This document shows, piece after piece, positions 1 to 59,386 of a stretch of 59,386 nt of DNA. A program made the translations under genes and the position numbers. The notes under the pieces were generated by a model that saw nothing but the letters and a program-made list of their open reading frames with translations, made no database searches and was not told the DNA's origin. The stretch is from contig CAZBGU010000002.1 in assembly GCA_964491805.1 (NCBI GenBank), positions 9,877 through 69,262 on the forward strand, given 5' to 3'. The DNA comes from an uncultured Candidatus Saccharibacteria bacterium. Lineage in GTDB: Bacteria > Patescibacteriota > Minisyncoccia > Phycocordibacterales > UBA5272. Numbering within the stretch: position 1 is the stretch's first letter; each line of letters opens with the position of its first letter.

Positions 1-1
1 G

Positions 2-481
2 GCCCGTGCGGGCCGTAAGAACCTGAGCGGCTCTGCGCCGTCGGCCTCGATCGGCGGTGGCAACCTGGTCAAGATCGTCGACCTGAGTCGCGCGAAGAAC
101 AAGCTGCAGACCGACGCGAAGCCGAAGGCGACGACCGTGATCAACGGCCGACCGCACGCGCTGAACAAGCCGATGGCCTCGATCTCGGACGTGGGCGCAG
201 CCACGGTGGCGATGACCAACGTCATGACCAACGACCTGGGTCGCGTGAAGAACAAGGTGATGGCCAGTACCAAGCCGCTGGCCGCGAGCGCTGCCGGAAA
301 GCCGGGTCGTGATGTCACCAGCAAGGCCAAGCCGACGGCCGCGTCGATCACCGCCTACACCATCTGCGCCGAGAAGCCCGCTGCCGCAAACCGTGACATC
401 AACACCAAGAAGGCGCCTGCGCTCTGCCATGTCACCGCTGCGATCAAGGCCGGTCAACATCAGGCCGCTCGCGCGGCCTGA
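2..481 (+). CDS. C-terminal fragment of a GC-rich hypothetical protein (ORF runs off the 5' window edge)
   Basis: Frame 2 is open from nt 2 to TGA 479-481 with strong G/C third-position bias. The ATG at 137 in the ORF track is probably internal. Ala/Lys/Thr-rich product, no motif recognised. Confidence 0.45.
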   Translation, partial: ARAGRKNLSGSAPSASIGGGNLVKIVDLSRAKNKLQTDAKPKATTVINGRPHALNKPMASISDVGAATVAMTNVMTNDLGRVKNKVMASTKPLAASAAGKPGRDVTSKAKPTAASITAYTICAEKPAAANRDINTKKAPALCHVTAAIKAGQHQAARAA

Positions 482-518
482 TCATCAATCGTCGTCGGCC
501 ACAAGTCGATGACAACGC

Positions 519-550
519 TCCCCAGGAAACCCCTGGGGACGTCTTTTTTT
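519..550 (+). terminator. Rho-independent terminator
   Basis: CCCCAGG-AAACC-CCTGGGG hairpin followed by a T7 run, about 40 nt after the stop at 481. Confidence 0.6.
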
Positions 551-659
551 GTGCGAGCATATTTATGTAGTGCATCTTATGTGTGTTAACCTGTTTCATA
601 AACAAAGAAGCACTGCTTTTATGGCAGCGCCCTTGTTCCATAGTGTAGCGTGGTGTGTA

Positions 660-1181
660 CTAACGCATTTCCATATTCATAGTGTTCATGTCGTGCCCGT
701 TTATGGTGCCTTGTCTTACTTCAAGGAGTGATGGGTTAAGCATTCCAAATATCATCGCGACGTGCGCAACGACAAGAAAGACCGCAACGAAGATCGCGTG
801 TAACTTTTGCTTTTCCTGGGTGCTTGCGTTCTTTTTGATGATATTAATTTCGAGAAGTGCGATTCCCATAAGCGGTATAACACCAAGAAGGTAGAACAAA
901 ACTGCAATAATATCGAACATACCTCTCCATCCACCTGATTGCGTGAGAGGGATCACTGCAGTGAAGAAGAGGTTGATAAAGATACCAAGAAAATAAAATC
1001 CTGCAATTATTCCTGACCAAGAGCTGAGTGTTTTTACTGCCCCATCATTTTTTCTTGTAAAAAGTAGATAGAGTTCTGTAATTGCAATAGTTTCTGCAAG
1101 AACAACAGGAATTGCCATATAGGTAATAAGGTTCCAAGGTTGATTGGAAGCAAGAAGCTCCATATAGTGTGTCATTGTCAT
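660..1181 (-). CDS. multi-pass membrane protein, function unknown
   Basis: 173-aa ORF with 4-5 hydrophobic helices. Co-directional with and adjacent to the ORF at 1239-1631. Confidence 0.6.
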   Translation of the reverse strand: MTMTHYMELLASNQPWNLITYMAIPVVLAETIAITELYLLFTRKNDGAVKTLSSWSGIIAGFYFLGIFINLFFTAVIPLTQSGGWRGMFDIIAVLFYLLGVIPLMGIALLEINIIKKNASTQEKQKLHAIFVAVFLVVAHVAMIFGMLNPSLLEVRQGTINGHDMNTMNMEMR

Positions 1182-1238
1182 AATAGATGTAAAGTAATAG
1201 TTTTCAATAAAGTTGCGAATAAAATTAAGAGAGTCACA

Positions 1239-1631
1239 CTAAAATGGCTTAGGGTGTAGTATTCCTTGTGAAAAAAGAAACTGATATAAGAAGAGGTGGG
1301 GTGTTAATTGCTTTTGGTGAACGACTATTGAGAACAGGGTAGTTTGATCATAGAGTTGTCGATCCTTAAGTACAGAAAAAGTGCGAACGATGGTAACACT
1401 TCCAAGATATGAAAGTACTGTTATAAGAATTGTCGTAACAACGGTCTGTATATCTTGTGCTCCTGTATGTGTATGGTTTGGGATAAGATATTCGAACGGA
1501 CAATCAGACATGTGTCCATCAACAGATGACATATGGATGATATGAACAAAGCCAAGGGTCAAGAAGCCTATATAGCTTATAAGGAGAATTTGTGCAATTG
1601 CTCGGAGTGTCGTCTCTCTGAATAGGTTCAT
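1239..1631 (-). CDS. small membrane protein, function unknown
   Basis: 130-aa ORF with two clear hydrophobic segments and His/Cys-containing loops. Upstream gene of the same minus-strand pair. Confidence 0.5.
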   Translation of the reverse strand: MNLFRETTLRAIAQILLISYIGFLTLGFVHIIHMSSVDGHMSDCPFEYLIPNHTHTGAQDIQTVVTTILITVLSYLGSVTIVRTFSVLKDRQLYDQTTLFSIVVHQKQLTPHLFLYQFLFSQGILHPKPF

Positions 1632-1682
1632 AGGTTAAGTATATACCTGTTTAGTTTTGTTTGATAGTTTGTATCAGTATCT

Positions 1683-2039
1683 ATGTGCTACACTTTTCAT
1701 ACTATGAATATCACTGTTAAGAGTCTTGGGGTCGTGTCAGGGGATGAGAACGGTTTTGTTAAGTTCGTGCTCCTTGAAGATGATGTTCTTGTCTTTGGTA
1801 AGTGTATCTGGCACAGAGAGCTTGTTATTGCTTTTTATGGTAAGGAAGTTGATGTGACGGTGATCGCTGCAGGAATATTGCCAAAAGATGTGAGTAAGGC
1901 GCCGCTTGATGAGTCGCATTGGGGTGAGTGGAAGTCTAGCGGCTACGATGTGGTGACACCTCCTCAATATAGAGAGGTTATTAAGAATGCTCTTACGTCA
2001 TTTGAGACAGAAATCAATCGTCTGTGGGGGAAGGTGTAG
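1683..2039 (+). CDS. hypothetical protein
   Basis: 118-aa ORF followed by a strong terminator at 2061-2104. The start is uncertain; an alternative ATG lies at 1704. Confidence 0.45.
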   Translation: MCYTFHTMNITVKSLGVVSGDENGFVKFVLLEDDVLVFGKCIWHRELVIAFYGKEVDVTVIAAGILPKDVSKAPLDESHWGEWKSSGYDVVTPPQYREVIKNALTSFETEINRLWGKV

Positions 2040-2060
2040 ATTGGTTTGTTGATGGAAGTT

Positions 2061-2104
2061 AGCAAGGAGCGAAACCGAAGGTTTCGCTCCTTGCTTCTTT
2101 TATG
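2061..2104 (+). terminator. Rho-independent terminator
   Basis: 15-bp stem AGCAAGGAGCGAAAC/GTTTCGCTCCTTGCT followed by a T-rich tail. Confidence 0.7.
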
Positions 2105-2148
2105 CTTTTAACCTACTAGCTACAGACTATCAGCTACCGGCTATTGTA

Positions 2149-2157
2149 TGGTATAAT
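2149..2157 (+). promoter_or_regulatory. extended -10 promoter element upstream of secA
   Basis: TGgTATAAT lies 10 nt upstream of the secA ATG region. I see no good -35 box. Confidence 0.35.
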
Positions 2158-2166
2158 CCCTTAACT

Positions 2167-4713
2167 ATGTCTTTTATTGCAAAGCTTTTTCCGGATGAGT
2201 CCAAAAAAACTATAAAATCACTTACACCTATAGTAGATAAGGTGTTTTCGTATGAGGATGAACTCAAAACATTGAGTGCTCAGGATCTCAAGGCGAGAAG
2301 TCTCGCGCTTAAGGAACGTGTTATGGCTGAGATTGCAGGACTCACTGGCGAAGAGCTCAAAGCAAAAGAAAAGAAAGTTCTCGAAGATGTTCTTCCAGAA
2401 GCATTTGCACTTGTACGTGAAGGTGCTCGTCGTGCTCTTAAGATGATGCATTACCGTGTACAGGTTGTTGGAGGTATCCTTCTTCATCGTGGCCACATTG
2501 CAGAAATGAGAACTGGAGAAGGTAAGACACTTGTTGCGACACTTCCTGCGTATCTCAATGCACTCACAGGGCGTGGTGTACATATTGTTACCGTGAACGA
2601 CTATCTTTCACGTCGTGATGCGGTATGGATGGGGCAGGTGTATGATGCGCTCGGTCTTTCTGTTGCTGTTATCAATCATCAATCGTCATTCATCTACGAC
2701 AGTACACATCTTTCACAACAAGAAGTGAAGGAAGATGATGCTGTGCGTGATGAGGTTGGTTCATACAAAGTTGTGTATGATTTTCTCAATCCTTGCAATC
2801 GTCAGCAAGCATATCGTGCAGATATCACTTACGGTACGAACAATGAATTCGGCTTCGATTATCTTCGTGACAATATTGGCTACAACAAAGAAGCTATTAC
2901 TCAACACACACACCACTATGCGATCGTGGATGAGATCGACTCTATTCTTATCGATGAGGCGCGTACACCGCTCATTATCTCCGCACCATCACAGCAGTCG
3001 AGTGATATGTATACCAATTTTGCCAGCATTGCAGAGTCACTTGTAGAAGGTGATGATTATACTGTTGATGAGAAGCAGCGAGCTATCGCTCTCACCGAGG
3101 AAGGTATCAACAAAGCAGAGAAGGCACTTAACATTTCTAATATCTACTCTGTAGAAGGAATGAAGTATGTGCACCACTTGGAAACTGCAGTTAAAGCAAA
3201 GGCACTCTTCCTTCGTGAGCGTGAATATGTGGTGAAGGATGGCGAAGTGATTATAGTCGATGAGTTCACTGGACGTATGCAACCAGGGCGACGTTGGTCA
3301 GACGGTATCCATCAGGCAGTGGAAGCAAAAGAAGGTGTGAAGATCGAACAAGAGTCACGAACGCTTGCTTCTATTACGTTCCAGAACTATTTCCGTTTCT
3401 ACGAGAAGCTTGCTGGTATGACAGGAACTGCAGAGACTTCAAAAGAAGAGTTCTATAAAGTGTATGGACTTGTTGTAACACCTATTCCAACACACAACGC
3501 TATTCGTCGTACAGATCATAGTGATTATATTTTCCAGACTGAGAAGGGTAAGTGGCAAGCACTTTCACGAAAAGTAAAGGAACTTCACGAGAAGGGGCAA
3601 CCAGTACTCATCGGTACTATTTCTATTGAGAAGAACGAGGCAATTTCTAAGTATCTTGAACGTGAAGGTGTTCCTCATGCCGTTCTCAACGCGAAGAATC
3701 ATGAAAAAGAGGGAGAGATTGTTGCGGCTGCTGGTAGAAAAGGTGCGGTGACTATTGCAACCAACATGGCAGGACGTGGTGTGGATATTAAGCTTGGTGG
3801 TCCACAAGCAACAGATGCAGAACGAGAAGATGTTCTTGCTCTTGGTGGACTCTTCGTTGTTGGTACAGAGCGTCACGAAGCACGCCGTATTGATAACCAG
3901 CTCCGTGGACGTTCTGGTCGTCAGGGGGATGTTGGTGAGACTCAGTTCTATGTATCACTTGAGGATGATCTCATGCGTGTGTTTGGTTCACAGAACATCA
4001 AGGCAATGATGGGGCGCTTCGGTATTCCAGAAGATGAGCCGATTGCGTCTAAGCTCGTGTCACGTGCCCTTGAAGGTGCACAAGAGAAGATCGAAGGGTA
4101 TCACTTTGACACACGTAAGCACACACTCCAGTATGACGATGTGCTCAACCAGCAGCGTACAAGTATCTATGCGAAGCGTCGCAAGATTCTTTTTGAAGAT
4201 GATGCTTTTGTTGATGAGGTACTAGCAGAACTTGTTGCAGAGAAAGAAGAACTCGGCCCAGTGCTCAAGGAGAAGGAAGAAAAGTATAGTCGTGAAGCAG
4301 TGCACCACATTTTCCGCATCATGATGCTTCAGATTATAGATACCCTTTGGATGGATCATCTCGATGCTATGGAACACCTTCGTTCGAGCGTAAACCTTCG
4401 TGCATACGGTCAGCGTGACCCACTTGTTGAGTACAAGAAGGAAGGTCTTAGAATGTTTAGAGGTCTCGAAGCATCACTTCGCTCCGAGCTTACAGCATTC
4501 ATTGAGAATCTTGATGGATTCTTCGCTGCACAGCAAGCGCAACAAGCACAGGACTTTGTGCAGGTGATTCCCGAAAGCGCTGGCCATGACACTGATGTCG
4601 TTGAAGCTACAAAAGATGGTGAGAAGTATGGAAGAAATGACCCATGTCCATGCGGTAGTGGAAAGAAAGTGAAGAAGTGTGATTGTAAGGAATACGAGTA
4701 TCTACGTAAGTAG
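2167..4713 (+). CDS. secA: preprotein translocase ATPase SecA
   Basis: 848 aa. Contains MRTGEGKTLVATLPAYLNAL (Walker A), DEIDSILIDEARTPLIIS (DEAD-like motor) and the C-terminal zinc motif CPCGSGKKVKKC. Confidence 0.97.
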   Translation: MSFIAKLFPDESKKTIKSLTPIVDKVFSYEDELKTLSAQDLKARSLALKERVMAEIAGLTGEELKAKEKKVLEDVLPEAFALVREGARRALKMMHYRVQVVGGILLHRGHIAEMRTGEGKTLVATLPAYLNALTGRGVHIVTVNDYLSRRDAVWMGQVYDALGLSVAVINHQSSFIYDSTHLSQQEVKEDDAVRDEVGSYKVVYDFLNPCNRQQAYRADITYGTNNEFGFDYLRDNIGYNKEAITQHTHHYAIVDEIDSILIDEARTPLIISAPSQQSSDMYTNFASIAESLVEGDDYTVDEKQRAIALTEEGINKAEKALNISNIYSVEGMKYVHHLETAVKAKALFLREREYVVKDGEVIIVDEFTGRMQPGRRWSDGIHQAVEAKEGVKIEQESRTLASITFQNYFRFYEKLAGMTGTAETSKEEFYKVYGLVVTPIPTHNAIRRTDHSDYIFQTEKGKWQALSRKVKELHEKGQPVLIGTISIEKNEAISKYLEREGVPHAVLNAKNHEKEGEIVAAAGRKGAVTIATNMAGRGVDIKLGGPQATDAEREDVLALGGLFVVGTERHEARRIDNQLRGRSGRQGDVGETQFYVSLEDDLMRVFGSQNIKAMMGRFGIPEDEPIASKLVSRALEGAQEKIEGYHFDTRKHTLQYDDVLNQQRTSIYAKRRKILFEDDAFVDEVLAELVAEKEELGPVLKEKEEKYSREAVHHIFRIMMLQIIDTLWMDHLDAMEHLRSSVNLRAYGQRDPLVEYKKEGLRMFRGLEASLRSELTAFIENLDGFFAAQQAQQAQDFVQVIPESAGHDTDVVEATKDGEKYGRNDPCPCGSGKKVKKCDCKEYEYLRK

Positions 4714-4926
4714 GATTTTTCTTAATTTTCTTTTCTAAATCTCATTTGTTTTAAACTTTTTCATCGAAATAACCAGCATAATTTCTTGCTAGAAATTTGC
4801 TTTTGTCTCGCGCCATCGCGCTACACAAGGCTTTATAAAGAAAAAGTTTGGAGTTAACGTAAACACAGGCGCAGAACACAAATATAAGTTCGTGTTTGTA
4901 CAAGAATGACCTGATATACTGAATCT

Positions 4927-5751
4927 ATGCTTGAATGTTTTTATGAAAAAAGTCGTGAAGAAATTAAAAATCTCCTCATAGATTTTCTTGATGTAGATTT
5001 TTACCAAAAATTTTCTGATTTGAAGGGCGTTGTTTCCATTGTTGTTACTGGTTCTGTTGGGTGTGGAGTATATGATAGGTATAGTGATATAGATATGAGT
5101 ATTGTATTTCCTGATGAGACCCTGGCAGAGAAATACACGACTTTACTCAGAGAGTATAAAATACATCTTAAAGAATTGGATTTACCGATACAACTACACA
5201 CCAGTAAAGCTTTTCTGCAATTAGAAGCAAGGTTAGCTACGTGGAAAGAAGACGGTCTTCTCAAAGAAATATCTTCAGCTCTTATTGTTGAAGACCCATA
5301 TCATAGTTTCCGTACACTACAGGAGAAATATCATATGTATCCAGAAGATATACGAAGGGAAAAATTGAAATGGCTTTTCTCAGAACTTGTTTTGGAAATA
5401 GAAGAAAGGTGGAGAGTTGCAAAAGAAAGAAATAATGTTTATTTTTGTGAAGCAATCAAGCTGCGGGTTATTAAACTTTCGTTCACGGTACTTCTTTTGC
5501 TTGACGGGCAATATCCGTCTTATGACAAACATATTTACAAAGATGTTAAAGCTTTAGAAGGTATTTCATCTCAAGTTCTTTCCTTGGTAGATGAACTTCT
5601 TCATGAGAAAGATATAACAAAGACTGCAGAGTTTTTGAAGAGTCTCTTCAGTTGTATTGAGAGTACATTACTCGAGAAGGGGGTAATTACTAAAGAGAGT
5701 ATGGATTATTGGTTGTGCTTTAGAACCCGTTACAATGTTGTGCTAGGGTAG
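4927..5751 (+). CDS. nucleotidyltransferase-domain protein (Pol-beta fold) with helical C-terminal domain
   Basis: TGSVGCGVYDRYSDIDMSIVF matches the G[SG]-x(9-13)-DxD minimal NTase motif. The surrounding DNA is very AT-rich. Confidence 0.6.
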   Translation: MLECFYEKSREEIKNLLIDFLDVDFYQKFSDLKGVVSIVVTGSVGCGVYDRYSDIDMSIVFPDETLAEKYTTLLREYKIHLKELDLPIQLHTSKAFLQLEARLATWKEDGLLKEISSALIVEDPYHSFRTLQEKYHMYPEDIRREKLKWLFSELVLEIEERWRVAKERNNVYFCEAIKLRVIKLSFTVLLLLDGQYPSYDKHIYKDVKALEGISSQVLSLVDELLHEKDITKTAEFLKSLFSCIESTLLEKGVITKESMDYWLCFRTRYNVVLG

Positions 5752-5756
5752 AATTT

Positions 5757-6020
5757 ATGAAAACAATTAGTAAGAAAATTAATCAAGAATATTTTGATGA
5801 TATTGTGAATGGAAAAAAGAAAGCAGAGTTTCGTCTGAATAATTTTGATGTGGAAGAGGGTGATACGTTGCAGTTGATTGAAGTAGATAATGAGAACAAG
5901 GAGACTGGTAGGGTGATAGAAAAGAAAGTTACGTATGTTTGGAAGTGCGACATTAACAATACCTATTGGCCAGTTGAAGAAATTCTTGAAAAGGGTATTC
6001 AGGTGATTTCGATGGAATAA
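5757..6020 (+). CDS. ASCH/DUF3850-like small PUA-fold protein
   Basis: 87 aa. The N-terminus, YFDDIVNGKKKAEFRLNNFDVEEGDTLQL, resembles the DUF3850/ASCH pattern. Sits 5 nt after the NTase gene. Confidence 0.45.
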   Translation: MKTISKKINQEYFDDIVNGKKKAEFRLNNFDVEEGDTLQLIEVDNENKETGRVIEKKVTYVWKCDINNTYWPVEEILEKGIQVISME

Positions 6021-6032
6021 AATAATTATTGT

Positions 6033-6485
6033 ATGAATTTAAATTATAGGAAAGCATCAATAGATGATATTCCGCTGTTGATTGCTCTTGAGAAAAAGAT
6101 TCAAAGAGTAAGAACGTATTCTGGTACTTTTAATGTTGAGGAATGGATAGAAGAGCTTAAGGTTGGTGTGGTATATATTGTGGAAAAGGACGGTGTACCA
6201 GTTGGTGATGTAATGTATGAAATGAAATCACCTTACCATGCATACATCGATACAATTCTTGTTATTCCTGAATACCAAGGACAAGGAATTGCACAGCAAG
6301 TTATGAAATATGTTTTAAATGAGATTGGAGAGGTGGAAAGAGTTGACCTTGTGACACACCCAGAAAATATTCGAGCTATTAGACTGTATGAATCTCTTGG
6401 ATTTAAAGTTGAATCACGAAAAGAAAATTATTTTGGAGACGGGGAGCCAAGGCTAGTTATGTCGCTCGGGAAGAATGTGATGTAA
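6033..6485 (+). CDS. GNAT family N-acetyltransferase
   Basis: 150 aa. EYQGQGIAQQVMKYVL is an acetyl-CoA binding Q/RxxGxG/A motif, and there is an AIRLYESLGF motif. Confidence 0.8.
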   Translation: MNLNYRKASIDDIPLLIALEKKIQRVRTYSGTFNVEEWIEELKVGVVYIVEKDGVPVGDVMYEMKSPYHAYIDTILVIPEYQGQGIAQQVMKYVLNEIGEVERVDLVTHPENIRAIRLYESLGFKVESRKENYFGDGEPRLVMSLGKNVM

Positions 6486-6534
6486 ATTTCGTATGGTAAA
6501 CTAATAACCAATAACTAATTACGAATAACCACCC

Positions 6535-7815
6535 ATGAAAGACTTCATCAAAAAACTCACCCTGATCGCAATAACCTGGGAAGCAAAGGCTGTACTTGTG
6601 CGTCATAAACCATTTATTATAGGTGTGACAGGCAATCTCGGCAAGACATCCACCAAGGATGCGATCTATGCGGTGATGAAGGATCATTTTTATGTTAGAC
6701 GAAGTGAGAAGAGTATGAATAGTGAGTTCGGTGTGCCACTTACCATTCTCGGAGAGAAGTCAGGGTGGAATAATCCGCTCAAATGGCTACTGATTATTAT
6801 TCGAGGATTCTTTGTTGCGTTCTCTAAAGAGTACCCGACACATCTCGTGCTCGAGATTGGTGCTGATCGCCCAGGAGATATAAAAAGTATTACTTCATGG
6901 ATTAAGCCAGATGTTACTGTTGTGACACAGTTTGGGCAAGTGCCGGTACACATTGAATTCTTTCCTAGCCGCGATGCGGTTATAGAAGAGAAAGGTTACC
7001 TTGTGAGCGCTCTTCGTGACGGCGGTCTTTTTATTTATAACGCAGACGATCATGATTCCAAGAAGCTTCTCGAAAAAACAAAGGCGCATACACTAAGTTT
7101 TGGAATTCATGAAGCAGCTGATATGAAAGCTTCAAATGTCCGTCTCTACGGTGCTCCACTTACTGGAACAGAAGCAGAGGTTAGTGTTGATGGTGCAACA
7201 GAACACCTCGTGCTTCCTGAGGTTGCTGGCAAGTCACCAGTATACTGTGCTCTCCCTGCACTTCTTGTTGCGAAGTTTCTTGCGATACCACAGGAGATTG
7301 CATGTGCGTCACTGCGGGATGCTGCGAAGCCTCGTGGACGTATGCGACTTCTTCAGGGAATGAATACATCAGTTATCATAGATGACTCATATAATGCTTC
7401 ACCAAAGGCAGTAGAGCATGGTCTCAAGACGCTTTCAGAAATAGATACTTCTGGACGTAAGATTGCTGTGCTTGGTGACATGCTAGAGCTTGGTCTCCAT
7501 ACACGTGATGAGCATTACAAGATTGGTAAGATTGCAGCAAAGTCATGTCATAAATTGTTTACCGTCGGTATCAGGTCACGGGTTATTGCAGAAGGAGCTC
7601 TTGATGAAAAAATGTTAGATGAGAATATTATGCAGTGTGATACATCGATCGATGCAGGGAAAGAGCTTGTGAAGATTCTTGAGCCTGGAGATATTGTCTA
7701 TGTGAAGGGTTCTCAAAGTATGCGAATGGAGCGAGCGATATCGATGATACTAGCATCAACACACAACCCAAAAGCTGTGCTCGTGCGACAAGAAGATGAA
7801 TGGATGAAGAGGTAA
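6535..7815 (+). CDS. murF: UDP-N-acetylmuramoyl-tripeptide--D-alanyl-D-alanine ligase (Mur ligase family)
   Basis: 426 aa. Contains the Mur ligase P-loop GVTGNLGKTSTKD, the DDSYNASP motif and a C-terminal GDMLELG motif. Confidence 0.8.
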   Translation: MKDFIKKLTLIAITWEAKAVLVRHKPFIIGVTGNLGKTSTKDAIYAVMKDHFYVRRSEKSMNSEFGVPLTILGEKSGWNNPLKWLLIIIRGFFVAFSKEYPTHLVLEIGADRPGDIKSITSWIKPDVTVVTQFGQVPVHIEFFPSRDAVIEEKGYLVSALRDGGLFIYNADDHDSKKLLEKTKAHTLSFGIHEAADMKASNVRLYGAPLTGTEAEVSVDGATEHLVLPEVAGKSPVYCALPALLVAKFLAIPQEIACASLRDAAKPRGRMRLLQGMNTSVIIDDSYNASPKAVEHGLKTLSEIDTSGRKIAVLGDMLELGLHTRDEHYKIGKIAAKSCHKLFTVGIRSRVIAEGALDEKMLDENIMQCDTSIDAGKELVKILEPGDIVYVKGSQSMRMERAISMILASTHNPKAVLVRQEDEWMKR

Positions 7816-7862
7816 ACGATAAGTAGCAGGACTCAAAGTCTCGAAGTTGTTCACATATTTTC

Positions 7863-7891
7863 TGGACAATGTGAATTGTTTGTGGTAGTAT
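7863..7891 (+). promoter_or_regulatory. sigma70-type promoter for the GC-rich HPF-like gene
   Basis: TGGACA, a 17-nt spacer, then TAGTAT preceded by TGg. It lies in AT-rich DNA just before the GC-rich segment. Confidence 0.45.
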
Positions 7892-7966
7892 TTCTCAACC
7901 TGACAGGTTCATCTGCAGGCGCTGTGGAACTGTTCCGCAGCATATCAAACCGATGAGGACATAGAC

Positions 7967-8368
7967 ATGCGACTCGTGTACGGCGATGGGTTCGCCAAGA
8001 ACAAGGCGATCAAGGGCTACCTGGAGAGGAAGCTTGGGGCAGTGCTTGGTCACTTCAAGGACGTTCTCTCGGCCGTCCACATCAGCCTTCGGGTTGAAAG
8101 TGGTCACCGTGCCACAAGCGACAGCAAGGTTCTCCGAATGGTCATGAGGAGTACGAGGAGGAACCATGCGTTGGAGCAGACCGCGGACGACGCTTACAAG
8201 GCTGTCGACCTGTTGGTCGACAGGCTCGCGGACCTTGCCGTTTCCCTTAAGAGCATCCTCCGCTGCAAGAAGCGTGGGAAGGTGCCGGCCAAGCGGTTGC
8301 ATCGCGATTGTCTTGCACAGCAAGACAATGCAACCGTGTCCGGCGGCGTGAAGCTCGCCACAACCTAG
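7967..8368 (+). CDS. ribosome hibernation/RaiA-HPF family protein (short form), GC-rich
   Basis: 133 aa. The pattern AIKGYLERKLGAVLGHFKDVLSAVHISLRVE ... EQTADDAYKAVDLLVDRL fits the HPF/YfiA fold signature. GAGGA RBS lies 7 nt upstream. My hand count gives 36 G/C in nt 8161-8220. Confidence 0.6.
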   Translation: MRLVYGDGFAKNKAIKGYLERKLGAVLGHFKDVLSAVHISLRVESGHRATSDSKVLRMVMRSTRRNHALEQTADDAYKAVDLLVDRLADLAVSLKSILRCKKRGKVPAKRLHRDCLAQQDNATVSGGVKLATT

Positions 8369-8402
8369 CTCGCTCCTCCTTGGAAGGCGGATCGAGCACA
8401 GA

Positions 8403-8432
8403 GGCGCCCCTTGGGGCGCCTTTCTCTTTCTC
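8403..8432 (+). terminator. Rho-independent terminator
   Basis: GGCGCCCC-TT-GGGGCGCC followed by TTTCTCTTTCT. Confidence 0.65.
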
Positions 8433-8463
8433 CTCTCTTCTTTATGTCGTATACTGTTTGTAT

Positions 8464-9180
8464 ATGTCACTGCACACTGTTTTTGATGAAGATGTATCAT
8501 TGGTGACGAAGAAAGCAGGAGCTTATGTTGAAGAGCTGTGTTCAGCATTTGATATACCGACACTTCTTCTTGTATCGGGCGGGTCTGCGCTTGATGTGCT
8601 TGAGTATGTTGATATTGCTCGTGCGTCACACCTTACCATCGGTATGTTGGATGAACGATATACACCTGATTCTTTTAATAATAATTTTCAGCAATTTCAA
8701 AAAACATCATTGTATACGAAGGCGCATGCTCATGGAGCAACATTCATCGATACGTCAGATCAGACGAATAAGACGATGAGCGATCTTGTCTTCATCATGG
8801 AGAACACTATTAGAAACTGGAAACGAGATAATCCTACAGGGAAAATATATATTGTGGAAGGGGTTGGTGGTGACGGGCACACTGCAGGTATTATGCCATT
8901 CCCGGAGGATGAGACTTTATTTGAAAAGTTGTTCGAAGATTCTTCGGTTCTAGTTGTTGGTTATGATGCTAAGGACAAAAACCCTATACCACTTCGTATT
9001 ACAGTCACTCTTACGTTTTTGCGAGACATGGTTGATGAGGCAGTTCTCTATGTAGTTGGTGACTCTAAAAGTGAGATCTTAAAAAAAATTATCGCAGTTG
9101 AAGGAAGTGTTGCAGAAATGCCAGCAAAGGTTGTTAAGGAGATGAAGTCTGTTACACTGTTTACTGATATACAATTATAG
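8464..9180 (+). CDS. pgl: 6-phosphogluconolactonase (SugarP_isomerase family)
   Basis: GVGGDGHTAGIMPFP motif. Immediately upstream of zwf. I chose the ATG at 8464 because the longer track ORF (8308) runs through the upstream terminator. Confidence 0.75.
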   Translation: MSLHTVFDEDVSLVTKKAGAYVEELCSAFDIPTLLLVSGGSALDVLEYVDIARASHLTIGMLDERYTPDSFNNNFQQFQKTSLYTKAHAHGATFIDTSDQTNKTMSDLVFIMENTIRNWKRDNPTGKIYIVEGVGGDGHTAGIMPFPEDETLFEKLFEDSSVLVVGYDAKDKNPIPLRITVTLTFLRDMVDEAVLYVVGDSKSEILKKIIAVEGSVAEMPAKVVKEMKSVTLFTDIQL

Positions 9181-9182
9181 TT

Positions 9183-10601
9183 ATGCAATTAACAACGACG
9201 ACGATTAATATTTTTGCGCCAACTACCATCGTTATCTTTGGAGTTACAGGTGACCTTGCAAAAAGAAAACTAATCCCCGCACTCTGGAATCTTTATAAAA
9301 ATAATCATCTCCCAAAGAACTTTGCCATCGTTGGTTTCGCGCGAAGCGAATGGTCTGATACTGACATTCAGAATTACTTCAAGACAGTACTAAGAGATGC
9401 TGGTTTTGCAATAGATGAAGCGATCGACCAAGAAAAATTTTTCACACAGTTGAGCCACGTTAATGGTGACTTCACTACTATCGATGCATATAAGAGTCTT
9501 CTTGCGAAGATTGAAGATATCGACAACAAGATCGGCATGTGTGGTGATAAGATTTTTCACCTTGCAGTTCCACCGTCACTGTATGAATGTATTTTCGAGA
9601 ACCTTCATACTTCCGGACTTAGTGACCTTTGTAGCGGGGTCGGGGGGTGGACGCGTATTCTCGTAGAGAAGCCATTTGGTGATAACTGGGATTCTGCGCA
9701 GAAGCTAGACCAGAAGCTCGGATCGCTTTTTAAGGAAGAACAAATTTTCCGTGTTGATCACTACATGAGTAAAGAGGTGATGCAGAATATTCTTGCGTTT
9801 CGTTTCGCTAACTCACTTTTTGAACATATGTGGGATACGCGATTTATTGAGGCGGTTAACATTAAACTATGGGAAAAAAACGGAATAGAAGGGCGCGGTG
9901 CGTTTTATGATAAGAATGGCGCACTTCGTGATGTTGGTCAGAATCATGTACTTCAGATGCTTAGTTTTGTGGCAATGGAAGATCCTGGAATTATGGACCC
10001 GAAGAAGATTCGTCAGGCAAGAGCTAAGGTGCTTGAGGCACTTCGTATTATCTCTCCAGATGATATGATCCGCCGTGTAAAGCGTGCTCAATATAATGGA
10101 TATCTAGAAGAGAAAAATGTTGCCATTAACTCGAAGACAGAAACTTTTTTCAAAATAGAGGCATTTGTTGACAACGAACGATGGAAGGATGTTCCGTTTA
10201 CACTTGAGAGTGGCAAAGGGATGCTTGAGAACAAAACGGAGATTGAAATCGTTTTTAAAGGTAAGACATTCTGCCTTCTTCTTCCAGATCAAGAAGTGCT
10301 TTGCCCGCAGAACAAATTAATTTTTAATATTCAACCCCATGAAGGTATCTCCGTCACGTTCTGGTCCAAGAAGCCGGGGTTCGGTACAGTGCTTGAGCCA
10401 AAAACTATGTCTTTTGAATATGGTGAAGCGAAAGGTCAGATACCCGATGCTTATGAGCGTGTCATCTATGACTGTATTGTTGGTGATCAGACATTGTTTA
10501 CGAGCACAGAAGAGGTTCTGTCATCATGGAAATTTATTACACCTATTCTTGAAAACTTCGACAAAGTTCCACTCGATAAGTACACTACCAATCAAGGATA
10601 G
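9183..10601 (+). CDS. zwf: glucose-6-phosphate 1-dehydrogenase
   Basis: 472 aa. Contains IFGVTGDLAKRKLIPAL (NADP site), EKPFG and RVDHYMSKE (the RIDHYLGKE active-site motif). Confidence 0.93.
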   Translation: MQLTTTTINIFAPTTIVIFGVTGDLAKRKLIPALWNLYKNNHLPKNFAIVGFARSEWSDTDIQNYFKTVLRDAGFAIDEAIDQEKFFTQLSHVNGDFTTIDAYKSLLAKIEDIDNKIGMCGDKIFHLAVPPSLYECIFENLHTSGLSDLCSGVGGWTRILVEKPFGDNWDSAQKLDQKLGSLFKEEQIFRVDHYMSKEVMQNILAFRFANSLFEHMWDTRFIEAVNIKLWEKNGIEGRGAFYDKNGALRDVGQNHVLQMLSFVAMEDPGIMDPKKIRQARAKVLEALRIISPDDMIRRVKRAQYNGYLEEKNVAINSKTETFFKIEAFVDNERWKDVPFTLESGKGMLENKTEIEIVFKGKTFCLLLPDQEVLCPQNKLIFNIQPHEGISVTFWSKKPGFGTVLEPKTMSFEYGEAKGQIPDAYERVIYDCIVGDQTLFTSTEEVLSSWKFITPILENFDKVPLDKYTTNQG

Positions 10602-10626
10602 TCATTAAAAAACACAAAACACACTT

Positions 10627-11526
10627 ATGAAAAAAGAAATTGCATACATCGGGCTTGGTAAAATGGGATTCAATATGGTAGAGAGACTCCTTGAGAAAGG
10701 GTATGATGTTGCTGTGTTTGACAAGAATACTGATGCCGTTGATCAACTTGTTAAGAAAGGTGCTCGCCATGCAGAAAATATAGCTGATCTTATTTTTAAA
10801 GTGTCAGGTCCTCGTCTCGTATGGATTATGGTTCCTCATGTTGCAGTTGACCCAGTACTCGCAGAAGTTTCCCCGCTTCTTGTCTCTGGTGATGTTGTTA
10901 TTGATGGAGGCAATTCACCATACCTTGAGTCTGTTCGTCGAGGGAAGGAGCTTGCAGAGAGAGGTGTTAATTTCTTAGATGCAGGTATTTCAGGAGGGCC
11001 ATCAGGTGCACGCCATGGCGCATGCACTATGGTTGGTGGTGACGAGTCAGTGTACGAGGAATACAGAGTTCTCTTCGAGGATATCTCGGCACCAGGTGCA
11101 TATGGATATATGGGGTCATCTGGTGCAGGACACTTCGTTAAGATGGTACACAATGGTATTGAGTACGGAATGATGCAAGCAATTGCAGAAGGGTTCGCTG
11201 TTCTTAAGAAGTCAGAGTTTAATATTGGTCTTACAGAAGCATCTCGTGTGTATAATAATCAGAGCGTGATCCAGTCGCGACTCATCGAATGGCTCATGAA
11301 TGCATACAAGGAACAAGGTGAGTCTCTTGAAGGTGTTTCCGGCGAGGTTGATAGTACAGGAGAGGGTGCTTGGACTGTTGATGCAGCAAAGAGACTAGGG
11401 GTACCTGTTCCTGTAATCGAAGGTGCACTTCATTTTCGTGAACAATCAAAAGGTAACCCAAGTTATGAAGGTCAGATTCTTTCTGCGCTTCGCAACCAGT
11501 TCGGTGGTCACAGCTTTAAGTTGTAA
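10627..11526 (+). CDS. gnd: 6-phosphogluconate dehydrogenase, decarboxylating, short (about 300 aa) type
   Basis: IGLGKMGFNMVERLLEKGYDV Rossmann motif and the GAGHFVKMVHNGIEYG motif. Confidence 0.9.
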   Translation: MKKEIAYIGLGKMGFNMVERLLEKGYDVAVFDKNTDAVDQLVKKGARHAENIADLIFKVSGPRLVWIMVPHVAVDPVLAEVSPLLVSGDVVIDGGNSPYLESVRRGKELAERGVNFLDAGISGGPSGARHGACTMVGGDESVYEEYRVLFEDISAPGAYGYMGSSGAGHFVKMVHNGIEYGMMQAIAEGFAVLKKSEFNIGLTEASRVYNNQSVIQSRLIEWLMNAYKEQGESLEGVSGEVDSTGEGAWTVDAAKRLGVPVPVIEGALHFREQSKGNPSYEGQILSALRNQFGGHSFKL

Positions 11527-11552
11527 TTTTATTAATCGTTATTGTACAGTAT

Positions 11553-12497
11553 ATGGAACAACCAAATCTTCACATTCTAGAAACATTTACTCTCGAAAAC
11601 ATCCCTGATCTTGACACTGTGGTGCTTGGTGCTCTTGAGCGGTTCGAGCATGAGACACTTCCTACTATCCCGTTTGATGTTTATAAACGTCCGCTTGTCG
11701 TCGGGTCAGGTAATGCGGAAGCAACTGGAAGAATTATCTTTGAAAAGTCTGACGCTATCTTTGCGTCAGAGAGCAACTATGAAGAAAAGTTACAGAATAT
11801 TCCTTCAATCGATGGTGTAATTCTTGTGTCTGCATCAGGAGGTAAGCATGCACCTATTATTGCTAAACGTGCAAAGGAACTTGGTAAGCATGTTACGCTT
11901 ATAACCGATACAGACCATAATTTAACCGAAAAAGAACTTGATAAGCAGCACCATGATCAGGAGTTTCTTTTTCCTAAGAATCGTGAGCCATACACGTACA
12001 ATACATCAACATATCTTAGTATGATTCTTGGCTATACGCGCGAGGATCCTGTGCAGATTGCAAAGTTTATCAAAGAGCATGTTGATGTGATTGATTTTTC
12101 AAAGTTTGCATCATTTGATAAATATTACCTTATTGTTCCAACACAGTTCTCCGGTGTTATTAGAATGCTTCAGGTAAAATTTATCGAGCTATTTGGTCGT
12201 AATATCGCCCGTGATGTTGAGACGTCAGAATACGTAAAACATGCAACAACAGTTGTGCCTGCGAATGAACTCTTTCTTAGTTTTGGATATGAGAATACAT
12301 CGTGGGGAAATGAATTGTCTCGAGTGAATGTACCATTACCTGAATGGGCTGGCTATGGAACCATGGTAGCAGTTGCTTACTATGTAATTGGCAAAATACA
12401 AAAGCAGCACCCTCCATACTTCAAGCAGCATATTGCAAAGTACACAGAAGAAATTTCGAAAGTATTTGGTGAGGAAATTAAACCAATCGTTGGATAA
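11553..12497 (+). CDS. SIS-like sugar-phosphate isomerase domain protein (tentative)
   Basis: 314 aa. VVGSGNAEATG ... VILVSASGGKHAPIIAKRAKELGKHVTLIT resembles an SIS domain. Sits last in the pgl-zwf-gnd row. Confidence 0.4.
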   Translation: MEQPNLHILETFTLENIPDLDTVVLGALERFEHETLPTIPFDVYKRPLVVGSGNAEATGRIIFEKSDAIFASESNYEEKLQNIPSIDGVILVSASGGKHAPIIAKRAKELGKHVTLITDTDHNLTEKELDKQHHDQEFLFPKNREPYTYNTSTYLSMILGYTREDPVQIAKFIKEHVDVIDFSKFASFDKYYLIVPTQFSGVIRMLQVKFIELFGRNIARDVETSEYVKHATTVVPANELFLSFGYENTSWGNELSRVNVPLPEWAGYGTMVAVAYYVIGKIQKQHPPYFKQHIAKYTEEISKVFGEEIKPIVG

Positions 12498-12546
12498 GGT
12501 ACAGCCGTTAGCCATTAATTATTAGCCGGTAGCCTTTATCTAAAAT

Positions 12547-12603
12547 GCAATCTAAAGCATGAGCAAGACAACCGGTGGTTGTCTTGCTCATGCTTTAGAT
12601 TGC
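12547..12603. repeat. 57-nt perfect palindrome (27-bp arms, 3-nt loop)
   Basis: GCAATCTAAAGCATGAGCAAGACAACC-GGT-GGTTGTCTTGCTCATGCTTTAGATTGC, read directly from the sequence. Confidence 0.85.
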
Positions 12604-12859
12604 GATCTGTTGCTAAAATGATTGCTATCTTTTCTTCCTTCTTTCCATCGCACTTTTTCTACACTTACTACTACAAAACTTTACCGTCTCCCAGTCATCG
12701 CGCTCCTGGAAACTTTTTCTTGTGTTTAGGTCTACTTTGCACACAATGCACTTTTTATCTGCTTTTGATGTCATGGTTATAGTATTTTAGTTGTATTGTA
12801 TCACATGGGTAGTCTTTGCACGCTTGCTATGTGTATTGATACTGTTTTTATGTATACTG

Positions 12860-13936
12860 ATGGACATGATTTCCAAGGAACGTATTCAAAGTCTTCTTGA
12901 TCAGGCCGTTTTGTCTCATGTGTTTCCTGGTTATGCAGCAGCTGTTGTTACTTCACAAGAAAGTCTTTTTTTTACAGGAGGGAAGCATACATACGATGAT
13001 TCGTCTCTAAAAGTTACTGAAGATACACTCTATGATGTTGCGTCTCTTACAAAAATACTCGGACCGATGTCGGTCATGATGTTACTCGTAGGTTCTGATA
13101 AGGTACATCTTGATGACCCTATCGGTGTATATCTACCAGAATTTGTTACAGATACATACAAAAAAGAGGCGACAATTAGGCATCTTCTAACGTACACACT
13201 GGATTATGATTTACCAGGAGGGGCTAAGTCTCTCATGAAGGAGATTTCACCGGATGAGCTTGTGGCCCGTATGATACAACTACCACTCAAATGTGCTCCT
13301 GGGACGTCATACATGTACTCTAACATCACAGCTTTTATCCTGACTAAGGTTATAGAAAAGATTACTGGCGAGATATTGTATGATACAGTTAGTCGTGATA
13401 TTTTTTCTCCTCTCGAAATGTCGACAGCAACTTTCTTTCCAGATAAAAATATGTGGCAACAGATTCCACCTACAGAAATAACAGAAGACCGAGGTGTTGT
13501 GCAGGGGTTTGTCCACGATGAGTCTACGTACCATCTTCAGTCTGGTAATAAGAGTAGCGGAGCGGCAGGTCTTTTTGCTTCAGTTAAAGATGTTGCAAAG
13601 TTCCTTTCTATGGTTGTCGCTGGTGGATCTATACATGGTGAAAGATTTTTTTCGCCTACAATAGTTAATGCATGGACAGAGAACCAGTTTCCTGATCTAC
13701 TTCCAACACTCACCCCGCTTGGGTGGGGAGACTTTAACAATGAATTCATTGATCCTGAGCACGGTAAATGTGTTGTAAAAGGTGGCTTCACTGGGTGTTT
13801 TATGGCATGTAATCTCGAGAATGCTGTAGGGTTCGTCATACTTTCTAATACAACATACCCTGTAAGGCCAAAGGACAGAGCACAGTTCAATGTCATCAAG
13901 AAAGAAATTTTAAACCTTCTCACAAACGAAAAGTAG
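12860..13936 (+). CDS. serine hydrolase, beta-lactamase/PBP4-type family
   Basis: Contains the SxxK motif ASLTK and a YSN motif (YMYSNIT). The start is uncertain; the track gives TTG at 12791 and I prefer the ATG at 12860. Confidence 0.75.
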   Translation: MDMISKERIQSLLDQAVLSHVFPGYAAAVVTSQESLFFTGGKHTYDDSSLKVTEDTLYDVASLTKILGPMSVMMLLVGSDKVHLDDPIGVYLPEFVTDTYKKEATIRHLLTYTLDYDLPGGAKSLMKEISPDELVARMIQLPLKCAPGTSYMYSNITAFILTKVIEKITGEILYDTVSRDIFSPLEMSTATFFPDKNMWQQIPPTEITEDRGVVQGFVHDESTYHLQSGNKSSGAAGLFASVKDVAKFLSMVVAGGSIHGERFFSPTIVNAWTENQFPDLLPTLTPLGWGDFNNEFIDPEHGKCVVKGGFTGCFMACNLENAVGFVILSNTTYPVRPKDRAQFNVIKKEILNLLTNEK

Positions 13937-14118
13937 AAGTTGTTTTTATCTACATCACTTCGTTCTTTTGGAATGTTGTAGAATCTTGTAATTGGCACTT
14001 TAGGTATTGATGTAGTGTATACAAAGCTTCTCTGCAACATGTTTAGGAGTATACTTATTGTGTGTGTCGGGGTATAGAGCCTCGAATTACTAGTAAGAGC
14101 TAACTTTTATTTACGAGC

Positions 14119-15492
14119 ATGTTAGAACAGATACTTATACTCTCACGTGTACAGTTTGCTGGCACCGCCGCATTTCATATTCTCTTTCCAATGATGTCTA
14201 TTGGCCTGTCATTGTATCTTTTTATTATGGAATGTTTATGGCTCTACACAAAAAAAGAAACATACTACCGACAGTTGCGGTTTTGGATGAAAATATTTGT
14301 ATTATCATTTGCAGTTGGTGTGGCGACAGGTTTTCCTATGGCATTTCAGTTTGGTACTAATTGGTCAGGGTTTGCTACTACTGCAGGTTCGTTCTTTGGT
14401 AACCTTATCGGTTTTGAAACAACAATAGCATTTACTATGGAGACTGCCTTTCTCGGCATTTTTATTTTTGGATGGAACCGTGTTCCGAAGCTTGTTCATC
14501 TCGCTTCTAACTTTCTAGTCCTCTTTGCGGCGTCGCTCTCTGCTTTTTGGATTATTGCGGCTAATTCATGGATGCAATTGCCTATGGGGGTACATCTTCA
14601 AGAAGGTAAGGTGGTCGTGGATAACTATTATGCTGCAATTTTTAATCCCGATACAATAATCACGTACGTTCATATGTGGTTTGCTTGTGTAGAAGCTACG
14701 ATATTCTTGATCGGCGGTATTGCCGCATGGGGAATTCTTAAACATCATACACATGATGCATACCGAGACTTTTTTGCTAAGACGTTACAGTATTTAGTTG
14801 TGCTCGGATGTATTGTGACTGTGGTTCAGATTTATTTTGGTGACGTATCTGGCAGAGTTGTTGCGCAGTATCAACCAGAGAAACTTGCAGCATATGAACT
14901 ACATTGGAACACTAATATGCCAGGAGAAGGAGCACCACTTCATCTTCTTGCATGGCCAAACAGTGCCGGTAATGGGAATACATTTGAGATTTCGATTCCC
15001 AACATGCTTAGTATTCTTTCTACTCATTCTATGACAGGACCGGTTCCTGGACTGAATAGTTTCGCTGCTTACGATAGGCCAACAACGGCAGAGTCGGTAA
15101 CAGTATTTTATTCCTTCCGAGCAATGTTTGGTATAGGTATTCTACTGTTTCTACTTATGGTAACGAGCTTGCTTTATTTACGACGAGGCATGTTGCGCTC
15201 TGAGCGCATACTGAAGCACACAACGTTCCTCAATCTATGGGTATGGTCAATACCGTTTGGATTTCTTGCGGCAGAGGCAGGGTGGATGGTTCGTGAAATT
15301 GGTCGTCAGCCATGGATGATATATCGTATGCTACGTGTAAGTGAATCTATCTCTGTTGGTCTTAGTCCAGTTGTTGTCAGTGTTGTGATGTGTGCTATTG
15401 CTCTTCTTTATCTTACATTGTTAGCTGTCTTCGTGTATTTCGTTAGAAAGATTACTCTCAAAGGTCCAGATCTTACTAGTCCTATCCACTAA
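14119..15492 (+). CDS. cydA: cytochrome bd ubiquinol oxidase subunit I
   Basis: 457 aa. The N-terminus LSRVQFAGTAAFHILFPMMSIGL and the motif GWMVREIGRQPWMIY are both typical of CydA. Confidence 0.93.
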   Translation: MLEQILILSRVQFAGTAAFHILFPMMSIGLSLYLFIMECLWLYTKKETYYRQLRFWMKIFVLSFAVGVATGFPMAFQFGTNWSGFATTAGSFFGNLIGFETTIAFTMETAFLGIFIFGWNRVPKLVHLASNFLVLFAASLSAFWIIAANSWMQLPMGVHLQEGKVVVDNYYAAIFNPDTIITYVHMWFACVEATIFLIGGIAAWGILKHHTHDAYRDFFAKTLQYLVVLGCIVTVVQIYFGDVSGRVVAQYQPEKLAAYELHWNTNMPGEGAPLHLLAWPNSAGNGNTFEISIPNMLSILSTHSMTGPVPGLNSFAAYDRPTTAESVTVFYSFRAMFGIGILLFLLMVTSLLYLRRGMLRSERILKHTTFLNLWVWSIPFGFLAAEAGWMVREIGRQPWMIYRMLRVSESISVGLSPVVVSVVMCAIALLYLTLLAVFVYFVRKITLKGPDLTSPIH

Positions 15493-15502
15493 ATAAAACA
15501 CT

Positions 15503-16519
15503 ATGATTACAGATGCAATTCTTCCAATTATTTGGTTCGTGATTATTTGTATCGAACTTGCGCTCTACGCAATTCTTGATGGTGCAAATCTTGGCGTTGG
15601 CATGTTGTCACTTCTGCCGCAACCAGAAAAAAAGCGCTCGCTCATCATTCATACACTTGGTCCGATCTGGAACGCCAACGAGACATGGCTTCTTGTTGCA
15701 GCAGGAACACTGTTCGGCGCCTTTCCTCCAGTGTATAGTATCGTTTTAAATGCACTCTATATTCCTGGAATGATAATAGTTGTCGGCCTCATTCTTCGTG
15801 CGGTTTCATTTGAGTTTTATGATGTGGTCGATGCTAGTAAAACTCTATGGGGTAGGTCATTTGGTATAGGAAGTTTACTCACAGTGCTTGGACAAGGAAT
15901 GCTCTTTGGTGGACTACTTTCTGGCATACCACTTGTTGCTGGCCGTTTCGCCGGAGGTCCTTTTACATGGGCGACGCCGCTAACACTTTTGATTACAGTT
16001 GGTTTCTTCTTTGCGTATGCAGTAGTTGGGTATGCATATCTTATTAAGCGAACTGATTACGAGCTAGTGAATGAGACATTTCCACGTATTGCATTTGCTG
16101 CAGCGGTAACACTTGTTGCGTTACTTAGTGCTACATTTGTTCTTCCTAACACAAACTATGTGTTCTTCGAGCGATGGGGCACAGCACCTGCATCGTCTAT
16201 ACTTATAACGATAGCGCTACTAATAGCAGTATCAATCATTACATTAGCGTATACAACCATCAAAAGAAAAAATCCAACACATATCTATTACCTATCTCTT
16301 GCCATCTTCGCGCTTGGGTATTTTGGTATGTTGGTTGGAACATATCCATACATGTTACCTCCAAACATGACGATTTTTGAAGCTGCATCTCCTGCGAACA
16401 CGCTTCGTTTTATGCTGTATGGGATTGGTCCGTTGTTGCCTGTTGTGCTTGCTTACAATTGGTATTTGTCCCACGTGTTTCGTAAGGAGTCTAAGAAGGG
16501 GAAGGGGGAGGGGTATTAA
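15503..16519 (+). CDS. cydB: cytochrome bd ubiquinol oxidase subunit II
   Basis: 338-aa polytopic protein immediately after cydA. The N-terminal pattern ILDGANLGVGML and the motif GPIWNANETWLL are typical of CydB. Confidence 0.9.
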   Translation: MITDAILPIIWFVIICIELALYAILDGANLGVGMLSLLPQPEKKRSLIIHTLGPIWNANETWLLVAAGTLFGAFPPVYSIVLNALYIPGMIIVVGLILRAVSFEFYDVVDASKTLWGRSFGIGSLLTVLGQGMLFGGLLSGIPLVAGRFAGGPFTWATPLTLLITVGFFFAYAVVGYAYLIKRTDYELVNETFPRIAFAAAVTLVALLSATFVLPNTNYVFFERWGTAPASSILITIALLIAVSIITLAYTTIKRKNPTHIYYLSLAIFALGYFGMLVGTYPYMLPPNMTIFEAASPANTLRFMLYGIGPLLPVVLAYNWYLSHVFRKESKKGKGEGY

Positions 16520-16521
16520 CT

Positions 16522-16556
16522 ACAAAAATACACAGGGAGAACCTGTGTATTTTTGT
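16522..16556 (+). terminator. Rho-independent terminator after cydB
   Basis: ACAAAAATACACAGG-GAGAA-CCTGTGTATTTTTGT. Confidence 0.65.
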
Positions 16557-16617
16557 TGATGTGAGCCTTCTCGTGATAGAACCTAGGATGTTCGTTACGG
16601 TGTAAGGCTTATCGGTA

Positions 16618-16821
16618 CTATTTTAGCACATCATTTTGACCCTTCTCGAGAGTAGCACTTTTCTCATAACGATGAGGGTTTTGTTTCCTGTCTTCTTTGA
16701 TAAGCCATTCAAATACTTTAACAACCCGATCTAGCTCTTCCTTAGTCCAGTTGTCTGGATTTCGTTTATCTTCTTTGTTCATAAAAAATGACAAAAGTGA
16801 CACGAGATCAGAATTGTCCAT
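16618..16821 (-). CDS. small hypothetical protein
   Basis: 67-aa charged ORF. Its 5' end overlaps the recombinase remnant by 34 nt. Weak support. Confidence 0.3.
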   Translation of the reverse strand: MDNSDLVSLLSFFMNKEDKRNPDNWTKEELDRVVKVFEWLIKEDRKQNPHRYEKSATLEKGQNDVLK

Positions 16822-17111
16822 GCGGATTCCTTAATGAAGAGGACTTGATCAAACAGCTAAAAGACCTCATTGATGACCTCGATATTCAAGTTGTCCCCAT
16901 GAGAGAAAAGATAGCAAATGAAGTTAGACGATTTAAATTATTTCAACAAACTCTACTCGGGACAAAAGCTCAAGTCTCAGTTAAGGATATTGATATTCGT
17001 AACTATGCAAAATTCATCTTACTTGAAGGTGAAATGGAGGAAAAGAGAGAATTTTTTAAGTGTCTTAATTCTAAGATATTGCTATCAAATAAGAAGATTT
17101 CTTTAGCTTAG
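16788..17111 (+). pseudogene. C-terminal remnant of a large serine recombinase (zinc-ribbon end plus coiled-coil tail)
   Basis: The 107-aa ORF reads NCPCG...EEDLIKQLKDLIDDLDI...DIRNYAKFILLEGEMEEKREFFKCLNSKILLSNKKISL. It looks like the tail of phage-type serine integrases as I remember them. No resolvase catalytic domain lies upstream. Confidence 0.3.
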
Positions 17112-18235
17112 TGTTTATGTCCAGCATGGCCATGTTCTCCTTCTTTTACTTTCCCATGAAGCATATACGAAGCAATAAATGTCGTAATTGGAACACCCAA
17201 GATAAGACCAATACTACCTATTAAGATACGCACGATTTCAGTAGAAAATATTTCATTGTTAATAATAAAGAGGACTCCTGTTGTTGAATTTTGCATGAGA
17301 AGTAAAAGTGGTAGTGATGCTCCAACATAAGCAATAGCAAGAGTATTCACTAAAGCTCCAATATGTTCACGTCCAATACGAATACCTCTCTTATAAACTT
17401 GTACTCGTGTTAAATGCTTTCCTGCACGAAACAATTCTTCTATAGCAATAGCTTGACCAATAGCGATATCGTAGAGAACTCCAAGAAGACCAATCATAAT
17501 TCCGCCAAAGAGTAATCCAACCATGTTAATAGATCCACGAGTATTGAGGTTCAAGAATGTACTTTCTTCAGAACTATACCCACTTAAGTTCGCAGCATGA
17601 ACAACATAGTATGCACCAAGTCCTGTAATGATAACAGTGATAATCATTCCTAGTACAGCAGACGTTGTTGTTCTATTGATTCCGTGTGTGATATACGAAC
17701 CAACTATAATAATAAGTGAAGCAACTCCAATACTTACAAGTACCGCATTGTATCCTCCATAGATTCCTGGAATAAGGAGATAAAATATAAGGATAAAACT
17801 ACCGATAAGACTAGCTAGTCCTCGTACACCTTGAATACCACCGAAGATAAAGATAAGTGCTACGAAAGTTATAGTAAGCCACAGGATCACATTTAATCTG
17901 TATGGATCTGATACTGACCAGTAGTCGGAATTATCTAAGTGGTTAGTTTGATGACGTGCATAAAATATATCACCCACTGAGAGTTGTATATAATCATTTT
18001 GAAATATAGCTGTCTTACCAGCATCCACCCCATCAAGAATTTCTATCTTAAGTGTTTGCGTCTGAGATGGGGTATCAGTTCCAGGAACTGTACTTGTTCC
18101 TTGGGTGGTTACTTCAAGAACTCTAGCTTTCTCAAATACTTCTATATCAGGAACAAGTGTTGCCTGAGCAAAACTTAACTGTGGTAAAAATATTAAGCCA
18201 AACAATGATAAGATGATTACTTTCTTTAAGTTCAT
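17108..18235 (-). CDS. YibE/F-like polytopic membrane protein with His-rich C-terminus
   Basis: 375 aa with a signal peptide, an extracytoplasmic N-domain and about 7 TM helices. It ends in GEHGHAGHKH. Confidence 0.6.
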   Translation of the reverse strand: MNLKKVIILSLFGLIFLPQLSFAQATLVPDIEVFEKARVLEVTTQGTSTVPGTDTPSQTQTLKIEILDGVDAGKTAIFQNDYIQLSVGDIFYARHQTNHLDNSDYWSVSDPYRLNVILWLTITFVALIFIFGGIQGVRGLASLIGSFILIFYLLIPGIYGGYNAVLVSIGVASLIIIVGSYITHGINRTTTSAVLGMIITVIITGLGAYYVVHAANLSGYSSEESTFLNLNTRGSINMVGLLFGGIMIGLLGVLYDIAIGQAIAIEELFRAGKHLTRVQVYKRGIRIGREHIGALVNTLAIAYVGASLPLLLLMQNSTTGVLFIINNEIFSTEIVRILIGSIGLILGVPITTFIASYMLHGKVKEGEHGHAGHKH

Positions 18236-18250
18236 GTTAAAAGTATATAC

Positions 18251-18679
18251 CTATTTACTGCATGCCTTACATACGCCAAAGAACTCAAGAGAATGAGAAT
18301 TGATGGTAGTAAAATTCTTTGAATACTTAAGGACTTCTTTCTGTAGGTTAGTTTGATTACAGTTCCCAATATCTTCTATCTTTCCACACTTCTCACAGAC
18401 AATATGATGATGGTGATGATCTTCGTGAAGTAACTCATAATAAGTAGCAGTGTCTTGTAGATTAATCTTTCCTACAATCTTTGATTTTGCAAAGTCTTCG
18501 AGTGCTCGATACAAGGTTACCTTGTCCATCTTGTGGTTCATTTCCTTCTGCATATCTCTTGCGGTGAGGGGTTTCTTTGAACGACTTAAGAATGTAAGTA
18601 AGGCAATTCTTGCGGGTGTAATCCTATATCCATGTTCATGTAGTAGTTCCTCGAATAATATAACATCTTTAGATTTCAT
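18251..18679 (-). CDS. Fur family metalloregulator (Fur/Zur/PerR type)
   Basis: 142 aa. Has a winged-helix N-terminus, then HEDHHHHHIVCEKCGKIEDI and a C-terminal CKAC. Confidence 0.85.
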   Translation of the reverse strand: MKSKDVILFEELLHEHGYRITPARIALLTFLSRSKKPLTARDMQKEMNHKMDKVTLYRALEDFAKSKIVGKINLQDTATYYELLHEDHHHHHIVCEKCGKIEDIGNCNQTNLQKEVLKYSKNFTTINSHSLEFFGVCKACSK

Positions 18680-18683
18680 AGTT

Positions 18684-18762
18684 GCATTAGTGTACCACTA
18701 ACGCAACTCTATTGCAATAGATTACAATGTGCGTTAGTATATAAATGCAACTATATTGCGTT
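18684..18762. promoter_or_regulatory. divergent control region with repeated TTGC(A/G)(A/T)TA-type half sites
   Basis: TTGCATTAG, ACTAACGCA, ATTGCAAT, TGCGTTAGT, ATGCAACTA and TTGCGTTAT all fall within about 80 nt. ACTAACGCA (18697-18705) and TGCGTTAGT (18730-18738) are exact inverted repeats. Confidence 0.4.
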
Positions 18763-18764
18763 AT

Positions 18765-19592
18765 ATGAAAATAGCATTTGTAGGAAAAGGAGGGAGTGGT
18801 AAAAGCTCAATATCATGGCTAGCAGTAAAAACCCTAGAAGATATAGGTTCTTCGATATTGGCTATTGATGCTGACCACAATATGGACTTAACAAGTAACT
18901 TAGGGCTTAACCCTGACACTACTCCGCTCATGCACAAAACTGAACAAGAATTCATGGAGCATGTTGGTGTTACAAAGGTGAGCGGTGTTCTTAACAAAGA
19001 CATAAGTACACTTCCTGTATTTACTATTTGTCCACAAGATTCATATACAGCTTCTATTGTAAGTAAAGTAAGTGACAAGATTTCACTTATCAATATCGGT
19101 CTTGGTGCACCTGATGTGATGTTCTCTGGTAAATGTGCTCACGGTCTCTCTGGTCCACTTAAATATTACCTTGGTCTTCTTGATGAGAAAGATGATTTTG
19201 TAGTGATAGACAGTGTCGCAGGGGCAGATATGCTCAACTATGGACTCTATGCAGGGATTGATGCAGTTATTGGAGTGGTAGAACCACACAGAAATAGTAT
19301 TAAGGTATTTGAACAGATTCAAGATATTTGCCGTAAGTCACTTATTCCTTGTTTTGCTGTAGTTAATAAGCCAGCAGACAATGAATTCTATAAGGAGTTT
19401 GTTTCAAAGAATGCTGACAAGATTTTAAGTGAGATTCCATTTGATGAAAATATAATGAATTATGACTATACAAAAGTAAAAGATGAGACAAAGCAGAGTA
19501 TGATTTCTGTTATTGAGAAAGTTAAGAAGTTGAAGAAGCGAGGAAACCTCTCAACCGTTAAAGACTTTCAAGATATGAAAAATAGTAAGTAA
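18765..19592 (+). CDS. CooC/MinD-type P-loop ATPase
   Basis: Deviant Walker A in MKIAFVGKGGSGKSS. ILAIDADHN and VIDSVAG motifs. Divergent from the Fur-family gene. Confidence 0.7.
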   Translation: MKIAFVGKGGSGKSSISWLAVKTLEDIGSSILAIDADHNMDLTSNLGLNPDTTPLMHKTEQEFMEHVGVTKVSGVLNKDISTLPVFTICPQDSYTASIVSKVSDKISLINIGLGAPDVMFSGKCAHGLSGPLKYYLGLLDEKDDFVVIDSVAGADMLNYGLYAGIDAVIGVVEPHRNSIKVFEQIQDICRKSLIPCFAVVNKPADNEFYKEFVSKNADKILSEIPFDENIMNYDYTKVKDETKQSMISVIEKVKKLKKRGNLSTVKDFQDMKNSK

Positions 19593-19680
19593 CTTTCTAT
19601 AGGTTTTATCTGTGCTTGTGCAGATAAAACCTCAGAGTGTTCCTTATCATCCAACCCCGACATCACTTAGGAGAACTGTC

Positions 19681-20031
19681 ATGTCTTTGCCTTCAATTGC
19701 TACTATCGATACCACCGGAATGAGTGCCGAACAACTGGAAGATGTGCTTTACGAAGCAATCCAGAAAGACCTTCCTTTGGCGTTTGCGTGGTTCAAGAAC
19801 TTGAACCTCGGAGTTCATCAAAAAGAAGACCCGAAAACTCCACTAGCCGCTCAAATCAAGCGTGTTGTTGCCGACGGTATGCGACATGTTCTCGAAAAGA
19901 AACTGTTCGGCGGAAAGCGAATTGTCTTCGCGAATTGCTGTGACGTGATCGTTGACCCTCCGAAGGGTTTCAACCCCGTCTTGTTCCAGTTCGAGACCCA
20001 GAATGGGAAGCTTAACTATGCCGACTGCTGA
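19681..20031 (+). CDS. hypothetical protein (GC-elevated cassette, gene 1)
   Basis: ATG at 19681 is preceded by AGGAG. 116 aa. Its stop overlaps the next start within ATGCCGACTGCTGA. Confidence 0.45.
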   Translation: MSLPSIATIDTTGMSAEQLEDVLYEAIQKDLPLAFAWFKNLNLGVHQKEDPKTPLAAQIKRVVADGMRHVLEKKLFGGKRIVFANCCDVIVDPPKGFNPVLFQFETQNGKLNYADC

Positions 20032-20389
20032 AAAGTCGTTTAGTGCTTTCCTAACCGAGAATGCAGATCATATCCTTGGGCTTTGCCTTAAGGAAGGGTT
20101 TGAGTTCTCAGTGAAAGAAAGCTCGCGGTGCATAACCGTGCGGTGTACCATACCCAATGGTCATGTTCGATTTGTCGTCTTTGATGATCATCGGATTGAG
20201 AACCCTCATGGCGGCAAACCGCACGTGTGCAACCAATGGCACAAAGTGGTTGGTGACCCTATTTCGTTTACGATGGGTAAAGAAGTCACTGATGCTTCAC
20301 GGCTTCAGAACGTACTCCGAGCTACTGCCGTTATGTGTCTCACTCAAAGTGATGCATACAACGACATGAAAGCTCAAATCTTCCCTTAG
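20018..20389 (+). CDS. hypothetical protein (GC-elevated cassette, gene 2)
   Basis: ATG at 20018 overlaps the upstream stop by 14 nt. 123 aa, Cys/His-containing. A terminator follows. Confidence 0.45.
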   Translation: MPTAEKSFSAFLTENADHILGLCLKEGFEFSVKESSRCITVRCTIPNGHVRFVVFDDHRIENPHGGKPHVCNQWHKVVGDPISFTMGKEVTDASRLQNVLRATAVMCLTQSDAYNDMKAQIFP

Positions 20390-20409
20390 TTAGGGTTTGT
20401 TCAACAACG

Positions 20410-20437
20410 AAGGCGTCCCGGTGACGCCTTTTCCTTT
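20410..20437 (+). terminator. Rho-independent terminator
   Basis: AAGGCGTC-CCGGT-GACGCCTT followed by TTCCTTT. Confidence 0.6.
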
Positions 20438-20448
20438 AGGAGATAAAA

Positions 20449-21018
20449 ATGACTCATCACCGATTGTTCTTTAAAGCATTTCTCATTCTCTACGGGGGAT
20501 TTCTACTTGTACATGTTTGGGAAATGGGATTTGATTCGTGGCTACTTCTTGCAGGATTACTCGGTGGCATGGCAGTAGCTTTAATTGCCCATAAGGGGCA
20601 TGGATACTTACCTTCGGTATTTCTGGTGGGACACATGCTCATTGAGTGGTATCACCATGCACTCCATGGAAACCACTACGACGGAGGTGAGATTACTTTC
20701 CACGGAATACACGCACTGCTTGATATGGTGTTTCTGTATGTGGAAGCAAAGGAACACTTCGGCAAGTATGCAATGCCTTTCCTCGGTGTAGTTATCACAA
20801 CCCTTGTTGGTATCCTTGCTTTGAATTATGTGCCAGCGCAGCCGTCGTTTGCAATGTCTCCTCTTGTTGCCCAAGCGCTAGAAGTGCAGAAAGCAATCGG
20901 AGAACACCATTCACACGGAGGAGGAATACTGCATCATGCAGTTATCGGTGGAATGATTGGATGCGTGTTATCACACCTGTTTCTCGCTCCACGATGGAAC
21001 CATTTTCACCAACACTGA
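20449..21018 (+). CDS. His-rich polytopic membrane protein
   Basis: 189 aa with about 5 TM helices. His clusters include HKGHG, WYHHALHGNHYDGG, GEHHSHGGGILHH and a C-terminal NHFHQH. AGGAG RBS. Confidence 0.55.
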   Translation: MTHHRLFFKAFLILYGGFLLVHVWEMGFDSWLLLAGLLGGMAVALIAHKGHGYLPSVFLVGHMLIEWYHHALHGNHYDGGEITFHGIHALLDMVFLYVEAKEHFGKYAMPFLGVVITTLVGILALNYVPAQPSFAMSPLVAQALEVQKAIGEHHSHGGGILHHAVIGGMIGCVLSHLFLAPRWNHFHQH

Positions 21019-21086
21019 TAATAAATGAAGGACTTTATCTCATAATACTGTAAAAGGTATTACGAGATTTTTTTTATGTAAAATTA

Positions 21087-21127
21087 GTAGTAAAAAACAC
21101 TATCTATTAGGTAGTGTTTTTTACTAC
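21087..21127. terminator. bidirectional terminator hairpin
   Basis: 16-bp perfect stem GTAGTAAAAAACACTA/TAGTGTTTTTTACTAC between the convergent membrane-protein gene and tRNA-Glu. Confidence 0.65.
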
Positions 21128-21160
21128 AGCTAACACCCTTCTAGTGCTAGCTGTTGAAGG

Positions 21161-21232
21161 TGACCTCACGGAGAATCGAACTCCGCTTCCAGGCATGAGA
21201 AGCCTGTGTCCTAGCCGATAGACGATGAGGCC
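21161..21232 (-). tRNA. tRNA-Glu(CTC)
   Basis: Manual cloverleaf: acceptor GGCCTCA/TGAGGTC, anticodon arm CAGGC-TTCTCAT-GCCTG, T arm CGGAG-TTCGATT-CTCCG. CCA is not encoded. Confidence 0.85.
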
Positions 21233-21406
21233 AAATGGGCAGTGTGTAGTCAGTAGTTTGTAGCGCATAGAAGGGGGATTAAAACCACTTAAAAACACGT
21301 ATTTGGAATAATACCATAGTTTTTGTCCTTTTGCAAATTTGCTATATACAATAAGGTTTTATTGAAAATGACTATTGACAGTATACGTACAAGCGTGTTG
21401 TAGTGC

Positions 21407-21435
21407 TTGACTTTTAATTTTAAAAGTGCTATAAT
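21407..21435 (+). promoter_or_regulatory. sigma70-type promoter
   Basis: TTGACT, a 17-nt spacer, then TATAAT, about 100 nt upstream of the ORF at 21543. Confidence 0.5.
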
Positions 21436-21542
21436 TTCATTACACAATAACAAAGTGAAAAGTCAATAAATTACCAGTTAGGTATTTTATTTTTCACAAA
21501 AATTCCAGATATGATCCGTTGGTGAAGCGTAATCACCGCACT

Positions 21543-22079
21543 ATGATACAAAAAATCTATAAAGTTACCCAGATACTTGCGTTTGTGCCATTCATGGCCA
21601 TCCCGAGCGTTTCAGTAACTTCACATATCGGTTCGCTCGAGACAAAGCCTACAATAAAGGAAGTGGTTTCGGTTGAGGACATTCGTAAGGAACGAGCAGA
21701 AGCTATTAACAAGTTCTATAAAGAGCGTAATATGCCCCTCGCTGGTTCTGGTATGACATTTGTGCTTGTTGCCGAAAAGTATGGTCTTGATTGGAGACTC
21801 CTTCCAGCTATCGGTGTTCGAGAATCTTCTGGAGGTAAGGCTGCTTGTGGTTACAACGCTTTTGGGTGGGGGTCGTGTAAGCTTGGACATAACTATAACA
21901 GTTATGAAGAGGCTATCGAAGCAATTGGTAAGAACTTAGGCGGTGCGAATAAGAATACTGCACGTTACTATGCAGGGAAGTCTACAGAGGAGAAATTGTA
22001 TGCGTATAATGGATCTGTTGAGCCTCCATATATTGGCGAAGTGCTTGCGATCATGGATATGATTGACGACGTCGAGTAA
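21543..22079 (+). CDS. secreted lysozyme-like/transglycosylase-like protein (tentative)
   Basis: N-terminal hydrophobic segment. LLPAIGVRESSGGKAACGYNAFGWG resembles the catalytic Glu-Ser region of SLT-type enzymes. The track start is TTG at 21519; I prefer the ATG at 21543. Confidence 0.5.
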   Translation: MIQKIYKVTQILAFVPFMAIPSVSVTSHIGSLETKPTIKEVVSVEDIRKERAEAINKFYKERNMPLAGSGMTFVLVAEKYGLDWRLLPAIGVRESSGGKAACGYNAFGWGSCKLGHNYNSYEEAIEAIGKNLGGANKNTARYYAGKSTEEKLYAYNGSVEPPYIGEVLAIMDMIDDVE

Positions 22080-22093
22080 TTTAGTATTTTGAA

Positions 22094-22132
22094 ATACAAA
22101 AAGCAACTGCTTAATGCAGTTGCTTTTTGTAT
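22094..22132 (+). terminator. Rho-independent terminator
   Basis: ACAAAAAGCAACTGC-TTAAT-GCAGTTGCTTTTTGT. Confidence 0.65.
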
Positions 22133-22210
22133 TCCGTATGGTAGTCTTCGTTTGGACTTGCTGTCAATTTTTGTCAGCAAGCGGCATAATTCATCTCATA
22201 GAGATATCTC

Positions 22211-22576
22211 ATGGCAACTCGTGTTTCTTTTGTCCCTGTGGTGGTAGAGATCATTGATGTCCCTGTGACGGTAGTTGGTCCGGGCATCGTGATTGATCTT
22301 GGTCAACCACCAGCTGATGAAGTGCTCAACCTCCTTGCGAGTGTCTTCCCTTGTGGATCTACTCCGATACCACAGGAAAGAGATAGTCTGGCGACCCCTC
22401 GGCATGCTCCTCAGGTTATCTGTACTGTCGTTGGGATCCAGGCGGTATTCGTACCTTTTGATGACAACCCTGCACCTCCGTGTGTCGTGTCTCCGCCACC
22501 TCGCAAGGTTGCTGAGTGGAAGATGCAGCAGTATCCTGGCCAATTCAAGGGCATGAGAGGGCAACGGAAGAGGTAG
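22211..22576 (+). CDS. hypothetical protein in GC-rich islet (strand assignment uncertain)
   Basis: 121-aa Val/Pro-rich ORF followed by a GC-rich hairpin. An equally long antisense ORF (22196-22564) exists. The plus strand is preferred only by analogy with the other GC-rich cassettes. Confidence 0.3.
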   Translation: MATRVSFVPVVVEIIDVPVTVVGPGIVIDLGQPPADEVLNLLASVFPCGSTPIPQERDSLATPRHAPQVICTVVGIQAVFVPFDDNPAPPCVVSPPPRKVAEWKMQQYPGQFKGMRGQRKR

Positions 22577-22595
22577 TTGTCGGCATCAGAATCAA

Positions 22596-22620
22596 GAACC
22601 CCGCGGCGTGCGCGGGGTCT
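22596..22620. terminator. GC-rich hairpin, probably a bidirectional terminator
   Basis: ACCCCGCG-GCGTG-CGCGGGGT lies between the plus-strand ORF end (22576) and the mscL stop (22646). T-rich on both sides. Confidence 0.55.
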
Positions 22621-22645
22621 TGTACTTTATTTGTTACTGATTATG

Positions 22646-22954
22646 TTATTCAGGTTTTTTATCGATTTTGTTGATTGGGCTTTTTACAAACACAAAGTAG
22701 ACAACTGCAAGCACTGCAACAAAGTCAATAAGGCTCGAGATGAACGCTCCATATTTAAAAGTGATTTGAGTAAGCGGTACGGTATATTCCATCGCAGAAA
22801 GGTTACCTGCAGCACCAGTGACTGCACCAATAAGCGGATTGAGAAGATTGTCGACAATACTGGTAACGAGTTTTGTGACCGCTCCTCCCATGATAATACC
22901 TACAGCAAGTCCGAGTACACCTTTTTCACGAATAAATGCAATAAATTCTTTCAT
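22646..22954 (-). CDS. mscL: large-conductance mechanosensitive channel
   Basis: 102 aa. MKEFIAFIREKGVLGLAVGIIMGGAVTKLVTSIVDNLLNPLIG is the canonical MscL N-terminus and TM1. Confidence 0.92.
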   Translation of the reverse strand: MKEFIAFIREKGVLGLAVGIIMGGAVTKLVTSIVDNLLNPLIGAVTGAAGNLSAMEYTVPLTQITFKYGAFISSLIDFVAVLAVVYFVFVKSPINKIDKKPE

Positions 22955-23044
22955 ATATTTTTATTTATGTATATAGTATTAAGTATAACAAAACAATACA
23001 TACAAAGATAGAAAATGAATATAAAATATGGTAGAATCATTAGG

Positions 23045-23128
23045 CGAATGATGAAAATAAATAGTGTAAACTATTCAAGTGAGTATACGGTTTGTGGGTG
23101 AACAAAATAATAAAACGGAGATGTGGCT
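23045..23128 (+). repeat. 84-bp direct repeat, copy 1 (ends with the first 12 nt of tRNA-Ser)
   Basis: By eye it is identical to 23169-23252. It ends GGAGATGTGGCT and then diverges into a 40-nt spacer containing hairpin GGTGC-TTTGA-GCACC. Confidence 0.85.
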
Positions 23129-23168
23129 CGAGGTGCTTTGAGCACCGAAGACATCATGAGTCAGCAGA

Positions 23169-23252
23169 CGAATGATGAAAATAAATAGTGTAAACTATTC
23201 AAGTGAGTATACGGTTTGTGGGTGAACAAAATAATAAAACGGAGATGTGGCT
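23169..23252 (+). repeat. 84-bp direct repeat, copy 2 (runs into the intact tRNA-Ser)
   Basis: See copy 1. The offset between the copies is 124 nt. Confidence 0.85.
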
Positions 23253-23328
23253 GAGCTGGTCGAAGGCACCTCACTGCTAACGAGGCAGGGTAGTAATACC
23301 CTCATGGGTTCGAATCCCATCGTCTCCG
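23241..23328 (+). tRNA. tRNA-Ser(GCT)
   Basis: Type-II tRNA: acceptor GGAGATG/CGTCTCC, anticodon loop CTGCTAA, long variable arm, T arm ATGGG-TTCGAAT-CCCAT, discriminator G. CCA is not encoded. Confidence 0.9.
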
Positions 23329-23524
23329 CAAAATAATGAATCCAAAGTGAAAGCTTCGGGTGATTATATTTTGCGAGAGACGATGGGATTCGAACTGAAC
23401 CCGACACGAAGTCCGTTTTGTACTCAAAACGGGGAGGGTGAAGCTTAGGCGAAAGTTAGGAGATTTTGTTTGAGCGCTTTGCGCGAAGAAGAAAATCCCT
23501 AACAATCGCCGAATCCCATCGTCT
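23329..23524 (+). other. tRNA-3'-flank structured element, copy E1
   Basis: An inverted copy of the tRNA 3' end (GAGACGATGGGATTCGAAC, 23377-23395) closes a roughly 32-bp hairpin with tRNA nt 23308-23342. Next come hairpin CCGTTTTGTACTCAAAACGG and the purine box GGGGAGGGTGAAG. It ends with the direct copy CGAATCCCATCGTCT at 23510-23524. Confidence 0.6.
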
Positions 23525-23581
23525 TAATGTCTGGAGTCAGTCCTCTTCCCTATCCTTCCTTTAGGAGTATACTTAAACTAT

Positions 23582-24046
23582 ATGCGGTATCCTCCGATGA
23601 ATTCAGTGACTGCCATGTACTGGACTTCACTTGAACATGACGCCTTATATGAGGCGAAAAGTATTGCTGATATCTATACTATTGCAAAAGTAGTGCTTGA
23701 TCGTATGCCAGATCATCTTGCTCAAGTTTGTGGTCCAATTACAAGCGGTGGTGTTGGGTCAGTAGAAGGGAACCTACAACTTCTTAATGAAAAAATAGCA
23801 CAGCTTCAAGCAGAGGAGGTTGCGGTTTTTGATCAAATGCCCTACGAAGAAACGATACATCGTGTGCGTAATGATCCTACGCTTATGCAAACATACGAAC
23901 ATGTATTGTCAGATTTTTATGAGCAGCTTTTTCTTTCTGGTAAAATCACTGCACTCTACTTTATGTCTGGGTGGGAAAGTTCACGAGGTGCATGTTGGGA
24001 ACATGAAAAAGCTAAGGAGTACGGTTTTGACATTAAGTATCTTTGA
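23582..24046 (+). CDS. DUF4406-like (nucleoside 2-deoxyribosyltransferase-like fold) protein
   Basis: 154 aa. CGPITSGG ... YFMSGWESSRGACWEHEKAKEYG matches the DUF4406 pattern as I remember it. Confidence 0.55.
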   Translation: MRYPPMNSVTAMYWTSLEHDALYEAKSIADIYTIAKVVLDRMPDHLAQVCGPITSGGVGSVEGNLQLLNEKIAQLQAEEVAVFDQMPYEETIHRVRNDPTLMQTYEHVLSDFYEQLFLSGKITALYFMSGWESSRGACWEHEKAKEYGFDIKYL

Positions 24047-24128
24047 TGTGAATATAAATATCAAAATATTGATCATAGTTTTAAATGTGTGACTACTTAA
24101 ATCTTTTTGTGTATACTAGGTTGAATTT

Positions 24129-24216
24129 GGAGGATTGGATGAGTGGCTTAAATCAACGGTTTACTAAACCGTCGACCGGTTTACCCGGTCCGTGAGTTCG
24201 AATCTCACATCCTCCG
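24129..24216 (+). tRNA. type-II (Ser-like) tRNA with anticodon ACT
   Basis: Acceptor GGAGGAT/ATCCTCC, anticodon arm ACGGT-TTACTAA-ACCGT, long variable arm GACCGG..CCGGTC, T arm GTGAG-TTCGAAT-CTCAC, discriminator G. CCA is not encoded. Confidence 0.75.
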
Positions 24217-24220
24217 CATT

Positions 24221-24257
24221 AAAAGAAAAACAGAGCTTCTTGCTCTGTTTTTCTTTT
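24221..24257 (+). terminator. Rho-independent terminator after the tRNA
   Basis: AAAAGAAAAACAGAGC-TTCT-TGCTCTGTTTTTCTTTT. Confidence 0.7.
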
Positions 24258-24378
24258 GACTACGAGGCACAGTAGCAAGCCACCTGCGTGGCTTGCGTGA
24301 GATGAGAATAGGGCTCGCGAAACTATCTCTGACGAACGAAGTGAGGAAGTAGTTTTGTGAGCGAATCCCACATCCTCA
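24258..24378 (+). other. tRNA-3'-flank structured element, copy E2
   Basis: GCAAGCCAC-CTGC-GTGGCTTGC (24275-24296) is followed by GTGAGATGAGAATAGGG, CGAACGAAGTGAGGAAG and AGTTTTGTGAGCGAATCCCACATCCTCA. The last is a degenerate copy of the tRNA from the T-stem to the 3' end. Confidence 0.6.
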
Positions 24379-24414
24379 TTTTTGTTGTTTGTACGAAAAC
24401 TTTGCAGAGGTCAA

Positions 24415-24428
24415 CACTAAAGGGGTTC
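24415..24428 (+). repeat. 14-bp direct repeat CACTAAAGGGGTTC, left copy
   Basis: The exact 14-mer recurs at 25273-25286. Together the copies bracket the GC-rich cassette. Confidence 0.8.
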
Positions 24429-24485
24429 ATAAGTGAGGCGTTACTCTAAATACACTTGTTTTACAAGTGTTAATGTACGTAAGTA

Positions 24486-24514
24486 TTGACATACTGGTAC
24501 AAGTATGATACTAT
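24486..24514 (+). promoter_or_regulatory. near-consensus sigma70 promoter
   Basis: TTGACA, a 17-nt spacer, then TACTAT. Confidence 0.55.
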
Positions 24515-24515
24515 T

Positions 24516-24536
24516 ATATAGTCAGTCTGACTATAT
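24516..24536. promoter_or_regulatory. 21-bp perfect palindrome, operator-like, overlapping the predicted transcription start
   Basis: ATATAGTCAG-T-CTGACTATAT lies immediately after the -10 box. Confidence 0.5.
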
Positions 24537-24583
24537 TTCGCGTGTGCGAAATGAATTGTCCTTTACTTCATGTGAGGTTACTA

Positions 24584-25090
24584 ATGAACACGACTTTTGC
24601 AAACTTTGCAGTTTTCGCCCTCCCTGTCTTCTTCGTTGCCACCCTGGTTCTTGCGGGTGTCATCAAGATTGGCAGGAAGAACTTCCGCGAAATCGTCACC
24701 CAGCGTGACAGCTATCGGGAGTCCTCGAGAGAGTACTTCAACATGTACGCCGCAGAAAAAGCAAAGCCTGAACGTGTCCTCTGCCGAGTGATTGGTGTGA
24801 GGTTCGGCAGGTATGAACATGACGATGTTCGGTATGGTTACTATGTGTGGCTCGGCGTGAAAACCGATCAAGAAGGGGTGACAACGCTCCTTCCGACCAA
24901 CCGGAACATCGTGCGGCTCGACAACTCGCAGCTTCCCAAGGACTACTTGGGGTGCCCGAAATGGCACTACGTCACGGGTCTTCCGAATTCCATCGTCATG
25001 CTTGGTGAGACCTTCACGCTTCTTGACGAAGAAGGGTCGCACGGAGACTGCTGCAAGGCAACACATTTGGCGACAGGATTGCAGGCCTAA
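24584..25090 (+). CDS. membrane-anchored hypothetical protein (GC-rich cassette)
   Basis: ATG at 24584 with a GAGGT RBS. N-terminal TM helix FANFAVFALPVFFVATLVLAGVI, then a roughly 140-aa soluble domain with no motif I recognise. My hand count gives 32 G/C in nt 24661-24720. Confidence 0.5.
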   Translation: MNTTFANFAVFALPVFFVATLVLAGVIKIGRKNFREIVTQRDSYRESSREYFNMYAAEKAKPERVLCRVIGVRFGRYEHDDVRYGYYVWLGVKTDQEGVTTLLPTNRNIVRLDNSQLPKDYLGCPKWHYVTGLPNSIVMLGETFTLLDEEGSHGDCCKATHLATGLQA

Positions 25091-25124
25091 AATCTGTAGA
25101 CTAGGCAAAATACGCACCCACGAG

Positions 25125-25153
25125 GCACCCGCTTCAGTGGGTGCTTCTTCATT
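25125..25153 (+). terminator. Rho-independent terminator
   Basis: GCACCC-GCTTCAGT-GGGTGC followed by TTCTTCATT. Confidence 0.55.
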
Positions 25154-25272
25154 GCAGTGCTCATTGTATTAATGTTAATAGAAATAAAAACTCATATCTT
25201 TATGGTAACTGGTGAAATGTCCTATTGTGGTGACGGGGTACATACTCAAAGAGTTGGATGCACAAAATTTAG

Positions 25273-25286
25273 CACTAAAGGGGTTC
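25273..25286 (+). repeat. 14-bp direct repeat CACTAAAGGGGTTC, right copy
   Basis: See the left copy at 24415-24428. Confidence 0.8.
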
Positions 25287-25411
25287 CGTTCTGGAGTGTT
25301 AGAATGTATTGATATGACAAGTGGGTTCCAACTTCACCATACAAGTGAAGTGGGGCGGTGTATGATCTGAAAATGTGACAATCTTTGCTATCTTTTTAGT
25401 CAGAGAGTAGA

Positions 25412-26902
25412 ATGGGTTATATGAAGTTATCAATGTATATCGTCGTTCTATTGTTAGTCTTATTATATTCTTTTCCGTCTGCTTTTGCTTCTGTCTTTAA
25501 CACTAATCTTACACTAGGCTCCCGTGGTTCTGAAGTAAAAAAGATGCATGATTTTCTTTCTTCACAGGGTCTGCTTGTGGGGTCGTCAACGACATATTTT
25601 GGTCAACAATCAAAAAAGTCTGTTCAGTTATTCCAAAAGAAAAATAACATTCCTGTTAGCGGCTCTTGGTTCTTTGCAACTCGACAAAAGGCGAATGCAA
25701 TAGTGCAAGCAAGCAATCAGGTGGAGGCGTCTACTGGTACTCCAATGTCCTTGGCAATTTCTAGTATAAAAGTTGCCAATCCAACAAATACCACAATCGC
25801 TGCGACCAAGAATGTTACTCTGACTGTCAAGACTGTTGGGTATGGGTATGTGCTCTCCCCAGACTATGGCTTTACTTGTTATGATAATGATTCGTGTACA
25901 AAAAATATTCTGCGCAATAACAGTATTACTCTAACAGCAACTCCTAAAGAAGGGTATGTTGTGCAAGGTTGGTCAGAAGCACAATGTGGAACTTCGCTTA
26001 CATGTACAGTAAAAATGATCGAAGATACTACTGTGTATGCACGGTTCGAAGTTAAAAAACTTTTCAAACCCACAGGAAATATTGCACGTAATCATCCGAA
26101 TGATGTTTGTTATATTCAGTTCGGAGAGGATGTGTGCCATCTTCGATTTACGTGGACAAATAATAGCGGTCTTGATATGACGATAAAAAGTGACGAAGAT
26201 GAGTACTACCTCTCGGTCAAAGATCATCTCAACAGTGGTTGGCAAACATCTGATTTTGATCCTGATGATGTTGCTAAGGCAGAGGCAGAAAACGTCTCTG
26301 GGCCTGTGTATTTTGACTTATTCCAAGGAACGCACAAGATGACCCTAAAGAGTCATGATCAAATTCTCGATACTGTTGTTGTGGATGTAAAATGTGATCC
26401 AGGAACTCTATGGGATGGGACGAAATGCTGGGAAAAAGACGCGAAGAGACTTTATATCTTTAAGGCACAAGGGGGAGTCGTTAAGTCGATACCTTCGAGG
26501 TTGAATTGTGGCTATAACCCAGAGGTGTGCACTGCGGGATTTTCGAATAACTCGAAAGTTGTCCTAACAGCTAGTGTATTACCAGGTTATACATTCAGTG
26601 GGTGGTATGGTGATTGTTCTGGTATAGATAAAACGTGTATATTACAGATGGACAAAGATAAAACAGTTGGTTTGTATGTTTCTGGATCGGCGCGTAGCAT
26701 GACAGAGTTACTGCCAGCAACATCATCTTTGACGAGCACTCCAGTTGCTGGATGTATCCCTAACTGGAAGTGCGATGGGTGGGGTAAGTGTCTTGGTCTA
26801 ACATTGAAGCGATCATGTTATGATCTTAACGCTTGTAATTCTTTAGTGAATAAGCCAACCACACAAGTTAGGTGTGAACCACAAACAAGCACTCTACGAT
26901 AA
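25412..26902 (+). CDS. secreted protein with a peptidoglycan-binding domain, two InlB-B-repeat-like modules and a Cys-rich C-terminus
   Basis: Signal peptide. LTLGSRGSEVKKMHDFLSSQG...NIPVSG is PG_binding_1-like. Two repeats match the pattern LTATPKEGYVVQGWSEAQCG...C.V / LTASVLPGYTFSGWYGDCSG...C. Confidence 0.65.
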   Translation: MGYMKLSMYIVVLLLVLLYSFPSAFASVFNTNLTLGSRGSEVKKMHDFLSSQGLLVGSSTTYFGQQSKKSVQLFQKKNNIPVSGSWFFATRQKANAIVQASNQVEASTGTPMSLAISSIKVANPTNTTIAATKNVTLTVKTVGYGYVLSPDYGFTCYDNDSCTKNILRNNSITLTATPKEGYVVQGWSEAQCGTSLTCTVKMIEDTTVYARFEVKKLFKPTGNIARNHPNDVCYIQFGEDVCHLRFTWTNNSGLDMTIKSDEDEYYLSVKDHLNSGWQTSDFDPDDVAKAEAENVSGPVYFDLFQGTHKMTLKSHDQILDTVVVDVKCDPGTLWDGTKCWEKDAKRLYIFKAQGGVVKSIPSRLNCGYNPEVCTAGFSNNSKVVLTASVLPGYTFSGWYGDCSGIDKTCILQMDKDKTVGLYVSGSARSMTELLPATSSLTSTPVAGCIPNWKCDGWGKCLGLTLKRSCYDLNACNSLVNKPTTQVRCEPQTSTLR

Positions 26903-26959
26903 TTTCTTATATTGTCAGAGTGTTGTTTGTGGTGTGATATTTTTGTAAGATTTTATTGT

Positions 26960-28144
26960 ATGAATAGACATATTTACCTCGACAATGCATCAACCACGCC
27001 AGTGGATGTTTTGGTCGTAGATGCGATGACTCCATATTTTAATATCGACTATGGGAACCCGTCATCTCTCCATTCGCTTGGAAGATCAGCAAAACAAGCG
27101 ATTGAAAATTCAAGAAGCAGTGTTGCTAGTATTCTTGGTGTACTACCATCAGAAATTATTTTTACGAGTGGCGGAACAGAGTCTGATAACCTGGCAATAC
27201 GTGGTCTTGCTCATGCATACAAGCATAAAGGTAAACATATTATAGTCTCGTCTATTGAACACAAGGCGGTACTTGATTCATGTAAACAGCTTGAGAGGGA
27301 GGGTTTTTTGGTTTCGTACGTACCAGTTGACGAGAAAGGTTTTGTCATGCTTGAAGAGCTAAATGCATGCCTTAGACCAGATACAATAGTTGTGTCTATT
27401 ATGTACGCCAACAATGAGGTCGGAACAATACAGTCAATTACAAAAATTGCAAATCTGCTCAAGAAAAGAATGGACTGTAGTCCTATATTTCACACCGACG
27501 CATGTCAGGCAGCTAGTGCGTTATCATTATGTATAAGCGATCTTGGGGTTGGTGCTCTATCAATTAGCAGCTCGAAGATATATGGTCCAAAAGGCGTAGG
27601 TGCTTTATATCTGAATAATGCGTATACAATCGAGCCAATACTATTAGGTGGAGGTCAGGAACATGGAAAGCGAAGTGGTACCGAAAATGTAGCAGGTATT
27701 GTCGGATTTACAAAAGCGTTGGAGTTAACCGAGAAACGAAAACAAAAAGAATTTGATCGCTTGATAGTATTACGTTCGTATTTTTTGGAGCGTATCAAAG
27801 ATTCAATTAAAGATGTTGTTATTAATGGTGACACACACAACAGGCTTCCTAATAATATCAACATATCTATCCCTGGAGTGGAGGGCGAGTCGCTTGTATT
27901 GCTGTTAGATAGTTATGGGGTATATTGTTCAACGGGTTCTGCATGCTCTTCTCTCGATCTCTCTCCATCCCATGTTCTACTTGCGATGAACGTACCACTT
28001 CACCTTGCTCACTGTAGTGTCCGTTTTACGCTAGGCAATCATACAAAAAAGAGTGATATTACGTATGCTGTCAAGGCGCTTGTTCAATCGGTGACAAGAT
28101 TGAGACAGGTTACAATTGGTGCTAGCAGCATACGAAACAAATAA
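26960..28144 (+). CDS. cysteine desulfurase (NifS/IscS class V aminotransferase)
   Basis: IYLDNASTTP, SSIEHKAV, HTDACQA, SISSSKIYGPKG (PLP lysine) and STGSACSS (active-site Cys loop). Confidence 0.9.
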   Translation: MNRHIYLDNASTTPVDVLVVDAMTPYFNIDYGNPSSLHSLGRSAKQAIENSRSSVASILGVLPSEIIFTSGGTESDNLAIRGLAHAYKHKGKHIIVSSIEHKAVLDSCKQLEREGFLVSYVPVDEKGFVMLEELNACLRPDTIVVSIMYANNEVGTIQSITKIANLLKKRMDCSPIFHTDACQAASALSLCISDLGVGALSISSSKIYGPKGVGALYLNNAYTIEPILLGGGQEHGKRSGTENVAGIVGFTKALELTEKRKQKEFDRLIVLRSYFLERIKDSIKDVVINGDTHNRLPNNINISIPGVEGESLVLLLDSYGVYCSTGSACSSLDLSPSHVLLAMNVPLHLAHCSVRFTLGNHTKKSDITYAVKALVQSVTRLRQVTIGASSIRNK

Positions 28145-28164
28145 AGGCGCATGTGCGCCTTTAT
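28141..28164. terminator. bidirectional terminator hairpin
   Basis: ATAAAGGCGCA-TG-TGCGCCTTTAT between convergent genes. Confidence 0.55.
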
Positions 28165-28183
28165 TTGTTAAAAATATAGTATC

Positions 28184-28765
28184 TTAGTTATATCTTCCCC
28201 TGATTTCAAAAAGAAGATAAGCCCCAATGGCTGCGCCGATGAGCCCCCCTAATCCTCCAGGCAGGAAGATGAGACTGATGCAAGATGAGATGCAAGAGAT
28301 TATAAAGGCGTAGAATGAGTAGTCCCATCCACATTTTTGTTTTGCTTGCAATGGCTTGAAAGCAACTACTGAGAGTATCGACGTAATCAGTCCTAGAACG
28401 AGTGTTATATATACAGCCACGCCACGTATCCCGTTATTGAGAACGACAAATGGTGCAAAGAGTATGCCGAGGCTACCCGCTCCAAGAAACCCTATTATGC
28501 CGAGAATTCCGAATATAATCGAAATCCAAGGCACTACGTTAACGAGAACATTTTTCCAATTACTAGGCAAATGGGGAGCTTTTTCAAATAGTGGCTCAAG
28601 AGTCAGCTCGAGCGCACGAGCATTATCAGTGAACCAAGAAAGTTTTTTGCGATGAGTATGCTTTGTTTCTTCTTGTGTTGTGTGTTCGTGTGAATGTTCC
28701 ATGGATTCTTTAATTATAACTTGGTAGTATTCATTAGTGTAAAACATTTTCTGAAAAGAATACAT
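28184..28765 (-). CDS. membrane protein, function unknown
   Basis: 193 aa with a His/Glu-rich N-terminus followed by about 4 TM helices. Confidence 0.55.
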   Translation of the reverse strand: MYSFQKMFYTNEYYQVIIKESMEHSHEHTTQEETKHTHRKKLSWFTDNARALELTLEPLFEKAPHLPSNWKNVLVNVVPWISIIFGILGIIGFLGAGSLGILFAPFVVLNNGIRGVAVYITLVLGLITSILSVVAFKPLQAKQKCGWDYSFYAFIISCISSCISLIFLPGGLGGLIGAAIGAYLLFEIRGRYN

Positions 28766-28834
28766 GGATAAGATTGTTCACTCAGAATATGCATGCCGTT
28801 ATGCGGTGTTATACTTTTTGTAATTACAAAGAAC

Positions 28835-29893
28835 ATGAACAACTATCGTTATTATGTGGCTGTGTTAGCCTTCGCTCTCTTTTTTTCTATGGTATTTTTT
28901 ATGTATCATTCATACAGTCAAGAATATGTTTCTATGCCAAAGAATGCATATCTGCATAATATGGAAGTGAACGAAACTTCTCATGAGGCTACTACTACTG
29001 TTGACTTGAGTGGAGAAAGTATGGTTCATGGTGTGCATGCAACATCAACAATTATTTTTGTCGGTGATGTTATGTTGTCACGGGCAATTGGTTCAATAAT
29101 GGTCAAGAAGCATGACTGGACATTTCCATTCCTTGAGATTGGAGACTACTTACGAAGTGCTAATCTTGTGGTTGGCAATCTCGAGGGGCCGATTTCAGAC
29201 AGGGGTACACGGGTTGGGAGTATGTATTCATTTAGAGCTGATCCTCATGTAATTGACGGTTTGTTATTTGCGGGCTTTGATGTCATGTCAGTCGCCAATA
29301 ATCATATGTGGGATTATAGTAAAGATGCTTATAATGATACCCTTGCAATTTTGGAGAAAAACGCTATTGGTCATCCTGGTGGTGGTGCAACTTACACAGA
29401 AGCACATACACCTGTTATACGTAATGTTGGTGGTACAAAAGTTGCGTTCTTGTCATATACAAATTTGTTGCCAAAGTTTCTTGGAGACGTTGATGCTAGC
29501 CCTGCTGCGGCTTTCCCTGACATTGAGCAAATGACCAAAGATATTCATTATGCTAAGAATGTTGCCGATATTGTTATTGTTTCATTTCATTTTGGTGAAG
29601 AATATATGACAACGCATAATGCTTCTCAAGAGAGCCTTGCGCACTCTGCGGTTGATGCCGGTGCCTCTCTAGTAATAGGGCACCACCCACATGTGCCAGA
29701 AGATATTGAACAGTATAAAGGTGTTTATATTGTTTACAGTCTTGGTAATTTTGTTTTTGATCAGAATTTTTCTGACGATACGAGAAGAGGTCTAGTAATT
29801 GAGGCAGTCATCAAGGATAAGAAAATCATCAATCTTATAGCACGTGATATTGCTTTTACGAAGATGTACCAACCATATTTGAAAGAAAAGTAG
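28835..29893 (+). CDS. CapA-family (PGA_cap) metallophosphatase-like protein
   Basis: TM anchor, then FVGDVMLSR, NLEGP, VANNH and GHHPH motifs. Confidence 0.8.
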   Translation: MNNYRYYVAVLAFALFFSMVFFMYHSYSQEYVSMPKNAYLHNMEVNETSHEATTTVDLSGESMVHGVHATSTIIFVGDVMLSRAIGSIMVKKHDWTFPFLEIGDYLRSANLVVGNLEGPISDRGTRVGSMYSFRADPHVIDGLLFAGFDVMSVANNHMWDYSKDAYNDTLAILEKNAIGHPGGGATYTEAHTPVIRNVGGTKVAFLSYTNLLPKFLGDVDASPAAAFPDIEQMTKDIHYAKNVADIVIVSFHFGEEYMTTHNASQESLAHSAVDAGASLVIGHHPHVPEDIEQYKGVYIVYSLGNFVFDQNFSDDTRRGLVIEAVIKDKKIINLIARDIAFTKMYQPYLKEK

Positions 29894-29971
29894 CCTGATA
29901 TGTGTATAGAGCATGAACAGTCGTAGAGGCTTGATCTTGCGTTACATATTAGTAAGTGCTAATATGTAAGT

Positions 29972-30238
29972 ATGAAGCAAACAAACATTCGAAATGTGTA
30001 CAAAGTCTTCTCAAATGAAGAGCGGGTAAGGCTTATCATTTGTTTATCAAAATCAAAAAATGTAACTGAGTTGTTGTCGTTGTGTCATTTGTCTCAATCA
30101 GCACTGTCACAACACTTGAAGATCCTACGAGATGAAGGAGTGGTTAGCTGTATACGTGATGGAAAGAATAAGGTTTATAGTGTAGAAAGCAAGAAAGTGC
30201 TTCATCTTGCAAAACAATTAGTAGCATTAACATTATAA
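29972..30238 (+). CDS. ArsR/SmtB family transcriptional regulator
   Basis: 88 aa. The HTH LCHLSQSALSQHLKILRDEGVV is typical of ArsR. Confidence 0.85.
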   Translation: MKQTNIRNVYKVFSNEERVRLIICLSKSKNVTELLSLCHLSQSALSQHLKILRDEGVVSCIRDGKNKVYSVESKKVLHLAKQLVALTL

Positions 30239-30242
30239 ATAT

Positions 30243-30557
30243 ATGAGTATTTTTTCAGGCATATTTACACAACAGTCAAGTATTGACTATAAACAGTTGA
30301 TAAAAGATGGTGCACGTATTGTTGATGTGCGAAGTAAAGAAGAATTTGCAAGTGGCCATGTAAAGGGCGCAATCAATGTGCCACTTGAAACACTCGAGAC
30401 ACAAAGTGGTGTATTAGGGAAGAAGGACGGCATTATTATTGCTTATTGTGCTTCAGGTGGAAGAAGTGGCGTGGCGGTTAGTATTCTCCAGGGCCTTGGG
30501 TTTGAACATGTCTATAACGGAGGTGGATTATACTCGTTGCAGAAAAAACTGCATTAG
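30243..30557 (+). CDS. rhodanese-domain sulfurtransferase
   Basis: 104 aa. Active-site loop YCASGGRS. Confidence 0.85.
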   Translation: MSIFSGIFTQQSSIDYKQLIKDGARIVDVRSKEEFASGHVKGAINVPLETLETQSGVLGKKDGIIIAYCASGGRSGVAVSILQGLGFEHVYNGGGLYSLQKKLH

Positions 30558-30591
30558 AGTATTTATTATAAATATTTATTTTAAACTTAGT

Positions 30592-30855
30592 ATGGCTACA
30601 AAAAATATTATTGTTTACTCAACACAGTCGTGTCATTACTGTGTTCTTACAAAAGAATACTTAGACAAGATGGGGGTATCATACGTGGATAGAAATGTTG
30701 GTATTGATCGTCAGGCAGGTCAAGAAATGGTTATGAAAAGTGGCCAAATGGGTGTTCCTGTGATTGACATTGATGGAACAATTGTTGTAGGGTTTCAACC
30801 TGATCTTTTTAGAAAGCTTTTAAACCATAGAGAAGATTATGAAAAAGAAAAATAA
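30592..30855 (+). CDS. glutaredoxin/NrdH-like redoxin
   Basis: IIVYSTQSCHYCVLTKEYL (CxxC) and a GVPVIDIDG motif. I chose the ATG at 30592 inside the longer track ORF. Confidence 0.8.
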   Translation: MATKNIIVYSTQSCHYCVLTKEYLDKMGVSYVDRNVGIDRQAGQEMVMKSGQMGVPVIDIDGTIVVGFQPDLFRKLLNHREDYEKEK

Positions 30856-31252
30856 CTTTTTAATTGTTTTTACAGTATTTGTTATTTTGCTAGGTATTGT
30901 AGTTTATGCAATCATGAAGCACGGTTCTGTTTCTACAAAACTACGCGGAAGTCAGTTTATGCACATGTATGCAGCTACCCCTTCTGCTATTTTGATCGAT
31001 GTACGTACACCGACAGAGTTTGCTCTTGGTCATATTAAAGGTGCAATAAATGTTGATTTTGAAAGTCAGTCATTTAATGATGAGGTTAAGAAGCTGGATC
31101 AGACAAAGATATATTTTGTATATTGTCGATCAGGCAATCGTTCTGGCCAAGCTGTTGCATTTATGAAATCAGTTGGCATATTGTCTGTATATGACTTACA
31201 GGGGGGAATTATTGGAAATGCAGATACGGTTCAGCTAATTGAAACGAAGTAA
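30839..31252 (+). CDS. membrane-anchored rhodanese-domain protein
   Basis: N-terminal TM helix and active-site loop YCRSGNRS. Confidence 0.8.
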   Translation: MKKKNNFLIVFTVFVILLGIVVYAIMKHGSVSTKLRGSQFMHMYAATPSAILIDVRTPTEFALGHIKGAINVDFESQSFNDEVKKLDQTKIYFVYCRSGNRSGQAVAFMKSVGILSVYDLQGGIIGNADTVQLIETK

Positions 31253-31256
31253 TAGT

Positions 31257-32159
31257 ATGAAATTTTCAAATAATGTTGGAACGTTAGACAGAGGTATTAG
31301 AATTCTTGTTGCTGAAATTTTACTCTTGCTGTCAATTTTTTGGGTCTACGGCATTGTACAGGTTGTACTTTTTATATTTTCGGTGATTATTTTAGCAACT
31401 GCTGTTACAAAGTTTTGTGGTTTGTACAGCATGTTTGGCATCAGTACATGTCCTGCCTATGAAAAACCAGTGACACCATCAAAGTCCTTTGCCACTATTG
31501 CCACTGTTGTGGCTATTGCGGTACTGGGATGTTATTCTAGTATGTTTTTGAGTAAAAAGATTTTTCTAGAGGATTATAATAGAATGAATTACTATTACAA
31601 GCAAACACTTTTCTATACAGGGCAAAGTAATCGTTCTGAGTCAATAAGCAAGTATGTCAATCTTGTAAAAGAATACGACGTTTTTTACCAAAAATACTCC
31701 AAGTACCGTCCTTATGTTATATGGGGGGATGAAAATTTTAATACTGATGTGGCAAACGTTAGATATAAAATAGCTTCATTGGAGAGTACTGTCGTCAGTG
31801 GAGATTTGACTGCGGCACATAAAGATCTCGAAGGTGTTCGAACAATTTTTCAGGACATATTAAAGAGGAATGGATTCTCGATGTTGTCTGTGTATCTGGT
31901 TGACTTTCATGATGTTATGGAAAAATTTATTGATGCTGCGAATGCCAAGAATGCTTCTGGTGTTCTCTCTACATACCAGGAAGTGAATGATAAGTTGCGG
32001 GCGGTCGAGGGTGTTGCTAATGACGACGAAATACAGACAATTCGTAAGATGTTAGAACAAGTTACTACATCGGCAAGAATTGGTAACGTAGAAGTTCTTC
32101 CGTCACAAGCAGCAGATCTTAAGAGTAGTTTTGTGAAGGTCTACTTAAAGCGTGGTTAA
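31257..32159 (+). CDS. DUF2892 (YgaP-like) membrane domain fused to a roughly 200-aa helical domain
   Basis: FSNNVGTLDRGIRILVAEILLL...CGLYSMFGISTC is DUF2892-like. I do not recognise the C-terminal domain. Confidence 0.55.
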   Translation: MKFSNNVGTLDRGIRILVAEILLLLSIFWVYGIVQVVLFIFSVIILATAVTKFCGLYSMFGISTCPAYEKPVTPSKSFATIATVVAIAVLGCYSSMFLSKKIFLEDYNRMNYYYKQTLFYTGQSNRSESISKYVNLVKEYDVFYQKYSKYRPYVIWGDENFNTDVANVRYKIASLESTVVSGDLTAAHKDLEGVRTIFQDILKRNGFSMLSVYLVDFHDVMEKFIDAANAKNASGVLSTYQEVNDKLRAVEGVANDDEIQTIRKMLEQVTTSARIGNVEVLPSQAADLKSSFVKVYLKRG

Positions 32160-32211
32160 TAAGTAGTTGACGCATAAGTGTTCTATTACTGATATACTTT
32201 GGTATATTTTT

Positions 32212-32880
32212 ATGAGTATTTCTTATACAGTCATCCGTTCAAGAAGAAGGACGATTACTCTTGTTGTCGGTCGAGATGCAACAATTACAGTTCGTGCTCC
32301 GTACGGTGTTGCGAACTCGTATATAGAGACACTACTTAGCAAGAAACAAATATGGATAACTAGAAAACAGGGAGAAATGAAGGAGAGGCCTGTTTTAGCA
32401 GAGAAGAAGTTTCGGACAGGAGAACTGTTTCTGTTATTGGGTGTCGAATACCGACTGAATGTATGTGATTGCACTAAAATCTCACTTGACTATACATCTG
32501 GTGAAATTTTGTTTCCACAGAAATACCTCACATCACCAAAAGTAAAGATGGCTGCATGGTATAGACAGCAGGCATCGGATATTCTTTCTAGCCGACTTAG
32601 ATCTCTTTCGGAAAAGACTGGGTTGCGATATGTGTCAATGAAGATAACAAGCGCACAGTCAAGATGGGGTTCATGTAGTGGAGAAAACACAATAAACTTT
32701 TCCTGGAGACTTATTATGGCTCGCCCTAGTGCAATTGAGTATGTTATTTTGCATGAGCTTACACATACAGTCCACCATAATCATTCATCAGCATTTTGGA
32801 GCAGACTCATAGAGGTTTTTCCTCATTATCAAGTAGAGGAGTTGTGGCTTAAGAAGCACAGTGAGAGATTGCGACTGTGA
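32212..32880 (+). CDS. YgjP-like (DUF45/M48-related) metal-dependent hydrolase
   Basis: SRWGSCS... and the zinc motif HELTHTVHHNHS. Confidence 0.75.
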   Translation: MSISYTVIRSRRRTITLVVGRDATITVRAPYGVANSYIETLLSKKQIWITRKQGEMKERPVLAEKKFRTGELFLLLGVEYRLNVCDCTKISLDYTSGEILFPQKYLTSPKVKMAAWYRQQASDILSSRLRSLSEKTGLRYVSMKITSAQSRWGSCSGENTINFSWRLIMARPSAIEYVILHELTHTVHHNHSSAFWSRLIEVFPHYQVEELWLKKHSERLRL

Positions 32881-32884
32881 TGTT

Positions 32885-33601
32885 TTATATATTATTTTTC
32901 TTTTCACATAGTTGCCAAAAGACGATCATCGGGTGAAGAAGAGGGATATAACCAAGTGTTGCAATAAGTATTTCAATATAAAGCCTGTTATATGAATTAT
33001 GTGGAAGCCACTCCCAAAATGGAAATAAAACGTTAGTTGCTTCGTATAGTATTCCAATTACGGCACATTGTGCCACAAGAAGAAAAGAAGAGTTAAAGTT
33101 TTTTGTTATGAGTAGGTTGCTGAGTGGTCCAGTCTTGTTGTTAAACACAAGAAGTAATTCACCAAGAACAAGAATGAATGTACCGCACACAAACATAAGA
33201 GTGATTGTTCCGGTGTGTGCAATTTTGGTAAGCATGAATGAGATTAAAAGAATGATTGCGTATACGGTAACGAGTATGGTTCTTTGTGTATGGGTGACCT
33301 TGTGTGTTGTGCCTTGTAACACTTTTGCAGTTGCGAACGCTAGACCAAACGAGAGCAGTCCGTTTACGATAAGCTGTATAACAGTTAGTCCAGTTTGTAG
33401 AAAAGATGTAGTCTGAAGTGGCGTAGCGTATGTATACAGTTGAAGTTTGCTTAGAATAATATCAAACGATGCTCCTAATACTATACCGGCAATTGCAGAT
33501 AAAAATAGCTCATCAAGAGTAATCTTCTTTTTTGTTATTTGTGAAAGTATAAGTAACACAAAAATTTGTACAAGAATAATGATATAAAAGTTAAATGGCA
33601 T
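32885..33601 (-). CDS. polytopic membrane protein, function unknown
   Basis: 238 aa with about 7 TM helices. Confidence 0.55.
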   Translation of the reverse strand: MPFNFYIIILVQIFVLLILSQITKKKITLDELFLSAIAGIVLGASFDIILSKLQLYTYATPLQTTSFLQTGLTVIQLIVNGLLSFGLAFATAKVLQGTTHKVTHTQRTILVTVYAIILLISFMLTKIAHTGTITLMFVCGTFILVLGELLLVFNNKTGPLSNLLITKNFNSSFLLVAQCAVIGILYEATNVLFPFWEWLPHNSYNRLYIEILIATLGYIPLLHPMIVFWQLCEKKNNI

Positions 33602-33743
33602 ATATGGTAGTATTCACAAATTAATCTTTCTGATCTTGATAATAGAGACAGTTGCTTCAAGTGTACCATTGTCGACAAAAAATAAGCTTTTTTGTTTTCC
33701 CTATGTTCTTCTTACTTTATTTGGGTATACTAAGATATCTTTT

Positions 33744-34994
33744 ATGAATGGTATGTATGATCTTATCGTGATAGGTGGTGGTGCCTCAGGGATGATGGCA
33801 GCTGGAAGGGCTGCTGAGCGTGGACTTCGTGTGCTTCTTCTCGAAAAAAATAAAAAAACAGGTGAAAAACTTCGTATATCTGGTGGTGGTAGATGTAATA
33901 TTACAAATAGAGAAATAGATGAACGTGTACTTCTCAAGAAGTACGGTAGAGCTGAGCAGTTTTTATATTCTCTTTTCATTCAGTTTGGGGTTCATGATAC
34001 TTTTGTTTTTTTTGAATCACACGGACTTCCTCTCGTTGTTGAAGCAAATAATCGTACTTTTCCAAAATCTCAAAAAGCAGAGGATGTCGTGGCTACTCTT
34101 TTTGCATATATGGAGCAAGGGTCTGTAGAAGTGGTGTGCGGTGCAAAAGTAACAAAAGTTATTGCGAAAAATGCCAGGATCTCTTCTGTTTTTGTAGGTG
34201 CAAAGGAGTACAAGGCACATGAGTACGTTATTGCAACTGGAGGTGTGTCACATCCAGAGACTGGTTCTACTGGTGACGGGTTTGCGTGGTTGCGCAATCT
34301 TGGACACACAGTTGAAGAACCGACCCCAACGATTGTACCTCTTGCTATTAAGGAAGAATGGATTCATTTATTAGCAGGTGTGTCACAGAAGGATTCTAAG
34401 ATTACTTTTTTTGTTGACACAAAGAAACAATTTATTCTTAGAGGGACTATTTTGTTCACTCATTTTGGTATATCGGGTCCACTTATTCTCAACAATGCAT
34501 ACAAAGTTTCTGAACTTATGCATACTGGACAAGTGACAGCGTGTATAGATATGTATCCATCGCTTGATATCGGTGCACTTGAAAAAAGTATCATTGCTCT
34601 TTTCGATGGTAATAAAAATAAAGAATTGAAGAATGTTATTAAAGAAATTGTTCCAGACGGCATGCACAAAGGAGTGTTGATGTTACTTTCTACTGTGGTT
34701 GATGTTTCAGTTAAGGTTCACTCCGTAACAAAGGAAGACAGGAAAAGAATTGTTCGCCTTTTTAAGGCTATGCCTCTTACCGTTGAAGGGCTCATGGGTC
34801 TTGATCGTGCAGTCGTGGCAGATGGTGGGGTACCACTTGAAGAGATTGACATGCGAACCATGCGTTCGAAGAAAGTGCATAATCTCTTTATTACCGGGGA
34901 CCTTCTCCACATTAATCGTCCATCTGGAGGATTTTCTCTTCAATTGTGCTGGTCAACGGGGTATGTTGCAGGAAGTAAGGCAGGAGCGCAGTGA
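33744..34994 (+). CDS. HI0933/YhiN(BaiN)-family NAD(FAD)-utilising flavoprotein
   Basis: YDLIVIGGGASGMMAAGRAAERG, ISGGGRCNITN and GDLLHINRPSGGF motifs. I chose the ATG at 33744. Confidence 0.85.
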   Translation: MNGMYDLIVIGGGASGMMAAGRAAERGLRVLLLEKNKKTGEKLRISGGGRCNITNREIDERVLLKKYGRAEQFLYSLFIQFGVHDTFVFFESHGLPLVVEANNRTFPKSQKAEDVVATLFAYMEQGSVEVVCGAKVTKVIAKNARISSVFVGAKEYKAHEYVIATGGVSHPETGSTGDGFAWLRNLGHTVEEPTPTIVPLAIKEEWIHLLAGVSQKDSKITFFVDTKKQFILRGTILFTHFGISGPLILNNAYKVSELMHTGQVTACIDMYPSLDIGALEKSIIALFDGNKNKELKNVIKEIVPDGMHKGVLMLLSTVVDVSVKVHSVTKEDRKRIVRLFKAMPLTVEGLMGLDRAVVADGGVPLEEIDMRTMRSKKVHNLFITGDLLHINRPSGGFSLQLCWSTGYVAGSKAGAQ

Positions 34995-35062
34995 TAGGAG
35001 GTGTAGATTGTATGACTTGATAAGTGAAAAGACTTATATAATTTTTTTTGTTTATTTACTTA

Positions 35063-35341
35063 CTACTTTTTCTTCCATCTTGGAGCAAAACCAATCATCC
35101 ACGTGAAGAATTTTGCCTTCATTGGGTGCATACCTTTTGATCTCATACTTTCATAGCAGATTTTTTTGAATTCATGTACATCGTTCCCCTCGTAACAGAG
35201 TTTTCCGTTCTTAAAACACAGGCTGCAGTATTTCTCATTTTCACGGATGTTTATGTCTTTATTAAAAGGCATCATACAGCTCTCACATTGTGTGCATGGT
35301 TTTTCATTTTTCATATATGTAGTGTAACAGTGCTTCTTCAT
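35063..35341 (-). CDS. putative zinc-ribbon domain protein
   Basis: The pattern CTQCESCMMPF...EKYCSLCFKNGKL matches. I chose the internal ATG at 35341 because the longer track ORF overlaps ung. Confidence 0.5.
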   Translation of the reverse strand: MKKHCYTTYMKNEKPCTQCESCMMPFNKDINIRENEKYCSLCFKNGKLCYEGNDVHEFKKICYESMRSKGMHPMKAKFFTWMIGFAPRWKKK

Positions 35342-35364
35342 GATTGCTAGAGTATACTGGCGGT

Positions 35365-36036
35365 ATGAAAAAAGATATCGCAATTGATCCTGAGTGGAAG
35401 TCTGAACTCGGTGAATTTTTTGAGACTGAGATATTCGAGGAGCTCTCTTTGTTCGTTCGTAATGAATATCTTTCAAAAAAAATATTTCCAGAGCCAAAAA
35501 ATCTTTTTCGCGCGTTTTCACTAACACCCTTTTCGCATGTTAGGGTTGTTATTCTTGGACAGGACCCATATCATGACAACGGGCAAGCATGTGGACTTTG
35601 TTTTTCTGTTCCAGAAGGTGTCGTGGTACCTCCTTCACTTAAAAATATATACAAAGAAATAGAAAATGATTGCGGGATAGAGAAAGATATGTCTAACGGA
35701 GACCTTACACGATGGGGTACACAAGGTGTGCTTCTCTTAAATTCAATTCTAACAGTTGTTGCTCATACACCAGCTTCACATAGAGGAAAAGGCTGGGAAG
35801 AGTTTACCGATACGGTTATTAAGGCTATATCTGATAAACATGAACATGTTGTATTCTTGTTGTGGGGTAATTATGCAAGAGGTAAAAAAGCTCTCATTGA
35901 TACAAGTAAGCATTGTGTGCTTGAAGCTCCACATCCTTCACCATTTTCAGCTCATTCTGGTTTTTTTGGATGTAAACATTTTTCAAAGTGCAATGAATAT
36001 TTGATGACGTACGGGAAAGGAGAAATTGCGTGGTAG
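35365..36036 (+). CDS. ung: uracil-DNA glycosylase, family 1
   Basis: VVILGQDPYHDNGQACGLCFSV, GVLLLNSILTV and HPSPFSA motifs. Confidence 0.92.
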   Translation: MKKDIAIDPEWKSELGEFFETEIFEELSLFVRNEYLSKKIFPEPKNLFRAFSLTPFSHVRVVILGQDPYHDNGQACGLCFSVPEGVVVPPSLKNIYKEIENDCGIEKDMSNGDLTRWGTQGVLLLNSILTVVAHTPASHRGKGWEEFTDTVIKAISDKHEHVVFLLWGNYARGKKALIDTSKHCVLEAPHPSPFSAHSGFFGCKHFSKCNEYLMTYGKGEIAW

Positions 36037-36292
36037 TTTTTTAGATACATGTAGTAGACATCAGCCTGAATTTTAGGATTTTAGAAGTATGGTTAAGGAG
36101 TACGGGGTGTATACAGGGTAATTTGCAGCTTGTATTTGCAGTGCTTGCAATTAATGCTTATTTGGTAAGGAATTTGTGGTATTTTGTCACAAAATTACTT
36201 CTCATACGTTATATAGTGTACAGGGATGTATTGAGATATCTCTCATGCCCGACATGACCTTTAAATTTACGAAATACAATAATTACAATTAT

Positions 36293-37102
36293 ATGAAAAA
36301 GTTACTCATTCCAACAATGATTCTCGGTGCTGTTGTTTCTGCGTCATCAGTTTTTGCTGAGCCATATGACGATGTACGTCTGCCTGCTGCACCAGGTGTC
36401 GAATCAGTTTCTGCTGTTTCGGAAAAACCAGAAAAACTATTTACAAATTCGCTTGCACGTATAAAGATGCGTGGCCAACAACTTATCAAAGAAAGAATCA
36501 ACTCTCTTAATACAAATAAGACGGTTATTGAGTCATCAAAGACGTTAACTACTGAACAGAAAGCGACACTTACAGCGCTCATTGCCTCGAATGTTACAGG
36601 CTTAAGTACTTTAAGCGCTCAGATTGCATCATCAACTGACGCGACAAGCACGAAAGCTCTTGTTTCGTCCGTGTTCACTAATTTCAGAATTTATGGAGTT
36701 GTTATTCCTCAAGTTCGTCTAGAAAAGAGAATATTTGATCTTCAGAATCATACAACGAAACTCTCAGATACCTTTTTGAAGGTTCAGGCGAAGATTGACG
36801 AGTATAAAGGGAAGGGGAAAGATACAACAGTTTGGCAAAAGAGTCTCGACGATGCAAAAGTTATGGTTGCTCTCGACATGAATACACTTGCTGGACTCTC
36901 AACCAAAGTAATGGCTCTTAAGCCTGCTGATTATGGCACATCAAGTAAAATGATCATTGATTCTGTTAACGTTGATATTAAGAGTGTTGCAAAAGACTTT
37001 AACACTATTTCTAAAAATCTTCATAGACCAAAGGTTCTTAAAGATCGAAATAGTACAACTACTCCGACAGTTCACGGAGAAGCTTCTTCTACACAGCGAT
37101 AA
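36293..37102 (+). CDS. secreted helical protein, function unknown
   Basis: Signal peptide MKKLLIPTMILGAVVSASSVFA. I chose the ATG at 36293. Confidence 0.5.
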   Translation: MKKLLIPTMILGAVVSASSVFAEPYDDVRLPAAPGVESVSAVSEKPEKLFTNSLARIKMRGQQLIKERINSLNTNKTVIESSKTLTTEQKATLTALIASNVTGLSTLSAQIASSTDATSTKALVSSVFTNFRIYGVVIPQVRLEKRIFDLQNHTTKLSDTFLKVQAKIDEYKGKGKDTTVWQKSLDDAKVMVALDMNTLAGLSTKVMALKPADYGTSSKMIIDSVNVDIKSVAKDFNTISKNLHRPKVLKDRNSTTTPTVHGEASSTQR

Positions 37103-37130
37103 AGGTGGTACAATAAAATAGATATAGACA

Positions 37131-37159
37131 AAAAGTTGCCAAAAGTTTTGGCAACTTTT
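37131..37159. terminator. bidirectional terminator hairpin
   Basis: AAAAGTTGCC-(9 nt)-GGCAACTTTT between convergent genes. Confidence 0.6.
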
Positions 37160-37164
37160 TGTAA

Positions 37165-37788
37165 CTAGTGGGCAATAGTGAAACACTCTACTGAGGAAGC
37201 GCCTTTCTCTAATAAAACTTTTCTAGCCTCAAGCAGTGTTGCTCCTGTTGTAGTGACATCATCAACTAGAATGATATTCATCCCAGATATGTCACCGGTA
37301 ACATAGAATACTCCTTGTTGATTCTTGAGACGTTCTGCTCGGGAATGTGTTAGTACTTGCCGTTTTTGTTTTTTTCTTCTTGCGAGACTGGTGCAATCAA
37401 CTGGTATGTTTGCTTGCTTTGATATTGCTCGAGCAATTGCTTCTCCGTGGTTATATCCACGTATATATTTACGTAGCGTGGGCATTGGAATAGGTATAAG
37501 GAGAGGTTTGTTACGGTGCGTTATCGTTATTTCTTGTGACATGCTTTCGACAAGAGGTGCGATCAGGTCTTTTCTGTGGAAATATTTTATTGCATGTATT
37601 ATTTTTTTTATAACTGGGTCTTTAAATGAATAGAATGATGTAATTACAGGAGCAGGGGTATTACATGAAGGATCTCTTTCTCTCAGGCACACTGTACATA
37701 GTGCGCCACCTTCTTTTTTACACACATAACAAGTGCTAGGAAAAATAATATTTAGGAATACTGTTGTTATTTTTCGTATCATCCACAT
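37165..37788 (-). CDS. comF: ComF family protein (phosphoribosyltransferase domain, competence-associated)
   Basis: N-terminal CxxC...CxxC zinc finger and the C-terminal PRTase motif ILVDDVTTTGATL. Confidence 0.8.
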   Translation of the reverse strand: MWMIRKITTVFLNIIFPSTCYVCKKEGGALCTVCLRERDPSCNTPAPVITSFYSFKDPVIKKIIHAIKYFHRKDLIAPLVESMSQEITITHRNKPLLIPIPMPTLRKYIRGYNHGEAIARAISKQANIPVDCTSLARRKKQKRQVLTHSRAERLKNQQGVFYVTGDISGMNIILVDDVTTTGATLLEARKVLLEKGASSVECFTIAH

Positions 37789-37856
37789 ACTTATTAAGAG
37801 TGTATAAAGAAAAACATACGAAAGATAGTATATACTTAGTGTATATGTTGAACTTT

Positions 37857-38912
37857 ATGAGTAAAGAAGAGGTTGCTCAGGCGATAGGGCTTGATATTGG
37901 AACTTCTTCAGTAAAAGTTGTACAACTTCGCAAAGAAAAGAATCGTATTATTCTTGATACGTATGGTGAGGTTGCTCTTGGTCCATACGCCGGACTTAAG
38001 ATCGGGCAATCTGCACACTTAGGAGAAGAAAAACTCCTCGAAGCAATTAACGATCTATTCAAAGAAGCAAAAGTGACAGCAAGGAATACAGTAATTGCTA
38101 TTGATTCTTCAGGTGCATATGTTTCTCTTGTGCATGTTCCTAAAGTTTCTGATGAAGAGCTTAGAACGATGATGCCGATTGAGGCAAGAAAGTATATACC
38201 TATACCGCTTACGGATGTTCAGATGGACTGGTGGCATATTCCTCCTACGGTTAAATTTCAAGGAGATGATAAAGCAACAAGTGTAGTCCTTGCTGCGGTG
38301 AATAATTCTACATTATCTGCATACGACAGTTTGGTAAAGAAGCTCGAACTCAAAAGTGTTGAATATGAAATCCATGGCTATAGTCTTCTTCGAAGCTCTC
38401 CACCTCACACACATAAAATGGTTATGTATGTTGATATCGGCGCGCAAAATACAACCCTCTCACTTGTGTATCAGGGTATTGTACTTGATATGCATGTAAT
38501 AAGTCGTGGCTCTCAAGATAGTACTATGCAATTATCTCGTGCACTATCGGTCACTATCGACACCGCTGAAGAATCGAAGAGAGTTTTTGGATATAAGGGA
38601 GATGAGTCGAACCCATACCTTAAAGATATACTTGAACTTTCGAGTTATCCACTGTTTGGAGAGATCGCACGTCTATCACTAATGTACGAAAGAAAGTATA
38701 ATCAGACCATAGAGGGAATAATTTTGGCAGGTGGTGGTTCACGTATACCGGGCATGATAACAACATATAGTAAGACAGTTCACATCGCAGGAAGAATTGT
38801 TACACCGTTTGAACAAGTTGTTGTGCCAGAGTTTCTTTCAGAAATGATGGAACGTGTTGGACCTACATATGCAGTTGCACTTGGTTGCGCACTAAAAAAA
38901 TTAGTCTCTTAA
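37857..38912 (+). CDS. pilM: type IV pilus assembly protein PilM (actin-like ATPase fold)
   Basis: IGLDIGTSSVKVVQL ... VDIGAQNTTLS ... LAGGGSRIPG. The start is uncertain (37845 or 37857). Confidence 0.8.
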   Translation: MSKEEVAQAIGLDIGTSSVKVVQLRKEKNRIILDTYGEVALGPYAGLKIGQSAHLGEEKLLEAINDLFKEAKVTARNTVIAIDSSGAYVSLVHVPKVSDEELRTMMPIEARKYIPIPLTDVQMDWWHIPPTVKFQGDDKATSVVLAAVNNSTLSAYDSLVKKLELKSVEYEIHGYSLLRSSPPHTHKMVMYVDIGAQNTTLSLVYQGIVLDMHVISRGSQDSTMQLSRALSVTIDTAEESKRVFGYKGDESNPYLKDILELSSYPLFGEIARLSLMYERKYNQTIEGIILAGGGSRIPGMITTYSKTVHIAGRIVTPFEQVVVPEFLSEMMERVGPTYAVALGCALKKLVS

Positions 38913-38921
38913 ACCCTTTCT

Positions 38922-39626
38922 ATGGCTTTTTCATTTAATCCAACACAAACTCCAGGATCGCTTCCTCAGTCGGGTGGGCCACAGATCAATATCCAGTCCC
39001 CTGGTGGTTCTACACAGGATGCTCCACCGTCTATTCCAGACTCGCCGTTTCTTTTTATGAGGAATCGTGATAAGGAAATGACCATCAATGCGTATCTCCA
39101 ACTTCTTCTTATGTTGATTGCGGCTCTCTCTGCGGTCACAGCGATTGTTATTTTCGTTTATGCACAGTATCTGTCGATGCAGGCAGATAGCAAGAAGGCA
39201 GAATTAACTCGTAGAGAGGCGACGTTTAAGTCATATCCATTCGATGACATGAAATCATTGTCTGATCGCTTCATAGCATTAGATAAAATTCTTAAAGGAT
39301 ATATATCGAGTAGGTCACCGCTCAATTTTCTTGAAAGAGTTGTTGAGAAGCAGGTCTTCTTTAATGATTTTAGTTTTACTAACAACGAAAAAGGTGGAAT
39401 GATCAGTTTTACTATAGTAACAGGAAGCCAGAAGGCGCTCATACAGCAGTTAGACTCTCTTAATCTAAAAAAATATAGTACAGTCGTCCCAAATCCTAAA
39501 ATGGACAGCTTTAGCGACACCGGTACTTTTTTCAAAGCAAAAGTTTCTGCACCGGTACTCGTTCAGGGGATTCTCTCTGATGAAGTTTTGTTGATTCTTG
39601 ATTCTAGTAGCACTAAACCACAGTAA
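38922..39626 (+). CDS. PilN-like bitopic pilus assembly protein (tentative)
   Basis: Single TM helix after a low-complexity N-terminus. Positioned right after pilM. Confidence 0.45.
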   Translation: MAFSFNPTQTPGSLPQSGGPQINIQSPGGSTQDAPPSIPDSPFLFMRNRDKEMTINAYLQLLLMLIAALSAVTAIVIFVYAQYLSMQADSKKAELTRREATFKSYPFDDMKSLSDRFIALDKILKGYISSRSPLNFLERVVEKQVFFNDFSFTNNEKGGMISFTIVTGSQKALIQQLDSLNLKKYSTVVPNPKMDSFSDTGTFFKAKVSAPVLVQGILSDEVLLILDSSSTKPQ

Positions 39627-39637
39627 CGTAACTAACT

Positions 39638-40219
39638 ATGTCACCAAAACTTCTTAATTTACTCCTCGTCATACTACCTTTCGTTCTCTATTATGGGTAC
39701 ATTGATCCTATGTATAATGGTACACCTGGGTTGGCGTGGACATTTGAAAATACAATACCAGTTCTTAAGGCAAAAAATGTACAATATGAAAACTCGATAG
39801 GCCAAATCGATCTAATCCAGAGATCTGCAGACAATCTTAATAAGGATTACAAGGCAATAGATCCAAAAGTTATCGAGAAGCTCAACACCCTTTTGCCTTC
39901 CTCTGTTGATCCGATAAAATTGCGGAATGATGTAGTCTCTATTGCAGCTAAGTCAGGGGTTGCGATTACTAATCTTGTGGTCGAGCTTGATCCTAGAGAT
40001 CAGAATGTGTATAAAATCAACTTTAATATCAAAGCAAGGTACTCACTTTTTAAGATGTTTATGGCAGATTATGAAAAGAGTACAAGGATGTTTGTATTGA
40101 CTGGAATGAGAATTTCCAGAATTGAGGCCTCGGGTGTAAATGATAAAGATGTGCAAAATGATATCTCTGCAGACAAGCTCAATATTTCAGTTTCATCGAA
40201 AGTATATTTTAAGAAATAG
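39638..40219 (+). CDS. PilO-like bitopic pilus assembly protein (tentative)
   Basis: N-terminal TM helix. Third gene of the pilMNO-type row. Confidence 0.45.
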   Translation: MSPKLLNLLLVILPFVLYYGYIDPMYNGTPGLAWTFENTIPVLKAKNVQYENSIGQIDLIQRSADNLNKDYKAIDPKVIEKLNTLLPSSVDPIKLRNDVVSIAAKSGVAITNLVVELDPRDQNVYKINFNIKARYSLFKMFMADYEKSTRMFVLTGMRISRIEASGVNDKDVQNDISADKLNISVSSKVYFKK

Positions 40220-40226
40220 TACAAAT

Positions 40227-40571
40227 ATGCAAATTAATCTTTCAAAATTCGTTGGAGTTCTTACGGGGATAACAGCAGTTGGGCTGCTTGGTTTTTTTGG
40301 GTATTTTATGTATCTGCTTTTTTTTGTTGGACCTGAACCTGAGGCAGTTCCTTCTGTTGAAGCAATAAACCCTAGTTCATTTGGTGACAAGTTGCAAAAA
40401 GCAGCTGTTGCTGCAAAAAATAAAAATATTTACTTAAGTAAGACAGGTAAAATAAATATTTCTTACACCGATCAGCCACTTTTTAATTCATTCACTGAAG
40501 TCCCAGATCCTGTGCCGCTTACTGACACACGAGGACGAGATGATCCTTTTGTTCCGTATGTTGCTCCTTGA
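40227..40571 (+). CDS. small bitopic protein with a C-terminal RDDPF motif (PilP-like, tentative)
   Basis: TM helix and C-terminal GRDDPFVPY. I chose the ATG at 40227. Confidence 0.4.
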   Translation: MQINLSKFVGVLTGITAVGLLGFFGYFMYLLFFVGPEPEAVPSVEAINPSSFGDKLQKAAVAAKNKNIYLSKTGKINISYTDQPLFNSFTEVPDPVPLTDTRGRDDPFVPYVAP

Positions 40572-42318
40572 TCTATTCGTCAGTCAAAATAAATTAACCG
40601 AAATCGAAGCGAAAGAAATCGATGTTGCTATCTCTTCTACAGAAGGGCTTCTTGTTGATGATTTGCTATCAAAAAAAGGTATAACAAGTGAAGAAATAAC
40701 GGAGGTTCGTAGTACATTACATGGTTTGCCGATCTATCGACAAGATATTGCGGACGATAAGGAATTAACTAAATATATCAATATTGTTCAATCAAAGCAG
40801 TTTCTTGCAATCCCGCTTGAAGTGAGGGAAGAGGTGCTTCTTGTTGGGGTGGTTGACCCAGAACATGGGAATGTGTTATCGAGTTTGCAGTTCCTCTTCG
40901 GTGCTGATCACTTAGCATATAAGGTGTATCTCATTTCGTATGACGCCTTTAAGAAGCACTTTGGAATTGCATCTGCGAGTGATATTCCGGATGAGAAGGC
41001 TAGTGTTACAGATAAGGTTGATAATGAGGTGCTGGCATACGTTGGTAAGGATGACGAAGATAGACTCGATAAGGAAGAGGATGAAGATGAAGGTGAGATA
41101 GACCTCGAGAATAACTCTGGAATACTGGATAAAAATCTTGCAAAGCTACCGATACCAGAAATTTTCAGTACGATACTGCGTTATGCAATTGATAATACTG
41201 CCAGTGATATACATATTGAACACGTCGGTTTGAGTGTACGTACACGCGTGCGTCTTGATGGTAGACTTGAACAGATTGCAGCGCTTCCTATAAAACTGCA
41301 TCCGATGATTATTGCTCGTGTGAAGATTCTGTGCGGTATGAAGCTTGACGAGAAACGAAAGCCACAAGATGGACGTTTTAGTACAAAATTCGGAGACCGA
41401 AAGATTGATTACCGTGTATCATCATTCCCAGGATATTATGGTGAAAAGATCGTGATCCGTATTCTCGATAGTATAAAAGGTGTAAAACTTCTTGATGATC
41501 TTGGTTTTTCTGAATTACAGATGAAGCACGTTCGTGGAGCGCTTGGTGCGCCGTACGGCATGGTTCTTATTTCTGGACCTACTGGTTCTGGAAAGACCAC
41601 AACGCTATATTCTATGTTGAATGAAATCGACCGTGATCACAAGAACGTTGTATCACTTGAAGACCCTGTAGAATACAATGTCGGTGGGATGAACCAGTCT
41701 CAAGTATTCCCAGATATTGGATACACGTTTGCGTCAGGTCTTAGATCGATTCTTCGTCAGGACCCAGATGTAATCATGGTGGGAGAAATTCGTGACGGTG
41801 AGACTGCACAGCTTGCAATACAAGCAGCCTTAACAGGTCACTTGGTGTTTTCTACAATCCACACCAACACGTCTGTTGGTGTAATCACCCGTTTGCTTGA
41901 TATGGGTATCGAGTCATACCTTATCGCACCTGTGTTAATTGCAGCACTAGGTCAAAGACTATCGCGACAAATTGCTGACGGTTGTGGTGAAAAAATGGAA
42001 ATGACACCTTCATTAAGGGAGATGGTTGAGGCACAGTTTGCCGATTTACCTCCACAATATAAAAGCGCATTTAAAACAGATAGACCTTTTTATGAAGCGA
42101 AGCCGTCAACCCAGTATCCAACAGGTATGAAGGGGCGTATGCCTGTTTTTGAAGTGCTAAATATTACTGATGAGATTGAGGAGGCGATACTGCGTGGTAA
42201 AGGTGAGGAAGAAATACATAGACTTGCTCGGTTGGACGGAATGGTCACAATTAAAGAGGATGCCATGCTTAAATGTATGGACGGTAAAATACCATTTATT
42301 GAACTTGCAGAATTGTAG
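40558..42318 (+). CDS. pilB: type IV pilus assembly ATPase PilB (GspE family)
   Basis: Walker A GPTGSGKTTTLYS, Asp box, Walker B IMVGEIRD and His box. Start 40540 or 40558. Confidence 0.9.
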   Translation: MLLLDLFVSQNKLTEIEAKEIDVAISSTEGLLVDDLLSKKGITSEEITEVRSTLHGLPIYRQDIADDKELTKYINIVQSKQFLAIPLEVREEVLLVGVVDPEHGNVLSSLQFLFGADHLAYKVYLISYDAFKKHFGIASASDIPDEKASVTDKVDNEVLAYVGKDDEDRLDKEEDEDEGEIDLENNSGILDKNLAKLPIPEIFSTILRYAIDNTASDIHIEHVGLSVRTRVRLDGRLEQIAALPIKLHPMIIARVKILCGMKLDEKRKPQDGRFSTKFGDRKIDYRVSSFPGYYGEKIVIRILDSIKGVKLLDDLGFSELQMKHVRGALGAPYGMVLISGPTGSGKTTTLYSMLNEIDRDHKNVVSLEDPVEYNVGGMNQSQVFPDIGYTFASGLRSILRQDPDVIMVGEIRDGETAQLAIQAALTGHLVFSTIHTNTSVGVITRLLDMGIESYLIAPVLIAALGQRLSRQIADGCGEKMEMTPSLREMVEAQFADLPPQYKSAFKTDRPFYEAKPSTQYPTGMKGRMPVFEVLNITDEIEEAILRGKGEEEIHRLARLDGMVTIKEDAMLKCMDGKIPFIELAEL

Positions 42319-42575
42319 TAACAGAGTGCGTGCTATATAAGATTGTAAAATTATTTTTTTAAAATCTATTTTCAGACCAACGGTACTATCGATGTTATAT
42401 ATTAGTCGCTTTACGTTTGGTATACGGTATGCGTTTTATGTATCAAGCAGACCTAATACTTTGCGGTTTACTTTTTACACAGCAATGGATGTTCCTGTGA
42501 GTTATACAATTGTGGTTTATAAGTTCCTTGTTATACTTTCGTTAGCTACACGTTAACGACTGCTAGCTGTCTATT

Positions 42576-43634
42576 ATGAACTACGAAACAGAACTCGATG
42601 ACCTTGTTATGACACTTGTGAAAGAAGGTGGCTCAGACCTTCATTTTACTGTTGGGCATTTTCCTACACTTCGCGTCAATAGGGAACTTATTCCTCTTAC
42701 AAGAAAAAAAGAGATGACAGGAGAAGACACTCTTGGTTTTCTTCATCAGATGATCGGAGAAAAAGCATTGACAAACTTTGTTGTTAAGCAGGAGCTTGAT
42801 TTTTCATACACCCACCGCAAGGAGTACCGTCTTCGAGGTAATGCATCTTTCCAGCGCGGGGTCATATCTGTTGCACTTAGACTTATTCCACGAGTTAAAT
42901 CTATTACAGAGCTCGGTCTTCCAGAACAATTGATCTCTGTTTCTCGAGAAAGACAGGGCTTCTTCTTGGTTGTCGGGTCAGTTGGGCAAGGTAAATCAAC
43001 AACTCTCGCAGCTATTGTTGCACAAATTAACAGCGAATCCAGACGTCATGTGCTCACCATTGAGGATCCTGTTGAGTTTCAGTTTGCACAAGATAAGTCA
43101 TTGATAGAGCAACGTGAAGTTGGTATTGATACGGGTGATTTTAACAGCGGTCTTGTACATTCATTACGACAGGATGTGGACGTCATTATGGTTGGAGAAA
43201 TGTCAGACCGTCAAACTATGGCGACAGCTGTCACTGCCGCCGAGACAGGACACCTTGTACTATCTACTCTACACAGTAACTCTGCCGCACAAGCAGTTGA
43301 TCGTATTATCGATTCATTTCCTGCTGATCAGCAGAATCAGATACGGTTACAGCTTTCTTCAACACTAATTGGTATTCTTTCTCAGCGGCTACTTCCTTCA
43401 AAAGCAGGAGGTCTTGTTCCTGCATTTGAGTTGCTTCTTAACACTGGTGCGGTCGCCAACTTGATTCGAGAAAATCGTACACACGAACTCGACACCATCA
43501 TTGAAACTGGATCAAAAGACGGCATGATTGATCTCGATAGGTACCTAGCGGATCTTGTCCGACGTGATATTGTAGCTGTCGACGTTGCATATAGCTTTGT
43601 AAGAAGGAGGGGGCTTTTTGATAGATTACTTTAA
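42576..43634 (+). CDS. pilT: twitching-motility retraction ATPase PilT
   Basis: 352 aa. GSVGQGKSTTLAAIV, IMVGEMSD, GHLVLSTLHSNSA and a motif of the AxxxIRE type (VANLIRENR). Confidence 0.9.
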   Translation: MNYETELDDLVMTLVKEGGSDLHFTVGHFPTLRVNRELIPLTRKKEMTGEDTLGFLHQMIGEKALTNFVVKQELDFSYTHRKEYRLRGNASFQRGVISVALRLIPRVKSITELGLPEQLISVSRERQGFFLVVGSVGQGKSTTLAAIVAQINSESRRHVLTIEDPVEFQFAQDKSLIEQREVGIDTGDFNSGLVHSLRQDVDVIMVGEMSDRQTMATAVTAAETGHLVLSTLHSNSAAQAVDRIIDSFPADQQNQIRLQLSSTLIGILSQRLLPSKAGGLVPAFELLLNTGAVANLIRENRTHELDTIIETGSKDGMIDLDRYLADLVRRDIVAVDVAYSFVRRRGLFDRLL

Positions 43635-43649
43635 TAATTTTATTTTTAT

Positions 43650-44870
43650 ATGATCTTTCACTATACCTGGCTAAATAATAATGGCAACAAAGAGGAGGGA
43701 GAGTTAGACGCAACGTCTCTTGATAATGCTATTGTTATTTTGCAGAAAAAGGGTATTACAACAATACTTGAGGTTACTGAAAAGGTCGACAGGCAGAACA
43801 ATGTACTTGCAGCAACCAGTTCTCTCTTTAAGCAAAAAATTAAGCCAAAAGATATCGTGCTTTTTTCAAGGCAGGTATCAACTCTGTTTGAAGCAGGTGT
43901 TTCTGCTCTTCGTGCATTCAGACTTCTTGCGCAAGAAAACGAAAATAAGACCTTGCAAGAACAGATCATGGGTGTAGCGGATGATATTGAGACAGGTATA
44001 TCACTTTCGGATGCTCTTTCTCGAAAACCAGAACTTTTTTCTAATTTTTATGTCAACATGGTCAAGGCTGGAGAAGAATCCGGAAAGTTGAATGAGGTGT
44101 TCTTGTTCTTAGCGGATTATCTTGATAGAAACTATGAGCTTAATCAGAAGATTAAAAAAGCTCTTACCTACCCAAGTTTTGTTATCGGCACCTTCATTCT
44201 CATTATGGTTGGAATGCTTACCTTTGTGGTTCCTAAAATGGCAAAGATGTTTGCGGAAGAAGGAGCTGTTCTTCCTCTTGTGACGAGAATTGTGCTTTTT
44301 ATATCTGATCTCTTTGTTAAGTATGGCCCAATTACATTTCCGATACTCGGCATAGCTTGGTTTTTCTTTTATAGATGGACAAAAACAGAAGAGGGTGGTT
44401 TTATTGTTGACACGTATATGCTTGAGGTTCCAGTGCTTAAGAATGTTGTTCAGAAAATTTTTTTGCAAAGACTATCTGATAACATGAACACAATGCTCGC
44501 TAACGGTGTTCCTATTGTTAAGTCTATTGATATTACAACCTCTATTCTTGATAATAGAGTTTACAAAAAGTTGATGGCACGAGTTTCTGAAAAAGTACAG
44601 ACAGGTAAATCTTTCTCAAAAGCTCTCTACGAGGAACCTCTTGTACCAAACATTCTCGTGCAAATGGTGCATATTGGAGAAGAGACTGGTGAGCTTGCGT
44701 ATATTCTCAAAAATCTAGCATCGTTTTACCGTCGCGAACTAGATACTGCTATCGATAGTATGATCGGTCTTATTGAGCCTGCCATGATCGTGAGTCTCGG
44801 TATCGGTGTTGGTGTGCTTGTGTCTGCTATTCTCTTACCAATGTACTCACTGTCAGATGCGATCAAGTAA
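43650..44870 (+). CDS. pilC: type IV pilus platform protein PilC (GspF family)
   Basis: 406 aa with two GspF repeats, each carrying 3 TM segments. Confidence 0.9.
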   Translation: MIFHYTWLNNNGNKEEGELDATSLDNAIVILQKKGITTILEVTEKVDRQNNVLAATSSLFKQKIKPKDIVLFSRQVSTLFEAGVSALRAFRLLAQENENKTLQEQIMGVADDIETGISLSDALSRKPELFSNFYVNMVKAGEESGKLNEVFLFLADYLDRNYELNQKIKKALTYPSFVIGTFILIMVGMLTFVVPKMAKMFAEEGAVLPLVTRIVLFISDLFVKYGPITFPILGIAWFFFYRWTKTEEGGFIVDTYMLEVPVLKNVVQKIFLQRLSDNMNTMLANGVPIVKSIDITTSILDNRVYKKLMARVSEKVQTGKSFSKALYEEPLVPNILVQMVHIGEETGELAYILKNLASFYRRELDTAIDSMIGLIEPAMIVSLGIGVGVLVSAILLPMYSLSDAIK

Positions 44871-45093
44871 GGGGTCGAGATTTAAGGTTTTAAGGTGATG
44901 TAGAGTACTGAAATGTCCGAAACCACAAAATACCAAACCTCTTGGGTTTGGTATTTTATTTTGCGGGTGGAGTGGTTCTAATATCTAATTATCATACACT
45001 CTTTAGTTATCCACACTATTTTATCTGTATACTTGTGTATTTAATATGGAAAGGTATATACTTTAGATTATCTACAAAAGATAGAAAAAAATT

Positions 45094-45774
45094 ATGTCAA
45101 ACACATTTAAAAAATCAAGTGCAGGTGTACGTGGATTCACTCTTATCGAGCTTCTCGTGGTGATTGCTATTATCGGTTTGCTTTCTACTATTATTGCTGC
45201 TCCTATCCAGAGCGCTCGTAAGAAGGCTCGTGATGCGAAGAAGATTGCTGAACTCAAGTCAACACAGCTTGCATTTGAACAGTATGCTGAGTCTAATTCA
45301 GCGCAGTATCCTCACACACTTCAGGCACTTTCTCCACAGTTTATGCCACTTTTGCCGACGTTTGCTGCTTCAACTACATCAAATGCTCGTGATGCTTTCG
45401 TTTATACATACTATGATGCTTCTGCAAGTGGTGCAGCAACAACAACGTTTTCTTATCATTTTGGAGTGAAGCTCGAAGTATATGGACCAGCACTTGAAAC
45501 TGACAGAGATTGCTCTGCTGCTACGCTTTCTAATTCGCTATCGGTTCCATTCTGTGCAGTGTATAATGGAGATGCTATGTATGGTGTCTTTGTTGATACA
45601 GGTTCTCAAATTGCAGCAACGTCTTCATTTTCGGTCCTTAATACTGGAGGTACTGATTTTAACATGAGGTGGTACGCTAATCCTCCTTTTGGTCTATCAA
45701 ATTATACTGAAGAATCAAGTAGTACCTGTGTTGTCTCAAATGACTGTATCTTCGATGTAACATCACAGCAATAG
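45094..45774 (+). CDS. type IV pilin (major pilin candidate)
   Basis: Class III signal ...GVRG/FTLIELLVVIAIIGLL. Confidence 0.85.
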   Translation: MSNTFKKSSAGVRGFTLIELLVVIAIIGLLSTIIAAPIQSARKKARDAKKIAELKSTQLAFEQYAESNSAQYPHTLQALSPQFMPLLPTFAASTTSNARDAFVYTYYDASASGAATTTFSYHFGVKLEVYGPALETDRDCSAATLSNSLSVPFCAVYNGDAMYGVFVDTGSQIAATSSFSVLNTGGTDFNMRWYANPPFGLSNYTEESSSTCVVSNDCIFDVTSQQ

Positions 45775-45795
45775 TCTAGGTAAGTTTTCTTAAAT

Positions 45796-46572
45796 GTGTT
45801 GTCTATCTTATCCTTCATCTTTGGTGCATCAATAGGAAGTTTCGTACAAGTTATTGCTTCGCGACTTCATGTTGCACCAATTATGAAAGGGCGTAGTAAG
45901 TGCCTCTCTTGCGGAGAGGCACTTCGCGCGTCTGACCTTATCCCCGTTATCTCCTATCTTTGGTTAAGGGGTAAGTGTCGCCACTGCAAAAGTGTCTATG
46001 GGGTATCCGCATTGGTTGTCGAAGTATTATTTGGTGTTACATTCGTGGTCTTGTATCAGCTAATTATAAAGGATCAAGTTTCATTGCTTGTTAGTTTGTT
46101 ATGGCTTGTGTACTACACATTGCTATTTGGAACACTCGGCGTTATGGCTCTTTATGATAGAGCTCATTCGTACATACCTTCTATGTTTCTCTATGGGTAT
46201 CTAGCGCTTACCGCTATTATGTACTGTATGAGAATTGCTAATGACCCTCATGTGCTGACAATGATCTCGCCTGTGTTTGTTGCTGTGCCGTTTTTATTAG
46301 TGTGGCTCATCACAAGGGGTAGAGGTCTTGGTTTTGGTGACGTTATTTTGTTCTTCGGTGTTGGTATGTTCTTCGACTCTTTGCAAGGGCTTGCTGTGCT
46401 CATGGTCTCTGTATGGTTAGGTGCTATAGTGGGTATCTATATTAAGTATATTTCTAGACAAAGGCTTTCTGATACTACAGCGATACCATTTGTGCCATTT
46501 ATTGTTATTGGATTTCTCATTGTGTTGTTCACAGATATGGATATATTTTCGATCGCAATGTCGTTTTCATAG
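45796..46572 (+). CDS. pilD: prepilin peptidase (A24 family)
   Basis: CLSCGEAL...GKCRHC zinc motif and the GFGDVILF catalytic Asp motif. Confidence 0.88.
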   Translation: MLSILSFIFGASIGSFVQVIASRLHVAPIMKGRSKCLSCGEALRASDLIPVISYLWLRGKCRHCKSVYGVSALVVEVLFGVTFVVLYQLIIKDQVSLLVSLLWLVYYTLLFGTLGVMALYDRAHSYIPSMFLYGYLALTAIMYCMRIANDPHVLTMISPVFVAVPFLLVWLITRGRGLGFGDVILFFGVGMFFDSLQGLAVLMVSVWLGAIVGIYIKYISRQRLSDTTAIPFVPFIVIGFLIVLFTDMDIFSIAMSFS

Positions 46573-46587
46573 TGCTACTATGTATAT

Positions 46588-47268
46588 ATGTCACTAAGAA
46601 AAGGCGTAGAGATCAGATCTTCCTTACATAAAGGGTTCACTCTCGTTGAGCTTCTGGTAAGTGTTTCTATTATGGTGGTTATTCTTGGTATTACTCTTTC
46701 TGGCGGACCACAGTCAATCATGAGACTTACTTTAGCAGATAATGCTTACCAGACAGAATTGTTGTTGCGTGAAGCGCAGCTGCAAGGCAGCGCTGTTAAC
46801 TCTGTTGGCGGAGTTTATGGAGGTGTTGGTGTATTTTTTGATAGAAGCACTTCAACGAGTGTACTAAAATTTAGAGACAAGGTTGATCCGCTGATCAAGA
46901 GGGATATTGGTGTTGGTAATGGTTTGTATGATCAAAGTGTTAGTGACGAGAAGGAATTGATATTTAGGACAACAAACAACCATAAGATAGGTAAGTTATG
47001 TGTGTCTGAGGGGATTAACCCTTTTGTTTGTAATGATGAAGATCCAACGAACCTCATTAAGACACTTACTGTTTCTTTTAGTCGTCCACGACAGACCGCA
47101 CACCTATATGTTAATGGTGAATATGGCGTAAAAGGTGACCTCAATAAAGAATACACATCTGCATGTATTCAGATTGATTCCTTAAAATCACCTGCTCCTG
47201 GCTTTGTTTACTCTATTACGGTATATCGCTCAGGAATGGTGACCAAGAAAGCAAGCACATGTAAATAA
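46588..47268 (+). CDS. prepilin-type minor pilin
   Basis: HKG/FTLVELLVSVSIM N-terminal methylation motif. Confidence 0.75.
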   Translation: MSLRKGVEIRSSLHKGFTLVELLVSVSIMVVILGITLSGGPQSIMRLTLADNAYQTELLLREAQLQGSAVNSVGGVYGGVGVFFDRSTSTSVLKFRDKVDPLIKRDIGVGNGLYDQSVSDEKELIFRTTNNHKIGKLCVSEGINPFVCNDEDPTNLIKTLTVSFSRPRQTAHLYVNGEYGVKGDLNKEYTSACIQIDSLKSPAPGFVYSITVYRSGMVTKKASTCK

Positions 47269-47278
47269 AATCACAACT

Positions 47279-47929
47279 ATGACATATATCAGTAAACATT
47301 TTGGAGTAAAGGGATTCTCACTTGTAGAAATATTGGTGGTACTTGGTCTATTTTCTTCAATTGCAACGCTCAGTCTCGGGTCTCTCTTTAATGCACAGTC
47401 TGTAAATAGAAGACTGCAAGAGACTCAGGCTATTTTGGATAACGTAAATCTCTCCACTCAGACAGTGACTCGAGATATTCGTTTTGGTACTGATTTTTAC
47501 GCAACAACATCATTACCATATGGAAATGATGCTCCACCATACACACGAAGAAACTGCCCTCAGTCGTCTCCGACTGCTTGCACTATTCTTATATTTACTC
47601 CGTCCGACAGTAAAGACTACCGAGATAGGGTTGCTTACTATATAAAAAATGGAGTTCTTTACAAAACAACATATCCGTACGGGTCTTCTTCCTCCACGGA
47701 GCAAATGACGTCAAGCGATGTAACCATTAAGTCGTTATTTTTCTATCTCGAAGGGGCCCAGACTTCGCTAGGTGACACTCTTTATGACGATAATGGCGCA
47801 ATTGATTATAAGCAGCCGCTTATAACTTTTTTGCTCTCCGGTATCACTAAACCTGCAGGAGGTGCAATGGCATCAACAACTTTTGATTTTGAAACCAATA
47901 TTTCTCCTCGTGAGCTAGATAATCAATAA
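47279..47929 (+). CDS. prepilin-type minor pilin
   Basis: VKG/FSLVEILVVLGLF motif. Confidence 0.75.
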   Translation: MTYISKHFGVKGFSLVEILVVLGLFSSIATLSLGSLFNAQSVNRRLQETQAILDNVNLSTQTVTRDIRFGTDFYATTSLPYGNDAPPYTRRNCPQSSPTACTILIFTPSDSKDYRDRVAYYIKNGVLYKTTYPYGSSSSTEQMTSSDVTIKSLFFYLEGAQTSLGDTLYDDNGAIDYKQPLITFLLSGITKPAGGAMASTTFDFETNISPRELDNQ

Positions 47930-47936
47930 ACATTCT

Positions 47937-48689
47937 ATGAATACAAAACACATTAGTATACAGGGTTTTACGTTACTTGAGACTCTAGCGTCGATCGCGA
48001 TCATAGCTTTAGTTATTGTTGGCCCTCTTTCTGTATTAAGTAGATCTTCTTCGTATGCTCGACAAACCAAAGATGTTATCGTTGCTACATACCTTGCTGA
48101 AGAATCTATTGAATTGTTGCAGAACCAGTATGATTCATTGTATATATATTGTAAAAAAAGCCCTGGCGCGAACACTGGACTGTGTTTACCAAGAGGAACA
48201 GAATCAACAACAGGACAAACTTCTTGGAGACTACTTAAGGAGAGACTTGGAAGTCCAAGTACTATGCCATCTTGTTTTGGTGATGAAAGCGGAGGGAGTG
48301 GATGTTCCTTTGATACCCTTGATATGACAGGGGACATTTCTACAACGCCGCCTGCTCGTTATGCTGCAGGTGGTGAGGAATGCCCATTTCTTGTTAAGGT
48401 TAAAAAATATACTACTGGAGGAAATCAGGAGGTGTCCTATTCTCATGAAAATACCAGGAGTTCTTATGTGTGTTCTGGTGTTACATCACATGTTGTATCT
48501 GGTGTGGTTGACGCAACGAAGCCATTTACAAGAAATGTTGTTATTGACCAGTTGCCTACATTTGAAACTGGTTCAAGATACGACCAGTATAGTGATGACC
48601 TCCGTATTACTTCTGAAGTTAAGTTTAGAGGTGTAAATGGAAGAACTCAGACGTTACGCGTTATTCGCTTCATGAGTCCTCGCCTATAA
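47937..48689 (+). CDS. prepilin-type minor pilin
   Basis: IQG/FTLLETLASIAII motif. Confidence 0.75.
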   Translation: MNTKHISIQGFTLLETLASIAIIALVIVGPLSVLSRSSSYARQTKDVIVATYLAEESIELLQNQYDSLYIYCKKSPGANTGLCLPRGTESTTGQTSWRLLKERLGSPSTMPSCFGDESGGSGCSFDTLDMTGDISTTPPARYAAGGEECPFLVKVKKYTTGGNQEVSYSHENTRSSYVCSGVTSHVVSGVVDATKPFTRNVVIDQLPTFETGSRYDQYSDDLRITSEVKFRGVNGRTQTLRVIRFMSPRL

Positions 48690-48694
48690 GATAT

Positions 48695-49390
48695 ATGAAA
48701 AAACCTATTGTAACAATTCTTAGATGCTGGCTACAAAAAAACCGACTAGGTTTTATTCTACCTTTCACAATGCTTATTTGTGTACTTATTCTTCTTGTGA
48801 CAAGCACATCAATGACGCTTCTCTCTAAACAGCTTTATTTTTCGAAATTGTACAAGCAGAGTCAGTCTGCATATTATGCGGCCGATGATGCACTTGCGTG
48901 CACACTTTCTATTGATGATATGTATCAAGGAATGGATGGACTTGGAATTTTTCCAAGCAGCAATGCTGTAGACACCTTCACGTACATGGAAGATGTTGTT
49001 GCATACGTTAATCAGAAAAGAATTGACGCTGGTCTTGCGGATACTGTAGATCTACAAAGTGGCCCAGGAAAGAAACCTATAATGTGTGGTCAGGCGGTTA
49101 TCTTTGATACAGGCGAATCCTCAGATTCTAAGTTTGCAACTTCAACATTTGAACGTACATACAACGACCCTACTCTTGGACCAGTGACCGAGACTGGTAT
49201 TGCTTCGACGTTTACTATGCGTATGGACCTTGGTGTTGACCCTGTTACGAGTTTGCATTCATATCGTTGTGCTAAAGTTACTGTTAATAAAACGACGATA
49301 TTTCGTCAGATTATTTCCCAAGGATATTCGACATGTGACAATCTTAATACCGCTGTCGAGCGTGCGGTTGTAAACACAACAAAATATTAG
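48695..49390 (+). CDS. PilX-like pilus-associated protein (tentative)
   Basis: N-terminal hydrophobic anchor without the canonical G/F-x-x-x-E. Last gene of the pilin row. Confidence 0.45.
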   Translation: MKKPIVTILRCWLQKNRLGFILPFTMLICVLILLVTSTSMTLLSKQLYFSKLYKQSQSAYYAADDALACTLSIDDMYQGMDGLGIFPSSNAVDTFTYMEDVVAYVNQKRIDAGLADTVDLQSGPGKKPIMCGQAVIFDTGESSDSKFATSTFERTYNDPTLGPVTETGIASTFTMRMDLGVDPVTSLHSYRCAKVTVNKTTIFRQIISQGYSTCDNLNTAVERAVVNTTKY

Positions 49391-49430
49391 GTTTCCCTAT
49401 AATATCCTTTCTAAATAAGGCTTTTTGTGA

Positions 49431-51452
<2,022 letters not shown>

Positions 51453-51462
51453 TTGTTTAACT

Positions 51463-51747
51463 ATGATATTTACAGAACAAGATCTCGACAACCTTTCACG
51501 TCTTGCACGTATTGATATTGCAAAAGAAGAAAAACAACAAATGCTTCACGATATACAGGCAATTCTAGGCTATGTATCTGAGATAAATGATATCGATGGA
51601 GAGCTAGGGCGGTACGAGGTTTCTCTCTATAATGTTGTACGTGAGGATGTTGTTACTTGTGACACAGGTTCTAATACCGAAGCAATTCTTGCAAACGCTC
51701 CCGCATCAAAAGATGGCTATGTGGAAGTTATTCAAGTTCTTAAGTAA
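51463..51747 (+). CDS. gatC: Asp/Glu-tRNA amidotransferase subunit C
   Basis: 94 aa. LSRLARIDIAKEE... Sits directly upstream of gatA. Confidence 0.85.
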   Translation: MIFTEQDLDNLSRLARIDIAKEEKQQMLHDIQAILGYVSEINDIDGELGRYEVSLYNVVREDVVTCDTGSNTEAILANAPASKDGYVEVIQVLK

Positions 51748-51758
51748 GATATATATTT

Positions 51759-53180
51759 ATGAAAAAAACACTTCGACAATTACATGAAGAGCTTAAGAGC
51801 GGGTCGCTTACGGTAGAGTCTCTTGTTGCAGCATCACTTCAGACAATCAAAGAAAAAGACACAGATGTTCACGCGCTTCTTGGTTTATATTCTGATGCAT
51901 TCATTAGTTCACAAATAAAAAGTGCTCAAGCGATGTTCTCCAATAAAACATCGACAGTTCTTACAGGTATTCCAATTGTTCTTAAGGACAACATTCTTGT
52001 CAAAGGAGAAATTGCTACGGGTGGTTCTAAGATTCTTGAGAAATATGTTGCAACGTACGACGCAACTGTTGTTAAGAAACTGAAGAATGCGGGTGCTGTC
52101 ATAGTCGGTCGTGCCAACATGGATGAGTTTGCAATGGGTGGCTCTACTGAGAACTCTGCATATGGTGTAACAAAAAATCCACACGATCTTACAAAGATTG
52201 CTGGTGGCTCGTCAGGTGGATCAGCTGCTGTCGTTGCGTATGGAGGGGTTCCGGTGTCTCTTGGTTCTGATACTGGAGGATCTATTCGTCAACCTGCATC
52301 GTTCTGTGGCATCGTAGGACTCAAGACAACCTATGGTGACGTGTCTCGTTACGGTGTTATGGCGATGGGAAGTTCACTTGATCAAATTGGACCATTTGGC
52401 AATTCAGTAGAAGACGTTGAAGATCTTTACAGTGTAATTACAGGTCATGACGAACATGACAGTACGTCGCTTCCAGATGCGCTTCGGAATACGCAAACTG
52501 CAACTAATCTTAAAAAAGTTGTCGGTGTGCCGATGTCATTTGTTAATCAGAAGGGTGTTGATGCTTTAGTGCTAGCTAATTTCAATCAGTCAATCGAGAA
52601 AATGAAGTCTGCCGGGTATACAATTAAAGATATAACTATTCCGAATCTTGAAAAGGCGCTTTCTGTGTACTATGTTCTTATGTTCGCTGAGGTTTCGAGT
52701 AATCTTGCACGCTATGATGGTATTCGTTACGGCCTTTCTCACCCTGGTGAGACGAGTATTCGAAGTTACTTTGAGTCGCGTACTGCGGGATTCGGGCAAG
52801 AGGTGCGCAGAAGAATCCTTCTTGGAACATATGTACTTTCATCTGGTTACTACGATGCGTATTACAACAAAGCAAACCTTGTACGTGACATGCTTAAGAA
52901 AGAGTTCGTGAAGGTGTTCAAGGATGTTGATGTAATCGCAACACCAACATCTCCAGTTCCTGCGTTTGCTATTGGCGAGAAATCGCATGATCCGCTGTCT
53001 ATGTACCTTGCAGATATTTTTACTGTCCCGGTCAATATTGTAGGAGTTCCGGCAATTTCAATTCCATCAGGGAAAACCCCCTCTGGCCTACCGCTCGGAT
53101 TACAGTTTATTGCACCACACACACGTGAAGATGTCCTCTTTAGTATTGGTAAGGACTTTGAGAAACTTCGCACGGAGTAA
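51759..53180 (+). CDS. gatA: Asp/Glu-tRNA amidotransferase subunit A (amidase signature)
   Basis: GGSSGGSAAVVA and GSDTGGSIRQPASFCG motifs. Confidence 0.93.
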   Translation: MKKTLRQLHEELKSGSLTVESLVAASLQTIKEKDTDVHALLGLYSDAFISSQIKSAQAMFSNKTSTVLTGIPIVLKDNILVKGEIATGGSKILEKYVATYDATVVKKLKNAGAVIVGRANMDEFAMGGSTENSAYGVTKNPHDLTKIAGGSSGGSAAVVAYGGVPVSLGSDTGGSIRQPASFCGIVGLKTTYGDVSRYGVMAMGSSLDQIGPFGNSVEDVEDLYSVITGHDEHDSTSLPDALRNTQTATNLKKVVGVPMSFVNQKGVDALVLANFNQSIEKMKSAGYTIKDITIPNLEKALSVYYVLMFAEVSSNLARYDGIRYGLSHPGETSIRSYFESRTAGFGQEVRRRILLGTYVLSSGYYDAYYNKANLVRDMLKKEFVKVFKDVDVIATPTSPVPAFAIGEKSHDPLSMYLADIFTVPVNIVGVPAISIPSGKTPSGLPLGLQFIAPHTREDVLFSIGKDFEKLRTE

Positions 53181-53304
53181 TCATAATACACAAAGGGTAC
53201 GGAGTGTTTTGTGATATTATTATGATATAGGTGTGCTTAGTGTTTTGTATTGCGCAGATTTGTATTTGCTATACACTACAAGCCACTTTCTACAAGCTGC
53301 CCCC

Positions 53305-54702
53305 ATGTATTCTCTTTCCATTGATTATCTTTTTAATAGAATCTACGATGTTTTGCTTTGGATAAAATACACATGGCTTTTTTCCATACTTCGAAAGTCT
53401 CCGGAGACATATCTAGATGAACACTCAGGCCGCGATTGGGACGGACTGCGAGATAGAGGATGGTTTGACGAATACTTAGCACAGAAAGATATGGCAGTGC
53501 CTCCTGCAGAGGTTCATGTTTCATTGTGGCAAAGAATGCTCGAAGGTCTCGGTCTAAAAGTTCGTGATAGTGATAATGACGGTATACCAGATATTACTGA
53601 TAGTCGACCTTATGATGCAGACAATTTAACAAAAGCACAGTTAAAAGAGAGATACGAAGCAGATTACTCTTTTTTTGATAAAGTTCGAGACATGTTCGGT
53701 ATAGGACCAAAAGATACCGACAAAGATGGTGTTCCAGATAGTTACGAAGTGAACCATGGTCTTGATCCTAAGAATCCAGATTCTGATAGAGACGGTGCTC
53801 TTGATGGTCAAGAGTTAGTGCAGGGTACTGACCCGTTAAACAACGACACGGATGGTGACGGAGTTTTAGATGGACGCGATGAGGCCCCTCTTGATCCTAA
53901 GGTCTCATCAATCGGTCCTGACAGTGATGGCGATGGTGTAAGTGACAGAATAGAAAAATTTCTCGGCATAGATAGTACAAAAACAGATACAGATGGTGAC
54001 GGTATACCAGATAGCATGGACACGTATCCACTTGATCCAGAAAATTTGAGCAAGATACCTGCACTTGATATCAATAAAGCAACTGAAGGTTTACATTTTT
54101 CAATACAAAACCCAGTGTTATCTGTCTTCGCTGACATACTGTCGGTTCTGACGATTGTCGTGCTTGTGTTGCTTGTATTTATCGTTTTTAGATGGATATC
54201 TGAATTTATTGCAAGTCTTGATCATTACGAACATTATTTTCATCACGGGGATCATGGCTCACACCATGGAGGTCATGTGATTAGAGATACGAGCACCCAT
54301 AACCGTGACGAGATGCCGGCAGGTATTGCAGGGCTTCCTGTTGGGTCTGGTATAGATTTTCAGGTGCATGCACCGTCAGTACTAGAGTTAGTTGATCACC
54401 CAAAGTTTGCTGTCATTCAGGGTTACATGAGCAGCGGAAGTGAAGCGTTGTGGAGGATCGGTATTATGGAGGCTGATAATCTCCTGCTTGAAGTTCTTAG
54501 TGAGAAGGGTTACACAGGTGAAGGTGTTGGAGAAAAACTGAAGGGTGCGAGTTTCAAAACTATAGATCTTGCATGGGATGCGCATAAGTTGAGAAATAGA
54601 ATCGCACATGAAGGTTCTGACTTTGAGTTGACTGAACGGGAAGCAAAACGAGCTTTTACCTTATTTGAATCAGTATTTAGGGATTTGAAAGTGATCAGGT
54701 AA
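53305..54702 (+). CDS. membrane protein with thrombospondin-type-3-like Ca-binding repeats and a conserved C-terminal cytoplasmic domain
   Basis: At least 8 DxDxDG(I/V)xD repeats (e.g. DSDNDGIPD, DTDKDGVPD, DSDRDGALD, DTDGDGVLD), then a TM helix, a His-rich linker and a C-terminal domain ending AHKLRNRIAHEG. Confidence 0.65.
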   Translation: MYSLSIDYLFNRIYDVLLWIKYTWLFSILRKSPETYLDEHSGRDWDGLRDRGWFDEYLAQKDMAVPPAEVHVSLWQRMLEGLGLKVRDSDNDGIPDITDSRPYDADNLTKAQLKERYEADYSFFDKVRDMFGIGPKDTDKDGVPDSYEVNHGLDPKNPDSDRDGALDGQELVQGTDPLNNDTDGDGVLDGRDEAPLDPKVSSIGPDSDGDGVSDRIEKFLGIDSTKTDTDGDGIPDSMDTYPLDPENLSKIPALDINKATEGLHFSIQNPVLSVFADILSVLTIVVLVLLVFIVFRWISEFIASLDHYEHYFHHGDHGSHHGGHVIRDTSTHNRDEMPAGIAGLPVGSGIDFQVHAPSVLELVDHPKFAVIQGYMSSGSEALWRIGIMEADNLLLEVLSEKGYTGEGVGEKLKGASFKTIDLAWDAHKLRNRIAHEGSDFELTEREAKRAFTLFESVFRDLKVIR

Positions 54703-54751
54703 CTGAGTGAATAAAATATAGAAACGATGTGGATAGTTACGGAAGAAATAT

Positions 54752-54784
54752 AATACGAGCGACACCCTCGGTGTCGCTCGTATT
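54752..54784 (+). terminator. Rho-independent terminator
   Basis: AATACGAGCGACACC-CTC-GGTGTCGCTCGTATT. Confidence 0.65.
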
Positions 54785-54791
54785 ATTCTTA

Positions 54792-54881
54792 TTGCAGGGA
54801 CACTAATAAGAATAATAAAAAGAGTACCGGTTACAGTACTCCTTTTATTATTCTTGTTGCGGGGACAGGAATATCGGTCAC
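54792..54881 (-). repeat. two tandem degenerate copies of the tRNA-CAT(-) 3' end separated by an AT-rich hairpin
   Basis: Plus-strand TTGCGGGGACAGGAAT (54857-) and TTGCAGGGACACTAAT (54792-) resemble TTGCGGGGACAGGAATCG of the intact gene at 55077-. Each is preceded by TATTATTCTT. Confidence 0.7.
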
Positions 54882-55024
54882 AAAACTTCTCCTCGTCTTA
54901 CTTCCAAGAAGCGAATTTACTAATTCGTCGTCGATAAAGTTTTCTGACCACTATTCGATTCCTGACGAACATGAGCGCCTCACGGCGTGATTTACTAATC
55001 AGCAGGTCATTTATTTCATACGAG
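54882..55024 (-). other. tRNA-3'-flank structured element, copy E3 (minus strand)
   Basis: On the minus strand it reads GTCAGGAATCGAATAGTGG (54966-54948), a variable region, then GACGAGGAGAAGTTTTGTGACCGAT (54897-54873) fused to the tRNA 3' remnant. Confidence 0.55.
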
Positions 55025-55076
55025 ACAAATAAAGTAAAAGCAGTATTGATTACAATACTGCTTTTACTTTATTTGT
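55025..55076 (-). terminator. long AT-rich hairpin immediately 3' of the tRNA-CAT(-)
   Basis: 24-bp stem ACAAATAAAGTAAAAGCAGTATTG/CAATACTGCTTTTACTTTATTTGT. Confidence 0.6.
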
Positions 55077-55146
55077 TGCGGGGACAGGAATCGAACCTGT
55101 GTCCCGAGGTTATGAGCCTCGTGAGTTACCTCTACTCTACCCCGCT
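55076..55146 (-). tRNA. tRNA-Met(CAT), possibly the initiator
   Basis: Anticodon arm CGAGG-CTCATAA-CCTCG and T arm ACAGG-TTCGATT-CCTGT. My fold gives an A1/A72 mismatch and an A11:T24 pair, both initiator-like. CCA is not encoded. Met vs fMet vs Ile2 cannot be settled by eye. Confidence 0.8.
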
Positions 55147-55187
55147 ATATATTTTTCATAATTAATTGTTTAACGAGTATTAACAAA

Positions 55188-55247
55188 CCTCGGAGGTTAT
55201 GAGATCTATAAAAATCTCTTGTGAGTTACCTCTACTCTACCTCCCGC
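55188..55247 (-). pseudogene. degenerate copy of the 5' half of the tRNA-CAT(-) with a hairpin insertion
   Basis: The minus strand reads GCGGGAGGTAGAGTAGAGGTAACTCAC-AAGAGATTTTTATAGAT-CTCATAACCTCCGAGG. The intact gene reads GCGGGGTAGAGTAGAGGTAACTCACGAGGCTCATAACCTCGGG. Confidence 0.7.
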
Positions 55248-55418
55248 TATCTTTTGTTCACGATATTCAAATGTTATGATATAGTACCACAATTTTAATG
55301 AATTCACAAGATATTTCATACACAGTGCACTATCGTATTGAAATTATGTCAAAAATATAGTAGTATTTGATGTACTTGTTGAACACAGTACGTGTTACAA
55401 ACTAGATAATAACACTAT

Positions 55419-55495
55419 GTCAGTGTAGCTCAGTTGGTTAGAGCGAAGGACTCATAAGCCTTAGGTCGGTGGTTCGATCCCACCCACTGACACCA
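55419..55495 (+). tRNA. tRNA-Met(CAT) (elongator Met or Ile2-lysidine type)
   Basis: Acceptor GTCAGTG/CACTGAC, anticodon loop CTCATAA, T arm GGTGG-TTCGATC-CCACC. CCA is encoded. Confidence 0.88.
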
Positions 55496-55543
55496 AATAA
55501 TAAACACCCTCATATGAGGGTGTTTATTATTTGGTGTCAGTGG
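55484..55543. repeat. perfect 28-bp inverted repeat that includes the last 12 nt of the tRNA
   Basis: CCACTGACACCAAATAATAAACACCCTC-ATAT-GAGGGTGTTTATTATTTGGTGTCAGTGG. Confidence 0.9.
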
Positions 55544-55668
55544 AGAAAGTAAACTGCTTTACTTTCGTGTGGGATCGAATAGGCGAATCAGCAGATTCGG
55601 TTCTTGGAACAAGCGGAATATCTTCGGCGAACGAAGTGAGGAGGAGTTCCGTGACCGATCCCACCCAG
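55544..55668 (+). other. tRNA-3'-flank structured element, copy E4
   Basis: GAAAGTAAA-CTGC-TTTACTTTC (55545-55566), GTGTGGGATCGAATAGGC, hairpin CGAATC-AGCA-GATTCG, CGAACGAAGTGAGGAGG (55628-55644), then AGTTCCGTGACCGATCCCACCCAG as a tRNA 3' remnant. Confidence 0.6.
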
Positions 55669-55682
55669 TATTAAAATTAAAC

Positions 55683-55886
55683 CTACTTACCCTTAGACCA
55701 AACATATCCGACATACACCGAAAGCACTATACCAGTTATGAGTACGATAAGCATGTATGGGTGTACTATTTTTTCAAAATATACCCCACACGATATTCCG
55801 ATAAAGAATACAGCTACTTTAAATATACTAAGTTGCCACCAGGTGAATGTTGTATTTTTGAAGATGTTCATACCATAAGTATACAC
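55683..55886 (-). CDS. small two-TM membrane protein
   Basis: 67 aa with two hydrophobic helices. Starts 58 nt downstream of the 407-aa gene on the same strand. Confidence 0.45.
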   Translation of the reverse strand: MYTYGMNIFKNTTFTWWQLSIFKVAVFFIGISCGVYFEKIVHPYMLIVLITGIVLSVYVGYVWSKGK

Positions 55887-55944
55887 CTTTCATGCAATGT
55901 GCCGTATTGCTAATAGCTACAAGCTTAAGATGTAAAGCTGTCCA

Positions 55945-57168
55945 CTACACCTCCCATTTCTTCGCTATATCATCCTTCTCTTTTTTCACCGCTTCCACAA
56001 AACCTTGTTCGATATGAGCTTGTTTAAGTAGTGTGCGTGCTAGTCTATCGTATGGGAAAAGGGGGCAGAGCGAGGACCTCATGCGTGACACTGAACATGC
56101 GACCTGGACACTCTTATCTGCTTTTTCTTTATGAGTAAATGAGAAGCTAAGTGAAACATTTTCAACTTTATATTCTTTTATGCTAGACAAGATACCGATC
56201 TCATCAAGTGCGGTACGTAATGGTACCATACCATGCTCCTGAGGAGTACTCGGTATCACAAGCTTCATTTTCTTCTTCTGTTTTTCGTTGCCGCCGAATG
56301 CAAGAGTAACTGCTTTCACTTTCCAGGTAAGCATTGGTACCACACTATTAGTCTTTGAAAAATCAAATTCTTGATTTGAAAAAGAAGAAAGATCAAAGGA
56401 TTCAACTTTTCCTTCGTAACCACTCTTACATACAACACGCAAGAATGTATCGAGGAAAATAAGTTTTTCATATTTCCCACCCGTGAATGAAATGAGAACC
56501 TCTTTGTCGTCAGGAAGATAGACAATCTTCACAACCTCCTTCTTTCTTCTTGTTGCTGTAGTATCCAACTCACCAGTTTCTGCATCTCGCTTCGTTGCTA
56601 TGATAGTAGCACCATCAAACGTCATGGTTAGATAGAGAAGTCCGTCTAATATCTTGTGTTCCATAGCACACTCAGTTGCATTGTCTTCTTTGTTGGCGAT
56701 ACGGGTGAACTCTTTTTTGAGCTCAGTCATAGCAAGATCTGCAACAGTAAGGTCTACCTTTCCTGCCTCGTAGAGTATATAGCCACGACTTGCGTAAAAG
56801 TCATGAAAGAACAACATGTCATCGAATACTTCACGATTAAACATGTAATGATAGAGTACCTTGTCATGGTCAGATTCACATTCTATTTGTGTAACTGAAG
56901 GCACCTTTCGTTCTCGCAGGATGGGGGTGAGAATGAATGGTGCATACTTTGTTGAGATGCTTGCAATAAGCGCAAGCTCTTTTTCTATTTCAATTTTGTT
57001 CTCAGGTGGAAGTGAGTTATAAAAATCTATGAACATGCCAACGACGTTCTTGCGTGGTGTGGACTCAGTTACTTCAAAGATGGCTACAATATCGTGCTGC
57101 CTGTAGAATTCTACAAGCACTTCTGGTGAGTAGATTTTTTTGAAGTAGTTCTTGATGGAAAATGCCAT
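55945..57168 (-). CDS. hypothetical 407-aa protein, no recognisable motif
   Basis: A long uninterrupted ORF in AT-rich DNA with a balanced soluble composition. Located between the CAT tRNA and tRNA-Asp. Confidence 0.7.
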   Translation of the reverse strand: MAFSIKNYFKKIYSPEVLVEFYRQHDIVAIFEVTESTPRKNVVGMFIDFYNSLPPENKIEIEKELALIASISTKYAPFILTPILRERKVPSVTQIECESDHDKVLYHYMFNREVFDDMLFFHDFYASRGYILYEAGKVDLTVADLAMTELKKEFTRIANKEDNATECAMEHKILDGLLYLTMTFDGATIIATKRDAETGELDTTATRRKKEVVKIVYLPDDKEVLISFTGGKYEKLIFLDTFLRVVCKSGYEGKVESFDLSSFSNQEFDFSKTNSVVPMLTWKVKAVTLAFGGNEKQKKKMKLVIPSTPQEHGMVPLRTALDEIGILSSIKEYKVENVSLSFSFTHKEKADKSVQVACSVSRMRSSLCPLFPYDRLARTLLKQAHIEQGFVEAVKKEKDDIAKKWEV

Positions 57169-57426
57169 AGATGGTGTCTCAGATTATAAAAATAGTAGTA
57201 AAAAGGATTCGGAAACAAGAAGAAACTTTAAAGTACACAGAATTCAACTAGTGTACCATGGTTGGGTATCTATGCTTATTGGATAACATGCACTTGAAAG
57301 AAGCTGTATTTGTGGTAGAATATCCATATAAATAGAGGTGACATTTTCTATTTACATATAATTTGTTTGTAATAATGATATTGTGGAAACGCAAAATCAC
57401 TATTATATGGAATTAATATAAAATTT

Positions 57427-57500
57427 GCGGTCGTAGCTCAGCTGGTTAGAGCACTGCCCTGTCACGGCAGGGGTCGTGGGTTCAAATCCCATCGACCGCG
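57427..57500 (+). tRNA. tRNA-Asp(GTC)
   Basis: Acceptor GCGGTCG/CGACCGC, anticodon arm CTGCC-CTGTCAC-GGCAG, T arm GTGGG-TTCAAAT-CCCAT. CCA is not encoded. Confidence 0.93.
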
Positions 57501-57507
57501 CAAAGAG

Positions 57508-57536
57508 AAAAAGCCTTCGAGAGAAGGCTTTTTCTT
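57508..57536 (+). terminator. Rho-independent terminator after tRNA-Asp
   Basis: AAAAAGCCTTC-GAGA-GAAGGCTTTTT. Confidence 0.7.
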
Positions 57537-57581
57537 ATGATGGATTTAGGGTTGAAGAACTGAGTGATATAATTAACGGGT

Positions 57582-58202
57582 ATGATATCTATTCTTTGTT
57601 TTGGAGATTCGAATACTTACGGTGAACAGCCTAATGATGTATCGCCCTTACCTTTTGAAAAAAATTGGCCAGTTGTTTTGCAAGAATCTTTAGGTGATAA
57701 TTTTTCTGTCTTGAAAGAAGGTTTATCTGGAAGAACACTTATAGCAAAAGAAGAAAAATTATTCAGAAATTCTTTGCCCTATTTTGAAGCATGTATTCTT
57801 TCTCATTTTCCTGTTGATGTGATTTTTCTTATGCTTGGAACAAATGATGTAAAAGATAAATTTTCTTTGGAAGTTGAGGAAATTGTTTCTGGGTTTAAGC
57901 CATGCCTTGAGTGTATTAAAAAGTCTTATGACAACACAAAGATGCCGAAGGTTGTAATAATTATCCCTCCTGTTGTAGATTTCAAAAATACACCAAGTGA
58001 CTGGGGGTTTTCATTTGAATCAGAGATTAAGAATAAAAAAATGGTTGAAAAAATAAAAGAATTTACCTTCCAAAATAATCTGCTAGTTTTTGACAGCAAT
58101 GAATATGTGAGTGTAAGTAAAGAAGACGGTGTTCATCTTAATGAAGAAAGTCATAAAAAATTAGGGAGAGCGCTATCAGATTACATCAAAATCATTCTTT
58201 GA
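57582..58202 (+). CDS. SGNH/GDSL family hydrolase
   Basis: Block I ILCFGDSNTYG, block III LMLGTNDV, block V DGVHLNEESH. Confidence 0.8.
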   Translation: MISILCFGDSNTYGEQPNDVSPLPFEKNWPVVLQESLGDNFSVLKEGLSGRTLIAKEEKLFRNSLPYFEACILSHFPVDVIFLMLGTNDVKDKFSLEVEEIVSGFKPCLECIKKSYDNTKMPKVVIIIPPVVDFKNTPSDWGFSFESEIKNKKMVEKIKEFTFQNNLLVFDSNEYVSVSKEDGVHLNEESHKKLGRALSDYIKIIL

Positions 58203-58216
58203 CCTTTAAGTATTTC

Positions 58217-58286
58217 AGTTCTCACTTCATCCACTAGAGTGCGTAAAAAAGAAAAAGCCTTCCAAGTGAAGGCTTTTTCTTATGAT
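58217..58286 (+). repeat. degenerate copy of the tRNA-Asp 3' end plus its terminator (att-like remnant A)
   Basis: AGTTCTCACTTCATCCACTAGAGTGCGTAAAAAAG plus AAAAAGCCTTC-CAAGT-GAAGGCTTTTTCTTATGAT. Compare the tRNA end TTCAAATCCCATCGACCGCGCAAAGAG plus AAAAAGCCTTC-GAGA-GAAGGCTTTTTCTTATGAT. Confidence 0.7.
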
Positions 58287-58346
58287 AGTTTTAGAGAAAA
58301 GAACAAATAGACATTAAAGTATTTTTGTTGTAGTTTTATAAATAAA

Positions 58347-59201
58347 ATGAACGCAAACATCATCGGTTTATTAAAACGGGAGCTGGAAAATTCTCAAGCA
58401 AGCATTACGGGTTATTTTTTAAGTTGCGCACTTGTTACTAATAAAGGTGTTTACGTTGGAAGTAATAAAGAATTTGATGATGGTAGTTTTGCGTTTGAAC
58501 ATGCTGAAACAAGTGCCATTAAAGAATGCTTGAGAGTCGAAAATGAGCCCACTATTCGTAAAATCTTTCTTTGCGGTAGAGGAAAAGTAAAAAAGCTTAA
58601 ACATTATGTTCCTTGTGCTACCTGTTGTGATGTTTTAGATTCTTATTGTTCGTCTGACACGGAAGTGGTTCTTGTTGATATAAATAATAACGATAGTACG
58701 ACTATATTTAATTTTAATGAACTACGAGAATCGTATTCCTTCAAAGAGATATCAAGACTTCAGGTTAATAGCTTACATTTACGTGAAAAAGATAATCAGT
58801 TTCTTCAGCGTTTAATTAGAGAAATAAAAGGAAAAGTTGAAGGTGTGTTCTTAACTGGATCTGCTTCAGGAAGAGGCGGATTTACTTCATTTTTAAGAAA
58901 GAAATTTAATCTTGATTATGGAGACCTGGATCTTTTTATAATTCTTAAGAAGGAAAATTTACAAGAAATAATCAACTTAGTTAATAGTAGTGCTATTGAA
59001 ATTTACCCTGACTTGCATAAAGTTATAAGAAAGGTGCCTAAATACCAGAATAAAAAGTGTGTAGTTTTAGAAAAGTCTTATTTTGGTAATAACGACACAG
59101 ATGAGCCAGTTCTCGACTTTACATACTCAACCCAGCTAGAAGGTTCTTTTATTCGTAACGAATACTTTGAAAGAAATTGGTATGTTGAATTGATTGGTTA
59201 G
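58347..59201 (+). CDS. fusion protein: cytidine-deaminase-like zinc domain plus minimal nucleotidyltransferase domain
   Basis: N-terminal half has FEHAETSAI ... YVPCATCCDVL (H-A-E / PCxxC deaminase zinc motif). C-terminal half has FLTGSASGRGGF-x13-GDLDLFII (GS...DxD NTase motif). Confidence 0.65.
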   Translation: MNANIIGLLKRELENSQASITGYFLSCALVTNKGVYVGSNKEFDDGSFAFEHAETSAIKECLRVENEPTIRKIFLCGRGKVKKLKHYVPCATCCDVLDSYCSSDTEVVLVDINNNDSTTIFNFNELRESYSFKEISRLQVNSLHLREKDNQFLQRLIREIKGKVEGVFLTGSASGRGGFTSFLRKKFNLDYGDLDLFIILKKENLQEIINLVNSSAIEIYPDLHKVIRKVPKYQNKKCVVLEKSYFGNNDTDEPVLDFTYSTQLEGSFIRNEYFERNWYVELIG

Positions 59202-59209
59202 AAAGATTT

Positions 59210-59243
59210 AGTTCTCACTTCATCCACTAGATCGCGCAAAAAG
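59210..59243 (+). repeat. degenerate copy of the tRNA-Asp 3' end (att-like remnant B)
   Basis: The 22-mer AGTTCTCACTTCATCCACTAGA is identical to 58217-58238. It is followed by TCGCGCAAAAAG; compare the tRNA end CCGCGCAAAGAG. Confidence 0.7.
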
Positions 59244-59280
59244 TAAAATGCATCCATTTACCAAAATGGATGCATTTTAC
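59243..59280 (+). terminator. Rho-independent terminator-like hairpin
   Basis: GTAAAATGCATCCATT-TACCAA-AATGGATGCATTTTAC followed by TTTT. Confidence 0.6.
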
Positions 59281-59283
59281 TTT

Positions 59284-59386
59284 TCACGCAGAGACAGAAG
59301 TCCATGACCTGCGTCATGGACGTTGGGATTTGAATAGGGGTCGAGGAGTCTCCTGTTTTATGTACTCATAAAACGAGACGAGGTGA
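59284..59386 (+). other. tRNA-3'-flank structured element, copy E5 (truncated by the window end)
   Basis: GTCCATGAC-CTGC-GTCATGGAC (59300-59321), GTTGGGATTTGAATAGGGG, hairpin CTGTTTTATGTACTCATAAAACGAG, then GACGAGGTGA at the window edge. Confidence 0.55.

Follow-up and report, generated by a model that had tools for sequence, protein, structure and literature searches.

We describe here a family of structured elements that lie behind tRNA genes in the 59,386-nt stretch of DNA analysed here (the window), which is probably part of a Saccharibacteria genome. An earlier note, made from the letters alone, had claimed that the same modules follow five tRNA loci in the same order. All five loci were found where it had placed them, but the common order holds only for the units that we call copies B, C, D and E (type I), since copy A has a different core and no CTGC hairpin. 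The type I units, which lie behind tRNA-Ser(ACT), behind both tRNA-Met genes and in a tRNA-Asp array, form one family. Each unit has a CTGC-loop hairpin of 9 bp (for copies B, D and E at the very positions given before, 24275-24296, 55545-55566 and 59300-59321), followed by X', an inverted copy of the T-arm 3' strand of the local tRNA, then by the 7-nt bulge GAATAGG and a 13-bp helix, P2, which contains two conserved G·T/U pairs and is capped by an apical hairpin with tandem G·A pairs. The one-sided bulge is the sole internal loop, and the unit ends in a partial direct copy of the tRNA 3' end (the remnant), from the T loop onward. Units are about 110-200 nt long, the base helix copies the 3' end of the neighbouring tRNA, and apical insertions comprise 17 to about 50 nt, or genes. 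Two of the modules proposed earlier are strands of these helices: the purine box is present, but it is the 3' strand of the hairpin with tandem G·A pairs, and AGTTTTGTGASCGA, taken for a free junction motif, is in fact the P2 3' strand, which pairs with GGTCGCGAAACTA.

The two tRNA-Ser loci carry the following features.

23241-23329, + strand: tRNA-Ser(GCT), target of copy A (ARAGORN; Rfam tRNA, 49.8 bits)
23330-23395, + strand: copy A trailer palindrome (read from sequence)
23396-23512, + strand: copy A core, type II (fold of -38.7 kcal/mol under DNA parameters; z = -7.7)
23513-23524, + strand: copy A remnant of the tRNA-Ser(GCT) 3' end, ATCCCATCGTCT (pairs with X'; P1 of 13 bp)
24129-24217, + strand: tRNA-Ser(ACT), target of copy B (ARAGORN; Rfam)
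24218-24262, + strand: copy B terminator hairpin ACAGAGC...GCTCTGT, then a T run (read from sequence)
24275-24296, + strand: copy B CTGC-loop hairpin, GCAAGCCAC / CTGC / GTGGCTTGC (sequence and fold)
24297-24378, + strand: copy B long hairpin (covariance model, 86.3 bits; MFE z = -4.0), comprising
24297-24305, + strand: X' GTGAGAT plus GA
24306-24312, + strand: bulge GAATAGG
24313-24325, + strand: P2 5' strand
24326-24349, + strand: apical G·A hairpin
24350-24362, + strand: P2 3' strand
24363-24364, + strand: GA
24365-24378, + strand: remnant ATCCCACATCCTCA

In copy A, X' is GCGAGAGACGATGGGATTCGAAC (23373-23395), an inverted copy of the tRNA 3' end, and an inverted repeat of about 28 nt is formed with the tRNA 3' end and the trailer. 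Its core consists of a GTACTC-loop hairpin, the helix GGCGA/GTTAGG/GATTTT and a terminal CCCTAACAATCGCCGA before the remnant; the right end is also found in two other loci (L127 and L136). Copy A lacks GAATAGG as well as the CTGC hairpin, and shares with type I only the logic of X', long helix and remnant. Partial direct copies of tRNA 5' ends were also seen upstream of tRNA-Ser(GCT) and tRNA-Met.

The two tRNA-Met genes are occupied by copies C and D, the first on the minus strand and listed here in descending coordinates.

55075-55146, - strand: tRNA-Met (GCGGGG... type), target of copy C (ARAGORN; Rfam)
54855-55074, - strand: copy C (covariance model, 39.2 bits, E = 9e-8; fold), comprising
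55074-55027, - strand: terminator
about 55016-54967, - strand: CTGC hairpin, split by a 27-nt insert of two hairpins directly after CTGC
54966-54957, - strand: X' GTCAGGAATC
54956-54950, - strand: bulge GAATAGT
54949-54937, - strand: P2 5' strand
54936-54889, - strand: apical region with extra hairpins
54888-54876, - strand: P2 3' strand
54875-54874, - strand: GA
54873-54855, - strand: remnant TATTCCTGTCCCCGCAACA
54750-54854, - strand: two further rounds behind copy C (sequence; terminator scan), comprising
54854-54810, - strand: terminator 2
about 54809-54791, - strand: remnant 2
54786-54750, - strand: terminator 3
55419-55495, + strand: tRNA-Met (TGTCAGTG... type, CCA encoded), target of copy D (ARAGORN; Rfam)
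55496-55544, + strand: copy D terminator (sequence: palindrome with 30-nt arms)
55545-55566, + strand: copy D CTGC-loop hairpin, GAAAGTAAA / CTGC / TTTACTTTC (sequence and fold)
55567-55670, + strand: copy D long hairpin (covariance model, 41.8 bits; fold z = -3.0), comprising
55567-55576, + strand: X' GTGTGGGATC
55577-55583, + strand: bulge GAATAGG
55645-55656, + strand: P2 3' strand AGTTCCGTGACC
55657-55658, + strand: GA
55659-55670, + strand: remnant TCCCACCCAGTA

Remnant and terminator are thus present three times behind tRNA-Met(-). The terminator stem of copy D is prolonged by pairing of the acceptor 3' strand with the inverted acceptor, TGGTGTCAGTGG (55532-55543), so that in copies A and D alike the terminator stem runs into the tRNA acceptor 3' strand and its inverted copy. 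Within copy D there are two inserted hairpins (GAATC-AGCA-GATTC and GTTC-TTG-GAAC), GCGGAA of P2 pairs with TTCCGT, and the apical hairpin is CGAAC-GAA-GTGAG; this long subtype also occurs in a Paceibacterota locus (L048). Within the core, CGAACGAAGTGAGGA is shared by copies B and D.

The tRNA-Asp array includes protein-coding genes.

57427-57575, + strand: tRNA-Asp (57427-57501) and left boundary block of cargo cassette 1 (ARAGORN; sequence)
57582-58202, + strand: cargo gene 1, GDSL-like hydrolase (Pfam PF13472, E = 3.7e-14)
58215-58285, + strand: right end of cassette 1 (sequence)
58347-59201, + strand: cargo gene 2, cytidine/dCMP-deaminase-like domain protein (Pfam PF00383, E = 4.9e-6)
59208-59283, + strand: right end of cassette 2 (TTAGTTCTCACTTC), tRNA-Asp remnant (59222-59238) and terminator (sequence)
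59292-59386, + strand: copy E, cut by the window end (covariance model, 39.8 bits)

In the left block of cassette 1 the terminator precedes a degenerate X' (GATGGATTTAGGG) and a strand resembling the 5' strand of P2 (GAAGAACTGA), and about 95 nt of the block recur 2.6 kb downstream, behind tRNA-Asp, in L151 (2110-2205). At the right end of the cassette TCAGTTCTCACTTC pairs with 57556-57563, followed by the tRNA-Asp remnant ATCCACTAGAGTGCGTA (58229-58245) and a terminator; the same right end and remnant stand behind the deaminase-like gene of cassette 2 and, in a relative (L128), behind another, LigT-like gene. Copy E has its CTGC hairpin at 59300-59321, X' GTTGGGATTT, the bulge GAATAGG at 59332-59338, the P2 5' strand and a GTACTCA-loop hairpin, and its full version in the same-strain contig L151 (1855-1967, 57 bits) ends in GAGGTGACCAA before GTCCCAAG. 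The array includes units with a non-Asp X'; degenerate units, units of foreign specificity and protein-coding cargo are found within the P2-like stem. Direct repeats of 95-205 nt flank inserted genes, and a 205-nt unit block is directly repeated around a DUF4297-HerA defence pair.

A covariance model trained on 20 foreign copies and copy B recovers four matches in the 59 kb window (B 86.3 bits, D 41.8, E 39.8 and C 39.2, with E-values of 1e-7 or better) and no other, which is much more than chance would give. The further copies that the earlier note had suggested looking for do exist: the model yields 42, every one in the window or in CPR/Patescibacteria contigs, and gives no significant match in about 100 non-CPR control loci (best E = 0.35). 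Among the tRNAs of the CPR loci and the window, 27 of 37 have a type I unit no more than 330 nt downstream on the same strand, and a unit is always downstream of, and co-oriented with, a tRNA; the window tRNA-Glu is without one. The earlier note knew of no described family with such a layout; no Rfam 15 family matches the unit, and full-text literature searches returned no description of one. A scan of the whole window at Rfam gathering thresholds reports six tRNAs only, and E-value scans of 54700-55800, 23200-24450 and L133:4380-5340 add only sub-threshold matches of miRNA-type hairpins to the palindromes.

Selection on a fold, as the earlier note had argued, is confirmed, here for the sense strand, because 93.7% of cells in the 42 copies are paired, 23 of 29 pairs show compensatory change, and 0 of 500 shuffles reached the observed pairing and covariation values. 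Eight of the nine pairs of the CTGC-loop helix covary, and of the two G·U/T pairs of P2 one remains GU in 33 of 36 paired copies and the other in 24 of 34. The sense-strand fold is better than that of the antisense strand by about 10 kcal/mol. Some features of the core are RNA-like: G·U pairs are conserved, tandem G·A pairs lie within a CGAR/YGAG context, and there are GUGA/GAGA tetraloops as well as GNRA-type loops in inserted hairpins. Both palindromes are capped by triloops of the C-GAA-G/GCGAAGC type, which are exceptionally stable in DNA. An acceptor-like helix, which in a tRNA-like structure or t-element would stack on a T-like helix and leave the 3' end free, is possible in L078, L129 and L125, and forms in L139, where it closes the whole fold (-68 kcal/mol, z = -9.4).

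The relationship of X' to the tRNA is close. The inverted T-arm box described previously is indeed the reverse complement of the T-loop/T-stem 3' strand of the neighbouring tRNA itself, with at least seven Watson-Crick pairs in every window copy, and it is tRNA-specific across more than 12 tRNA species. Wherever tRNA and remnant disagree (copies B and C, L128, L145, L146, L148 and L149), X' complements the functional tRNA and not the drifting remnant. The remnant starts within the T loop, also as claimed, and in many copies its match to the tRNA is limited to the 7-10 nt paired with X' and then ends abruptly; its acceptor part is destroyed in most copies, including D and B of the window. The junction upstream of X, the 3' part of the tRNA, reads ...GTGACCGA|X.

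Comparison among loci shows that unit subtypes do not track vertical descent. Arrays of different core types lie behind single tRNAs in L126, L127, L133, L136, L128 and L151, three core subtypes occupy orthologous tRNA-Cys genes (L048, L133 and L145), and identical 52-nt cores are found with an Arg-like tRNA 3' remnant (L121) and with tRNA-Lys (L133) in different samples; the cores of L133 and L146 differ at two nucleotides. L048 also contains a chimera with a Cys-type inverted acceptor and a Gln-type X', in which the hairpin arms flanking CTGC do not match each other. Copies B, C and D of the window belong to unlike subtypes with unlike hairpin stems, and CTGC hairpin stems vary, with compensation, between copies of one genome. 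At tRNA-Met-i the window has copy D whereas L128, with a GatA 80% identical, has a plain terminator only, which answers the call for a presence/absence comparison at orthologous tRNAs. By our reading a canonical terminator, often a bidirectional one, separates tRNA and unit in about 70% of units, and most units are thus placed and without a promoter of their own; at some loci (tRNA-Cys, tRNA-Gln) there is none, and co-transcription is therefore possible there.

The earlier statement that no integrase, transposase or reverse transcriptase is nearby holds for the 40 ORFs of the window and beside the units of about 25 other loci, with no recombinase, transposase or reverse transcriptase beside some 40 units. 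There is no Phage_integrase-type match among the window ORFs or the neighbours of arrays, no TnpA/RAYT (Y1 HUH) or TnpB in the 59 kb window or in flanks of up to 5 kb elsewhere, and no Nop-domain gene or DEDD recombinase adjoining units among window or neighbour ORFs. The only recombinases seen are large serine recombinases, encoded next to tRNA-Leu in L126 and L133, and no units flank these genes.

The resemblance to att junctions noted earlier is confirmed by the arrays of remnants, the cargo between units, the presence or absence of a unit at an orthologous tRNA and the direct repeats of 95-205 nt, and the evidence leans to a mobile or integrative element over a structured RNA. We tentatively favour the view that the units are trans-mobilised, strand-specifically folding cassette-boundary elements that target the tRNA T loop, because the specific link to tRNA 3' ends, the selected sense-strand fold, arrays, cargo exchange, presence/absence, the tracking of the tRNA by X', subtypes that do not follow descent, chimeras and units of foreign specificity are all accommodated, and also because the units are usually insulated from tRNA transcription and carry DNA-type loops. 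They would be boundary modules of small integrative cassettes whose landing site is the 3' part of CPR/Patescibacteria tRNA genes. Each would supply a tRNA 3' part to replace the old one (X, which starts near nucleotide 56-58 in the T loop and extends to the 3' end), usually a new terminator, X' (inverted X) split by the CTGC-loop hairpin, and the conserved core formed by the bulge GAATAGG, P2 with its two fixed G·T pairs and the apical G·A hairpin, with cargo genes taking the place of the latter in larger versions. Integration would be a strand exchange in or beside the T loop, such that the incoming X rebuilds the tRNA and the old 3' end is displaced downstream as the remnant; repeated rounds would give arrays whose older members decay. 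We suppose that it is the tRNA-sense strand that folds, single-stranded DNA being its most likely form, and that X' can pair with the X of the tRNA itself, spanning the terminator, or else with the remnant, spanning the core. Both pairings would present the junction ...CGA|X, the putative site of cleavage or exchange, at the hairpin foot to an enzyme encoded elsewhere in the genome. This may be an HUH/Y1-type enzyme or an integron-like tyrosine recombinase that acts on folded single strands. In a guide-directed version of this scheme, which we think unlikely, integration would be programmable without a recombinase gene in cis: the 7-20 nt of X' would guide the folded strand (DNA or RNA) by base-pairing to the 3' part of a chosen tRNA gene, a conserved host or element enzyme would cut and join at the T-loop junction or possibly at the CTGC loop, and cassettes would be redirected to any tRNA by altering X and X'.

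Several observations count against an integrative role. No recombinase, transposase or reverse transcriptase adjoins any of the roughly 40 units, the core has the RNA-like features named above, and co-transcription is possible at some loci (tRNA-Cys, tRNA-Gln). That most tRNAs of streamlined genomes are occupied points to a host function, the conservation of the core across CPR classes is greater than expected of neutral DNA, the divergence of stems resembles that of old paralogues and not a recent burst, no excised or circular form was observed, and the scheme gives no account of how units gain X and X' for a new tRNA species. The units could instead be structured non-coding RNAs derived from the tRNA 3' trailer (3'-ETS-derived), the main rival reading, which we regard as possible but somewhat unlikely. 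RNase Z or RNase P would then free the tRNA, the trailer would fold into the CTGC hairpin and the P1/bulge/P2/G·A hairpin (with an intact remnant giving a three-way junction that mimics an acceptor/T minihelix), and the RNA would either bind a conserved protein or use X' to act on its cognate tRNA, while unequal recombination between direct repeats would leave arrays and remnants as by-products. The strong covariation, the G·U pairs that stay fixed, the tandem G·A pairs and the GNRA-type loops, the more stable sense strand, the constant co-orientation downstream of a tRNA and the L139 fold closed by an acceptor-like helix all suit such an RNA, as do the lack of a real terminator before the unit at tRNA-Cys and tRNA-Gln loci, the confinement of the remnant match to the 7-10 nt pairing with X', as if P1 were selected, and cores that look homogenised within genomes, in keeping with co-evolution with one trans factor. 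A precedent is found in the E. coli tyrT 178-bp repeats (rtT RNA, RF00391), trailer repeats with copies of the tRNA 3'-terminal nucleotides that give a processed trailer RNA. However, most units sit behind a canonical terminator without a promoter of their own, X' follows the tRNA and not the remnant with which a processed RNA would pair, and the acceptor part of the remnant is usually destroyed; nor are degenerate units, units of foreign specificity, protein-coding cargo inside a P2-like stem, the missing unit at an orthologous tRNA and the lack of an Rfam match expected of such RNAs.

We consider it rather improbable that the units are non-mobile host structures, acting in cis as DNA or RNA at tRNA loci and kept by concerted evolution, for example as palindromic insulators, super-terminators or gene-conversion repair templates for single-copy tRNA 3' ends. 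Their very high occupancy in streamlined genomes, the two extra copies of an essential 3' part provided by X' and the remnant, and the apparent homogenisation of cores within a genome speak for this, but cargo in the stem, units of foreign specificity, chimeras and mixed subtypes at orthologous tRNAs are left unaccounted for, and tRNA-Met-i (L128) and tRNA-Glu (window) do without a unit. Partial-tRNA arrays with cargo are a published signature of serial integration beside tRNAs, as in the tycheposons of Prochlorococcus (10.1101/2020.12.28.424599), and together with the defence cargo between repeats and the serine recombinase genes abutting tRNA-Leu in L126 and L133 they would fit inert scars of conventional tRNA-targeting islands or prophages with tyrosine or serine integrases, the core being the att-proximal arm of one widespread element family that is similar through recent spread and has no function of its own. 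This is quite improbable, as scars would not maintain 23 of 29 pairs by compensation, or hold G·U pairs fixed, across CPR that include Saccharibacteria and Paceibacterota, no integrase remnants lie beside units, and an X' specific for more than 12 tRNA species is impossible for a single attP arm. Ordinary decayed tandem duplication of tRNA genes is scarcely credible: tRNA 3' ends and 5' ends alike do occur as partial direct copies, and the P2 3' strand with CGA bears a faint likeness to a variable loop with the 5' strand of a T-stem and a T loop, but conservation and covariation of the CTGC hairpin, GAATAGG, the P2 5' strand and the apical hairpin extend over phylum-level lineages and over more than 12 tRNA species. 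X' is moreover the exact complement of the T-stem 3' strand and not a copy of the 5' strand (L149 has TAAGG, not TGAGG), and the covariance-model matches, too, contradict a duplication.

CPR/Patescibacteria account for much of the diversity of bacteria and have tiny genomes in which few classical mobile elements have been seen. If the units are integrative, they would provide a route for the gain and exchange of accessory and defence genes at nearly every tRNA gene, by way of a small folded module that encodes its specificity as the target's complement, and a new kind of recombination site, folded and matched to its target, which would point to an enzyme acting on it; a guide-directed version would represent a new mobile-element class and the chief way in which CPR bacteria gain accessory genes. 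Trailer RNAs, in turn, would be a widespread class absent from Rfam and paired one-to-one with tRNAs. On either reading the family is a marker that explains breaks of CPR assemblies at tRNA loci and helps to delimit genomic islets, and the 42-copy covariance model is ready for genome-wide surveys.

The units share features with several known systems. Like the tyrT/rtT repeats they are repeated trailer units, each with a copy of the tRNA 3'-terminal nucleotides, but those repeats lack an inverted copy, CTGC hairpin or core and are not spread across many tRNA species, and rtT is not among the Rfam matches to the units at E <= 1 or E <= 10, depending on the region. TIGR-Tas tigRNAs and IS110 bridge RNAs are small structured RNAs that also occur in CPR (PMC12045711), with segments that correspond to the two strands of a DNA target, and with G·A or box C/D-like motifs. 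The two tRNA-matching segments of the units are, in contrast, complementary to each other, and we reject this assignment in the absence of two non-complementary guides, of an adjoining tas or IS110 gene and of a Nop-domain or DEDD recombinase gene. The units are not MITEs either: X' and X are copies of the target and not termini, there is no short TSD, and B, C and D are not near-identical.

As in tycheposons and tRNA islands, insertion is at the tRNA 3' part, the gene is restored, and the old 3' end persists as a direct partial repeat flanking the inserted DNA, as seen in tRNA-targeting integrative elements; successive insertions displace older ones, cargo is accessory and defensive, and inversions occur around the sites. 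The units differ in having no site-specific recombinase gene between or beside them and no integrase or replication genes in or near them, in being as short as about 110-200 nt, in occupying most tRNAs and not a few, and, unlike described att sites, in carrying a covarying fold and a tRNA-matched inverted copy. With integron attC sites they share strand-specific imperfect hairpins in which structure is kept more than sequence, a variable terminal part, conserved unpaired or extrahelical bases, homogeneity within a genome and the bounding of promoterless single-gene cassettes in arrays. The R and L boxes of attC (RYYYAAC / GTTRRRY, with the crossover in G|TT) have no counterpart, with no GTTRRRY visible in the alignment and a unit base of tRNA-dependent X'/X, and no intI or attI lies among the window ORFs or array neighbours; the units, unlike attC, land in the tRNA T loop, their base helix is a copy of the target, and cargo sits in the apical region of the hairpin and not between hairpins. 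Compared with IS200/IS605 elements, PATEs and REP/BIME with RAYT, the putative guide X' is 7-20 nt long and not 4, and the units are tied to tRNA genes. Both have subterminal hairpins on one strand and 3' intergenic positions, conserved unpaired nucleotides 5' of the hairpin foot that could read the cleavage site, and a short fixed sequence at the insertion point, which in the units would be the T-loop junction ...CGA|, and a single-copy trans-acting enzyme is what we propose for the units. The target 3' part is present twice, which fits insertion of the IS200/IS605 type only if the unit carries its own copy, as proposed here for X.

Four of the tRNA loci in the window, namely tRNA-Ser(ACT), tRNA-Met(-), tRNA-Met(+) and the end of the tRNA-Asp array, are followed by a single element type (the type I unit; copies B, C, D and E respectively). 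All of the loci and modules described in the earlier note were found at its coordinates, although its claim of one module order behind five tRNA loci applies to these four, and the core of copy A, the unit behind tRNA-Ser(GCT), is of another kind. The six modules are present, but the anatomy is clearer once the copies are read side by side: the proposed junction, AGTTYYGTGASC, is the 3' strand of a helix that we call P2, and the 'purine box' is the 3' strand of an apical hairpin. With X denoting the tRNA 3' part from the T loop on, and X' its inverted copy, the parts are:

Part 1: terminator, whose stem in A and D continues into the tRNA acceptor 3' strand and its inverted copy
Part 2: hairpin of 9 bp with a CTGC loop
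Part 3: X', exactly reverse-complementary to the T-stem 3' strand and T-loop nucleotides of the local tRNA
Part 4: GAATAGG, a one-sided 7-nt bulge
Part 5: helix P2, consensus GGTCGCGAAACTA paired to TAGTTTTGTGACC
Part 6: apical hairpin on tandem G·A pairs, CGARY-NNN-RYGAG or CGACGAG-TTTA-CGAGGAG
Part 7: GA, or AA where the T loop is TTCAAAT
Part 8: remnant, a direct tRNA copy starting at that T-loop position

The core of copy A (type II) has a GTACTC-loop hairpin and ends in CCCTAACAATCGCCGA, and its plan is that of type I, with X' followed by a long helix and the remnant. A third core type at two loci outside the window (L-numbers denote such loci or contigs; L136 8500-8745 and L026 1880-2000) keeps this plan of X', long helix and remnant, with an AT-rich long hairpin, a different first hairpin with a TCTAAA loop, and an end that reads ACCAAAGTAATGACCGA followed directly by ATCTCACC. 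We also note a two-hairpin module of about 27 nt, GATTAGTAAATC plus GCC-GNGA-GGC, at three places:

Window 54968-54994, minus strand: two-hairpin module
L128 4834-4858: two-hairpin module
L130 1031-1057: two-hairpin module

Its place within the unit differs, exactly behind CTGC in copy C but behind GAATAGG in the two other loci, and it behaves like a movable expansion segment.

The fold is under selection, on the tRNA-sense strand. In a hand-checked alignment of 20 copies pairing reaches 96.7% in the CTGC hairpin, where seven of nine pairs have compensatory changes, and 98% in P2. In an alignment of 42 copies, which was fitted to the covariance model and is thus biased towards the structure, 93.7% of cells are paired and both sides have changed in 23 of 29 pairs, with a covariation score of 0.459 compared with 0.173 for shuffled alignments (0 of 500 as high) and at most 0.098 for slid partners. 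Covariation in P2 extends to distant variants such as GGTCGCGAGGTCT/AGACCTCGTGACC and GGTCGCGGAACC/GGTTCTGTGACC, and at two P2 positions the pair is conserved as G·U(T) (GU 33 and AU 3; GU 24, AU 8 and GC 2). The sense fold is about 10 kcal/mol better than the antisense, with fold z-scores of -2.7 to -9.4. The pairing and compensatory changes in the 42 copies, together with the shuffle test, support the suggestion of selection on a folded RNA or single-stranded DNA, and Rfam 15, which the earlier note had proposed to search, returned only tRNAs and no family matching the units, either over the whole window or in three local scans.

X' is specific to the adjoining tRNA in nearly all copies, and complements the 3' strand of the T stem instead of copying the 5' strand. 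At L149, where the tRNA T stem contains a G·U pair, X' reads TAAGG, not TGAGG, exactly complementing the 3' strand, and a 5'-strand copy arising by plain duplication is ruled out. Remnants have drifted in B, C, L128, L145, L146, L148 and L149, and X' is still complementary to the functional tRNA; two alternative hairpins are therefore possible for X', which can pair across the terminator with the 3' part of the tRNA itself (L133:5112-5250, -40 kcal/mol, DNA parameters) or across the core with the remnant. In many remnants the tRNA match is limited to the 7-10 nt facing X' and then breaks off abruptly.

Scanning 185,579 species genomes with the pattern GAATAGN{38,68}AGTTYYGTGASCGA gave 113 stretches, which are in the main chance matches, as the pattern predicts; those behind a tRNA or with full anatomy are all from CPR:

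Saccharibacteria: L015, L026, L078
Paceibacterota: L048
Nomurabacteria: L011
Unclassified 'nzgw' MAGs: L038, L077, L105

A metagenome scan contributed 19 further true loci. The wider search for copies that had been suggested, using a covariance model made from 20 short copies with a cut-off of E <= 1e-4, recovered 42 copies restricted to the window and CPR loci, and no copy among about 100 non-CPR control loci (best E = 0.35). A type I unit lies within 330 nt downstream on the same strand for 27 of 37 tRNAs with enough downstream sequence, a proportion to be read with the choice of loci for having one unit, and bystander tRNAs there carry units too (3/3 in L077 and 3/3 in L145). At least 12 tRNA species have type I units, and several of the other tRNAs bear type II units, the third core type or cargo cassettes. 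The unit at L121 620-960 lacks an intact upstream tRNA; the tRNA-Arg-like 3' part there has a hairpin between T stem and acceptor strand, and an inverted, diverged unit (628-700, minus strand) is situated directly upstream.

The window, with about 40% GC, is bacterial chromosomal DNA whose products include SecA, LigA, GatCA, cytochrome bd subunit II and a type IV pilus cluster. Its proteins are 59-80% identical to those of L078 (Candidatus Saccharibacteria) and L128, and gene order is common to L128 and the window, which points to a Saccharibacteria/CPR origin. ARAGORN and Rfam identify six tRNAs: Glu(-), Ser-GCT, Ser-ACT, Met(-), Met(+) and Asp. The tRNA at 24129-24217 (anticodon ACT, Ser-type long variable arm, 53 bits) is 800 nt away from the ordinary tRNA-Ser(GCT); A34 is unusual for a Ser tRNA, and either a variant isoacceptor or import with a cassette could account for it. 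The pilus cluster (37764-49390) is a complete type IV pilus/competence-like set with PilM, two T2SSE ATPases, PilC, prepilin peptidase and several pilins, and is relevant because single-stranded DNA uptake could let cassettes enter.

The att-like character of the tRNA junctions is upheld by remnant arrays, cargo exchange, direct repeats and presence/absence differences. Three rounds of remnant plus terminator follow tRNA-Met(-), and elsewhere single tRNAs are followed by arrays of mixed core types and degenerate units (L126, L127, L133, L136 and L128). Single genes behind tRNA-Asp, which in the window encode a GDSL hydrolase and a deaminase-domain protein, are enclosed by a P2-like stem that has diverged (AGAACTGA at 57556 is the partner of TCAGTTCT at 58215), and in L128 a LigT-like gene precedes the same right end and remnant as in the window Asp cassettes (TTTCAGTTCTCACTTC followed by ATCCACTAG). 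In L151, from the same strain, the Asp array extends beyond the window end to include the full E unit; L151 also holds a unit whose X' fits some other tRNA, and a second copy of a block of about 95 nt (tRNA-Asp 3' end, terminator, degenerate X' and P2 5' strand) preceding another gene. A 182-kb contig carries two direct repeats of a 205-nt unit block, about 5.7 kb apart, which enclose a defence pair (PADLOC: HerA E = 1.7e-242, DUF4297 E = 1.4e-36):

L143 838-3744 (contig Ga0172379_10000163): DUF4297-HerA anti-phage pair, downstream of tRNA-Gln, between the repeats
L143:4123-4614: M23 peptidase, also between the two repeats

At tRNA-Met-i, copy D is present in the window whereas L128 has only a terminator. 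Comparison of the window (54750-55700) with L128 (4700-5500) shows the divergent tRNA-Met pair flipped against its flanking genes, and a Cys/Lys tRNA pair of Paceibacteria is likewise flipped between L048 and L133; recombination between units in opposite orientation is the probable cause. Three core subtypes are found across orthologous tRNA-Cys genes, cores of 52 nt that are identical yet come from different samples lie behind an Arg-like tRNA 3' remnant (L121) and tRNA-Lys (L133), and L048 is a chimera with a Cys-type inverted acceptor, a Gln-type X' and mismatched hairpin arms either side of CTGC.

Partial tRNA copies occur upstream as well. A tandem duplication of about 84 nt (window 23044-23128 and 23170-23252) comprises the tRNA-Ser(GCT) promoter region and first 12 nt, its upstream copy leading into a small hairpin, GGTGC-TTTGA-GCACC, so that 5' remnants exist besides 3' remnants. 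Both tRNA-Met genes likewise have 5' partial copies upstream of the functional ones, in the window and/or L128, one with an anticodon-stem insert:

Window 55150-55260, minus strand: tRNA-Met 5' partial copy
L128 5040-5125: tRNA-Met 5' partial copy
L128 5240-5345: tRNA-Met 5' partial copy

Rearrangement therefore affects both sides of tRNA loci. Exact-protein look-ups for sibling contigs yielded short contigs of the same strain alone (L001-L004 and L151-L154), which show no polymorphism and extend copy E. These public short-read assemblies break in the terminator or unit palindromes, with the end of L001 being the loop of the tRNA-Met terminator, and the units evidently fragment CPR assemblies.

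A cis-encoded recombinase is rejected: Pfam searches of 40 window and 38 other-locus ORFs revealed no recurrent recombinase, transposase, reverse transcriptase or Nop-domain protein, clustering of 261 ORFs from 26 loci gave nothing recurrent beside the units, and the earlier remark that no integrase, transposase or reverse transcriptase is nearby thus holds for the window and the other loci alike. The neighbours are housekeeping genes (RuvX, RelA/SpoT, TopA, MurB, ParB and MiaA) or small unknown ORFs. Two loci do have large serine recombinase genes (Resolvase + Recombinase + Zn_ribbon_recom):

L126 5053-6681: large serine recombinase gene
L133 6087-7685: large serine recombinase gene

Both converge on and overlap the tRNA-Leu 3' end, and they are probably separate integrated elements using the same kind of site.

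Several other identities were considered and rejected. A hammerhead reading (CUGANGA/GAAA) fits copy B alone and not the family; AAUAGGGGUCGCG is faintly similar to a T-box, without an Rfam match and with the unit in the wrong position; and kissing between CTGC and AGCA loops fits D alone. A retrovirus-like primer-binding site for mature tRNA fails in that the inverted copy runs into the gene trailer, not CCA (A, L077 and L139), and the tRNA-derived part begins at about nucleotide 56-57, not 59, since it follows AA in TTCAAAT tRNAs. The three matches in a viral_contigs scan for phage origin are all chance ones inside ORFs, and genes downstream are unrelated or convergent, contrary to a leader or riboswitch. 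Searches of Rfam 15 and the full-text literature turned up neither a family with this layout nor any account of such elements in CPR.

Of the two options in the earlier note, an integrative element or a trailer RNA, we lean towards the former and tentatively propose, at not quite an even chance, that the units are trans-mobilised folded boundary elements of a cassette system targeting the tRNA T loop and 3' end. An arriving unit would bring a new tRNA 3' end and terminator, the old 3' end would become a remnant, and arrays would record successive insertions. We infer that the fold works as single-stranded DNA, because a canonical terminator precedes about 70% of units, which lack a promoter, because X' is tied to the tRNA gene and not to its RNA partner, and because C-GAA-G/GCGAAGC loops, known to be exceptionally stable in DNA, often cap both palindromes.

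A structured RNA in the tRNA trailer is possible, if on balance unlikely, and stays a serious rival. The fixed G·U pairs, tandem G·A pairs and GNRA-type loops in inserted hairpins point to it, as do high occupancy in streamlined genomes, the lack of a real terminator ahead of the unit at tRNA-Cys and tRNA-Gln loci, and cores that look homogenised within genomes, as though co-evolving with one protein. It is also compatible with mobility, as a mobile element may need its transcript. We regard a host cis-structure as quite unlikely and inert integrase scars as improbable. Ordinary decayed tRNA duplicates, the deflationary explanation raised in the earlier note, are highly improbable given the covarying core in 42 CPR copies and an X' complementary to the 3' strand.

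For the mobile boundary element that we favor, integron attC sites and IS200/IS605-type elements come nearest in mechanism, since in both a hairpin and adjoining unpaired bases set the cleavage site. The units have no R boxes, no intI was found among the window ORFs or the neighbours of the arrays, and no TnpA was seen in the 59 kb of the window or in flanks of up to 5 kb at the other loci; the likeness is one of analogy. A categorically new guide-directed system seems doubtful. Old-end remnants and serial arrays are a published pattern of tRNA-linked islands such as tycheposons (10.1101/2020.12.28.424599), although tycheposons have an integrase gene and the CPR units instead have a small, strongly structured boundary module. 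We would file the CPR units with integrative cassettes that target tRNAs, set apart by a putative folded recombination site.
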